A stretch of DNA of 45,798 nucleotides from Acidimicrobiia bacterium (GTDB taxonomy: Bacteria; Actinomycetota; Acidimicrobiia; Spongiisociales; ZC4RG35), in assembly GCA_036446835.1 (NCBI GenBank), contig JAZFTT010000103.1, positions 1 through 45,798 of the forward strand, written 5' to 3'. Under the pieces are notes generated by a model. That model worked only from the letters and a program-made list of their open reading frames with translations. It had not been told where the DNA came from and made no database searches. Positions 1 through 45,798 of the stretch are shown one piece after another. How positions within the stretch are numbered: the stretch's first letter is position 1; each line of letters begins with the position of its first letter. The translations under genes and the position numbers were made by a program.

Positions 1-94
1 TGGATCGGTCTGCACCGGGATGTCCGGAATCGGCAGAATCTCTCTACCGATTTTCGGGTCTTGCGTCATGACAGTCTCCTTGGCTAGCGAACGG
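1..94. repeat. Direct terminal repeat copy 1 (94 nt, identical to 45705..45798)
   Basis: Compared base by base with the last 94 nt of the window: no mismatch. Contains RBS AAGGAG, start codon (67..69, minus strand) and the first 23 codons of the sulfatase-like stub. Confidence 0.97.
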
Positions 95-187
95 CGAGGC
101 CGGATGTCTACACGACCTCGAAAACCGATGCAATCGAGGGCACGCACGAGGGGCGGCTAGCTTCGCCCCAGTAATGGAGGGCAAGCC

Positions 188-277
188 GTGACCAAACTTC
201 ACAATCAGATTGACGAGGTCATGGTCAAGGTGGAGGGTGGCGAGTTTGCCATGGGTTCGGAGGACTTCTACCCCGAT
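188..277 (+). pseudogene. 5' stub (~30 codons) of a formylglycine-generating enzyme (FGE/SUMF1-type sulfatase maturase)
   Basis: GTG at 188 with GGAGGG at 174..179. MTKLHNQIDEVMVKVEGGEFAMGSEDFYPD matches the conserved FGE N-terminus (v.lPGG.F.MGS..FYPeE). Resemblance ends near 277; the open frame (188..559) then runs antisense through the 3' end of the next gene. Confidence 0.55.
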
Positions 278-382
278 GTAGATAGAGACATCGGACCTCG
301 ACCCTTCTTAGTGAGGTCTTTTGGTTCGTGTTCGTTCTCATCCGGGACGGGGATGTCACATGGGCTCGATACGAAACAGGTC

Positions 383-2083
383 CTAGATCTTGGGCAGATC
401 CAAGTGTTGACTCACGCCTTTGTCGTAGAGCGGGATTGTGGCCACGAGTCCCGTGTACCCGTCGACGGCGACGATATGTTCCGAGTCGCTAGGGAGGCTT
501 ACCCCGGACACAGCCGGGATTCCGAGGGAGCGGGCCGACTGAAAGAGGTGGGCCGCTGAGCTTCCTGTCTCTGTCACCAGACCTGCCGCATCCCATAGCA
601 ATGGTGCAAGGCCTGGTACCGGTTGGTCGGCAACGATCACGCCTCGTGAGACGAATGAAGCAGCCTTTTCCGCGTTGTCGATCCTCGAATGGACCCCTGC
701 GCCGATACCGGATGATGCCGGTGTACCTGCAAGGGAAGCTCCCAAGGTCAGAACCACCGAGGCCACAAATGGTTCCCAGCGGTCGATACCGGCCCTGGGA
801 GCAGAGGGCCGGCGACCTCCTTCGAGGAGCTCGGCGATTTCCTTGACGGAGAGATACCAGGCTTCATGAGCCTTGGTGACCACGCCTAGACGAACCATCT
901 CGCCCCGCAAGATCTGGACAAGAGATGTCAGCTTGGCCGCCGCGTTTGGGTCTGGCGGCCTCAGATCGCGTAAACGCTCAAGAGCCTTGGACGGATCGGA
1001 CCCCCGCAGCCAAGACATGCAACGTCGTGCCGCGCGGGTTGCATGGTTGGGCGGCAGTCCCCACACCTGTGACGCGAGCTCACCAGATAGCCGTTTCGCT
1101 TCAGCGATCGTGGCCTCGGGATGATCGTTTATGGAACGGCCCGCACGGGGAAGACCAGCCAGAGCCCAGGGCATGATGAGTTCCTCCCCGAGTTTCCCCG
1201 GCGCTCTCATCACTGTCTGAACGATCCTTACAAGATCAGGATCGGCCTGCTTCGTGACCTGGATAGGAGTGGTAATGGATGTTGGCGGAGTTGTCACGTC
1301 GAGTTGAAGGATCCAGACGTCCCCGTCGACGGCCCACTCGCATCGATTGAGCCCGAATAGCCTTTGTGCCGTGTGGAGTGAGGCTGCGACCACATCGAGG
1401 GAGGCGGTGCCGACCAGTTCGATCAGGTCGGACCCAACCCACTCCATCTGCCGTTCTCCTCCGGAGAGATGTGCCCTGTGACCTCCAACCCAGCCCTGGA
1501 GAAGTGGTACAGGTGAGCCTTCCACTCCATGGACGACCACAGTCCCGTCCGAATCCAGTTCCGCTACACCGCCGCTTTTGGGTCGGAGGGCCGACTGCAC
1601 CAACACTGGCATTGGGAACGAGCCGGGTTGGATCGAGGCTGCTCGTTGACGTTCGAGAGCATCAACTGAGAAGGCCGCGGCCCAGCAACCAGTTACTGCT
1701 TTGGGGAGAAAGGTTGGCGACAGGTTCAGGTACGACGTGAATGCCCCTGCCCACTCTCCTGACCCTTCCAACGCCGTCGAGGAGCGAACAACCAGGCTGG
1801 GCCCGAGTTCGGTCCCTGCCGAAATCAGATCGGCAGCAAACGTCACAGGTTCGCCTGTCACTGCCACGCGGGCTCCGCCTGATCCTCGAAGGGCCAATCC
1901 TTTGGCTCCGAGCCGCATGTGAGGCCGTGAGGCCTCAGCTGAGACAATGAATCCAGGAAGTATTGGAAGGCCGGCCTTGCGTCCACTCGCCAGGCGAGAG
2001 GCCTTGAACCCAACCCGGGTCGGGTCGAGGCTCTTGTCGTGGTCGAGGTCGAGTAACAACCCAGCTAGTGGTCTGTCTTGCAC
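383..2083 (-). CDS. PEP-utilising-enzyme family phosphotransferase: PPDK_N-type ATP-grasp plus C-terminal phosphohistidine swivel domain, no PEP/pyruvate TIM barrel (rifampicin-phosphotransferase / phenylphosphate-synthase-like architecture)
   Basis: 566-aa ORF, GTG start 4 nt after the upstream stop. N-terminus GFKASRLA..GLPILPGFIVS; C-terminus GTPASSGIGAGV...LVTETGSSAAHLFQSARSLGIPAV (catalytic-His swivel motif). Confidence 0.85.
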   Translation of the reverse strand: MQDRPLAGLLLDLDHDKSLDPTRVGFKASRLASGRKAGLPILPGFIVSAEASRPHMRLGAKGLALRGSGGARVAVTGEPVTFAADLISAGTELGPSLVVRSSTALEGSGEWAGAFTSYLNLSPTFLPKAVTGCWAAAFSVDALERQRAASIQPGSFPMPVLVQSALRPKSGGVAELDSDGTVVVHGVEGSPVPLLQGWVGGHRAHLSGGERQMEWVGSDLIELVGTASLDVVAASLHTAQRLFGLNRCEWAVDGDVWILQLDVTTPPTSITTPIQVTKQADPDLVRIVQTVMRAPGKLGEELIMPWALAGLPRAGRSINDHPEATIAEAKRLSGELASQVWGLPPNHATRAARRCMSWLRGSDPSKALERLRDLRPPDPNAAAKLTSLVQILRGEMVRLGVVTKAHEAWYLSVKEIAELLEGGRRPSAPRAGIDRWEPFVASVVLTLGASLAGTPASSGIGAGVHSRIDNAEKAASFVSRGVIVADQPVPGLAPLLWDAAGLVTETGSSAAHLFQSARSLGIPAVSGVSLPSDSEHIVAVDGYTGLVATIPLYDKGVSQHLDLPKI

Positions 2084-2087
2084 ACCA

Positions 2088-3326
2088 CTAGGTCACCGAA
2101 ATGATTTCATGTTGTTTGTAGGTGGTGACCATCTCGTAGCCGGTGTCAGTGACATACAGCATCTCTTCGAGCCGAACTCCGTGATCGTGGAGTTTGCCAT
2201 GCTGGGTCTCGAGGGCAAAGGTCATGCCTTTCTCTATCTCCACGGGATGGTCGAGTGACCAGATCCGTGAAATGACGGGCGGGTCATACTGGGCTAAACC
2301 AAGTCCGTGTCCCCAATTGTTGGCGGCCGCCTGGTCTTCCTCTTCGTAACCCCAAGCTTCTTTGGCCGATGGCCATTTGGCGGCCACATCGGCTGTGGTC
2401 ACGCCGGGTTTGACCGTTTCGATCGAGTCCCACAGCCACTTGTGTGCTTTGTCGTAGGTGTTTTGCATCTCCGCCGTCGGAGTGCCGCCTACACAATAGG
2501 TTCGGTAGCAACACGACTTGTAGCCGTTCCAAGTCAGGGCAGCCAGATCTATGATCACCAGTTCACCGGGACGGATCATCCGATCGGAGAAGTTGCGCCA
2601 GTTGGGCCAGGCGTTCGGGCCGGAGGACACGATTACATCTTCGACATCTTCCATTCCTGCAATGGAGTACAGCTTTTCAAATCCGAAGGCTGCGACCTCA
2701 TTCTCGGTGAGACCAGGCTTGATGAAATTGGTGAGCTCGTAGTGCACGTAGTCGCAAATGGCTCCGACAATCGAGAACGCTTTGATCTCATCTGGACTCT
2801 TTATTGCCCGAGCCTCCATCATTGCCGTCATCGCGTCGGTCCAGTTGACCTCTCGATCCTCGAAGGCACGTACGAGGTTGATGTCGATGAAGTCGACCCC
2901 CAGCGGCTCATCTTTGACTCCCGCATCCTCGAGGTCATTGAGTAGGGAGTTCATGAACTTGGCTACTTGTTGGTCCGCAGCGGGGCCAACTGCCCCTTTG
3001 ATCCATGAATAGGAATAACGAATGTTCTCCTTGGGAATCCAGGGGTTGTGTTCGGCGAGATGAAAACCGATGTCGCCCTGTTCATAGACGATGGGAGCCT
3101 TTCCTCTCGGTAGAACCACATAACGAAGTCCAGGTTTTAGACGGTTCCATCCTGGCGTGAGGGTGGACGAGACGTAGCGCATGTTCTCGTCGTAGAACAA
3201 CAACATGGCTCCGAGACCGTGTCTCTCCATGGCCTCGTGAGCTCGCTTTAGTCTCCAATCACGGACATTTGCCCAGTTGATTCCCTCTTTCCAATCGGTG
3301 CTCAGACCGAAGAATGCCTCTCTCAC
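2088..3326 (-). CDS. M24 family metallohydrolase, creatinase / Xaa-Pro dipeptidase / DddP-like (paralog 1)
   Basis: 412-aa ORF, GTG start with GGGAGA RBS. Creatinase_N-like N-half; pita-bread C-half with VIIDLAA, NWGHGLGL, MTFALETQ, LEEMLYVTDTGYE. Confidence 0.85.
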   Translation of the reverse strand: MREAFFGLSTDWKEGINWANVRDWRLKRAHEAMERHGLGAMLLFYDENMRYVSSTLTPGWNRLKPGLRYVVLPRGKAPIVYEQGDIGFHLAEHNPWIPKENIRYSYSWIKGAVGPAADQQVAKFMNSLLNDLEDAGVKDEPLGVDFIDINLVRAFEDREVNWTDAMTAMMEARAIKSPDEIKAFSIVGAICDYVHYELTNFIKPGLTENEVAAFGFEKLYSIAGMEDVEDVIVSSGPNAWPNWRNFSDRMIRPGELVIIDLAALTWNGYKSCCYRTYCVGGTPTAEMQNTYDKAHKWLWDSIETVKPGVTTADVAAKWPSAKEAWGYEEEDQAAANNWGHGLGLAQYDPPVISRIWSLDHPVEIEKGMTFALETQHGKLHDHGVRLEEMLYVTDTGYEMVTTYKQHEIISVT

Positions 3327-3354
3327 AGGTCAATTCTCCCAGCTCATTGTTCTC

Positions 3355-4587
3355 TCATTCAACTCTTCCCGGCATGACGTCCCTAACGATATCGAGGAAC
3401 TCTTCGTCGTCGAGGAGACCCCTCTTGGCCAACGATTTGCCTTTGACTTCGGCCAAGATCGCCTCGATCTCTTTGGTTTCAGCGTCGTTGATGTCGTATT
3501 TGCCGAGCCAGAGCGCCACGGAGTCGAGTCCTGACCCCTTGCCCAGAACGATGCTTGGCTGGGGTTGTCCCACCAGTTCAGGACGATAGGGGAACGGTTC
3601 AAGGAGATCGTCCCCGGCGTTCTTGACCCAAGTGGCGATGATGCCGGACTCAACGTTGTACAACATGTCGCCAGTGACGGGACGGTTGCCGGGCTGAGCA
3701 ACTCCAGACAAATCGGCGACAAGCCCCGCGATTTCAGTGAATCTCTCCGTTTTGATCCCGAGGTCGAGTCCGTACATGGTCAACAACGCAAGAACCGTTT
3801 CTTCGGTAGGTGCGTTGCCGGCGCGCTCACCGAGACCGCTCACTGTGGTGTGAATGACGGATGCGCCCTCAGTGACGGCTAGAACCGTGTTGGCAACTCC
3901 CATCCCGAAGTCCATATGGAAGTGGGTTTCTAGGGGAACATCCAACCGCTCTCGAACTCGACGCGTGTAGTAACGGATGGCATGAGGGGACGTGACGCCG
4001 AATGTGTCAACGAGGGCAATGTTGTCGACATGGCCATCGGTGGCGACAGCCTCGAGATCGTCGAGCAGTTCAGTCATCGAGGCTCTAGTGGCGTCGATGG
4101 GAAAGAAGGTGACCTTGAGCCCGTTGTCATGGGCGTACTTGGTTGCCTCGATCGAGGCGTCGATGGCCCGTTCGACCGGCCACTGATAGGCCTTCTCGAT
4201 GAGATGATGGCTGGCCGGGACCTCCATGACGACCCCAGTCACACCAGAGTCGATCGCCAGCTCGACATCAGCCACCATGCAGCGACTGAAAGCGTAGATT
4301 TCGCATGGCAGGTCTGCTGCCACGATTCGATCAACAGCTTCCTTGTCAGCCGGAGAGACAGCGGGGAGACCTGCTTCGATCCTATGAATGCCTGCCTCGG
4401 CAAGTGCCTCGGCGATCCTCAGCTTGTCATCTGCGGAGAATTCGATCCCTGCCTGTTGTTCACCATCACGGAGCGTCACATCGTGCACCTGGACGTTGTC
4501 CGGGATCTGGAAATCCTCAGTGATCTCGGGTAAGTAGTTCCACGGACTGGAGAACCACTTGTCGCTTTTCCACTGCTCTGTGCCCAT
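3355..4587 (-). CDS. HMGL-like DRE-TIM metallolyase (isopropylmalate/homocitrate/citramalate-synthase-like)
   Basis: 410-aa ORF, ATG with AGGAG RBS. HDVTLRDGEQ and HFHMDFGMGVAN motifs. Confidence 0.85.
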   Translation of the reverse strand: MGTEQWKSDKWFSSPWNYLPEITEDFQIPDNVQVHDVTLRDGEQQAGIEFSADDKLRIAEALAEAGIHRIEAGLPAVSPADKEAVDRIVAADLPCEIYAFSRCMVADVELAIDSGVTGVVMEVPASHHLIEKAYQWPVERAIDASIEATKYAHDNGLKVTFFPIDATRASMTELLDDLEAVATDGHVDNIALVDTFGVTSPHAIRYYTRRVRERLDVPLETHFHMDFGMGVANTVLAVTEGASVIHTTVSGLGERAGNAPTEETVLALLTMYGLDLGIKTERFTEIAGLVADLSGVAQPGNRPVTGDMLYNVESGIIATWVKNAGDDLLEPFPYRPELVGQPQPSIVLGKGSGLDSVALWLGKYDINDAETKEIEAILAEVKGKSLAKRGLLDDEEFLDIVRDVMPGRVE

Positions 4588-4617
4588 CTCTGCTGCTCCT
4601 AACCCGTTCGACAGGGT

Positions 4618-4639
4618 GATCCTGCATCATATACGATCC
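4618..4639 (-). promoter_or_regulatory. Box A: GATC-flanked 22-mer with -10-like TATGAT followed by GCA; putative promoter/operator of the HMGL-like operon
   Basis: Minus-strand reading GGATCGTATATGATGCAGGATC is 18/21 identical to box C (33851..33871). The hexamer ends 38 nt before the ATG at 4587. Confidence 0.45.
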
Positions 4640-4677
4640 ATTCTTCATCATCCCAAACCACCGGAGCACACTGACAA

Positions 4678-5598
4678 ATGAGACCACGAATCCTATGGAT
4701 TGGAGGGTATGGCCCCGAAAAGAGTGCCCATGGCGTAGGTCTGGCCGCGTTCCGACGTGTAGTGGAAACCGAGAGCGATGGTGAAGTTGAGGTCAGGATC
4801 AATTGGAACATCATGGACGAGGGACGGCCAAATACCGACCTGTTGAAGCTGGTCGAAGCCGGCGACATGTTTCTTTGTTACTTCTCGTCGAGCTATCTCG
4901 GAGGGCGTGTTCCCGAGCTCAACGTTCTGGAGACACCATTCCTTTTTGAAACCCTCGAAGCAGCGCACCAGTCGCTCGACGGATCGCTCGGGGATACCCT
5001 GAGGCGAGCGGTCCGCACCTCAACCGGATTCGAGGTGCTCGGATTCTGGGACAACGGTTTCCGCCATCTCACCAACCGACTCCGTACGGTCCGTTGCCCC
5101 AAGGATTGTGAGGGCATGAGCGTGCGCATGCAGCCGAACCCCATTCACGAGGAGCTCATCCGATCCTGGGGCGGAATTCCAGTGGCGGTCGAGCTCAGCC
5201 ATGCCATACGTCTGATAGCCAGTCTCGAAGTCGACGCCCAGGAGAATCCGCTCGCCAATACAGTCGCCTATGGGGTCGACCAGGTTCATTCAAATGTCAC
5301 GATGACTGGGCATCTGTATGGGGCACGAGGTCTCTTTGCTCATGGCCCCACCTTCGAGTCTCTTTCGCCCCAGCTTCGTCAGGTGATCGAGGGGGCGGTC
5401 CGGGTAGCGATCAACGAGCAACGTAACTCGGCACGCGATCTGGAGACCAGCCTCCGTGTCAGGATGGTGTCGGCAGGGACCGAGTTCGTCGACCTCACAG
5501 AATCCGAGCGAAACCTATTTGTCGAAGCTTCGGCACCGGCGATCGCGCTGGCCCACCAGAACGTTCCCGAAGAGTTGTTCGATTTGACCCGATCATGA
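4678..5598 (+). CDS. TRAP-type (DctP family) solute-binding protein homolog without signal peptide; no DctQ/DctM in the window
   Basis: 306-aa ORF. In-frame TGA (4672..4674) two codons upstream of the ATG excludes an N-terminal extension. DctP-like blocks: LVEAGDMFLCYFSSSYLGGRVPELNVLETPFLF, GFEVLGFWDNGFRHLTN. Confidence 0.75.
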   Translation: MRPRILWIGGYGPEKSAHGVGLAAFRRVVETESDGEVEVRINWNIMDEGRPNTDLLKLVEAGDMFLCYFSSSYLGGRVPELNVLETPFLFETLEAAHQSLDGSLGDTLRRAVRTSTGFEVLGFWDNGFRHLTNRLRTVRCPKDCEGMSVRMQPNPIHEELIRSWGGIPVAVELSHAIRLIASLEVDAQENPLANTVAYGVDQVHSNVTMTGHLYGARGLFAHGPTFESLSPQLRQVIEGAVRVAINEQRNSARDLETSLRVRMVSAGTEFVDLTESERNLFVEASAPAIALAHQNVPEELFDLTRS

Positions 5599-6341
5599 GT
5601 GAAGGACTTCGCCGACGCATCGTTGTCGTCACCGGTGCCGCGATGGGTATCGGGCGTGCAACGGCACTTGCCTTCGGCGAAAACGGGGACTTCGTCTACA
5701 TCCTCGATATTGACCTGGAGAAAGGGTCTGAGGTGGCCGCTCTCAACGAGCACGCCAGATTCGTTCGTTGCGATGTCACTTCTTCCGAGGAAGTTCGGGA
5801 TGCGATAGGACAGATTGGTGAGGAATCGGGGCATATCGACGTGCTGGTCAACAACGCCGGGGGTTTTCCGTCACAGCGCAGTCTGGAAGAGACTTCGCTT
5901 GATGAGTGGCGTCAGATCGTCGATCTCAACCTCACCTCGGTGTTCCTCATGACCCAGGCTGCCCTTCCGTTGATCCGTCAATCTGAGAGGGGGCGTATCA
6001 TCAATATCGGGTCTCTAGCGGGACAGCTCGCCACCCACCGCACCGCCCCGCCCTACGCAGCAGCGAAAGCCGGCGTCCACAGTCTCACTCGTGTCATGGC
6101 GGCGGAACTGGCGCGAGATGGCATCACGGTCAATGCACTGGCGCCGTCTGCGGTGATGACTGAGCGTATTGGGAGACTGCGTAATGAGAAAGAGAGACAA
6201 GCTACGGCGGCCACTATCCCGCTGGGCAGATACCAAAGCCCTCCCGAGGTGGCCGAGTGGATCCTGTTTCTGGCATCTCCGGAGGCCGGATTCATGACCG
6301 GACAGACCGTTTCGGTAAACGGCGGTAGGTTCATGACATGA
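5595..6341 (+). CDS. Short-chain dehydrogenase/reductase (FabG-like SDR)
   Basis: 248 aa; TGAAMGIGRA, NNAG, YAAAKAG (YxxxK). ATGA overlap with the upstream gene. Confidence 0.9.
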   Translation: MSEGLRRRIVVVTGAAMGIGRATALAFGENGDFVYILDIDLEKGSEVAALNEHARFVRCDVTSSEEVRDAIGQIGEESGHIDVLVNNAGGFPSQRSLEETSLDEWRQIVDLNLTSVFLMTQAALPLIRQSERGRIINIGSLAGQLATHRTAPPYAAAKAGVHSLTRVMAAELARDGITVNALAPSAVMTERIGRLRNEKERQATAATIPLGRYQSPPEVAEWILFLASPEAGFMTGQTVSVNGGRFMT

Positions 6342-6359
6342 GAGCAGTGAGGTGTTGAC

Positions 6360-6743
6360 TTGGCCAGGCTGATCAGATTCGACGAGGCTGAACCGGTTGA
6401 TCGCGGTGACGGGATCGAGAGTGTCCGCCTGACCCCAGATCCATTGGAGGATCAGGCCTTCACGATGGGCGTGACCAGTTTTCCGCCCGGTGCCAGCATT
6501 CGACTTCATAGCCACAACACGGTCGAGCAAGTGACGGTGATCGAAGGGGAAGGATTGGCCGAGTTGAACGGTGAACAGGTGCCGGCGCGTCCCTACGACA
6601 CGACACAGATTTCCCCCGGTGAGCTCCACCGTTTCATCAACACCGGGTCTAGAAAGATGCGGATCCTGTGGGTATACGGAAGTACCGAGGTCACCCGAAC
6701 CTTCGCCGACACCGGGGAGACTGTTGAACAGTTTCAGCAGTGA
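6360..6743 (+). CDS. Cupin_2 domain protein (monocupin 1)
   Basis: 127 aa, TTG start after GAGGTG. Cupin motifs IRLHSHNTVEQVTVIEGEG and PGELHRFINTG. Confidence 0.7.
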   Translation: MARLIRFDEAEPVDRGDGIESVRLTPDPLEDQAFTMGVTSFPPGASIRLHSHNTVEQVTVIEGEGLAELNGEQVPARPYDTTQISPGELHRFINTGSRKMRILWVYGSTEVTRTFADTGETVEQFQQ

Positions 6744-7780
6744 GGTTTGCACTCGAGCGGCTTGAAGTGTTCGTAGTAGAGATTCTGGTCAGACTTGATG
6801 TTCTTCCTGAGCACGCCGAGATTACTGCACGGCGGCTCGTGGACGCAGATCTGCGTGGGCGCAACGGTCATGGGCTGATTCGGATTCCCCAATATGTAGC
6901 CCGGATCGAGGCCGGCGGCATCAACCTTCGGCCTGAGATCCAATTGCTCCGAGAGACTCCGGTGAGCGCATTGGTCGATGGTGACAATGGTCTCGGGCAG
7001 GTGGTCATGACCATGGCGACAGAGACGGCGATTGAGAAGGCAAACCGGTCAGGCATGGCCTGGGTGGGCACGGTGCACTCCAATCACGCGGGTGCTGCAG
7101 GCATCTATACGGCGCTCGCTCTGGAGCAGGATCTGATTGGCATCTACATGGCTGTGGCCAGCGCCAACGTCATGCCACCTTGGGGTGGGTCGGAACGCCT
7201 CCTCGGGACCAATCCGATCTCGATTGCGATTCCCGCTGGCGACGAAACGCCACTTCAAATCGACATCGCCACCACTGTGGCGTCGCACGGGACGATCAAG
7301 GTGTTGGCACAAGCCGGACAGAGCATGCCGGAGGGTTGGGTCATCGACTCAGAGGGCAATCCGATCACCGATCCTCGCAAAGCTGATGAGGGATTCTTGA
7401 TGCCGATCGGCGGTTACAAGGGCTCGGGCCTGAATATGGCAATCGGCTTGTTGGCCGGAGTGCTCAACGATGCTGCGTTCGGGGCGGAGGTAATCGACCA
7501 TCGCACCGTCGCCGATCAGCCGGCAAACACCGGCCAAGCGATCCTGGTCATGCGGCCCGACCTGTTTCGTGATCTGCAGGAGTTCAAAGGCGCCATGGAC
7601 AATCACCTACGACAGATGCGGGAGTCGGGGCCCTCGGGCACGGTTCACATTCCCGGTGATGGTGCGGTCAGACTCGAAGCCGAGCAGCGATGCCTTGGTG
7701 TTGAGATTTCGCCGACACTGCTCGACCAGCTTCGTGACCTGGCTGACCGGTTCGCGCTCCACGACCGTCTCGACGATTAG
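6740..7780 (+). CDS. Ldh_2 family oxidoreductase (malate / L-sulfolactate / ureidoglycolate dehydrogenase-like)
   Basis: 346 aa, GTG overlapping the upstream stop (GTGA). RGRNGHGLIRIPQYV, VHSNHAGAAGIY, PIGGYKGSGLNM. Confidence 0.85.
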   Translation: MRFALERLEVFVVEILVRLDVLPEHAEITARRLVDADLRGRNGHGLIRIPQYVARIEAGGINLRPEIQLLRETPVSALVDGDNGLGQVVMTMATETAIEKANRSGMAWVGTVHSNHAGAAGIYTALALEQDLIGIYMAVASANVMPPWGGSERLLGTNPISIAIPAGDETPLQIDIATTVASHGTIKVLAQAGQSMPEGWVIDSEGNPITDPRKADEGFLMPIGGYKGSGLNMAIGLLAGVLNDAAFGAEVIDHRTVADQPANTGQAILVMRPDLFRDLQEFKGAMDNHLRQMRESGPSGTVHIPGDGAVRLEAEQRCLGVEISPTLLDQLRDLADRFALHDRLDD

Positions 7781-7913
7781 ACGGACTCCGACCTCCTGAC
7801 CGGCTGCGGCAGGGGCCAGGCGTAGGCGCCGGCTCGGTGACCTCACGCCCCGGACTGCGCGAATTTTCCGAATAGGAGTTCACCCGGACCTTCGTCGAGT
7901 CCGTACCAGTCAC

Positions 7914-7981
7914 CTTGGTGCGAACCGCCTCCTTGTAGCGCTCCGATGACAGGTGGGCGTGCCTGTCGATAATGGGGACAT
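7914..7981 (-). pseudogene. Frameshifted 5' stub of an amidohydrolase-type gene
   Basis: Own minus-strand translation: GAGGAAAG RBS, then ATG (7981..7979). The ATG is 5 nt, not a multiple of 3, ahead of ATT ATC GAC AGG CAC GCC CAC CTG = IIDRHAHLSSERYKEAVRTK. The I(I/V)D.H.HL start is typical of TIM-barrel amidohydrolases. Confidence 0.3.
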
Positions 7982-8111
7982 AGCCGGTCTCTTTCCTCGA
8001 TCAAATGTGTGGGCCCTTCCCACACCTACGGGGAGTGCTGGAAGGAAGCCGATTGTCATGTCGGCAGGCTGGGTCATACATTCAGCCCAACAGCCAATCG
8101 AGAGACGAACC

Positions 8112-8885
8112 ATGACCGAATCCTTCAAACAGCGACTTCAAAACGGCGAGCGACTCGTCGTATTCGCAGTGGGGAGGATGTTTCATCACAACATCATCCA
8201 ATACCTGGGCATGACCGGGTATTTCGACGGTTTCTGGATCGACGTCGAGCACGGTGGTCTCTCGGTGAAAGACGTCGAGGTTGCCGTTGCTGCGGGAAGG
8301 GCCCACGGACTGGAGAGCTTCGTTCGTGTCCCGCCGACCGACTACGCCACTGTGACTCGGTGCTTCGAGAGCGGGGCGGTGGGCGTAATGGCGGCTCAGA
8401 TCACTTCGGCCGAACAAGCGGAGGAGTTTGTCCGTTGGTCGAAGTTCGCCCCAAGAGGTCGGAGAGGCCTCAACCCACTGGGATACGACGGCCGGTTCGG
8501 GTCAGTGCCCTTGGCCGAGTTCGCCGAGAGGGCCAACCGGGAGTCGTTTGTGGCGGTACAGATTGAGACTGCCCAGGCGGCTGACGAAGTCGACGCGATT
8601 GCTGCAATCGACGGGGTTGACTTGTTGTTCGTCGGCCCATCGGATTTGAGTCAGGCGCTGGGGACCATCGGCGACTTCACCAGCGAGAAGAACATGGAGG
8701 TCGTCGATCGAATTGCCGAGGCTTGTCGCACCCACCGCAAGCAGTGGGGTGCGGTGACTCCCAATCCGGATTACGCATCGTTGCTGATCGAAAAGGGCTG
8801 TACCCTGATCTCGCCGACCAATGACGTGAAGCTGGTCACGACCGGAATGGCCGCTGTGAAGGAGAGCTTCTCACAACTCTGGTGA
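8112..8885 (+). CDS. HpcH/HpaI family class II aldolase (2-keto-3-deoxy-acid aldolase)
   Basis: Start moved to the ATG at 8112 (MTESFKQRLQNGE, as in HpaI MENSFKAALKAG). WIDVEHG, VQIETAQA, GVDLLFVGPSDLS. Confidence 0.85.
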   Translation: MTESFKQRLQNGERLVVFAVGRMFHHNIIQYLGMTGYFDGFWIDVEHGGLSVKDVEVAVAAGRAHGLESFVRVPPTDYATVTRCFESGAVGVMAAQITSAEQAEEFVRWSKFAPRGRRGLNPLGYDGRFGSVPLAEFAERANRESFVAVQIETAQAADEVDAIAAIDGVDLLFVGPSDLSQALGTIGDFTSEKNMEVVDRIAEACRTHRKQWGAVTPNPDYASLLIEKGCTLISPTNDVKLVTTGMAAVKESFSQLW

Positions 8886-8909
8886 TGCGCCATCGGGGGA
8901 ATGGCGGCT

Positions 8910-9587
8910 TCAATCGGATTCGGAGTCCAACTCGAAGGCCTCGAGGGGGTGGTTGATGTGCCCGTACTGGATGGCGACCGCTGCCTCGACCTCACCCTTC
9001 TCATACGCCTCAATGAGGGAATAATGCTCGGCGATCGCTCGCCTTCGAATCTCGGGGTGGAGACGCTGCGCCTGTGCCACAAAGACTCCTCCTGCCTCTT
9101 CGAGCGTTGAGAGGATGCTGCTCAACCGGACCGTCCGGGTTGCCTCATGGAAAACCAGGTGGAAATTTATATTCCGCTCTACCCACGAGCCGAGGTCCTG
9201 TTCATCGGATAGCTCATTGGCGAGAGCCCTCGCCCGATTCATCTCCTCTTCGGTGATGTGGGCCATTGCCCGTCTGATGGCGACCTCTTCGAGTGAGCGT
9301 CGGATCTCGACGATCTCAACCATTTCGTCCCAATCAGGCTTGCGCACGATCCCGATGCGATGACTGTCCATCGTGATGAGACCCTCGCTGGCCAGATCGC
9401 GCATTGCTTCCCGCACCGGTGTGGTGCTCACGCCGAGCTGATTGGCGATCTCGGTCTGAACCAGTTGCGAGTCTCCCGCCAGATCACCACGTAGAATGGC
9501 GGCACGGAGGGTGCCACGGACCAGTTCGACTGCTGTCACCCGGGGTGACAGCGAAGCGTCGAGACGAAAATTGTCCCCGCTGCTCAT
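8910..9587 (-). CDS. GntR family transcriptional regulator with FCD ligand domain (GntR-1)
   Basis: 225 aa; wHTH QLVQTEIANQLGVSTTPVREAMRDLASEGLI followed by a helical FCD-like C-domain. Confidence 0.9.
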   Translation of the reverse strand: MSSGDNFRLDASLSPRVTAVELVRGTLRAAILRGDLAGDSQLVQTEIANQLGVSTTPVREAMRDLASEGLITMDSHRIGIVRKPDWDEMVEIVEIRRSLEEVAIRRAMAHITEEEMNRARALANELSDEQDLGSWVERNINFHLVFHEATRTVRLSSILSTLEEAGGVFVAQAQRLHPEIRRRAIAEHYSLIEAYEKGEVEAAVAIQYGHINHPLEAFELDSESD

Positions 9588-9687
9588 TCAGATTTCGTTT
9601 GACCAATACGGGCAAAAGCGCGATCGGGTTTGGTCCCAAGCTGCGTCTTCTGGTGATCCCTCTCTCTGGTGGTCACAAGTGAGGCTC

Positions 9688-9700
9688 CTGTAGTATACCG
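9688..9700 (+). promoter_or_regulatory. Box H: CTGTAGTATACCG, -10-like TAGTAT in the GntR-1 / M24-2 divergent region
   Basis: 9-mer CTGTAGTAT recurs at 35493..35501. TGTAG(A)ATATACCGA recurs at 15371..15385. TAGTATACCG fits the FadR-type GntR half-pattern T.GT..AC. Confidence 0.4.
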
Positions 9701-9737
9701 ACTATAGAGAACAGGATTCCTCTACTCGGGAGTTGTC

Positions 9738-10958
9738 ATTCACAAATACGCCAAGGGTCCATTCGCGGTCGATTGGGAGGATCGTTACGATTTCGCTGAG
9801 CTTCGTCGGGAACGAGTTGCCAAAGCCCAGGCGGCCCTATCCGATTCCGGAGTCGATGCAATTCTCGTCTGGAAAGACGAGAACGTCCGCTACCTGACTG
9901 GGCTGCGCGCCCAGCTCATTACCGGAAAGACGACTTCGCTGAATGGGGCGCTGCTCACACCATCCGAGGAACCGGTACTGCTCGCTTCGGGAGGCGAGGT
10001 CGACAAGGCCAAGTTCGGTATGAGCTGGATCGGCGAGGCGCATGCGGTGCCGATCATGGAGCAGCGGGAGCTCGTAGACGGGTTTGTAACCAGCACGCTG
10101 ACATCCGTTCTCCGCGAGCGAGATCTTCTCTCCGGTAAGCTCGGAGTTGACCAGGCAAACATCTCATTCATCGAGTCGGTGCGAACCCATCTGCCCAACG
10201 TTGAACTGGTCGACGGCGACACGATCATGCAGCAGGCCCGGTGGATCAAGAGTGATCTCGAGGTAGCCGTCATCGAAGAGGCGTGTGCCATTGGTGACTC
10301 GGTCACACAGCGTGCGCTTGATGAGACGAGGGCTGGCCGCCGGGAGTTGGAGGTTGCAGCCGATGCGATGCAGACCCTCTTCCAACTCGGCGGAGAGATG
10401 GCACACGTCATCACGCCGTTTGTCGCCTCGGGCGAGCACATGTCCCCTCCGCACCGTATAGCCACCGACAAGATCATTCGGAACCAGGATCTCTGCTTCA
10501 TCGACATCGGGGCAATGTGGAACGGCTACTTCGCCGACATCGGCCGAACGACGGTTGTGGGGAAGCCCTCCAAGACGCAACAGAAGATCTACACCGCGGT
10601 GTACGAGGGTCTAATGGCCGGGATAGAAAAGATGCGCCCGGGCTTCACCAATCAAGACTGCGCCGACGCCATCATCGCCAAGATCGCCGATCACGGGTTC
10701 GAAGATCATCTGTTCAGCCTGTTCATCGGGCACGGCATTGGCATGGGTGCCAATGAGCCCCCTTATATCGGAGAGACTCTCGAGGGCACCACCACCTACG
10801 ATTTTCAGCCGAACATGGTTTTTGCAGTGGAGCCACTGGTCTGGGTCCCCGGCGTTCGTGGTGGCGGAGGGGTTCGCATCGAAGACATGGTCCTGATCAC
10901 CGACGGGGACCCCCACCTGCTCTCCAGGGTGGAGTACGAGGAGCGTCTTCTGATCTGA
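9738..10958 (+). CDS. M24 family metallohydrolase (creatinase / Xaa-Pro dipeptidase-like, paralog 2); start codon non-canonical or lost
   Basis: The frame is open from 9708. 9708..10019 encodes a Creatinase_N-like segment (DFAELRRERVAKAQAALSDSGVDAILVWKDENVRYLTG) with no ATG/GTG/TTG. ATT at 9738 lies 5 nt after GGGAG (9728..9732). The C-half has FIDIGAMWNGYFADIGRT, GHGIGMG, VFAVEP, VRIEDMVLIT. Confidence 0.75.
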   Translation: MHKYAKGPFAVDWEDRYDFAELRRERVAKAQAALSDSGVDAILVWKDENVRYLTGLRAQLITGKTTSLNGALLTPSEEPVLLASGGEVDKAKFGMSWIGEAHAVPIMEQRELVDGFVTSTLTSVLRERDLLSGKLGVDQANISFIESVRTHLPNVELVDGDTIMQQARWIKSDLEVAVIEEACAIGDSVTQRALDETRAGRRELEVAADAMQTLFQLGGEMAHVITPFVASGEHMSPPHRIATDKIIRNQDLCFIDIGAMWNGYFADIGRTTVVGKPSKTQQKIYTAVYEGLMAGIEKMRPGFTNQDCADAIIAKIADHGFEDHLFSLFIGHGIGMGANEPPYIGETLEGTTTYDFQPNMVFAVEPLVWVPGVRGGGGVRIEDMVLITDGDPHLLSRVEYEERLLI

Positions 10959-10964
10959 ACCGGA

Positions 10965-11900
10965 TCAGGTTTTGAGCAGTCCGATTACTGCGTCGGTGAT
11001 CACTTCGGCCACCCGGTCGACAGACTCGATGGTGTTGCCGGCGATATGCGGGGTCAGAATCACGTTGTCCAGACCCGCGAAGGTCGCGGCCGGCTCTGGG
11101 CCAAGGGGCTCTGACGCGAAAACATCGATCGCGGCTCCGGAAATGAGACCCTCCCGCAGGGCTCTTGCTAGGGCTGGCTCGTTGACGGTCCCACCCCTCG
11201 ATGTGTTGATGAGGATCGCCCGTGGCTTCATCCGCTCGAATTCGGTCGCATCGATCAGATTCTTTGTTCCCTCGTTGAGGGGAATGTGGAGACTGATTAC
11301 GTCGGCCTGACCGAGCAGTTCGTCGAGTTCGACCTTTTGAGTGTCTTTCCAGGCTTGGTCATCGTCTGAGAGAAAGGGATCGTAGGCGACGATTGTCATA
11401 TCGAATGCCGCTGCCCTGACGGCGACTGTGCGGGCGATTGACCCATAGCCGACCAGTCCGAGCGTTGTTCCCATCAACTCCCTTCCGAACGCGTGACCCT
11501 GACGCGGCCAATCCCCAGCCACCATCGACCTGGTCATTCCGAAGACACGTCTCGTCAGGATGAGCATGGCCGTCATCACGTACTCGGCTACCGAAACCGC
11601 GTTGGCCCCTACCGCTGGGACCACCGTTACCCCAGCGCTCGCGCAGGCCTCCATGTCGATGTTGTCCAATCCGACTCCAAGACGTCCGACCACTTTCAGT
11701 TCCGTCGCGGCCGCCAGAATCTCGGTGTCGATCCAGGTTCGATTGCGGATGACTATCGCTTCAGCGTCGGCAACAATCTCGAGCAGCCGCGGACGATCTT
11801 TGTACAAGTCCGGGTCGAAGACGACGTCGAACTCAGCGGATAGACGAGCGAGGGACTTTTCCTGCAGGAACTCGGAGACGACGATTCGGCGCGTAGGCAG
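10965..11900 (-). CDS. D-isomer-specific 2-hydroxyacid dehydrogenase (paralog 1); start codon uncertain
   Basis: GLVGYGSIARTVA Rossmann motif, NTSRGG, PHIAGNT. The conserved beta-1 strand RRIVVSEF lies upstream of the first TTG (11807), in a frame that opens right after the permease stop and has no ATG/GTG/TTG. CTG at 11898..11900 is used as a provisional start. Confidence 0.75.
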   Translation of the reverse strand: MPTRRIVVSEFLQEKSLARLSAEFDVVFDPDLYKDRPRLLEIVADAEAIVIRNRTWIDTEILAAATELKVVGRLGVGLDNIDMEACASAGVTVVPAVGANAVSVAEYVMTAMLILTRRVFGMTRSMVAGDWPRQGHAFGRELMGTTLGLVGYGSIARTVAVRAAAFDMTIVAYDPFLSDDDQAWKDTQKVELDELLGQADVISLHIPLNEGTKNLIDATEFERMKPRAILINTSRGGTVNEPALARALREGLISGAAIDVFASEPLGPEPAATFAGLDNVILTPHIAGNTIESVDRVAEVITDAVIGLLKT

Positions 11901-11912
11901 AAATCTGCTGAC

Positions 11913-12848
11913 TTACTTCCCTGACCCGGAAATGAGACCGGCGACCACGTGCTTCTCCACGAAGGTGTAGAAGATAATGAAGGGGACGACTGTGAGGACT
12001 GTGAATGCCGCCTCTATCGGATAGTCGGCAACGCCTTCGACGCCCTGCATCTTGTACAGCTCGAATGGCAGTGTCCGATTTCCTGGTGAGTTGACCAGCA
12101 CGAGGACCAGAGTGAACTCGTTCCACGCCTCACGAAATGCGAGAACGCCGACTGTGATCATGGCGGGTGCGGCCAGCGGTCCCACTATGTAACGGAGACG
12201 TCCCCAAAGACTGGCTCCGTCGACGTTGGCCGCCTCCTCTATTTCGCGTGGGATCGCTTGGAAGAAGCCCACCAACAACCACACAGCGAGAGGTAAGAGC
12301 ATCGCCGTGTAGACGATTATCAGGGTGATGCGTTTGTCCAGCATGTCTGTCGCCACGGCGAGTCGGTAGATCGGGATCATCAGCCCGAGACTGGGCACCA
12401 GCCGCGGAAGGAGGGTGAACAGCAACAGCAGGTGTCGGCCCCGAAATCTGAATCTGGCAAAGGCGTATGCGGCAGGTACTGCAATCACGATGGTCAATAC
12501 GGTTGTGCCGACGCCTACGAGGACACTGTTCCAGAACGAAGTTGTGAAACTCTCACTGGCCAGAACATCGACATAGGCGTCGAGGCTCGGGCTCGCCGGT
12601 ATCAGCGACGGATCCGCAAACACCTCCGTCTTATCCTTGAGGGAAACCGACAAGGTCACAAAGAACGGCGCCACGGTCCAGACCACCAGCGCGATCAACG
12701 GGATCGAAGTCAGGATGCTCCTGATGATCCCCCTTGTTCTTCGACCCGCTGTTCGCCTGGGCTCTCGAGGGGTGCCTTCGGAGGCTTTCAGAGCCTTCTC
12801 GGCGACAGACTCGATGAGGAACTCGTCTTGAGAGTGTATGTCGGTCAT
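11913..12848 (-). CDS. ABC transporter permease, CUT1 family (MalG/UgpE-like)
   Basis: 311 aa, multiple hydrophobic helices, EAA loop IEEAANVDGASLWGRLRYIVGPLAAP. 4-nt overlap with the upstream permease gene. Confidence 0.9.
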   Translation of the reverse strand: MTDIHSQDEFLIESVAEKALKASEGTPREPRRTAGRRTRGIIRSILTSIPLIALVVWTVAPFFVTLSVSLKDKTEVFADPSLIPASPSLDAYVDVLASESFTTSFWNSVLVGVGTTVLTIVIAVPAAYAFARFRFRGRHLLLLFTLLPRLVPSLGLMIPIYRLAVATDMLDKRITLIIVYTAMLLPLAVWLLVGFFQAIPREIEEAANVDGASLWGRLRYIVGPLAAPAMITVGVLAFREAWNEFTLVLVLVNSPGNRTLPFELYKMQGVEGVADYPIEAAFTVLTVVPFIIFYTFVEKHVVAGLISGSGK

Positions 12849-13825
12849 GCGTCGTAGTCGTATCTGCGGCCGATACCCACGTATCCCAGCGTGAGCACGG
12901 CATTGAGGATCAATATGAACGTTGCGAGCGCCAGCGCCTGGTTGAACTCGAGATTGCGGAAGGCCACGGTGTACATCTCCATTGCCATCGTCTGAGTGGC
13001 TTTGAGTGGTCCACCGCCGGTCAGGGCGAGCACTACGCCGAGCCCGGTGAGCGTCGAGTAACTCAGCCAGACAACGCTGATCAGCATTTGTGGGGCGAGA
13101 AGCGGGATGGTGACGTGGCGGGCTCGGGTCCAGCCGGTAGCTCCATCGACAAGGGCCGCGTCCAGATGTGCGTCGTCAATGGTCATCAGCCCCCCGAGAA
13201 GCAGAAGGATCACGAGGGGAAGGTCGGTCCACACCTGGGTGAAGATCACAGTGACCATCGCCATGGTCGGGTCGGCCAGCCACCTAGGGGCGCTCTCCAC
13301 CCAAGGTAGGGCTTCGATAGCCTGGTTCACCGTTCCAAACTGGGAGTTGAAGAGAATTCGAAACATCACAGCCGCCGCGACGTTCGAAACGATGTATGGA
13401 CCGATGGTTATGGCCCGGAGGAATCGGAGCTTCCCGACCACTTTGAAGAGGGCGAATGCAAAGAAGAGACCCAGCGCCATTCCGACGGTCAGGGAACCAA
13501 AGACGAATACGGCCGTCTTGTTCAGGGAGTGCCAGAAAGCGTCTGACGAGAACATGTCCGCGTAGTTCTCGAAGCCAACCCAGACCGCAGGTGCCCCCAG
13601 CGATGGGCGGCGGTACAGGCTCTGCCACACGCCATACAGGACCGGAAAACCAAGGAGAGCGGCCACGAGAAGTATGGCCGGGAGGCTGAAGAGGTAGGGC
13701 GTCGCCTTGCTGACACCGATGATGGCGTTGTTGTCCTGACCCGGCGGCTCTTTGCGTTGCCACCAGCGGCGGTCGCGCTTCGGTTTAGGGTCGGTCTTCG
13801 GTTTGGGAGCTGTGGCTGTCGTCAT
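12845..13825 (-). CDS. ABC transporter permease, CUT1 family (MalF/UgpA-like)
   Basis: 326 aa, EAA loop DAALVDGATGWTRARHVTIPLLAP, hydrophobic helices throughout. Confidence 0.9.
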   Translation of the reverse strand: MTTATAPKPKTDPKPKRDRRWWQRKEPPGQDNNAIIGVSKATPYLFSLPAILLVAALLGFPVLYGVWQSLYRRPSLGAPAVWVGFENYADMFSSDAFWHSLNKTAVFVFGSLTVGMALGLFFAFALFKVVGKLRFLRAITIGPYIVSNVAAAVMFRILFNSQFGTVNQAIEALPWVESAPRWLADPTMAMVTVIFTQVWTDLPLVILLLLGGLMTIDDAHLDAALVDGATGWTRARHVTIPLLAPQMLISVVWLSYSTLTGLGVVLALTGGGPLKATQTMAMEMYTVAFRNLEFNQALALATFILILNAVLTLGYVGIGRRYDYDA

Positions 13826-13857
13826 AGGTCGGACATCGTCACATTGCGAGAGTACAG

Positions 13858-13893
13858 GAACGCTCCCTCGCCGGTGAAAGCGAGGGAGCGTTC
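13858..13893 (-). other. Perfect 14-bp-stem / 8-nt-loop intercistronic hairpin between the SBP and permease genes
   Basis: GAACGCTCCCTCGC cggtgaaa GCGAGGGAGCGTTC; the arms are exact reverse complements. No U-tract follows on the mRNA strand. Confidence 0.8.
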
Positions 13894-13936
13894 TGCATTC
13901 TGTTGGTGCTCGTCATTACGGGACACCGTCTTGTTA

Positions 13937-15289
13937 TCAGGCTTCGTCCAACTCCGCCTGATATCTGGTAGTCAGCTCGGCACAATCGGTGCTTGCACCT
14001 GAGACGATCTCACCGAAGAACTGCTCGAGGATCGCTTCGACCTGGCCTGCGTTCTCACCGGCGGGCTGAGGAACGGCGGCTGTGTAGGCGGCCTTCAGAT
14101 CGTCGTTGAAGAACGGCCAGATGTCCAGCGCTTCTGAGCTGTCGATGAACTCCTGGTTCCGTGCCGGTACGCCACCTTCATCGGCCTGACCCACGAGCCA
14201 TCTCGTTTCAGCGATAGCCCTGATCACCAAACCGGCCTCATATGGATGATCGGTTCCTGTGATGATCCCCCAGGTCCTGGCGGCTGCCAGGGCCACACCA
14301 TCGGTACCAGGCTGGCCACCAGCAAACGGGGCCGGAGTGAGATTCCAATGCGCTGGGTAGTCGAAGTCGGGTATCTCGTTGAAGTCGCCGGCTGTTGTGA
14401 AGCCGTCGAGGATCAGCGCTGCGTTACCACTGGTGAAGGCGGCACGAGACTCGTCCTCACCCCATGCGACTGCGTCAGGTGGGGTTAGACCCTCGGCCGC
14501 AGCATCGACCCACCACTGGCAGGTGTACATCCCACCATCGGAGGTGAGGTCAGGAACAGCGCCAGTGAAGGGCGCTCCGGTCCCCGCGAGCATTGTCTTC
14601 AGGGTGGTCACCCCGTCGCCTGCCTTGGCCTGGACCGTGAGCGGAATCGAATCCGGTCGGGTCGCTTTCAAGGCTCGCATTCCGTCGAGCACCTCGTCGA
14701 AAGTCGCGAACGGGACGGTTACACCGGCTTCAGCGAACCATTCCGTGTTGTAGTAGAAAGCGTCGAAGTTCGCCGTGATCGAGGCACCGATTCCGTCGGT
14801 CTCCGTCCACACATCATCCCAGAGGAGGTTGTACAGATCAGGATCCTCTGCCTCAAACTCGGCCTGGAAGGCTGCATGGTCTCCGACTAGCCCGGACTCC
14901 GCGAAAGCAGGCATGAGGAACGAGTCCTCCGCACCGAGCAGATCGGGCAGCGGCTGACCAGCATCGAGCCTCGTCTGCAGCTGCTGCAGGATGTCGTCGT
15001 TGGACTGGACGTCCACGATCAACTCGATGTTGTGTTCGGCCAGCATTGCCTCAACGAAGCCCGTTGCGACGTAGTACGGCCTGGTGAGGATCACGTTGAT
15101 TATGACCGGTTCACCGGCTGCATCGCCTCCTCCATCTGCTTCTGCTGCTGTAGTTGTCGTATCACTGCTGTCTGAACAGGCTGCGACTATCAACCCCATC
15201 ACCATAAGTAGTGCCAGTCCGCGTACAAATCGAGGGTTGGCTCCTCTCCGTGCTTCGGACTTGGCGCGCCTTCTCACTCTGAAAATCAC
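13937..15289 (-). CDS. ABC transporter extracellular solute-binding lipoprotein (family 1, sugar type)
   Basis: 450 aa, GTG start with GGAGGA RBS. Basic N-terminus, hydrophobic core and lipobox LIVAAC, then a Ser/Thr/Asp-rich linker. Confidence 0.9.
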   Translation of the reverse strand: MIFRVRRRAKSEARRGANPRFVRGLALLMVMGLIVAACSDSSDTTTTAAEADGGGDAAGEPVIINVILTRPYYVATGFVEAMLAEHNIELIVDVQSNDDILQQLQTRLDAGQPLPDLLGAEDSFLMPAFAESGLVGDHAAFQAEFEAEDPDLYNLLWDDVWTETDGIGASITANFDAFYYNTEWFAEAGVTVPFATFDEVLDGMRALKATRPDSIPLTVQAKAGDGVTTLKTMLAGTGAPFTGAVPDLTSDGGMYTCQWWVDAAAEGLTPPDAVAWGEDESRAAFTSGNAALILDGFTTAGDFNEIPDFDYPAHWNLTPAPFAGGQPGTDGVALAAARTWGIITGTDHPYEAGLVIRAIAETRWLVGQADEGGVPARNQEFIDSSEALDIWPFFNDDLKAAYTAAVPQPAGENAGQVEAILEQFFGEIVSGASTDCAELTTRYQAELDEA

Positions 15290-15363
15290 TGAATTCCTCC
15301 TCGAGTATCGTTGCCGTTGCTAAAGCCCCGGCCCGTCGCAGGCGTCGGTCTCGCGACCTTTCC

Positions 15364-15378
15364 TGCATTATGTAGAAT
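15364..15378. promoter_or_regulatory. Box G: back-to-back -10-like elements CATAATGCA (minus, toward the SBP operon) and TGTAGAAT (plus, toward Gfo/Idh/MocA-1)
   Basis: Sequence TGCATTATGTAGAAT. The minus reading CATAATGCAGGA shares ATGCAGGA with box A. The plus reading TGTAGAATATACCGA resembles box H TGTAGTATACCGA. Confidence 0.4.
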
Positions 15379-15470
15379 ATACCGAGTACCGATATTTTGG
15401 TCAAGCGACCCCGACTGGTACCCATTTCCCGGGAGTCGCCACAATGAAGCATACGTAACACGGAGGAATC

Positions 15471-16466
15471 ATGGAGCCGTTGAAGGTGGCGTCGGTAGGA
15501 CTAGGACGATGGGGCGAGATGCTTGCGGGCAAGGCCGCAAAAGCCGGGATGGAGATCGTGGGTAATTTCGCCCGCACCGCCGAAACCAGAGAGGCGTTCA
15601 CCAAGACTCACGGCGGGCGACCGGCCGGATCGCTCGACGAGCTTCTATCCGATCCCGACGTGGAAGCTGTGCTGTTGGCAACACCACACTCGACTCATGC
15701 CTATCTTGTTACCGAAGTTGCCGCATCCGGCAAACACGTATTCGTCGACAAACCGTTCACGCTCACCGTGGCCGAGGGCAAGAGGGCTATAAAGGCTGCC
15801 GACCTCGCAGAAGTGGTGCTCCAGGTAGGTCACAACCGCCGGCGTCAGCCGGCCAACCGCCGCCTCAAAGAGATGGTCGAGAGCGGCGCACTTGGCATGC
15901 CCCACTACGCCGAGGCGAACTTGTCGTATCCGAAGGGACTCAACCCCAGAAGTGGCTGGCGGGCCGACCCGTCGGAGAGCCCTGCCGGAGGGATGACCGG
16001 TCTCGGGGTTCACATGGCAGACAATCTCAACTACTTGCTCGGGCGCCCGGCTCGTGTGGCGGCCTTCAGCCGCCAGAACATCGGCGTCAGCAAACTCGAC
16101 GACGCCACTACCGCCACGCTCGAGTTCGAGAGCGGGTGTCTTGCTTTTCTGGGGACATCGATGGTCATTCCCGATATCGGTCGCACCGCGGTGTGGGGAA
16201 CCGAGGCGGCGGCGTGGAACGAGATGGATGGAGAGCGCTTCTATTTTCAGCCGGTCGGGGAGATGGAGCGATCGGAACAGCCGGTCGAGACCCTGGACAC
16301 GGTAAGAGACGAACTCGAGGAGTTCGTAACGAACATCCGCAACGGCGCCACGCCTGAGACCGGAGGACCCGAAGCGCTGGAGGCAGTGGTCGTCCTCGAA
16401 GGGATCGTGGAAAGTGCCGCCACGGGTACGGTGGTGGATCTCGACGAGGTGCGGGCCCGGGAGTAG
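15471..16466 (+). CDS. Gfo/Idh/MocA family oxidoreductase (paralog 1)
   Basis: 331 aa, GGAGGAA RBS. VGLGRWGE Rossmann, HVFVDKPF (EKP-type motif), VGHNRRRQPANRRLKE. Clearly paralogous to 41554..42546. Confidence 0.9.
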   Translation: MEPLKVASVGLGRWGEMLAGKAAKAGMEIVGNFARTAETREAFTKTHGGRPAGSLDELLSDPDVEAVLLATPHSTHAYLVTEVAASGKHVFVDKPFTLTVAEGKRAIKAADLAEVVLQVGHNRRRQPANRRLKEMVESGALGMPHYAEANLSYPKGLNPRSGWRADPSESPAGGMTGLGVHMADNLNYLLGRPARVAAFSRQNIGVSKLDDATTATLEFESGCLAFLGTSMVIPDIGRTAVWGTEAAAWNEMDGERFYFQPVGEMERSEQPVETLDTVRDELEEFVTNIRNGATPETGGPEALEAVVVLEGIVESAATGTVVDLDEVRARE

Positions 16467-16570
16467 ATGTCTTGCATGGCGCAGAAGTGTTTGCCGCTGC
16501 GACGAACGGCGCTACCGGAGCCGACGTCAACATCAATTCCGGCGTGGTCATGTACTGAACCGAAGGAGCA

Positions 16571-17269
16571 ATGGCGTCTATGACGCGACTCATCGATCTG
16601 TCACAGCCGATTTTCGAGACGATGAAGGTCTATCCGGGCCATCTAAAGACGGTGACCTTTCAGCATGTAACCCATGAGGAGACAGCCCCGCAGTTCACCT
16701 CCGACTTCTCCTTCCAGACTCTCGGGTTCATGCTCAACGACAACGGGCCGACTCATGTCGATTCGTTCAGTCACCTCGACCCCGATCCCGAGGCGCTGAC
16801 AATCGACATGATGGACCTGAGCTATTTCTACGGTCCAGCGCTTTGTCTCGACGTCTCCGAAGTCCCACCCCGGACGGATATCACGGCTGAGCATCTCGAC
16901 GAGGCGCTAGCGTTATCGGGGCTTTCGATTGAGCCAGGGGACCACTGCTTCTTCTACACGGCCACCTACGATCGTTACGCGGATGAGCCCGCGTATCTGA
17001 CCACTTTCGCAGGTCTCGGAGAATCCGCCGCCCAGTGGATTCTCGACAAGGGAATCGGTACTTTCGGCGTCGACTCACCCACACCGGACAATCCGGCTTC
17101 GACGATCTACCCGGTGCATCTGATGTGTCGGCACGAGAAGAAGACCCACTACGAGAATTTGATCCTCACCGAGGTTGTAGGAAAGCGTTTCATCTTTGTC
17201 GGCTTCCCGTTGAAGGTGGTCGGCGCCCACGGTGGTCCCACCCGAGCAGTAGCCATTGTGGATGCATGA
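16571..17269 (+). CDS. Cyclase family protein (kynurenine formamidase KynB-like)
   Basis: 232 aa, GAAGGAG RBS. DNGPTHVDSFSHLD matches the H.GTH.D.P.H cyclase-family metal motif. Confidence 0.8.
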   Translation: MASMTRLIDLSQPIFETMKVYPGHLKTVTFQHVTHEETAPQFTSDFSFQTLGFMLNDNGPTHVDSFSHLDPDPEALTIDMMDLSYFYGPALCLDVSEVPPRTDITAEHLDEALALSGLSIEPGDHCFFYTATYDRYADEPAYLTTFAGLGESAAQWILDKGIGTFGVDSPTPDNPASTIYPVHLMCRHEKKTHYENLILTEVVGKRFIFVGFPLKVVGAHGGPTRAVAIVDA

Positions 17270-17336
17270 AGGGACAAAGCACGGATCTGGGCGACGACCT
17301 GGGCGGCTGGGTAGCCTTCGCCGGACGAGAAGTGCG

Positions 17337-17876
17337 ATGAGCCGGATGGAAGATCGGGTAGAGGTTGGTCAGGGTGAGGGTGGCTTCTGGGCGACCAACT
17401 TTCCCTTGGCAATCCCGGGTGCTGCGGGTAATGAAGTGACCGTTCGCCACGGCTTCTTCGGAGGCCTGAAGATTCTTGTGGACGGTGTTCGATCCAAGCG
17501 GGGGTCAGAGAGATCCAGTTTTCTTATCCCAACAAGCGACGGTGGCGACTTCGAAGTAACAGTTCGGTCCGGATATTCCGGGATTTCGCCAGTCATCGTC
17601 ACTAAAACAAACACTGCGAATATAGGTCGTCGCATAGAAGGCGCCGAATGGATTTGGGTAGGTCTTCCCCTTCTACTTCCGGCCTATGCAATATTAGGAC
17701 AAGGCGGGTATATCGACATCCTTGTGGGCTTCGTTGCCTTCAGCGCCAATGTGAGGATCTTTATCAACGATGGGTTCACCGTTGGACAGCGGTACATCTT
17801 CTCGTTGAGTGCACTGGGATTGTTCGCAGTCATCTACCTGGCGACCATCGTGGCGATTGCTCTGCTAGTCCCCTAA
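17337..17876 (+). CDS. Hypothetical membrane protein (about 95-aa soluble N-domain plus 3 predicted TM helices)
   Basis: ORF 17256..17876 trimmed to the ATG at 17337, beyond the upstream gene's stop. Hydrophobic segments WIWVGLPLLLPAYAILG, IDILVGFVAFSANVRIF, IFSLSALGLFAVIYLATIVAIALLV. No family recognised; visibly more AT-rich than its neighbours. Confidence 0.45.
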   Translation: MSRMEDRVEVGQGEGGFWATNFPLAIPGAAGNEVTVRHGFFGGLKILVDGVRSKRGSERSSFLIPTSDGGDFEVTVRSGYSGISPVIVTKTNTANIGRRIEGAEWIWVGLPLLLPAYAILGQGGYIDILVGFVAFSANVRIFINDGFTVGQRYIFSLSALGLFAVIYLATIVAIALLVP

Positions 17877-17921
17877 CGACGGTCGTTTCGAAGGCAGAAA
17901 CATCACGGGAGAACAGAAACA

Positions 17922-18845
17922 ATGAAGGCTCTCATAAATCGAGGCGACGGTGCGATGGCAGTCGATCTGGCAGAAGTACCTAACCCCGAGGCGGCCCCTT
18001 ATGAAGCTGTTGTCCAAGTCAGAGCGGTGGCTGTGAACAGAGGCGAGCTTCGCCTTTTGGCCATGCGCCCCCATGGTTGGCGACCCGGTCAGGATGTGTC
18101 AGGTGTGGTCGTCGTCGCCGCGGCCGATGGCTCGGGCCCCGAAGATGGAACCCGTGTCGTTGCTTGGCCGGAACAGGAGGGCTGGGCCGAACATGTAGTT
18201 GTTCCCAGTTCGCATCTCGCTTCGCTGGCACCCGAGGTGAGCTTCGCTCAGGGAGCGACCCTGCCTATTGCCGCGATGACCGCACTCCGGGTACTTCGTC
18301 TTGGCGGCGACCTTTCGGGCCAGATGGTGCTCGTCACCGGAGCTGCTGGTGGTGTTGGTCGGTTTGCCGTTGAGCTTGCAGCGGGAGCGGGAGCCGAAGT
18401 GACCGGTGTTACAGCCAGTCCCGATCGTGCGGCCGGACTGGAGGAACTGGGAGCGAGTGCGGTTGTGCACGACATCGCCGACGCCGGCGGCTCCTTCGAT
18501 CTGATTCTCGAATCGGTAGGTGGTGCCTCGCTGGAAGCATCGATTCAACTGGTTGCGACTGGTGGAACTATTGCCGTCTATGGCAACTCCTCGAACACGT
18601 CTGCCGTAGTCTCGTTTGGCGACTTTCGAGGTCGGGCGGGAGCGCGGATCGTTGCCTTCTTTGTCTACGAAAGTGGTGAACCACCCGCCTTCGGTGAAGA
18701 CCTGAAGCTTCTCGCCGACATGGTCGCCGACGGTTCGCTGAATCCTCAGATTGGATTGGAAGCTCCCTGGACCGAGGCCAACACTGTCTTCGCTGCCCTG
18801 GCTTCACGGGAGGTCAATGGCAAGGCGGTGCTGTTGGTCGATTGA
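17922..18845 (+). CDS. MDR superfamily quinone-oxidoreductase-like dehydrogenase
   Basis: 307 aa; VTGAAGGVGRFAVELA cofactor motif. No catalytic-zinc Cys/His cluster. Confidence 0.85.
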   Translation: MKALINRGDGAMAVDLAEVPNPEAAPYEAVVQVRAVAVNRGELRLLAMRPHGWRPGQDVSGVVVVAAADGSGPEDGTRVVAWPEQEGWAEHVVVPSSHLASLAPEVSFAQGATLPIAAMTALRVLRLGGDLSGQMVLVTGAAGGVGRFAVELAAGAGAEVTGVTASPDRAAGLEELGASAVVHDIADAGGSFDLILESVGGASLEASIQLVATGGTIAVYGNSSNTSAVVSFGDFRGRAGARIVAFFVYESGEPPAFGEDLKLLADMVADGSLNPQIGLEAPWTEANTVFAALASREVNGKAVLLVD

Positions 18846-18849
18846 CCGG

Positions 18850-20517
18850 TTATTCGACCGCCAGCGGAGCTAGAGCGTCCATGTCGGTCACAACGTCTAT
18901 CACAACGGGCCGGTCGGCGGACAGTGCCCGGTCGAACGCCGGGGCCAATTCCGAAGGCTTCTCCACCCGAATACCCAGTGCTCCGATGTCCTCCGCGAGA
19001 CGGGCGAAGTCGACATCGGTGAATACCCACATTTCCTTGGCCTTCTCGGTCTGTCTCCCGCCGTATACCCGATCGAAACCACGTTTGGACTGGTTACCGG
19101 AGTGGTTGTTGTTGACCACAGTGATGCTGTTGATGCCCCATCGCACCGCGGTCTCGATTTCGGCGACGTGATACCAGAACCCGGAGTCGCCGGTGAAGCA
19201 GACAACCGGGCGATCGGGTGTGGCGCACTTCGCGCCGAGCGAGGCAGGGAAGGCCCAACCCAGGTGCCCTGCACTCCTGATGTAGGACTGCGTCGACGCC
19301 CGCAAGTCGTACATCCCACCCATCCACATCCCAGCATGGCCCGTGTCGACCACAACGATTCCGTCGTCGGGGACCAGCTCGGACAACTCGGCGCACAGCC
19401 GCTCGGGACGGATAGGTACCTGATCTGATTCGAGCAGTGGCGCATACTCGGCATACCAGTCGGTCACGTGGCCTGCAGCCGCTGATGCCCATTGGTCGTG
19501 ACGCACCGGTTCGCTCGCCAGCTCCAGCATCCGGTTCAAAGCAGTGCGCGCGTCGGCGTTGATCGCAACCTCGAGTGGGTAGTTGCGTCCCAACGCATCG
19601 GGCTCGATGTCAATCTGGATCGCGGGCGTGCCGATTGGCGGGACCTTCCAGAAGTGCGTAGTCATGCCCCCGGTCTGGCTCCCGATGTAGCAAACCAGGT
19701 CTGCCTCCAGCACCACCCGGTTGGCGGAACCTCGTGAGTAGGAGCCCACCACCCCAACGGAAAGAGGGTGGCTATCGGAGATGACGTCCTTGCCGTTGAG
19801 GGATGTGGCCACCGGAATGCCGAGATGATCGGCGAGCGCAATTAGGGCCTGTCCCGCACCCGAAGCACGAACTCCTCCACCGGCCAAAAGCACCGGACGC
19901 TTCGCCTGAGCTAGCAACTCGAGAGCACGGATCAGATCGGCATCGGGTGCGGCGGGCCGAAACGGTGGAACCGAAGCGAACTGCTCCTCGGAGTAGATCT
20001 CCATCTCCGCTTCGGAGGCGTCGATCTGGCCTTCGTTGCCGGCGAACTGAATATGAACCGGGCCTGGTGTTCCGGTGGTCGCTGCGCGAAACGCCTGACG
20101 GACCAGGTCCGGAATCCGCTCAACACTCTCGACGGTGACGTTCATCTTGGTCACCGGTTCGAAGGCCGGGACATCATCGACTTCCTGATAGACCTTGCGG
20201 AACTTGGTTTGTGAGTCCCGGCCTCCTGTGAATGCGATGACAGGGGAGTGAGCGAGATAGGCGTCGCGCAAACCAGCTGCCAGGTTCAGAGCGCCTACCA
20301 CCTGGGCTGCGCACACCCCCGGTCTTCCCGATGCGCGGGCGTAGCCGTCGGCCATATAGGCGGCGGGCTTTTCGCCGTGGGGTCGAACTCGCTTGATCGA
20401 AGTACGCGCTTCGATCTCAACCATGGTCCGGCGGAGCACGGCTGGCACATGGAACAGGTGGGTAACTCCGTAGTCGTCGAGCATCTCGGCGAGTACCCGA
20501 GCACCTGTCGTTTTCAT
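18850..20517 (-). CDS. Thiamine-diphosphate-dependent enzyme (acetolactate-synthase-like family; specificity unknown)
   Basis: 555 aa; HGEKPAAYMADGYAR (catalytic Glu context). TPP-binding GDSGFWYHVAEIETAVRWGINSITVVNNN. Confidence 0.9.
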   Translation of the reverse strand: MKTTGARVLAEMLDDYGVTHLFHVPAVLRRTMVEIEARTSIKRVRPHGEKPAAYMADGYARASGRPGVCAAQVVGALNLAAGLRDAYLAHSPVIAFTGGRDSQTKFRKVYQEVDDVPAFEPVTKMNVTVESVERIPDLVRQAFRAATTGTPGPVHIQFAGNEGQIDASEAEMEIYSEEQFASVPPFRPAAPDADLIRALELLAQAKRPVLLAGGGVRASGAGQALIALADHLGIPVATSLNGKDVISDSHPLSVGVVGSYSRGSANRVVLEADLVCYIGSQTGGMTTHFWKVPPIGTPAIQIDIEPDALGRNYPLEVAINADARTALNRMLELASEPVRHDQWASAAAGHVTDWYAEYAPLLESDQVPIRPERLCAELSELVPDDGIVVVDTGHAGMWMGGMYDLRASTQSYIRSAGHLGWAFPASLGAKCATPDRPVVCFTGDSGFWYHVAEIETAVRWGINSITVVNNNHSGNQSKRGFDRVYGGRQTEKAKEMWVFTDVDFARLAEDIGALGIRVEKPSELAPAFDRALSADRPVVIDVVTDMDALAPLAVE

Positions 20518-20642
20518 CGAAGGGCGAACCTCGCCTTCCCGGTTGTGAAGTTCTCAGTTGCCACGGTTTCTCCGCGTTCGTTGGTGAGCGCGCGCACAGT
20601 TGTCCGCAGGCATTCCTGCTCTGGGGTCAACTCGTAGTCCAT
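20514..20642 (-). pseudogene. 42-codon ORF, a 5' stub of an acyl-CoA dehydrogenase; its stop overlaps the TPP-enzyme start (ATGA)
   Basis: Own minus-strand translation: AGGAG RBS, then MDYELTPEQECLRTTVRALTNERGETVATENFTTGKARFALR*. MD(F/Y).LT.EQ..LR..VR is the canonical Acyl-CoA_dh_N start. Too short for the ORF track. Confidence 0.45.
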
Positions 20643-20670
20643 TGCTCCTGCGTTGGTCAGCGCGCCGTCC

Positions 20671-20691
20671 GATCATATATCGTGCATCATG
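20671..20691 (+). promoter_or_regulatory. Box B: GATCATATATCGTGCATCATG with -10-like TATCGT followed by GCA
   Basis: 16/21 identical to box C. The hexamer (20678..20683) ends 45 nt before the GTG at 20729. Confidence 0.4.
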
Positions 20692-20728
20692 TACGCCGTT
20701 TGGGACAAGAAGTAGCGAGAAGAGGAAT

Positions 20729-20863
20729 GTGACACCGAGTATCGAGACAATCCCAGAACTGAGCGATCATCACGGCAACCGGGGTCGATGGGGTTCGGAC
20801 GACGAGAAGAGGACTCTCAACTTGCTAACCGAGGAGATGGTGGTGAATGCTTCCTCCCGATGA
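20729..20863 (+). pseudogene. 44-codon 5' stub of a cyclase-family gene
   Basis: GTG at 20729 after AGAGGAA. VTPSIETIPELSDHHGNRGRWGSDDEKRTLNLLTEEMVVNASSR* matches the N-terminal WGRWG.DDe.GtlNllT.e motif of many cyclase-family proteins. It stops 32 nt before the CitE-like ATG. Confidence 0.45.
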
Positions 20864-20895
20864 ACCCAATGGCGATCAAGTGAGGTGTTGACTAG

Positions 20896-21783
20896 ATGAA
20901 CCCTGTTCGCTCCATGTTGTTCACCCCTGGCCACCGGCTTGACATGGTCGAGAAGGCGGCGCGCTCCGGAACTGATGCGGTGATTGTTGATCTCGAGGAC
21001 GCCGTTTCCGTGGAGAACAAGCCGGTCGCTCGATCCAATCTGGCGGAGCTTCCGCCATCGACGGTCCCGTATTACGTCCGTACCAACGCCGCGGACACCG
21101 GACTTCTCTGGGACGACGTGAAGGCCGCCGGCGCAGCCGGGGTGGTGGGGATTGTCCTGCCCAAAGCCGAGGATCCGGAGGTAGTCGGTGAGCTCGATAG
21201 GGTTTTGACCGATCTGGAGAGGACATCGGGCAAGGTTCAGGGCTCGTTCACCATCATTCCTCTCATCGAGTCGGCCCTCGGGGTACGTCTCACCTATGAG
21301 ATAGCGATGGCCAGCAGCCGGGTGGAGTGTGTGATGTTTGGAGGTGGGGAGCAGGGTGATCTGGTCGCCGACCTCGGCGTGGAGTGGACGCCAGAAGGAA
21401 CCGGGCTTATGCACGCCCGTTCCCAAGTGCTGCTCAGTTCTCGCGCTGCCGGAGTTCCCTACCCAATGGAAGCGGTGTTCATGGACTTCCGAAACCTCGA
21501 CGCCCTCAGAATTGAATCAGAGCTTGCCCGGACCCTCGGCTACATCGGCAAGGTGGCCATTCATCCGGCACAGATACCCGTTATCAACGACGTCTTCACG
21601 CCTTCGGCCGATGTAGTGGAGTATCAGCGCAAGGTCCTTGCAGCCTTCGAAGAGGCCGAGGCCGCGGGAGAGGCGTCTATTGCCGTCGACGGCAAAATGG
21701 TGGACTACGCGGTGGCGCGTGTTGCTCGGACAATCATCGAGCGGGCCGAAGCTGCCTCTCGTGCCGGCGGAGGCGAATCGTGA
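20896..21783 (+). CDS. HpcH/HpaI superfamily CitE-like acyl-CoA lyase (citryl / malyl / citramalyl-CoA lyase beta-subunit-like)
   Basis: 295 aa; RSMLFTPG, AVIVDLEDAV, PLIESA, HPAQIPVIN blocks typical of CitE-like proteins. Confidence 0.85.
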   Translation: MNPVRSMLFTPGHRLDMVEKAARSGTDAVIVDLEDAVSVENKPVARSNLAELPPSTVPYYVRTNAADTGLLWDDVKAAGAAGVVGIVLPKAEDPEVVGELDRVLTDLERTSGKVQGSFTIIPLIESALGVRLTYEIAMASSRVECVMFGGGEQGDLVADLGVEWTPEGTGLMHARSQVLLSSRAAGVPYPMEAVFMDFRNLDALRIESELARTLGYIGKVAIHPAQIPVINDVFTPSADVVEYQRKVLAAFEEAEAAGEASIAVDGKMVDYAVARVARTIIERAEAASRAGGGES

Positions 21784-21918
21784 CCAGAAGTCGCTACATA
21801 CAAGGCGGAGTTGGCGTGGCCGTGGACGGATACGGTTCGATCAGGAATCTTCGCGCGGTAGATGAGTTGGCGCGGACCGGACGGGTCGTGCCGTTGACCT
21901 GGGCCAGGTGATCAACCC

Positions 21919-23139
21919 ATGAGCGGGCTGCTGTCGGGGGTCACGATTCTCGAACTGGGTCAGGTGATCGCCGGAAACTTCGGCGGCGTCATCCTGGCGG
22001 ATCTGGGTGCGGAGGTGATCAAAATCGAACCTCACTCGGGAGACACCGCGCGCAACGCGACAATCGCTCCTCTCCACGACGAGAGCGCCATCCATCTATT
22101 CATGAACCGGGGCAAGAAGAGTGTGGTTCTCGACCTCAAGGATCAGCGTGGTCTCGACATCTTCTATTCGCTTGTGGCTCAGGCCGACGTCGTGATCGAC
22201 AATTTCAGGCCGGGAGTCATGGCTCGCCTCGGCATAGATCATGCCGCCTTGAAGGAGCACAACCCCGAAGTCATCACAGTGTCGGTGACCGGCTTCGGAG
22301 AGTACGGGCCCGCCAGAGACAAGTCGGCTTTCGATCTGGTAGTGCAGGCCTATGCCGGTCACGTCGACATCACTGGCCCTGCGGACGGAGACCCCGCCCG
22401 GGTCGGAATCCCGATCGCCGATATCTCGGGAGGCATCTACTCCTGCATCGCCGTGCTGGCCGCGCTGGTGGGTAGAGAGCGTCACGACGAGGGCCGCCAT
22501 GCCGACGTGGCCATGCTCGACAGCCTGGTATCGATGCTTTCCTACGACGCGGTTGACTATCTCAACTCTGGCCGAAAGCTGACCCGGCTCGGCACCGCCC
22601 ACGCCCACATTGTTCCGTGGCAGGCCTTCCAGACCAGCGACGGGTACGTGGTGGTTGCGGCCAGGGACGAGAAGTTTTGGCAAAACCTGTGCAATGCGAT
22701 CGAAAGGCCTGACCTGATCGACGATCCGCTCACTTCCAACAACACAGCACGACTCTCCAATCGGGACTACGTGGTGTCGATCCTTGCCGAGGTCTTCAGT
22801 TCGAAGACGAACGCCGAGTGGCTCGCGATCCTCGACGAATTTGACATTCCCAACGCCCCGGTGAACGACATCGGCGAGGTCTTCGACGATCCACAGGTGC
22901 ACGCCAGGGGCATGATCCAGATGTATGACCATCCCACTTTGGGGGAGGTCCTCTATCCGCCCAGTCCGATCAAGTTCAGCGACTGGGAGAGTCCCAACGA
23001 GTCAGCGCCGATGCTCGGCCAGCACACCGTCGAAGTTCTCGCCAAGCGGCTCAATCTCGACGAGTCTGAAGTGAGAAGCCTTGCCGACGAGGGCGTGGTC
23101 AAGTTATGGCCCGAGCCCGGCGAAGGAGTGGGAGCCTGA
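21919..23139 (+). CDS. Family III CoA-transferase (CaiB/BaiF/Frc type)
   Basis: 406 aa; LSGVTILELGQVIAGNFGGVILADLGAEVIKIEP N-terminal signature, DVVIDNFRPGVMARLG. Confidence 0.9.
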   Translation: MSGLLSGVTILELGQVIAGNFGGVILADLGAEVIKIEPHSGDTARNATIAPLHDESAIHLFMNRGKKSVVLDLKDQRGLDIFYSLVAQADVVIDNFRPGVMARLGIDHAALKEHNPEVITVSVTGFGEYGPARDKSAFDLVVQAYAGHVDITGPADGDPARVGIPIADISGGIYSCIAVLAALVGRERHDEGRHADVAMLDSLVSMLSYDAVDYLNSGRKLTRLGTAHAHIVPWQAFQTSDGYVVVAARDEKFWQNLCNAIERPDLIDDPLTSNNTARLSNRDYVVSILAEVFSSKTNAEWLAILDEFDIPNAPVNDIGEVFDDPQVHARGMIQMYDHPTLGEVLYPPSPIKFSDWESPNESAPMLGQHTVEVLAKRLNLDESEVRSLADEGVVKLWPEPGEGVGA

Positions 23140-23197
23140 TGAGGTTTGAGACGCTTGTTCCCCAAGAATGGAAGGGCGATTTGATCCCGCAGCTGCG

Positions 23198-25189
23198 ATG
23201 ACGAATCTGGATCGCCTTCTCGATCCGGCGAGCATCGCCATTGTCGGACTGTCTGTCGACCAGACGAAACACGGTGGCCGGGTTCTCGGACATCTTCGAC
23301 GACTCGGTTTTCCGGGGACCATCTGGGGTGTTCATCCACGTGCTCCAGAGATAGATGGGGTGGAGATGTTCGTGTCGATTGCCGATCTTCCCCACCCACC
23401 CGACCTGGTCATCTCGGCCGTGCCCGCCGCCGCCACGGCCGACATCGTTGCCGATGCGGCGGGTGTGGGAGTCGTGATCGTCTTTGGCGGAGGGTTTGGC
23501 GAGTCGGGTGCCGAAGGTCTCGCTCTCGAGGAGGGTTTGGCCGAGGTCGCCGCTACTACAGGCACCCGGCTGCTTGGTCCGAACAGCGGAGGTGTGATCC
23601 GGGCCGATCGGGGACTTGCGGCCAGCTTTCTCACCTGTCTCGATCGACCGAGGGAGGGGATCCGCAGCGGTCCGGTCGGGGTTGTCACCCAGAGCGGCGG
23701 CACCGGAAGCTATTTGCACAACCTCGCCGCCGAACGAGGCGGTGGTCTCGCGGTCTCGGTGTCGACAGGCAATGAGGTCGACATCCAGCTGGGCGAAGCG
23801 ATCGACGCCGTCTCTCGGCTGAATGAGGTCAAGGTGATCCTCGCCCTGATCGAGACGGTGCGTGACGGTGAGGTCTTCATCGACTCGGTGAATTCGTCAA
23901 TTGCCCGTGGCAAGCCGGTCGTCGCTTGCCGGATCGGCACTGGAGCACGTGGCATGTCTTTGATGACGACCCATACCGGTGCCATGGCTGCCCCGGAGGC
24001 GGTTCTCCGGGGAGTTCTCGACTCTCTAAATGTGCTGGTCGCAGAAACACCAGGCGAGGCGCTCGAGGTGGCCGAGATGATGGCGCGTGTCGGTTCACCG
24101 CCCGGTGACCGGGTCGGAATCGTCACCCACTCGGGAGGTATCGCAATTCACCTCGCCGATCTCAGCGAGCGCCGGGGTCTAGATCTGCCTGCTCCAGGTT
24201 TGGAGTTGGCTGAAAGTCTCGAACCACTCCTCGATCACGGCGTCGCCACCAACCCTCTCGACATGGGCGGGATCATCGTTGGGCCCGCTCGATTCGCCGA
24301 GGTTGTGACCGCGTTCGCCGTGTCTGGCGACTATGACCTGGTGCTGGCAGTGTCGACGGCCCATCCGCCTCGTCACAGCGAAGAGCGAGTTGATTCGTTG
24401 CTGGCGATGGAGACCGAGACACCGATCCTTCATCTCTGGATGGCCGGTGACCAGGCCCAAGGCGCGCTCGCGACTTTGCGGTCGGCCGGTGCCCCAGTCA
24501 CCGAGGATCCGAGAGCCGCGATCCGGGCCCTGGCCGGACTGTCCCGGATTGCCTCTCACGAGGTTCGGATCCGGCCCGAGCCAATCGCGGGCGAGCCGAA
24601 GGCTTGGGGTATTCGCTTCGTCGCCGGAAAGATTGTTGCAAACTCCGATGAGGCCGTCGCCGTGTCAAGACGTCTTGGTTACTCGGTGGTGCTCAAGGCC
24701 GTCTCGCCGGGTCTAGCCCACAAAACCGAAATGGGTGGGGTCAAGGTTGATCTGGCCACTGAGGAAGAAGTGCGGGTCGGTTACGACGAAATTGTTGCGG
24801 CGACCGCGGATCTCGATATGGAGGGGATCCGGGTCGAACGATTCCAGCCCGGGCTCGAGGTGATAGTCGGTGCGATCGTCGACGATGGGTTTGGCCCGCT
24901 CGTGTCGATCGGGTTGGGTGGAGTCCTCACCGAACTGCTCGATGACGTCGTGTTCGCCCCGGCACCGGTGGATACCAAGGACGCATTGGAGATGATCGAT
25001 CGCTTGCGGGGACGGGAGCTGTTGGACGGGTATCGAGGCAAGTCGTCCGCCGATGTCGAGGAATTGGCCCATCTGGTCAGCGTCGTCAGCCGGGGATTAG
25101 TCGGGTCGGGGTTACGGGAAATCGAGATCAACCCGCTGATCTGGGATGGCGAGGAATGGGTTGCCGTCGATTGGCTCTGGTCACCCTGA
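23198..25189 (+). CDS. ADP-forming acyl-CoA synthetase (CoA-binding + succinyl-CoA-ligase-like + ATP-grasp_5 domains fused)
   Basis: Start set to MTNLDRLLDPASIAIVG (the ORF opens at 23168). LLGPNSGGV, VVTQSGG, then a C-terminal ATP-grasp segment (YSVVLKAVSPGLAHKTEMGGVKVDL). Confidence 0.85.
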   Translation: MTNLDRLLDPASIAIVGLSVDQTKHGGRVLGHLRRLGFPGTIWGVHPRAPEIDGVEMFVSIADLPHPPDLVISAVPAAATADIVADAAGVGVVIVFGGGFGESGAEGLALEEGLAEVAATTGTRLLGPNSGGVIRADRGLAASFLTCLDRPREGIRSGPVGVVTQSGGTGSYLHNLAAERGGGLAVSVSTGNEVDIQLGEAIDAVSRLNEVKVILALIETVRDGEVFIDSVNSSIARGKPVVACRIGTGARGMSLMTTHTGAMAAPEAVLRGVLDSLNVLVAETPGEALEVAEMMARVGSPPGDRVGIVTHSGGIAIHLADLSERRGLDLPAPGLELAESLEPLLDHGVATNPLDMGGIIVGPARFAEVVTAFAVSGDYDLVLAVSTAHPPRHSEERVDSLLAMETETPILHLWMAGDQAQGALATLRSAGAPVTEDPRAAIRALAGLSRIASHEVRIRPEPIAGEPKAWGIRFVAGKIVANSDEAVAVSRRLGYSVVLKAVSPGLAHKTEMGGVKVDLATEEEVRVGYDEIVAATADLDMEGIRVERFQPGLEVIVGAIVDDGFGPLVSIGLGGVLTELLDDVVFAPAPVDTKDALEMIDRLRGRELLDGYRGKSSADVEELAHLVSVVSRGLVGSGLREIEINPLIWDGEEWVAVDWLWSP

Positions 25190-25199
25190 AGGGCTTTTT

Positions 25200-26123
25200 T
25201 CAGCCGCCAAGCACATTCTCTAATTCGGCAAGGTCGCCGCTGCTCGGAGCCCAATCGGCGGCAAGCGCATTGCTTGCAACCTGCTCGGCGGTGGTTGCAC
25301 CAGGTGTCACCGATGGGACCGCCTCCTGCGCGAGCAGCCAGCCCAGGGCCACCTGAACCATCGAGAGGTCTCTCGCCCGGGCGAACGCCTCCACACCCTC
25401 GACGAGATCAAAGTTCTCCTCGGTGAGGAATTTCTGATATCGATCCATTTGGAGACGCCCCTTCGGCGGCTCGCCCCGTCTGGTCTTGCCGGTGAGAAGC
25501 CCGTTGCCGAGGGGGTAGAAGGGAAGCAGACCCACTCCACGGTCGAGGCACACTTGGTCGAGACCACTCGTCTCGGGCTCGCGATGCAACATGCTGTACT
25601 GAACCTGGTTGCCGACGAACCTAGCCAACGCATTCTCAGCTGAAACGTCCAGAGCTTCGGTTAGCTGCGCCGGATCGAAATTCGAGCAGCCGATCTGACG
25701 CACCTTGCCTTCGTCGACAAGGGCGCCCATCGCCTCGAGGGTGTCTTCGATCGGTGTTTCCGGGTAGGGGAAGTGGATCATCAAAAGGTCGATGTAGTCG
25801 GTGTTCAGTTCTTGCAGGCTGCGCTCGGTGGCCTTGCGCACGTATTCGGGACTGGCGCCGCCGCTACCTTCCAGCGCTTTTACGGCCACCCCGAACTTGG
25901 TGCCGATCACAGCATCATTGCGACGGGATCCGAGGCCGGCCCCAAGAAACGACTCCGATTGGCCTTCCCCATAGTTGCTGGCGGTGTCGAAGTAGTTGAC
26001 TCCAGCGTCCAATGCAGCATTGACCACTACGGCGCTTCCCTGCGCATCGAGTGCCCGTCCGAAGTTGTTACACCCCAACCCGATCGCGGAGACGTTGAGG
26101 TTTCCCAGTTTTGCCATCCTCAT
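25200..26123 (-). CDS. Aldo/keto reductase
   Basis: Start set to the ATG at 26123 (GGAGGG RBS 8 nt upstream; MRMAKLGNLNVSAIGLGCNNFG). FDTASNYGEGQSE, LLMIHFP. Confidence 0.9.
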   Translation of the reverse strand: MRMAKLGNLNVSAIGLGCNNFGRALDAQGSAVVVNAALDAGVNYFDTASNYGEGQSESFLGAGLGSRRNDAVIGTKFGVAVKALEGSGGASPEYVRKATERSLQELNTDYIDLLMIHFPYPETPIEDTLEAMGALVDEGKVRQIGCSNFDPAQLTEALDVSAENALARFVGNQVQYSMLHREPETSGLDQVCLDRGVGLLPFYPLGNGLLTGKTRRGEPPKGRLQMDRYQKFLTEENFDLVEGVEAFARARDLSMVQVALGWLLAQEAVPSVTPGATTAEQVASNALAADWAPSSGDLAELENVLGG

Positions 26124-26305
26124 TCGTATTACCCTCCGAACGGCCGAAGAATCTGGGACTCTCGATGACACCGCCGAAGATGAGCCGGGCCGCAGCGATG
26201 GTCGAGTCGTTGGGCGTGCACGTCGATTGTCGTCAAAATCGTGGTCCTCTCACATTCGCCGTCTGGGCCGTTGGCAATGATATGACGAAGCGCATGGGGG
26301 TCATG

Positions 26306-26314
26306 CAATATGCA
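26306..26314 (+). promoter_or_regulatory. Box F: CAATATGCA, -10-like hexamer followed by GCA, upstream of the FAH operon
   Basis: Lies within TCATGCAATATGCATCG. The hexamer ends 29 nt before the ATG at 26341. Weaker match than boxes A-D. Confidence 0.3.
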
Positions 26315-26340
26315 TCGTGTAGGACCTACGATCCCCCGTC

Positions 26341-27204
26341 ATGAGGCTGGCGAATTTCGAATCGAACGGTCAGCGCCGCCTTGGTGTCGTCGAGCATGAC
26401 GACATCATCGACCTGTCACCGTCGGCCCTGCCTTCGGACACGATCGACCTTATCGGGCAATGGGATCACAACGAGGTTGACCACGCGGTCACCCAGGGAA
26501 ACCGTCTCAAACTCGACGACGTGCGCCTGCTCGCACCGCTAGTGCTCCGCAAAGACGTTATCGCCGTCGGGCGCAACTACAGAGACCACGCTCGTGAGTT
26601 CTCTGACTCGGGATTCGACGCCTCCGAGAAGCAAATGATTCCCGACCATCCGGTCATCTTCAGTAAGGCAACCTCGTCGGTCGTCGGTCCCAACGATCCA
26701 ATAGTCCTCGCCAACGACCCAACAAACACCACCGACTACGAAGGCGAGATGGCCGTGGTCATCGGTCGTCCCGCCCGCAATGTGTTGCGTGACCACGCAC
26801 TCGATCATGTATTCGGCTGGACCATCGTCAACGACGTTACGGCTCGCGACCTGCAGAAGAAGCATGTCCAATGGTTCGTTGGCAAGAGTCCCGACACCTT
26901 TTGTCCGATGGGCCCTTGGATCACAACGATCGACGAATTGCCGGACATAAAGGGCTCGTGGATGCGGACGACGGTGAACGGAGAGTTACGTCAGGAGGCG
27001 CCGATCGAAGCTCTCATATTCGACGTGGAAAGCTTGATAGTCACTTTGAGTGAGGTGATGACTCTCGAGCCAGGCGATGTGATCGCAACTGGGACCGCCA
27101 AGGGTGTTGGAATTGGGTTCGATCCGCCCAGGTACTTGGCAACCGGCGATGTTGTCGAAGTATCGATCGACGGCTTAGGGACACTGCGAAACCCCGTGGT
27201 CTGA
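26341..27204 (+). CDS. Fumarylacetoacetate hydrolase (FAH) family protein
   Basis: 287 aa; TDYEGEMAVVIG, IVNDVTARDLQ, GDVIATGTAKGVG. Confidence 0.9.
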   Translation: MRLANFESNGQRRLGVVEHDDIIDLSPSALPSDTIDLIGQWDHNEVDHAVTQGNRLKLDDVRLLAPLVLRKDVIAVGRNYRDHAREFSDSGFDASEKQMIPDHPVIFSKATSSVVGPNDPIVLANDPTNTTDYEGEMAVVIGRPARNVLRDHALDHVFGWTIVNDVTARDLQKKHVQWFVGKSPDTFCPMGPWITTIDELPDIKGSWMRTTVNGELRQEAPIEALIFDVESLIVTLSEVMTLEPGDVIATGTAKGVGIGFDPPRYLATGDVVEVSIDGLGTLRNPVV

Positions 27205-27216
27205 GAGTATGCACAC

Positions 27217-28122
27217 TTGATTCAACGGCAGGACGGACAAGTGGCCGTAATCGGACTCGGCCTGATGGGCTCGAGGATGTCTGTCAATCTTCTCTCGGCG
27301 GGCACTCAGCTTCGAGGCTACGACATCGACTCCGATCGAAGGGACGAATTCGCCAAGGCCGGCGGCACCGTGGCCGACTCCCCGGCCGACGCGGTTCAGG
27401 GCTGCTGGGCTGCTCTGCTGAGTCTTCCGACATCTGACATCTCACGCGAAGTCTGTTCTGGTATCGGCGGGATCGCCGAGGCCGGAGTCGACGACCTTCA
27501 CGTTTACGACACTACGACCGGTCCTCCCGCGGACGCATTGGAGTTCGCAGCCGCGCTATCCCAGTACGGCATTTCCTACTCCGACTCGACGGTGAGTGGC
27601 AACGCTGAAGTAGCCGGCCGGGGAGAGTTGGTCGTAATGATGGGCGGATCCGAGGAGTCTTACCAACTCGGATCGCCAATCTTCGAGGCGATTGGCCGAT
27701 CGCATCACCACGTCGGCCCGGTCGGGTCAGGAGCGCGGATGAAACTCATCGTTAACCACGTTCTCTCCATTCATCGTCTCGCCCTTGCCGAGGGATTGGT
27801 TGTCGCCGAACTTGGCGACATGGACCTCGACAAGACCCTTGCCATCCTCAAGGACGGCCTCGCCTACTCCAAGGCCATGGATCTCTGGGGGGATCGGATG
27901 ATCGCTGGTGACCACGACATTCCGTTCGCCCGACTCAAGCAAAGCCACAAGGACTCGCGACTGATCGTTCAGCACGGACTCGATCTGGGTGCACCGGTGG
28001 AGCTCGTGAGTGTCGTGCTGGCAGCCCTAGCCGAAGGCGAAGACGAAGGTCTTGCCGACTACGACAATTCGGCGGTGATGGAAGTAGTGAGACGTCGAGG
28101 CGGAATCGGGCGGGTGAAATGA
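27217..28122 (+). CDS. NAD(P)-dependent 3-hydroxyisobutyrate / tartronate-semialdehyde reductase-like dehydrogenase (paralog 1)
   Basis: 301 aa, TTG start (GTG at 27241 also possible). VAVIGLGLMGSRM Rossmann, GSGARMKLIVN. Confidence 0.85.
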   Translation: MIQRQDGQVAVIGLGLMGSRMSVNLLSAGTQLRGYDIDSDRRDEFAKAGGTVADSPADAVQGCWAALLSLPTSDISREVCSGIGGIAEAGVDDLHVYDTTTGPPADALEFAAALSQYGISYSDSTVSGNAEVAGRGELVVMMGGSEESYQLGSPIFEAIGRSHHHVGPVGSGARMKLIVNHVLSIHRLALAEGLVVAELGDMDLDKTLAILKDGLAYSKAMDLWGDRMIAGDHDIPFARLKQSHKDSRLIVQHGLDLGAPVELVSVVLAALAEGEDEGLADYDNSAVMEVVRRRGGIGRVK

Positions 28123-29177
28123 GTCAGCTAGGCCCACAGGATTGGGTCGACGCATGGGGGCGGCCTACTTCCGTTTCCAGGCCAACGTCGGTGACCGTGG
28201 ATGTGCACACCCACCTGATGGTTCCCGAGTCGGCAGACATGACCAGGCCGCATCTGAAGCCCGAGGACGAGCCGCGCACGTTGTTCTCATCCCCGGTCAC
28301 CAAAGAGCTCAACAACGATTTCTATCGCCTGGCTCTGGACAAATACACCGATCCTGATGCCCGCCTCATCGACATGGATGCCATGGGTATTGACGTTCAA
28401 CTGGTGGCACTCACCCCGTTTCACTACTTCTACTGGGCCGACCCTGATCTGGCGCCCAGAGTGGCGGCGATGCAGAACCAGCGGATAGCCGAAGTGGTGG
28501 CGCACATGCCCGGCCGATTTGTCGGAGTGGGAACGCTGCCAATGGCACACCCAGACGCCGCAGTCGCCGAGGCTCATCGGGTGGCCGATCTGGGATTCCC
28601 TGCTGTTGAGATTGGCGCCGATGTCAATGGTGTCGATCTCGACGATCCCCGATTCGAACTCATCTGGTCGGTGCTTGAGGAACTCGGCCTGGTAGTCATC
28701 CTTCATCCCGCCGGGTTCACCGAGGCGAGACGGTTCACTGACTATTACCTGGTCAATGTGATCGGCATGCCACTGTCCACCACATTGGCCGCTACTCGTT
28801 TGATTCTGAGTGGCGTGTTCGAACGCCACCCGGACCTCCGCATGGTGCTCATTCATGGGGGCGGGTATCTCGCCTACTATCCGGCGAGGGTCGACCACGC
28901 CTTCCGGCATCGCCCTGAACTTCGCCAGCACATCGACCGTCTGCCCTCCGAGTATCTGGCGAGCCTCTATTTCGACCTCACCGTTTTCGAATCTGGAATG
29001 GTCGAGATCCTTGCGGGTCGTTTCGGGGCAGATCATGTTCTGCTCGGCAGTGATTACCCCTTCGACATGGGTCTGCCTGACCCCCTGGCGCTCCTCGCCG
29101 AAACCAACTTGACCGGGAGCGACCGGGAGCTGATTTCCGGTGGAAACGCGAGTCGTCTCTTTGGTTTGGACGACTGA
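28119..29177 (+). CDS. Amidohydro_2 family protein, ACMSD / gamma-resorcylate decarboxylase / LigW / LigJ-like (paralog 1)
   Basis: 352 aa, ATGA overlap with the upstream gene. Metal-ligand contexts VDVHTHL, VILHPAG, VLIHGGGYLAYY, LLGSDYPFD. RFVGVGTLPM as in ACMSD. Confidence 0.9.
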   Translation: MSQLGPQDWVDAWGRPTSVSRPTSVTVDVHTHLMVPESADMTRPHLKPEDEPRTLFSSPVTKELNNDFYRLALDKYTDPDARLIDMDAMGIDVQLVALTPFHYFYWADPDLAPRVAAMQNQRIAEVVAHMPGRFVGVGTLPMAHPDAAVAEAHRVADLGFPAVEIGADVNGVDLDDPRFELIWSVLEELGLVVILHPAGFTEARRFTDYYLVNVIGMPLSTTLAATRLILSGVFERHPDLRMVLIHGGGYLAYYPARVDHAFRHRPELRQHIDRLPSEYLASLYFDLTVFESGMVEILAGRFGADHVLLGSDYPFDMGLPDPLALLAETNLTGSDRELISGGNASRLFGLDD

Positions 29178-29183
29178 GAGCAG

Positions 29184-29204
29184 AATCACATATTGTGCAT
29201 AATG
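29184..29204 (+). promoter_or_regulatory. Box E: AATCACATATTGTGCATAATG with -10-like TATTGT followed by GCA, between the tandem amidohydrolase genes
   Basis: 13/21 identical to box C, with the same ATC-N-YATAT-N-RTGCA layout. The hexamer (29191..29196) ends 7 nt before the in-frame GTG at 29204. Confidence 0.3.
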
Positions 29205-30205
29205 TGAATCGTGCAGTAATCGATATTCATTGCCACCGCGAGTGCGGCGCTGCGGCGGCGTTGGCCAAGCCGGAGGCAGACCGCCGGGGGCACAAGCCCT
29301 TGCAGTTTGGCAATCAGTTGACCAAGGACGTCAACAAGGTGCAGTTGGAGTATCTGCGCCCCAAAATGGAATCTGCTGAGATCCGTATCGCCGACATGGA
29401 CGAGATGGGTGTCGACATTCAGGCGCTCTCAGTCTCGCCCTATCACCTGTTCTATTGGGTGGGCGGCGAAACGGGTTTGGAGGCCTTTCGCGCGATCAAC
29501 GATGATCTCGCAGAGTTGGTCGAAACGTATCCCAGCCGTTTTGTCGGTCTCGGCGCTGTACCACTCCAGGACCCCGACGCGGCTATCACCGAGCTGAAGC
29601 GGTGCTCCTCGGACTTGGGCTTTCGGGGTGTGGAGATCGCCACCCAGATCCAAGGTGATGAGCTTTCGAATCCTCGGTTCGAGACTTTCTGGGAGAAGGT
29701 CGAAGAGTTGGAGATGGTCGTCTTTATCCATCCCACACCCTTCACCCATCCGGAGCGATTCACCGACCACTTCTTCATAAACATGATCGGACACCCCCTC
29801 GAAGAGACCCTCTGTGCCGGTCGCCTCATCTTCGATGGGGTCATGGAGCGTCACCCAGGGCTGAAGATCGTCTTCGCCCACGGTGGTGGATATCTTCCCG
29901 CCTATGCAGGTCGTTTCGATCACGCATATCACGCCAGGAAGGACGTCAGCCACGGCTTGCCAAAGCCTCCGAGCGAGTATCTGTCCCGTTTCTACTTCGA
30001 CACGATGGTCTTCGAGGCGGATCAACTCGGCTTTCTGATCAGCAAGTACGGGTCGGATCATGTGCTGCTGGGCACCGACTACCCCTACGATATGGGGGAA
30101 GACGACCCACTAGGACTGATCAACAAAGTGGATGGTTTGTCGGAGGATGACCGGGATCTGATCGCCGGTGGCAACGCCGCCCGTCTCCTCGGCATTGAAC
30201 GGTAG
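29195..30205 (+). CDS. Amidohydro_2 family protein, ACMSD/LigW/LigJ-like (paralog 2)
   Basis: 336 aa (or 333 aa from the GTG at 29204). IDIHCH, RFVGLGAVPLQ, VFIHPTP, IVFAHGGGYLPAY, LLGTDYPYDMGE, GGNAARLLGIE align block by block with ACMSD. Confidence 0.9.
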   Translation: MHNVNRAVIDIHCHRECGAAAALAKPEADRRGHKPLQFGNQLTKDVNKVQLEYLRPKMESAEIRIADMDEMGVDIQALSVSPYHLFYWVGGETGLEAFRAINDDLAELVETYPSRFVGLGAVPLQDPDAAITELKRCSSDLGFRGVEIATQIQGDELSNPRFETFWEKVEELEMVVFIHPTPFTHPERFTDHFFINMIGHPLEETLCAGRLIFDGVMERHPGLKIVFAHGGGYLPAYAGRFDHAYHARKDVSHGLPKPPSEYLSRFYFDTMVFEADQLGFLISKYGSDHVLLGTDYPYDMGEDDPLGLINKVDGLSEDDRDLIAGGNAARLLGIER

Positions 30206-30224
30206 GAGTGAAAGGAAGACAGCG

Positions 30225-31292
30225 ATGGAACCATTGAACGTCGGAGTGATTGGCACTGGTTGGTGCGGTGGCATCCGAGCTATAACTGCCGCCAACAGTG
30301 CCCTCGTCGGTCCACTTCATCTCGCCGAGATCAGAACTGATCGCCTCGAAGAGGTGGCGATCGAGACCGGGGCCACCAATTCGACGATGGATTGGGAGGA
30401 ACTGATCGCCGACCCCAACATCCAGGCTCTATTTATCTCGGCGACCCCGGAGACAATTCACTATCCGATGGCGAAGGTTGCGCTGGCGGCAGGAAAGCAT
30501 GTTCTTCTCGAGAAGCCGATGGCCATGACCCTGGCCGAGGCGGACGAGTTGATCGACTTGGCTGAAGCCAAGGACCTCAAGTTCACCATTGGCTACTCGC
30601 AGCGCTTCAACTCAAAACAGGCTCTGGTCAAGCGCAGCGTCAACGATGGGTCTCTTGGCGATCCGGTCAGCGTCCTGGTGAGTCGTCACATCACCCGATC
30701 GCTCGGCGCAAAAATCTCTTCGAGGACCAAGCTTTCCCCGGCGGCAATGGAGGCAACACACGACATCGACTTTTCTTTATGGTGCCTCGAGCCAAGGCGG
30801 CCGGTCCGGGTCTACTCCCAGGTCGCTTTCGGAGCGAGAGCAGCCGATGGAGTGCCCGACACCCAGACGATCATCATCACGATGGACGATGGAGTCACCG
30901 TCACCGTCGCCGCTGGATGGTCGCTTCCTCCCAGTTATCCCAATTTCTCAGCGACATGGATCGAATTCATCGGCACCGACGGTGCGCTCATGATGGATGC
31001 CAGTCACAAAGACATTGTTCTCCATACGATGAACGACGGAGTGCAGTTCCCATTGTCGACGATGCCCGGTGAATTCGTCGACCATGTCTACGCCGGCCCG
31101 ATGGAGCGAGAGACCATCCACTTCCTAGAAGCGGTCTACTACGACCGACCGGTGATGGTTGAGCCGCGGCTCGCCCGCACAACAATGGAGGTCTATCTCG
31201 CAGCAGACCTTTCGGTGGACACAGGCAACGTCATCGATCTTCCAATCGAGGTCGACCAAACCGAGCGAGTGCCCGCCCACGTCAAGGGCTGA
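30225..31292 (+). CDS. Gfo/Idh/MocA family oxidoreductase (paralog 2; LigC-like family)
   Basis: Start set to the ATG at 30225 (AAGGAAG RBS). VGVIGTGWCG, HVLLEKPMAMT. Confidence 0.9.
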   Translation: MEPLNVGVIGTGWCGGIRAITAANSALVGPLHLAEIRTDRLEEVAIETGATNSTMDWEELIADPNIQALFISATPETIHYPMAKVALAAGKHVLLEKPMAMTLAEADELIDLAEAKDLKFTIGYSQRFNSKQALVKRSVNDGSLGDPVSVLVSRHITRSLGAKISSRTKLSPAAMEATHDIDFSLWCLEPRRPVRVYSQVAFGARAADGVPDTQTIIITMDDGVTVTVAAGWSLPPSYPNFSATWIEFIGTDGALMMDASHKDIVLHTMNDGVQFPLSTMPGEFVDHVYAGPMERETIHFLEAVYYDRPVMVEPRLARTTMEVYLAADLSVDTGNVIDLPIEVDQTERVPAHVKG

Positions 31293-32481
31293 CTCGCACC
31301 GATCTTCTATAGCTGAGCACGAAGGCGAAGGTCGCTATCGCAGCGGCCGTCGCAACGAACAGCCATGCCGCCGGATAATTTCCAGCGGCAGCGAGAAGGC
31401 CGACCACGATGGGACCGAGAACCGTTCCGGTGAGGTTGGTGGAAAGAGCGAATCCCGACGCCCGAGCAGGGAATTCCGGGTAGCTGCGCACGATGGTGAA
31501 GAAGAAGACACCCGGCCAACCCCAAGCCCCGACTAGTGCCAGAGGCATGGCGATCAGGTAGCCCGAAGCCGAGTCGGTCGTCATCAAAAAGAGCGCTCCG
31601 ATCGTTCCCAGGCCGACCATCCAGGCCATTTCGATGTGTCCGAGAGTATGTCTGCGGTCAACGGTCCAGCCCGCGCCCACCCGCACTGCGACCACGAAGA
31701 GCGAAGATGCGGCGAGTACTATTCCCGCCGTCCCCTCGCTGATACCCGCATCCACCGCCGAGGGCACGATGAAATGAGAGACACCGTTTCCCGCTACGGC
31801 CCCACAGAAGCCCGCAACTGCGAGCAAGAACATCGACCGCGGGAGACGTCCCGTCCGCTTCTCCGTGCGGCCTTCGCTGTTTCTCGTGGCTGGCTCTGGT
31901 GCCGAGATCGCAAAGATGAGGGCGAACAGACCGGCAGCGACGAAAGCCCACCGCCACCCAACGGCGAGGCCGATCAACGGAAGTGAGATACCGGCAACCA
32001 GACTGGCCATGGGCACCGAGGCCTGTTTCGCCCCGAAGGCAAGACCCTGTCGGCGCTCGGCGACCCCATCGAAGATCGCCACGTTGGCCGACACCTGGGT
32101 CACTCCGTTCCCGGTGCCCGCCACCGCCATTGCCAGCAGAATAATCCACCATTCCGAAGCAAACGCAACGATCACACAGGAGGCAACGGCCAAGAAGCCG
32201 CCGATGCGCAAGCCTCGACCCGGGCCGATTCTGGAGATCACCCTTCCGGCAGGATTGGCAGTGAGGGCGGCCATGCCGAAGAAGCTGGCCGTTGCCAGCC
32301 CGAGTCGGCCCACGCCGAAGTCAATCTCTCTGCCCAGTTGAAGGATCTGAGCGCTGACCAGAAAGAGAGGAAGGGTGACGACCCCGGTATAGACAACAGC
32401 CGTCAGGAGGGCGCGTGATGTCAGATAGGCCCGGACAGGGTTACGCATATTTAGATGCTCTCTACCCAACTCATCGAGCAC
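31282..32481 (-). CDS. MFS transporter (1)
   Basis: 399 aa, about 12 hydrophobic helices. Start uncertain: GTG at 32481, or ATG 11 codons downstream (32448). Confidence 0.85.
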   Translation of the reverse strand: MLDELGREHLNMRNPVRAYLTSRALLTAVVYTGVVTLPLFLVSAQILQLGREIDFGVGRLGLATASFFGMAALTANPAGRVISRIGPGRGLRIGGFLAVASCVIVAFASEWWIILLAMAVAGTGNGVTQVSANVAIFDGVAERRQGLAFGAKQASVPMASLVAGISLPLIGLAVGWRWAFVAAGLFALIFAISAPEPATRNSEGRTEKRTGRLPRSMFLLAVAGFCGAVAGNGVSHFIVPSAVDAGISEGTAGIVLAASSLFVVAVRVGAGWTVDRRHTLGHIEMAWMVGLGTIGALFLMTTDSASGYLIAMPLALVGAWGWPGVFFFTIVRSYPEFPARASGFALSTNLTGTVLGPIVVGLLAAAGNYPAAWLFVATAAAIATFAFVLSYRRSVRVSP

Positions 32482-32490
32482 TTCTGTCTT

Positions 32491-32868
32491 TCAGTCGAGT
32501 AGCTCTACCGTGACGAACCTGAGAGTGGTCTCTCCCACGTTTTCCAGGTCGTGGATGAGCGCAGTTTCGGGGGCGTGATCGAGATATCTGGTCTCTCCGA
32601 CCTGATATTCGCGAACGACGTAGGTCCCATCGGACAACCGCTGGAGACCGCGGCCTCCTTCCACGACGGTCCAGAAATAGTTGGTGACGTGGGAATGAAA
32701 GGGGCCACGCTCACCGGGCTGCAGGAGCACCTCCCAGAGACGAATCCGCTCATTTTCGAACCGCAGGGTGGTGCCGACGTCGAGATTGGACGGGGCCGAG
32801 CTCAATTCAGCTCCGTAATCTCCCACATCGAAGCTGCCTTCTTCGACTATCGCGGGATCCGACTCCAT
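32491..32868 (-). CDS. Cupin domain protein (monocupin 2)
   Basis: 125 aa; GERGPFHSHVTNYFWTVVEGG and IHDLENVG cupin motifs. Confidence 0.7.
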   Translation of the reverse strand: MESDPAIVEEGSFDVGDYGAELSSAPSNLDVGTTLRFENERIRLWEVLLQPGERGPFHSHVTNYFWTVVEGGRGLQRLSDGTYVVREYQVGETRYLDHAPETALIHDLENVGETTLRFVTVELLD

Positions 32869-32871
32869 CTT

Positions 32872-33813
32872 TCAGTTGACCTGGTAGTCGGGACTCTCTC
32901 CGGTCAGTACCTTGATCACCTGAGTGGCAGCCTTTGTCTGCGACTCAGCCAACGCCTCCTCGGAGTAATAGGCCATATGGGGAGTGGCAATCAGGTTCGG
33001 GATCCCCTCGATACGGCTGGGGTCTAGGGGCTCGATGTCAAAGACGTCCAGGCCTGCGCCCGAGAGCCTTCCATCGACCAGCGCATCGGTCAGCGAGCCG
33101 AGATCGACCAGGGGCCCGCGCGAGGTGTTGACGAGGATGGCGCCAGACTTCATCCCAGCGATCCGTTCGGCGTTGATGAACCCACGAGTTTCATCAGTCA
33201 GAGGGAGATGAAGCGACACGATATCGGCCTCGGCCAGAACCTCTTCCAGCCCCAACAGCGGGGGAAGATCGGGACCGGGCTCGAGATAGGGATCGTGAGC
33301 AATGATGCGGGATCCCAAGGCCGCCAGCGGAGCAGCTATCTGGCGGGCGATCCGCCCGTATCCTATGAGTCCGACGGTCAGGGTTGAGAGCCTGCGAATA
33401 GGGCGAAGGTTGTCGACACCCCAGGTGCCCAATCGGACAGATTCGTCCGCACTCGCGACCTTGCGAAGCGTGGCCAGGATGAGAGCAAGGGCGTGGGTTG
33501 CTACTTCCTCGACCGAGTAGTCCGGAACATTGGTGACCACCATGCCGGCCTCTGAAGCCGCACCAAGGTCGACGTTGTCGAACCCGATCCCGTAACGGGC
33601 GATGATGCGGCACTTCTCCAGCCGTCCGATAGCGTCTGCGTCCCAGGGGAGATAAGTGTTGAGGATCGCGTCGGCGTCTCCGGCGACTTCGAGAACGTCA
33701 TCGACGCCGCCGCTGGCAACGGTCAGTTCGGCGTCGATCCCGGCGAGAAGTCCGCGTTCGATCTCCACCGATGGAAAGACCTGATCGCTGACTACCACCT
33801 TGTACTTGGTCAT
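32872..33813 (-). CDS. D-isomer-specific 2-hydroxyacid dehydrogenase (CtBP-like, paralog 2)
   Basis: Start set to the ATG at 33813 (GGAGGG RBS; MTKYKVVVSDQVF). VGLIGYGRIARQIA, NTSRGPLVD, TPHMAYYS. Confidence 0.9.
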   Translation of the reverse strand: MTKYKVVVSDQVFPSVEIERGLLAGIDAELTVASGGVDDVLEVAGDADAILNTYLPWDADAIGRLEKCRIIARYGIGFDNVDLGAASEAGMVVTNVPDYSVEEVATHALALILATLRKVASADESVRLGTWGVDNLRPIRRLSTLTVGLIGYGRIARQIAAPLAALGSRIIAHDPYLEPGPDLPPLLGLEEVLAEADIVSLHLPLTDETRGFINAERIAGMKSGAILVNTSRGPLVDLGSLTDALVDGRLSGAGLDVFDIEPLDPSRIEGIPNLIATPHMAYYSEEALAESQTKAATQVIKVLTGESPDYQVN

Positions 33814-33850
33814 TTTCCCTCCAGGAATATTCGTGCCGGCCGCTGGCTCT

Positions 33851-33872
33851 GATCCTATATCATGCACGATCC
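33851..33872 (+). promoter_or_regulatory. Box C: GATCCTATATCATGCACGATCC with -10-like TATCAT followed by GCA; putative promoter/operator of the CMD gene, in a divergent region
   Basis: 18/21 identical to the reverse complement of box A. The core ATCATGCACGAT is a 10/12 palindrome. The hexamer ends 30 nt before the ATG at 33894, with AGGAGGG RBS in between. Confidence 0.45.
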
Positions 33873-33893
33873 TCTTAAGAGCCAGGAGGGCCA

Positions 33894-34406
33894 ATGCCAC
33901 GTGTCCAGATGATCGACGAGATCGAGATGGCATCCTCGAGCCAAGTCGACACTTTCGAGCACATCGTTGAAAGCAGGGGAAAAATGCTCAGACCCTATGC
34001 TGCGATGCTCCACCGACCCGAGATCGCACGAGCCGCGGCCGCTTTGGGAGCCGTCATTCGCTACGAGGGAACCATGTCCAATCGCGATCGCGAGCTGGTG
34101 ATTGTCACCACCGCGGTAGAACGTGATTGTGAGTTCGAGATTTCAGCCCATTCGGCCCTGGCTCTGGCAGCGGGTCTATCCCAGGAGACGGTCGACGCGG
34201 TGCTTCAGCGAACTCCTGTTCACGACACATCGGACGCCGAGCTGGTCGACTTCGTTCGGGAGCTATGCCGATCGGACAAAGTAAGCGATGCCGTTTTCGA
34301 GCGGTCCCGGGCCAGGCTCGGCGAGGAGGGTGTTGTCGAATTGGCGGCGACGATCGGCTACTACTCGATGATGGCGGTCTTCATGAACGCTTGTGAGGTT
34401 TGTTGA
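33894..34406 (+). CDS. Carboxymuconolactone decarboxylase (CMD/AhpD-like) family protein
   Basis: 170 aa; all-helical composition, RELVIVTTAVERDCEFEISAHSALA block resembling the CMD core. Confidence 0.7.
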   Translation: MPRVQMIDEIEMASSSQVDTFEHIVESRGKMLRPYAAMLHRPEIARAAAALGAVIRYEGTMSNRDRELVIVTTAVERDCEFEISAHSALALAAGLSQETVDAVLQRTPVHDTSDAELVDFVRELCRSDKVSDAVFERSRARLGEEGVVELAATIGYYSMMAVFMNACEVC

Positions 34407-34424
34407 GCTCTGTCTGGTTCGGTC

Positions 34425-35426
34425 TCAACCGACCTTCATCAGCACTTTCATTGAAGAAGGATCGTGCACCAACTCGAATGCCCTCTCGGCCTCGTCGAGA
34501 TCGAGTTCATGAGACACGATTGGCTCTAGCCGGATGGCACCCGCTGCGGCCAGCCCCACGCCGTCGGCATAATCATCTATCACGGCCGCCCTGGGGTTGT
34601 GCAACGTCAATTCCTTGTGATAGAGCTCGTAATAGGGGAGCCCTTTCCCGCCACCTGTGATCGTTCCGTAGGCAAGAATCTCCCCTCCAGTGCCCACCAA
34701 TTTGATCGCCTCGGCGAGGGTGCCCTCGGTACCGACCGCCTCGACCACCAGTTCTGGTCCGTTCCCGCCTGTGATTTCGGTGAGGACGGCTGACGCCTGG
34801 GAGGGCTCGGCCACAGCTACCGCTCCCAAATCGCTTGCGAGACTTCGTTTCCACTCGGAACGGGTGATGCCAATCACGTTCATGCCACGCATTCGGAGCA
34901 GCTGGGCGATGAGCTGGCCGGTAACTCCGAGCCCAATCACTGCCGCCACCTGACCCGGGAACGGCTGGACTCGCCTCACCGCGTGAACACACGTGCCAAG
35001 CACCTGGAGAAGCCCGGCAGCCTTATCCGAGATGGTGTCCGGTACCGGGACCAGCCGGTTGACAGGCGCGACGGTGTAATCGGTGAAGACGCCGTCGGTG
35101 TCCCGTCCAAGGAGCCCGCCATTGATGCATAGGTTCGTGCGCCCGGCCCGGCAGAGATGACACCATCCGCATGACACGCCGGGATCCACAAGAACCCGGG
35201 TTCCGACGGGGTAGGGGCTATTCGGAGGCGCAGCGGCAACCTCGCCGATCATCTCGTGTCCAAGAATCCTCGGGTATGCGACGGGAATCTCGCCGCTGAG
35301 AATCTTGGTGTCGGTTCCACAGATCCCGACCTGGTGAATTCGAACGACAACCTGATTCGAGTCAGAAGGTGTGGGAACGTCGACCACCTCCAGGCGGCCC
35401 GGCTCAGCGACTCTTACAGCTTTCAT
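34425..35426 (-). CDS. Zinc-dependent alcohol / polyol dehydrogenase (MDR, threonine/sorbitol-DH-like)
   Basis: 333 aa; ICGTD, GHEMIGEV, structural-zinc cluster CGWCHLCRAGRTNLC, AVIGLGVTGQL. Confidence 0.9.
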   Translation of the reverse strand: MKAVRVAEPGRLEVVDVPTPSDSNQVVVRIHQVGICGTDTKILSGEIPVAYPRILGHEMIGEVAAAPPNSPYPVGTRVLVDPGVSCGWCHLCRAGRTNLCINGGLLGRDTDGVFTDYTVAPVNRLVPVPDTISDKAAGLLQVLGTCVHAVRRVQPFPGQVAAVIGLGVTGQLIAQLLRMRGMNVIGITRSEWKRSLASDLGAVAVAEPSQASAVLTEITGGNGPELVVEAVGTEGTLAEAIKLVGTGGEILAYGTITGGGKGLPYYELYHKELTLHNPRAAVIDDYADGVGLAAAGAIRLEPIVSHELDLDEAERAFELVHDPSSMKVLMKVG

Positions 35427-35492
35427 TGGTTTCCTCGAAGCGGGTCCCCCATGGTAGATCCGTGGATCATTCCGTTTCGCGACGGCCCCGAT

Positions 35493-35504
35493 CTGTAGTA
35501 TCGG
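35493..35504 (+). promoter_or_regulatory. Box J: CTGTAGTATCGG, -10-like TAGTAT 8 nt upstream of the GntR-2 ATG
   Basis: Shares the 9-mer CTGTAGTAT with box H. Spacing TAGTAT-N8-ATG is compatible with a leaderless transcript. Confidence 0.4.
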
Positions 35505-35509
35505 TGGTT

Positions 35510-36202
35510 ATGGATCCGGTTCCCGAACTCCGAATCTCCGTGCCGGATGAGGGTTCTCCTGTCGTCAGGCAAACAGCCCACGAGTACGTCCGGTCTATTC
35601 TGAGGAGAGCGATTCTCAACGGCGAGCTGACCAGTGGCAGTCGCCTGTTGCAGGCCGAACTCGCGGCAATGTTGGATGTGAGCACCACGCCTCTGCGCGA
35701 AGCTCTCCGCGACCTGGCGACTGAGGGATTGGTTCAGTTCGACCCGCACCGCGGCGCGATCGTCACCGAGCTCAGTGAGGACGATCTCCATGATATCTAC
35801 GAGCTGCGACTGGTGCTCGAACCCCTTGCGATGAGACAGGCCGTCGACAAAGTGAGCAGCGATTTGATCGAGCGCCTACGCCAACTCCACAGTCGCATGC
35901 TCGACGAGCCCCACTCAGCAGAGTGGGTTGATCGAAACCGTGTTTTCCATATGGCCGTGTACGAGAGCGCAGCGTCGCCTCGTCTGGCGGCCATCATCCG
36001 CAATCTTCAGGATGCCTCAGTGATGTACGTTGGCGCGTTTCTTCAGCATCAGCCGTCCTTACGCAAGGGTGCCAACGAGGACCATGCTGCGATTCTTGAC
36101 GCGTTGGAGCGTCGCGATGTCGAGGCGGCGGTGAAGGCTGTCGAGAAGCATCTGAGGACGTCGATAGTCGCATTCCAGAGCGACCAGTCGTCGAATAGCT
36201 AG
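35510..36202 (+). CDS. GntR family transcriptional regulator with FCD domain (GntR-2)
   Basis: Start set to the ATG at 35510. wHTH RLLQAELAAMLDVSTTPLREALRDLATEGLV, closely similar to GntR-1. Its stop overlaps the convergent EamA stop (CTAG). Confidence 0.9.
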   Translation: MDPVPELRISVPDEGSPVVRQTAHEYVRSILRRAILNGELTSGSRLLQAELAAMLDVSTTPLREALRDLATEGLVQFDPHRGAIVTELSEDDLHDIYELRLVLEPLAMRQAVDKVSSDLIERLRQLHSRMLDEPHSAEWVDRNRVFHMAVYESAASPRLAAIIRNLQDASVMYVGAFLQHQPSLRKGANEDHAAILDALERRDVEAAVKAVEKHLRTSIVAFQSDQSSNS

Positions 36203-37164
36203 GGGTCGACAGCTTCAGCGGCTTCGCTGCTGTCGCTGAGAAGATTGAGAGCCACTCCGGCAAGGATGAGCCCCATTCCCAGGATCAAAGCGGTGGTGAT
36301 CTCTTCACCGAGGATGATCGCCGACGAGCCGACTCCCACAACCGGAACGGCCATGAGAGTGAGATTGGTCGACACGGCAGCCAGGTTCCGCAATATCACG
36401 ATCGTGGCCCAGAAGGCGACACCCGTGGCCAGTATCCCTTGGTACGCGACAATCGCGGCCAGCTGTGGGGTCCAGTCGATCGCCGGCGGGCCCTCGACGA
36501 CGAGAGCCGTCAACCCCAGAATCACCCCGGCACCGGCCAACTGCCAAGGAATCGCCTGAAGCGGTGTGATGGTCCAGCGGTGAGCCCTGATATGCACCGA
36601 GGTTGCGGCGAGGGTGATTGCAGCGAGGATCAGCAGACCGTGGCCCGATGCGACCCCGGGTTGACTCCAGTCGTTTCCCCATGGCTCGGTGATAACGACA
36701 ACGCCGACGATGCCGATGACAAGGCCCGTCCATCTCCGACCGCTCATGTTCTCGCCGAGCCAAACGGCCGCGATGGGCACCGTCCAAAGTGACGTTGTCC
36801 ACACCACCACCGATGCCTGGCCCGCCGGAACCAACCGCAGGGCAGTGAATACCAGAACGAATACAAAGGACAGTCGCAAAACAGCCAACGAGACGATTAT
36901 GGGGAGATCACGCCGAGGCGGCAGCTTGATGTTGCCAGTGGTGGCACTGATGAAAAGAATCACCAAGAAAGCTCCTGCAACTCTGAACACGCCCAGCCAA
37001 ATCGGAGTGATCGATTCCAGTGCCGTGGCCATGAGGGGCCAGTTGAAACCCAGCAAGAGGACCACCGTTGCCAGAAGCAGGTAGATGGCGGGCCTGGTCA
37101 GACGACGCTCGCGGCGTGGCTCGTCGCCCGCCGTCCAGATCATGTCTCTAACCGGGCCGGTCAC
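36199..37164 (-). CDS. EamA/DMT family transporter
   Basis: 321 aa, about 10 hydrophobic helices in two repeats. GTG start (the ATG at 37143 is an alternative). Confidence 0.85.
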   Translation of the reverse strand: MTGPVRDMIWTAGDEPRRERRLTRPAIYLLLATVVLLLGFNWPLMATALESITPIWLGVFRVAGAFLVILFISATTGNIKLPPRRDLPIIVSLAVLRLSFVFVLVFTALRLVPAGQASVVVWTTSLWTVPIAAVWLGENMSGRRWTGLVIGIVGVVVITEPWGNDWSQPGVASGHGLLILAAITLAATSVHIRAHRWTITPLQAIPWQLAGAGVILGLTALVVEGPPAIDWTPQLAAIVAYQGILATGVAFWATIVILRNLAAVSTNLTLMAVPVVGVGSSAIILGEEITTALILGMGLILAGVALNLLSDSSEAAEAVDP

Positions 37165-37191
37165 GAGAATCGGACTCCGTCATCCTCGGGC

Positions 37192-37207
37192 GTTATGGTG
37201 CTCGAAC
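37192..37207 (+). promoter_or_regulatory. Box K: GTTATGGTGCTCGAAC, -10-like TATGGT followed by GCT, upstream of amidohydrolase paralog 3
   Basis: TATGGTGCTCGAAC versus box D TATAGTGCACGAAT: 11/14 identical. The hexamer ends 33 nt before the ATG at 37233. Confidence 0.3.
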
Positions 37208-37232
37208 CCTCCACGAGAAGAGCGCGAAGATC

Positions 37233-38231
37233 ATGAAAACGATTGACATCCACTGTCATCTCTCCACCCCCGCCAGCCGCGCTCCGATCGAGGGCCATCG
37301 TCGAAGCGAGTATGAGCATTACAACTACTTCATGGGCGAGGACTCCAAAGAGCAAAATAAGGTAATGTTCCCTTCGATTCGTGACAGCCTGACCGACCCC
37401 GCTGCCCGAATCGAGCACATGGATCGCATGGGGGTCGACCTCCAGGGTCTCGCCACATTCGTATCCGAATATTTCTACTGGGCCCCCGCGACGGCAGCGG
37501 CCGAATCTGCGAGAATTCAGAACGACAATCTTGCGGCGGCGGCCGCCGACAATTCCGATCGGTTTGTTCCTTTGGGCGCGACGGTTCCGCTTCAGGACAC
37601 CGATCTCGCCATCGTTGAGATGGACCGAGCCGTAGATGACCTCGGCTTCAAGGGCCTCCAGATCGGCGGGACGGTCGACGGCCACAATCTCGATGAGCCC
37701 CGGTTCCGTCCGTTCTGGGCGGCAGTCGAGGCCAAGGGCATCCCCGTGATCCTCCATCCGAGTGGCTACCCCGAAAGCCAGCGGCTTTCTGACTACTTCC
37801 TGGTCAATTGCATCGGCAACCCCCTGGAAACGATGGTCGCAGCGACCCGGATGATCTTCAGCGGTCTGTTTGAGGAGCACCCCGGGATCAGGCTGGTCTT
37901 GCTCCACGGAGGTGGATATCTCCCGTTCTACAGCTCCCGAGCCGACCACACCTGGGAGGTCCGACCTGAGACCAGGGTAAAGATCCCCGATCACTCGCCG
38001 AGCTATTACATGAAGAAACTCTTCTATGACACGATGGTGTTTCAGCCCCTGTATCTCCGTCATCTCGTGGAGGTGGTCGGAGTTGACCACGTGATGCTCG
38101 GCACCGACTTTCCCTTCGACATGAGCGAGACCGATCCGCTGGCTTTGATTGGGGCCACCGAGGGAATCAGCGATGACGAGCGCGCCGCAATCTCGGGTGG
38201 CAACGCTGCCTCCCTCTACGGCCTCAACTGA
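37233..38231 (+). CDS. Amidohydro_2 family protein, ACMSD/LigW/LigJ-like (paralog 3)
   Basis: 332 aa; IDIHCHL, RFVPLGATVPLQ, VILHPSG, LVLLHGGGYLPFY, MLGTDFPFDM, GGNAASLYGL. Confidence 0.9.
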   Translation: MKTIDIHCHLSTPASRAPIEGHRRSEYEHYNYFMGEDSKEQNKVMFPSIRDSLTDPAARIEHMDRMGVDLQGLATFVSEYFYWAPATAAAESARIQNDNLAAAAADNSDRFVPLGATVPLQDTDLAIVEMDRAVDDLGFKGLQIGGTVDGHNLDEPRFRPFWAAVEAKGIPVILHPSGYPESQRLSDYFLVNCIGNPLETMVAATRMIFSGLFEEHPGIRLVLLHGGGYLPFYSSRADHTWEVRPETRVKIPDHSPSYYMKKLFYDTMVFQPLYLRHLVEVVGVDHVMLGTDFPFDMSETDPLALIGATEGISDDERAAISGGNAASLYGLN

Positions 38232-38242
38232 AGCAATAGGGC

Positions 38243-39523
38243 TCAAGGGTTGGCCTGAGCCGCCAGTTCGGGCTCGTCGGGATCGTATTCATAGTTGAGG
38301 AAACTGGGTGCCCAACGGGCGATGCCCAACGATGCGACCAAGCAGGCGAGACCTCCGGAGACGATTGAGAATCTGACCGAGGTGAGAGCAGCGACGACTC
38401 CTGCTTCGAGATCGCCGAGCCTCGGTCCGCCGGCCACAACGGCCGTGTGCATCGAAGACAGTCTTCCCCGCAGCGAGTCGGGCACTGACAGCTGAACGAT
38501 TGAGCCGCGGAAGATGGCAGAGACGACGTCGGCCGCCCCCGCCAGGGCAAGCATTGCAAATGCCAGGGCTAGCGAGGAGGTCAGGCCGAAAACAGCGATA
38601 GCAAGACCCCATCCGATGACGGCCAGCACGACTGCCCTTCCTTGCCGGCGAACATGCGACACCCATCCCGACGTCAATGCGCCAACAAGTGCGCCGATCC
38701 CCGGTGCGCCATAGAGGAGGCCAACAGTGAAGGCATCGCCGCCGAGCACCTCTGTTCCGAATGCGGGGAAAAGCGCGGTGGGCATCCCGAAGACCATGGC
38801 GCTCAGGTCGATGAGAAAGGCGGCTTGGATGATGCGCCGTGGTTTCAAGAAACGGAATCCTTCCATGATTGAGGACATCGAGAATGGACTGCCTCCGCCC
38901 TCGGTCTTCACATTCGGAATGCGGAGGATGAGCACGGCACTGGCGAGGAAAGCCAGTGTTTCCAGGCCGTAGGTGACGGAATAGCCGCTTGTGGCTATCA
39001 AAAAGCCACCAATCGCAGGAATGGCCGCTTTCGCGACATTGGTCTGTGTCTGATTCAGTGCCAGGGCCGACGGGAGCAGTGCCCTTCCGACGAGGCCGGG
39101 CACGAGGGCGGCTCGGGCCGGAGAGTCGATGGCCGAGATCCCGGCGTTGATAGCGCTCAGCACGAAAAGCGGCCAGAGCGCAGGACTGTCAGCTAGAGAG
39201 TTCCAGAGCAGCCCGACTCCGGTGAGGGCGAGAACCAGCTGAGACATCCAGAGCAACCGCTTTCGGTCCATGGCGTCGGCGAGAGCGCCCCCGATCAGCG
39301 AAACCGCTAACAGCGGGATTAGTTGCGCCAGACCCAGCAGGCCAACGGCAATTGTCGATCCGGTCATCTCGTACACCTGGATCGGGACCGCCACAACGGT
39401 TAGCTGTCGTCCTATCTGCATGACGAACATGCCGGCAAACAGCCAGCGATAGCCCGATACCTGCCTCAGTGGCGTTATGTCCACTACGGCAAGACGTCCC
39501 AATCTGCGCAGACGACCCGTCAA
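38243..39523 (-). CDS. MFS transporter (2; EntS/MFS_3-like)
   Basis: 426 aa, about 12 hydrophobic helices. TTG start; exact start uncertain. Confidence 0.85.
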   Translation of the reverse strand: MTGRLRRLGRLAVVDITPLRQVSGYRWLFAGMFVMQIGRQLTVVAVPIQVYEMTGSTIAVGLLGLAQLIPLLAVSLIGGALADAMDRKRLLWMSQLVLALTGVGLLWNSLADSPALWPLFVLSAINAGISAIDSPARAALVPGLVGRALLPSALALNQTQTNVAKAAIPAIGGFLIATSGYSVTYGLETLAFLASAVLILRIPNVKTEGGGSPFSMSSIMEGFRFLKPRRIIQAAFLIDLSAMVFGMPTALFPAFGTEVLGGDAFTVGLLYGAPGIGALVGALTSGWVSHVRRQGRAVVLAVIGWGLAIAVFGLTSSLALAFAMLALAGAADVVSAIFRGSIVQLSVPDSLRGRLSSMHTAVVAGGPRLGDLEAGVVAALTSVRFSIVSGGLACLVASLGIARWAPSFLNYEYDPDEPELAAQANP

Positions 39524-39674
39524 TGATCACCAAACCTGTTGGTCTCGCCCGCGGACCCCAATCGGGAGATCACCATTTCGGCGGTCTGGCACGGCGGGAA
39601 GCTGACCCAGAGACCGTTCATTCTAAAGGACCGAGCAACGGCCGGGTAGTGTCGCTGAACGAAATGGAGACACG

Positions 39675-40130
39675 ATGAGAAAGCTCACGCTCGCCGAGGC
39701 CGATGTCATCATTGACGCCGCGCTCGCCAAAGGCCGCGATCTCGACCTGGGAAGGCTGTCGGTGGTCGTGCTCGATGACGGTGGAAATCCGATTGCAATG
39801 AAGCGCGAAGACGGCTCGGAGTTCATGCGCCCCTCGATTGCCAAAGCCAAAGCGTGGGGAGCGCTCGGCATGGGTCTGCCAAGTCGCTTGCTCCACGAGC
39901 GTGCCAAGAAGCTTCCCGTTTTCATGGGAGCGCTCTCCGAGATCTCTGGTGGCCGCCTGGTCGCGCTGCCCGGAGGGGTAATCATTCGAGATGACGAAGG
40001 TCTCATCATCGGCGCGGTTGGGGTGTCGGGCGATGTCTCCGAGCCTGACGAAGTTTGTGCTGTCGCGGGAGTCGAAGCTGCCGGCCTCCAGCCTGACTTC
40101 GGGCAGAACCCGGACTGGGCTCGACCCTGA
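39675..40130 (+). CDS. GlcG/HbpS-like (DUF336, haem-degrading family) protein
   Basis: 151 aa; VVVLDDGGNPIAMKREDG, KAKAWGALGMG, IIGAVGVSGDVSEPDEVCAVAG. Confidence 0.85.
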   Translation: MRKLTLAEADVIIDAALAKGRDLDLGRLSVVVLDDGGNPIAMKREDGSEFMRPSIAKAKAWGALGMGLPSRLLHERAKKLPVFMGALSEISGGRLVALPGGVIIRDDEGLIIGAVGVSGDVSEPDEVCAVAGVEAAGLQPDFGQNPDWARP

Positions 40131-40134
40131 CCCG

Positions 40135-41484
40135 GTGAACAACGAGCTGGCAATCAAGGGCGGAACCGTGGTGTCTGCTCGCGGCCGTCACCGTGCCCAC
40201 ATCTACGTTTCTGACGGACGGATCGTTCACGTCGGTGATCATGATGAGCAGGCCGATCGGGTCGTCGATGCCACAGGGTTGAGCGTTCTTCCCGGGATGG
40301 TGGATACCCATGTTCACCTCATGGATCCAGGGGCGACCGACCGGGAGGACTTTCCGACGGGGACGGCGGCAGCCGCTGTGGCAGGAGTCACCACGATCGT
40401 CGAGCACACCCATGCCAACCCGTTGCGCAGTGTTGCCGACCTGAGGGAGAAACTCGCGTACCTCGAAGGCCGATCCAACATCGATTTCGGACTGGCCGCA
40501 CACACCTGGCCCGACCGCATCGACGACCTTGGTGCCCTCTGGGAAGCCGGGGTGACGTTCTTCAAGATCTTCACCTGCACGACCCACGGAGTTCCGGGTC
40601 TCGACGCTGCCCGCCTCGAAGAAGCCCTCGCCGCCATGGCTTCATTCGGTGGGGTGTGTCTCATTCATTGCGAAGACGAGACCATGACTGCCGACGCAGA
40701 AGCAAAGCTGCGTGAGCAGGGGAGAAACGACAACGGAATTCTCAATGAATGGCGCACTCTTGAAGCTGAGGAGGTAGCGGTAGCGGTAGCGGCTGCCCTT
40801 GCTGAACGCACCGGAGCACGAGCAACCATCGCTCATGTCAGCAGTCCGTCGGTGGCCGATATCATCACCGAAGCTCGGGGGAGAGGCGCCGATCTAGTCG
40901 CCGAGGCCTGTCCCCAGTACTTCACCCTCCGGGAGGACGAAGTCCTCACCGAGGGCCCGCTCCGCAAGTTCACCCCACCTACCCGAAGTCGGTCCGATGC
41001 CGACGAGGAGAAGATGTGGGACCTGTTGCGCACAGGGGTTCTGAACCATGTATCCACCGACCACGCCCCGTCAACCCGTCAGCAGAAACAGCATGGGATT
41101 TGGGACGCACCCTTCGGGCTTCCTGGTCTGGATACCACAACGCCCTTTCTGTTCGATGCAGTCCATCGGAGGCGGCTTTCCCTGGAGGATGTGGTGAGGG
41201 TGTATTCGGAGGCGCCGGCAAAACGGTACGGCCTTTTTCCCCGCAAGGGGCATCTGGGTGTCGGCGCTGACGCCGACCTGGTGCTTGTTGACGAAGAGAG
41301 GTCCTGGACGGTGTCGGACGATGATGTGATCTCAAAGGCAGGCTGGTCTCCGTACACGGGGCGGAAGCTGATCGGTCGCGTCCATACCACCTATCTCCGG
41401 GGCCGTTTGATCGCTTCGGATCGAAGCCCGATCGATGGGCGAGACGGCCGCTTTGTCCCTGGTGCAGGGGCCGTCTCGGGCTGA
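40135..41484 (+). CDS. Cyclic amidohydrolase (allantoinase / dihydropyrimidinase / dihydroorotase-like, Amidohydro_1)
   Basis: Start set to the GTG at 40135, 4 nt after the GlcG stop; the ORF-track start (39991) lies inside glcG. PGMVDTHVHLMDPG, TGTAAAAVAGVTT, FFKIF (carbamylated-Lys context), IHCEDE, STDHAP. Confidence 0.85.
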   Translation: MNNELAIKGGTVVSARGRHRAHIYVSDGRIVHVGDHDEQADRVVDATGLSVLPGMVDTHVHLMDPGATDREDFPTGTAAAAVAGVTTIVEHTHANPLRSVADLREKLAYLEGRSNIDFGLAAHTWPDRIDDLGALWEAGVTFFKIFTCTTHGVPGLDAARLEEALAAMASFGGVCLIHCEDETMTADAEAKLREQGRNDNGILNEWRTLEAEEVAVAVAAALAERTGARATIAHVSSPSVADIITEARGRGADLVAEACPQYFTLREDEVLTEGPLRKFTPPTRSRSDADEEKMWDLLRTGVLNHVSTDHAPSTRQQKQHGIWDAPFGLPGLDTTTPFLFDAVHRRRLSLEDVVRVYSEAPAKRYGLFPRKGHLGVGADADLVLVDEERSWTVSDDDVISKAGWSPYTGRKLIGRVHTTYLRGRLIASDRSPIDGRDGRFVPGAGAVSG

Positions 41485-41553
41485 TTCTGGGTTGGGTGGA
41501 CCCATATATATTCACAGCGCCGAGACGGACACATCGAAGGTGAGGCCACGACA

Positions 41554-42546
41554 ATGATTGACAAGGTGCGATTGGCTTCTGTTGGCCTGGGATGGTGGGG
41601 CACCGTCCTTGCTGAAGCAGCGATAGCCGGAGGTGCGGAGTCTGCTGGCGCGTATGCCCGGACTGTCGAGTCCAGGGAAGCCTTCACCGACCAACACGGC
41701 GGCCGAGCTTTTGAGAGTTTTGACCAAGTCCTCGAGGCCCCCGACGTCGACGGTGTCCTTCTGGCCACACCACACACGACCCACGCCGACCTGATCGTGG
41801 CGGCGGCCGGGGCCGGTAAGCACGTATTCGTTGAAAAGCCGCTCGCCCTGACGGTTTCTTCCGCCAGGCGGGCTGTTACGGCCGCGGAAGAAGTCGGAAT
41901 CGTTCTCCAGGTCGGCCATAACAAACGGCGTCAGCCGGCCAACCGGCGCTTGAAAGAGCTCATCGAGACCGGGAAGCTGGGGACCGTGACGATGATCGAT
42001 ACCTATCAGTCGATTCCCAAGGCTCTCGGCTTCGATCCCGACTACTGGAGGGCGAATAGCACTGAAAGCCCCCTGGGCGGAATGACAAGTCTCGGGGTCC
42101 ACATGATCGACACGATGACCTACTTGTTGGGGCCGATCAAGTGCGTGTTTGCGTTCAGCAAAGCGATTCTCGAGACGCCACCCATCGACCATGCCACATC
42201 CATCGTCTTTGAGTTCGACTCAGGTCCCTTGGGTTATCTGGGGACTTCGTTCGTGGTCCCTCGCGCCACCTCGGTGGCCGTTCGAGGAACCAAAGGCGCC
42301 GCGATCAATGACGACGACGGCACCCGGTTCTATTTCCAGGCTCCACAAGAACAGTTCCGTAGCGAGCAATCCGTAGAGGTCATCGACACCATCGCTGACG
42401 AGCTTCGCGAGTTCGTGATGGCGATTCGGGGCGAGACGAAACCCGAGACTGCGGGGCCAGAAGGCCTCGAAGTCGTTGCGGTTCTCGAAGCGGCTATGGC
42501 TTCAAGCAAGTCTGGATGCGCCGAAGCCGTAGCGGAGTTCCGATAG
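41554..42546 (+). CDS. Gfo/Idh/MocA family oxidoreductase (paralog 3)
   Basis: 330 aa; VGLGWWGT, HVFVEKPLALT, VGHNKRRQPANRRLKE. Collinear with paralog 1. Confidence 0.9.
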   Translation: MIDKVRLASVGLGWWGTVLAEAAIAGGAESAGAYARTVESREAFTDQHGGRAFESFDQVLEAPDVDGVLLATPHTTHADLIVAAAGAGKHVFVEKPLALTVSSARRAVTAAEEVGIVLQVGHNKRRQPANRRLKELIETGKLGTVTMIDTYQSIPKALGFDPDYWRANSTESPLGGMTSLGVHMIDTMTYLLGPIKCVFAFSKAILETPPIDHATSIVFEFDSGPLGYLGTSFVVPRATSVAVRGTKGAAINDDDGTRFYFQAPQEQFRSEQSVEVIDTIADELREFVMAIRGETKPETAGPEGLEVVAVLEAAMASSKSGCAEAVAEFR

Positions 42547-42550
42547 GCAG

Positions 42551-43432
42551 CTAACGAGCGAAACCGGCCTTCGCTTCCAACAACCGGGCGAGAGCCGCTG
42601 CATCGAAGTCACCGAGGTGCTGCTCAACCGCCTCCACGTACCATGGAAGACACGCATCGAGGAGTGGTGTTGGGACTCCTAGATCGCGACCAAAATCACC
42701 GATGACGTCGATGTCCTTGATGAACATCTTGAGTTTGGCGGCGGGCGGGTAGGCGTCTTCGACCATCATCGGTCCTCGGATCTCAAAGATTCTCGAACTC
42801 CCAGCTCCGGCGGACACCACATCGAGAATCTGTTGCGGGTCCAGCCCACCTTTCATCCCCAAAACGAACGCCTCGGCGGTCGCGAGGTTGTGGACCGAGA
42901 CAAGCAAGTTGGCCACGAATTTCATCTTCGAACCGTTGCCGAAGCTCCCGAGGTCGAAGGTGACTTTGGCAATGGCGTCGAGGACCGGTCGGACCCGGTC
43001 GAGGGTGGTGGTGTCGCCGCTGGCGTAGATGACGATTTCTGCGGCCTCTGCTTGGAGACCCGTGCCGCTGACCGGGGCATCGAGCATGGTTACTCCAACA
43101 GCTCGAAGCGCGGCGCGGGCACGTTTCTTCGCTTGGAGGGGGAAGGTGCTCATCTCCACGACGACGAGGTCGCTGTGGCCGCCCTTATCGAGCCCGCCTT
43201 CTCCTTCGACTGCTTCCTCGAGAGCAGATACAGAGGGCAAGGCAACAAGGACGACGTCTGAGTTGGCGGCGACTGCGGCGGCAGATTCGGTGGGCAGGCC
43301 TCCCGCTTCTTCCATAGCCTTCCGACGGACCGGTTCGATGTCGAAGCCGGTAACTCCGAACCCCGCTTTCAACAGGTTGTGAGTGTAAGCCGTGCCCATG
43401 ATCCCGAGCCCAACCAGTCCGACTTGGTCCAT
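42551..43432 (-). CDS. NAD(P)-dependent 3-hydroxyisobutyrate-dehydrogenase-like reductase (paralog 2)
   Basis: Only the last 293 codons of the 599-aa ORF 42551..44350 are used. ATG at 43432 with GGAGGAG RBS. VGLVGLGIMGTAY Rossmann, GNGSKMKFVANL. Confidence 0.85.
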   Translation of the reverse strand: MDQVGLVGLGIMGTAYTHNLLKAGFGVTGFDIEPVRRKAMEEAGGLPTESAAAVAANSDVVLVALPSVSALEEAVEGEGGLDKGGHSDLVVVEMSTFPLQAKKRARAALRAVGVTMLDAPVSGTGLQAEAAEIVIYASGDTTTLDRVRPVLDAIAKVTFDLGSFGNGSKMKFVANLLVSVHNLATAEAFVLGMKGGLDPQQILDVVSAGAGSSRIFEIRGPMMVEDAYPPAAKLKMFIKDIDVIGDFGRDLGVPTPLLDACLPWYVEAVEQHLGDFDAAALARLLEAKAGFAR

Positions 43433-43689
43433 TTCTCCTCCTGGTCCGGGGTTTGCATGAGCCTTGATCCTACGGAATTTTCGGCTCCTTTTCGATCCGG
43501 GTGGACCCACATGGTCATAACCCAGTGCCCAAGATGCCCTTTTGCGTGCCACACCGGGTGGGCGCCACCGAATAGTCGCTTCCCCGGTGGTGATACGGCT
43601 CATTCTCACTTGGTTGGACCGCCTCTTCGATCGACTATCGACCCACAGGCGATAGGACGCCGCATCGTGGAGCGAGAGACCGGCAATCC

Positions 43690-44044
43690 AGTGGATGACG
43701 GCGGGCATCCGATCGCAATGAGGCGCGAGGACGGTTCCGAGTTTCTCAGACCTTGGATCGCCAACGCCAAGGCTTGGGGGCGCTCGGCATGGGGCTGCCC
43801 AGCCGGCTGGTATACCAGCGGGCCAAGAACCTGCCTGTCTTCGGCGGTGGTCATTCGGAGATCTCGGATGGCCGGCTTGTGGCGCTCCCGGCAGGGTCAT
43901 CATCCGCGACGCCGACGGCGACATCTTGGGTGCCGTTGGAGTGTCAGGCGATGTCTCTGAACCGGACGAAGTTTGTGCGGTGGCGGGAGTCAAGGCAGCG
44001 GATCGTGAGGCCGATGTCGGCCAGAATCTCCAATGGCGCAGGCC
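43690..44044 (+). pseudogene. GlcG-like pseudogene (5'-truncated, at least two 1-nt deletions, stop lost)
   Basis: By-eye DNA alignment to 39770..40127: similar throughout. The homologous peptide pieces lie in three frames: DDGGHPIAMRREDGSEF / GALGMGLPSRLVYQRAKNLPVF / GAVGVSGDVSEPDEVCAVAGVKAA. Single-base gaps sit near 43776..43780 and 43896. Confidence 0.75.
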
Positions 44045-44097
44045 TACAATATGTCTTGTACCAGAGAAGGTATCTCGCTGGCCGTCTGGCCATCTCG

Positions 44098-44119
44098 GAT
44101 TGTATATAGTGCACGAATC
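44098..44119 (+). promoter_or_regulatory. Box D: GATTGTATATAGTGCACGAATC with -10-like TATAGT followed by GCA, upstream of the ABC ATPase
   Basis: 15/21 identical to box C. Contains TAGTGCACGA, an exact fit to the FadR-type GntR operator pattern T.GT..AC.A. The hexamer ends 101 nt before the ATG at 44212. Confidence 0.4.
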
Positions 44120-44211
44120 ACCCATTTCGCCCAGGCTGAAACTTCGGCGCCTACCAAGATTTGACCATCTAGGTATCTCGGTGTCAGTTTTCGCTTTCTT
44201 GAAGGAGTTGG

Positions 44212-45435
44212 ATGGCTCAAATAACCTTTGACAGTGTTGGGAAAATCTACCCGGATGGGACCCGCGCTGTGGGTGACCTTGATTTGACGATCCGGGATAG
44301 CGAGTTCCTTGTTCTCGTTGGACCCTCGGGCTGCGGCAAAACGACCGCACTACGAATGATCGCCGGCTTGGAGGAGATTACCGAAGGGACGATCTCGATT
44401 GGCGACCGCGTTGTCAACGATCTCCAGCCGAAGGACCGTGACATTGCGATGGTGTTTCAGAACTATGCCCTGTACCCGCACATGTCGGTTCGGGACAATA
44501 TGGCATTTGGCCTAAAAATGCAGAAGCTCAAGAAGAGTGAAATCACCCGTCGGGTGGCTGAAGCGGCAGAGATTCTGGAGATCACCGAATTCTTGGACCG
44601 AAAGCCGAAAGCATTGTCTGGCGGTCAGAGGCAGCGGGTAGCGATGGGCCGGGCGATTGTCCGTGAGCCTGCCGCATTCTTGATGGACGAGCCGCTGTCG
44701 AACTTGGACGCCAAACTCAGGGTGCAGATGAGGGCCGAGCTCGAGCGTCTGAGTTTAAGGCTAGAGACCACGACTGTGTACGTCACTCACGATCAGGTGG
44801 AGGCGATGACCCTCGGTGATCGTGTCGCAGTTCTCAGACCAGTGTCCGCGGCCCGTCCTTACAACCTCCAGCAGGTCGGTCCACCGACTGAGCTTTTTGA
44901 TGCTCCAGTCAATCTTTTTGTGGCGGGTTTCATTGGCAGTCCGGCGATGAACCTTCTCTATGCCACATTAGAGAGCCGGGACCAAGAGGTCTGGGTGAAG
45001 GCCGGCGACTATGAGATCAAAGTCGACAAGCGCGCTCTCGACTTACATCCCGGAATCGAAAGCCGGATGAATGAAGAGCTAGTGGTCGGGATCCGGCCCC
45101 ACTCGATGGAAGCTGCGGCTGTGGCTGGTCCAGACGATGAACGGACGATGCGGGTCGACGTAGAAGCCACTGAAATCTTGGGTGCCGAGACATTTGTTCA
45201 TTTTTCCAGCAAGCGACCCCCGGTAGTAACACCCGACATTGTGGAACTGTTGGCAGACACTGGTCAAAGCGTCTCGTCGTTGGGCCAAACATCCAAGTTC
45301 ATCGCCAGAGTCAGCCCCGACGCACGAGTGAAGAGAGGCGAATCAGTGGATCTGATCGTCGACACCGCCAAACTTCACTTTTTCGATGCAGAGACCGGCG
45401 ATCGAATCGGCGCCAAACAGCCTGTATCTCCCTAA
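44212..45435 (+). CDS. ABC transporter ATP-binding protein, MalK/UgpC/MsiK type
   Basis: 407 aa; Walker A GPSGCGKT, signature LSGGQRQRV, Walker B FLMDEPLS, H-loop VTHDQ. C-terminal MalK-type regulatory domain. AAGGAG RBS. Confidence 0.95.
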   Translation: MAQITFDSVGKIYPDGTRAVGDLDLTIRDSEFLVLVGPSGCGKTTALRMIAGLEEITEGTISIGDRVVNDLQPKDRDIAMVFQNYALYPHMSVRDNMAFGLKMQKLKKSEITRRVAEAAEILEITEFLDRKPKALSGGQRQRVAMGRAIVREPAAFLMDEPLSNLDAKLRVQMRAELERLSLRLETTTVYVTHDQVEAMTLGDRVAVLRPVSAARPYNLQQVGPPTELFDAPVNLFVAGFIGSPAMNLLYATLESRDQEVWVKAGDYEIKVDKRALDLHPGIESRMNEELVVGIRPHSMEAAAVAGPDDERTMRVDVEATEILGAETFVHFSSKRPPVVTPDIVELLADTGQSVSSLGQTSKFIARVSPDARVKRGESVDLIVDTAKLHFFDAETGDRIGAKQPVSP

Positions 45436-45453
45436 TAATGCTGGTTCAAACTC

Positions 45454-45642
45454 AAGGTTCGCACCGCCTTCCAGAACCAGGTCATTGGTCAGGTCGACGT
45501 GGTGTTTCCTGGTCTCACCGGATGTTTTGAGGACCTGTTGGGAACAAAGGCGGGGCGGGTGATCATCCACCATATTAGTGAACCGTCCCGTATCAGCCGG
45601 CTCGGAGTCGAGGGTCTTCGTTCTTATGTGGCTAAGAGAGGC
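45454..45642 (+). mobile_element. Internal fragment (about 63 codons) of an IS110-family transposase gene, with no start and no catalytic domains
   Basis: Own translation: KVRTAFQNQVIGQVDVVFPGLTGCFEDLLGTKAGRVIIHHISEPSRISRLGVEGLRSYVAKRG. From memory, this compares well with the IS116/IS900 linker region (..RLR.AL.EYFPA.LEAFEDL......LL...P.P......). Confidence 0.5.
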
Positions 45643-45656
45643 TGTTCTATGAGCCG

Positions 45657-45773
45657 ACGCAGCGGAACGATGGGCGGCGCCGACGTGTCATTGGCGTGCA
45701 TCCCTGGATCGGTCTGCACCGGGATGTCCGGAATCGGCAGAATCTCTCTACCGATTTTCGGGTCTTGCGTCAT
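45657..45773 (-). pseudogene. 5' stub (39 homologous codons; ORF 45624..45773) of an arylsulfatase gene
   Basis: AAGGAG RBS, ATG at 45773. MTQDPKIGREILPIPDIPVQTDPGMHANDTSAPPIVPLR matches the N-terminus of long actinobacterial-type arylsulfatases (G..vLPIPD......t.dA.D.....PPI.plRPP.GAPNV). Unrelated residues follow, then TAA at 45624. Confidence 0.6.
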
Positions 45774-45798
45774 GACAGTCTCCTTGGCTAGCGAACGG
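45705..45798. repeat. Direct terminal repeat copy 2 (identical to 1..94)
   Basis: Base-by-base identity with 1..94. Confidence 0.97.

Follow-up and report, generated by a model that had tools for sequence, protein, structure and literature searches.

Segmental amplification and the looping out of chromosomal DNA are known kinds of event. Tandem duplication-amplification units include the amplifiable units of DNA in Streptomyces and the selected amplification of catabolic genes, and the circular intermediates of ICEs and IMEs are normally too rare to become the assembled path. Contigs with terminal overlaps ('DTR' contigs) are produced by short-read assemblers from circular or concatemeric templates (CheckV, PMC8116208).

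The stretch of Acidimicrobiia DNA analysed here in its full length of 45,798 nt (hereafter the window) shares features with each of these systems. As in DTR contigs, an exact repeat is found at both contig ends, where a cyclic path has been cut open. The window resembles tandem amplification units in being a chromosomal segment of tens of kb with ordinary genes, arranged head-to-tail in an actinobacterial host, with no replication or transfer function and with a joint located in a region rich in mobile-element remnants. With the circular intermediates of ICEs, IMEs and genomic islands it has in common a closed circle of cargo and, in a sister strain, a tyrosine recombinase gene exactly at the joint. 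The unit is furthermore reminiscent of catabolic plasmids, being closed, about 46 kb in size and densely loaded with catabolic, transport and GntR-regulator genes. The physical form favoured here, with a probability of roughly 0.4, is that the gene block was duplicated or amplified head-to-tail, in tandem and possibly only in part, within an Acidimicrobiia chromosome.

Positions 1-94 of the window are identical, base for base, to positions 45705-45798, which leaves a unit of 45,704 bp with a G+C content of 59.7%. This is the sole terminal overlap in the tested range of 20-1999 nt, the 94-mer occurs at those two sites alone, and an exact match of 94 nt cannot arise by chance. The original prediction of an exact 94-nt terminal redundancy that closes the window into 45,704 bp is thus borne out by the sequence identity and, independently, by closure of the same unit in a second assembly, GCA_044232495.1. 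Overlaps derived from circular templates normally have the length of the odd assembler k (PMC8116208). In contrast to such DTR contigs, the overlap of the window is even and corresponds to no usual k-mer length, and the content is cellular rather than viral or plasmid. A length of 94 would fit k = 95 with an overlap of k-1, or a 94-nt graph edge between two forks. Exact searches with a 48-mer of the repeat gave no match in IMG/VR, JGI metagenome contigs or GTDB genome contigs, and neither did a search of IMG/VR with the PPDK-like protein; the lineage of the window is known from two NCBI assemblies only.

The second assembly, which was reached through exact-protein look-ups, contains three contigs that tile the same circle: contig A (JAZHBU012305383.1, 29,952 bp; window 15894-45798 plus 95-141), contig B (JAZHBU010385807.1, 1,927 bp; window 1-1927 exactly) and contig C (JAZHBU011525771.1, 14,248 bp; window 1787-16034). 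Every overlap between them is exactly 141 nt long, as MEGAHIT-style unitigs with k = 141 would give, and the three contigs differ from the window by 30 mismatches in total. Length and partial protein of contig B had been predicted before the look-up and were found as predicted. Since contig A continues into window positions 95-141, its 141-mers span the end of the block, the 94 nt and the start of the block (45448 - linker - 141). The head-to-tail joint, i.e. the end of the unit followed by its start, is therefore present in this assembly as well, with contig A leading up to position 141 and contig B running onward from 1 to 1927.

The first copy of the overlap (1-94), at whose first base contig B begins exactly, carries on the minus strand a ribosome-binding site, an ATG (69-67) and codons 1-23 of an arylsulfatase-like fragment. 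The second copy (45705-45798) is the same stretch re-read as the path wraps. Because contig A passes through it and runs 47 nt past its right edge, and because the sulfatase reading frame crosses the left edge, the 94 nt are one stretch read twice where the assembler path overlaps itself and not a two-copy repeat. The match to arylsulfatase N-termini spans the left edge of the repeat, so the junction 45704|1 is native contiguous sequence, and the contig ends represent an arbitrary cut through one copy. A false circle caused by a 94-nt repeat at two loci was accordingly rejected: the outer flanks are not different, the end copy being followed by window 95-141 in GCA_044232495.1, and on the left the sulfatase frame continues in its native form. 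The contig forms a true cycle in the graph of the assembly, and at the sequence level its closure is genuine.

The last gene of the block, encoding a MalK-like ATPase, is linked to the first, encoding a PPDK-like enzyme, by 536 nt (45449-45704 plus 1-280) that are specific to the lineage of the window and consist of fragments of three genes, namely an IS110 transposase, an arylsulfatase and a formylglycine-generating enzyme (FGE). Searches of Pfam and PDB left the three short fragments unrecognised; they were identified by tblastn and by small profiles built from real proteins. The IS110-family fragment (45449-45657, plus strand) comprises about 70 codons, which correspond to residues ~153-222 in a transposase of 404 aa; a tblastn search of plasmids matched it with E = 2e-11 and 41% identity across 70 aa, whereas for Pfam it is too short. 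An internal IS110-type fragment of ~63 codons had been noticed at this junction before, and it is real and slightly longer. Intact IS copies are absent from both ends, the 70-codon internal fragment being alone in the unit, with no second copy.

The adjacent arylsulfatase fragment (45657-45773, minus strand) corresponds to the first 39 codons. Its reading frame starts with the ATG at 45773, matches real N-termini over residues 6-39, crosses the left edge of the repeat at residue 23|24, and then enters IS110-derived sequence to stop at 45624. BLASTP against the N-terminus of an Embleya arylsulfatase aligns aa 7-38 (18/35 identical, E = 9e-5). Over aa 6-39, a profile built from eight real arylsulfatase N-termini gives 13.1 bits; when aa 24-49 are shuffled, the score drops to 7.4 +/- 0.8 bits, and none of 500 shuffles reaches 13.1. 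Divergent from the sulfatase lies the FGE fragment (188-277, plus strand; first 30 codons), for which a profile of six real N-termini gives 25.1 bits (E = 8.6e-10, aligned to 'FYPD'), a score likewise reached by 0 of 500 shuffles. The divergent spacer between both fragments measures 118 nt and contains at window 150-170 a GC-rich hairpin-like palindrome, GGGGCGGCTAGCTTCGCCCC.

The 94-nt overlap is thus located within one contiguous sulfatase/FGE fragment of ~330 nt. The non-native joints are found elsewhere, at 45448|45449 (J1), ~45657 (J2) and ~277-281 (J3, where the FGE fragment is cut), and none of them coincides with an edge of the repeat. Tandem amplification units have a novel joint that is clean, or a flanking repeat that is intact; the window instead possesses a 536-nt patchwork of three fragments. 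This scar brings together pieces of unrelated genes at a place where relatives also carry mobile-element remnants.

Between the outer joints extends the block proper (281-45448, 42 genes, 45.2 kb). Forty-two plausible ORFs were called, and all were scanned against Pfam. With the exception of one ORF lacking a Pfam family (17256-17876), they encode metabolic, transport or GntR-type proteins. The first gene specifies the PEP-utilising, PPDK-like enzyme (383-2083, minus strand; PF00391, PF01326) and the last one the MalK/MsiK-like ABC ATPase (44212-45435, plus strand; PF00005, PF17912). Further enzymes are two M24 peptidases, an HMGL-like protein, an SDR, cupins, Ldh_2, HpcH/HpaI aldolases, 2-hydroxyacid dehydrogenases, three GFO/IDH/MocA oxidoreductases, a cyclase, Zn-ADHs, a TPP enzyme, a CoA-transferase III, an ADP-forming acyl-CoA synthetase, an aldo-keto reductase, an FAA hydrolase, two 3-hydroxyisobutyrate-dehydrogenase-like proteins, four amidohydrolases, CMD and an HbpS-like protein. 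Transport is represented by DctP, an ABC sugar system whose MalK-like ATPase is an orphan, two MFS proteins and EamA, and regulation by two GntR/FCD proteins.

A decayed HbpS-like paralogue is present at 43694-44026 (plus strand), with 73-75% nucleotide identity to 39754-40111 of the HbpS-like gene at 39675-40130. At this position two related contigs (L092 and L093) keep intact ORFs of 146 and 121 aa, respectively, while ~258 nt are missing from the window. One of the M24 peptidases, listed at 10020-10958, is preceded by an in-frame Creatinase_N-like stretch (9690-10958), and its start probably lies ~110 codons earlier, as in the relatives (372-420 aa).

Coding sequence makes up 93.3% of the unit. 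The remaining 3,048 nt of intergenic sequence hold no further gene, and the spacers contain only N-terminal extensions, the decayed HbpS-like paralogue and the junction region. Neither the Pfam scans of the 42 ORFs nor the inspection of intergenic ORFs revealed genes for Rep, ParA/B, relaxase, T4SS, integrase or toxin-antitoxin proteins, and no terminase, portal, capsid or tail family is found among the 42 ORFs. This agrees with the earlier statement that the unit holds only about 42 metabolic, transport and regulatory genes and none for replication, partitioning, mobilisation, integration or phage functions, and it answers with Pfam the family search for Rep, Par, relaxase and integrase proposed along with it. 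A plot of the cumulative GC skew, also proposed there as a means of finding an origin, rises almost steadily from a minimum at 4693 to a maximum at 45698 with no turn. DnaA-box-like sites number 11 against 11.1 expected and form no cluster. The unit contains no Rfam families, inverted repeats or iterons (TRF gave two trivial 20-nt arrays), and no internal repeats of at least 30 nt above 74% identity; tRNA genes are absent both from the window and from the flanks of the relatives. Excisionase genes and att-like repeats are lacking in the window, and no significant short repeat is shared by the two edges of the block.

These data bear directly on the possibility of an autonomous plasmid or small chromid with an unrecognisable origin or initiator. 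Its closed topology is seen in two assemblies, one ORF has no Pfam family, and to our knowledge plasmids of Acidimicrobiia are almost unknown, which makes novel replication systems conceivable. That ORF, however, is conserved in place (83%) in a syntenic contig of a relative (L012), and all others belong to metabolic or transport families. A hidden replicon is unlikely because the genes of the unit leave no room to encode a Rep protein, the 3 kb of non-coding DNA showing neither iterons nor an excess of DnaA boxes nor a skew switch. A search of plasmids with the 49-aa sulfatase fragment, the sole gene of the window so searched, gave no match. Unlike catabolic plasmids, the window is devoid of rep, par, mob and origin signatures, and its genes are syntenic with the chromosomes of relatives: all 41 genes tested (of 42) have an Acidimicrobiia homologue, nearly all in the same order. 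The plasmid with a cryptic replicon that had been put forward among the explanations is therefore considered very unlikely.

Structural comparison with related Acidimicrobiia shows that the block is collinear with their linear contigs. A group of contigs with 93% nucleotide identity (L005-L010; L005 has 167,999 bp) contains genes 1-13 in the same order, and its homology to the window ends at 281, beyond which genes for Fic, MarR, FMN-reductase, luciferase-like and YCII proteins follow. Genes 12-28 are found in order on L012, which belongs to the same MAG as L008, and genes 33-42 on L092 (95%) and L093 (94%), where homology ends at 45448. Past this position the latter two have ~90 nt in common, a remnant of a tyrosine recombinase on the opposite strand (PF00589, E = 0.013). 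The remnant, representing the C-terminus of the enzyme, lies directly downstream of the MalK-like gene (L092 10745-10835; L093 7714-7900). In L093 it is followed by a 5'-truncated glnD-like HD gene without its N-terminal domain. In the relatives the right edge of the block is thus a graveyard of mobile-element remnants.

The same genes occur in more distant genomes on contigs of 55-355 kb. As the block is collinear with long linear contigs (L005 with 168 kb, L012, and L092/L093/L105) and is flanked there by unrelated genes, the genes of the window constitute a chromosomal catabolic neighbourhood. An excised or amplified chromosomal segment is accordingly the best of the three readings offered by the original prediction, given the long linear chromosomal contigs of the relatives; its proposed substrate, a duplicated sulfatase-promoter segment, does not stand, the 94 nt being part of one contiguous fragment that is read twice.

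The closest relative is a MAG (GCA_964194555.1) with 95-97% nucleotide identity, represented by contigs L054, L092 and L105. Contig L105 corresponds to window 7252-274 and is continued 2 nt later by the 3' end of a tyrosine recombinase gene, whose 5' end forms the terminus of L092. The ends of both contigs overlap by 92 nt with 100% identity; the order in the sister strain is therefore MalK, a linker of 1,221 nt, PPDK-like gene. This linker consists of ~90 nt of the right flank of 'linear type', a recombinase ORF of 336 aa and ~32 nt of the left flank of 'linear type'. The recombinase retains its SAM-like and catalytic domains (PF00589, E = 1.7e-22). The joints of the window lie just inside the flank remnants of the sister. 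An integrase or recombinase at one end is hence present in the sister linker and absent from the window.

A related recombinase was found in an additional contig (L106, SMUX01348301.1; 452-1924), in which an excisionase (HTH_17) lies beside an integrase of 382 aa with 97% identity to that of the sister linker. The flanks of the L106 integrase are unrelated and a tRNA-like sequence lies downstream; a 3' fragment of the gene also occurs in the 71-kb contig L175. Since this longer integrase adjoins an excisionase in an unrelated context, the recombinase of the sister derives from a mobile element, and the element in L106 is its probable source. The three sister contigs are clearly Acidimicrobiia-like, yet the MAG to which they were assigned bears the label Boseongicola (Alphaproteobacteria); they are mis-binned, possibly on account of a sequencing depth differing from that of the host chromosome.

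The arrangement in the sister strain raises the possibility of a free circle looped out of the chromosome, an excised island or amplified extrachromosomal circle without replication genes of its own that may coexist with an integrated copy. A two-domain tyrosine recombinase in the linker between the MalK and PPDK-like genes is the layout of a circularised integrative element, and the nesting of the window joints within the sister flank remnants (~90 nt and ~32 nt) fits common descent with turnover of the linker. Closure in two assemblies and the lack of a fork in contig A on the block-end side of the joint point in the same direction, and the binning of the sister contigs with an unrelated alphaproteobacterial MAG may reflect a different coverage. 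In the sister strain, however, only the adjacency of end and start is seen and not closure of the whole circle. Contrary to ICE and IME intermediates, the window has neither integrase nor excisionase, att repeats, tRNA target or transfer genes, and a non-replicating circle should be rare instead of forming the dominant assembled path. A free circle is therefore regarded as somewhat unlikely.

Further variation is observed in the order of the neighbourhood. On the 175-kb contig L011 of a distant relative the PPDK-like gene directly adjoins MFS_3 (gene 37) in the same relative orientation, whereas the adjacency of genes 14 and 15 is kept in L012, L013, L042, L044 and L053. The neighbourhood is thus cyclically permuted among genomes, the 'late' genes being placed either before or after the 'early' genes (L011 and L038 versus L012, L042, L044 and L053), and the lineage of the window shows both kinds of adjacency at once. 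Duplication followed by differential loss would be expected to leave such a permuted order, and so would looping out with subsequent re-insertion. The neighbours of the PPDK-like gene are Fic/MarR in L005, the tyrosine recombinase in L105 and MFS_3 in L011.

A more far-reaching and distinctly improbable interpretation assumes a long-lived or repeatedly circularising catabolic element without replication or transfer genes of its own, common to at least two Acidimicrobiia lineages ~5% apart, of which one keeps the recombinase at the joint and the other has a scar instead. Were such recurrent circularisation to take place, the element leaving and re-entering the chromosome in cycles would account for the cyclic permutation among Acidimicrobiia as well.

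The cycle in GCA_044232495.1 is interrupted by three forks, each consisting of a single node. The first (N1, positions 1-141) joins contigs A and B, and its first base is the first base of the window contig. Window and second assembly do not differ at either 45704 or 142; therefore some third sequence joins at position 1 in both assemblies. The second node (N2, 1787-1927, 141 nt) is common to contigs B and C. Contig C first departs from the window at the very next base, 1928, and then again at 1948, 1973 and 2000, and three of these mismatches fall on third codon positions; N2 is a strain-SNP fork, and strains are thus mixed. The third node (N3, 15894-16034, 141 nt), common to contigs C and A, lies inside a GFO/IDH/MocA oxidoreductase gene (15471-16466), with no adjacent SNP between the window and the contigs of the second assembly.

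The forks at 0|1 and 15894-16034 suggest that the cycle is attached to other sequence. A chromosome arranged as X-[1..16034]-[16035..45704]-[1..16034]-Y would produce an in-fork at 1 together with an out-fork at 16034, though the window contig is unbroken at 16034, where this layout predicts a break. Neither the search for the neighbour X with the sulfatase N-terminus nor that for another branch at 15894-16034, both made with short peptides, yielded candidates; the latter missed even the protein of the window itself, so that these two negatives carry no information. The left-flank genes of the relatives (Fic, MarR, FMN reductase, luciferase) gave no cluster member from GCA_044232495.1, and no mention of the WGS prefix JAZHBU was found in the literature.

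Other explanations were tried and rejected: a polymorphic inversion between 1 and 16034, a polymorphic IS insertion at 45704|1, and exact 141-mers common with known relatives each predict extra contig breaks, none of which is seen.

Two proteins of the window have no exact full-length match in the second assembly, the PPDK-like enzyme, whose gene is split between contigs, and the solute-binding protein, whose gene carries a patch of 14 SNPs. This patch (14 differences within 55 nt at 14531-14585, relative to contig C) and a second one in the PPDK-like gene (4 differences within 73 nt at 1928-2000) contrast with a divergence of ~0.03% elsewhere and look like short recombination imports.

A graph artefact, in which no molecule contains the whole cycle, has to be weighed in this context. 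It could result from the collapse of a longer direct repeat (for example 1-1927 or 1-16034 present twice) or from co-assembly of strains that differ in gene order, and it would be consistent with the three forks, of which one reveals mixed strains, with an even and unusual overlap length where overlaps of true circles pile up at odd k (PMC8116208), and with the cyclically permuted order among relatives (L011 and L038 versus L012, L044 and L053). The simple form of an assembler artefact suggested originally, a two-copy repeat of 94 nt, is excluded by the 141-mers across the joint and the continuous ORF. As for the extended forms, the unit lacks internal repeats of the size and identity given above, and if both known gene orders were mixed, forks should appear at 281 and 45448, where none occurs. 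An artefact of this kind is considered unlikely.

Head-to-tail copies within the chromosome are favoured because the cycle has branches, the genes cannot replicate themselves and the skew runs in one direction. The joint is real, with contigs A, B and C tiling the circle and the sulfatase ORF continuous across 45704|1, the genes are chromosomal and come without replicon features, and the forks at 1 and 15894-16034 indicate attachment to something else, which at the same time speaks against a free circle. We infer both the tandem chromosomal copies, as opposed to a free circle, and the recombination that could have led to them. DNA downstream of the MalK gene would have recombined with DNA downstream of the PPDK-like gene in an illegitimate or mobile-element-associated event, in the region that is rich in mobile-element remnants in the relatives. 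The last gene would thereby have become joined to the first via the 536-nt scar, with the copies arranged head-to-tail.

Several observations do not follow readily from tandem copies. The flanks X and Y of the supposed array were not recovered, the window contig has no break at 16034, and the forks are not located at 45448|45449, ~45657 and ~277-281, where a simple one-step duplication would put them. Moreover, and unlike the situation in known tandem amplification units, end and start are also adjacent in a sister lineage, through a different linker. An unstable tandem duplication would have to have persisted for long, or to have been followed by another event independent of the first, whereas the adjacency in the sister is more easily explained by a stable circle.

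Terminal overlaps are widely used to call 'complete circular elements', and the window passes in two assemblies though its content is chromosomal. Because a circularity test is passed by plainly chromosomal content, the window usefully calls for care when plasmids and viruses are catalogued. If the amplification is real, it would be a natural example of how, in a class of actinobacteria that is uncultivated, the dosage of a catabolic neighbourhood of 45 kb is increased. If the unit is a free circle, it would provide a route to move or maintain large cargo without recognisable replication genes, and a mechanism for the cyclic permutation of the cluster.
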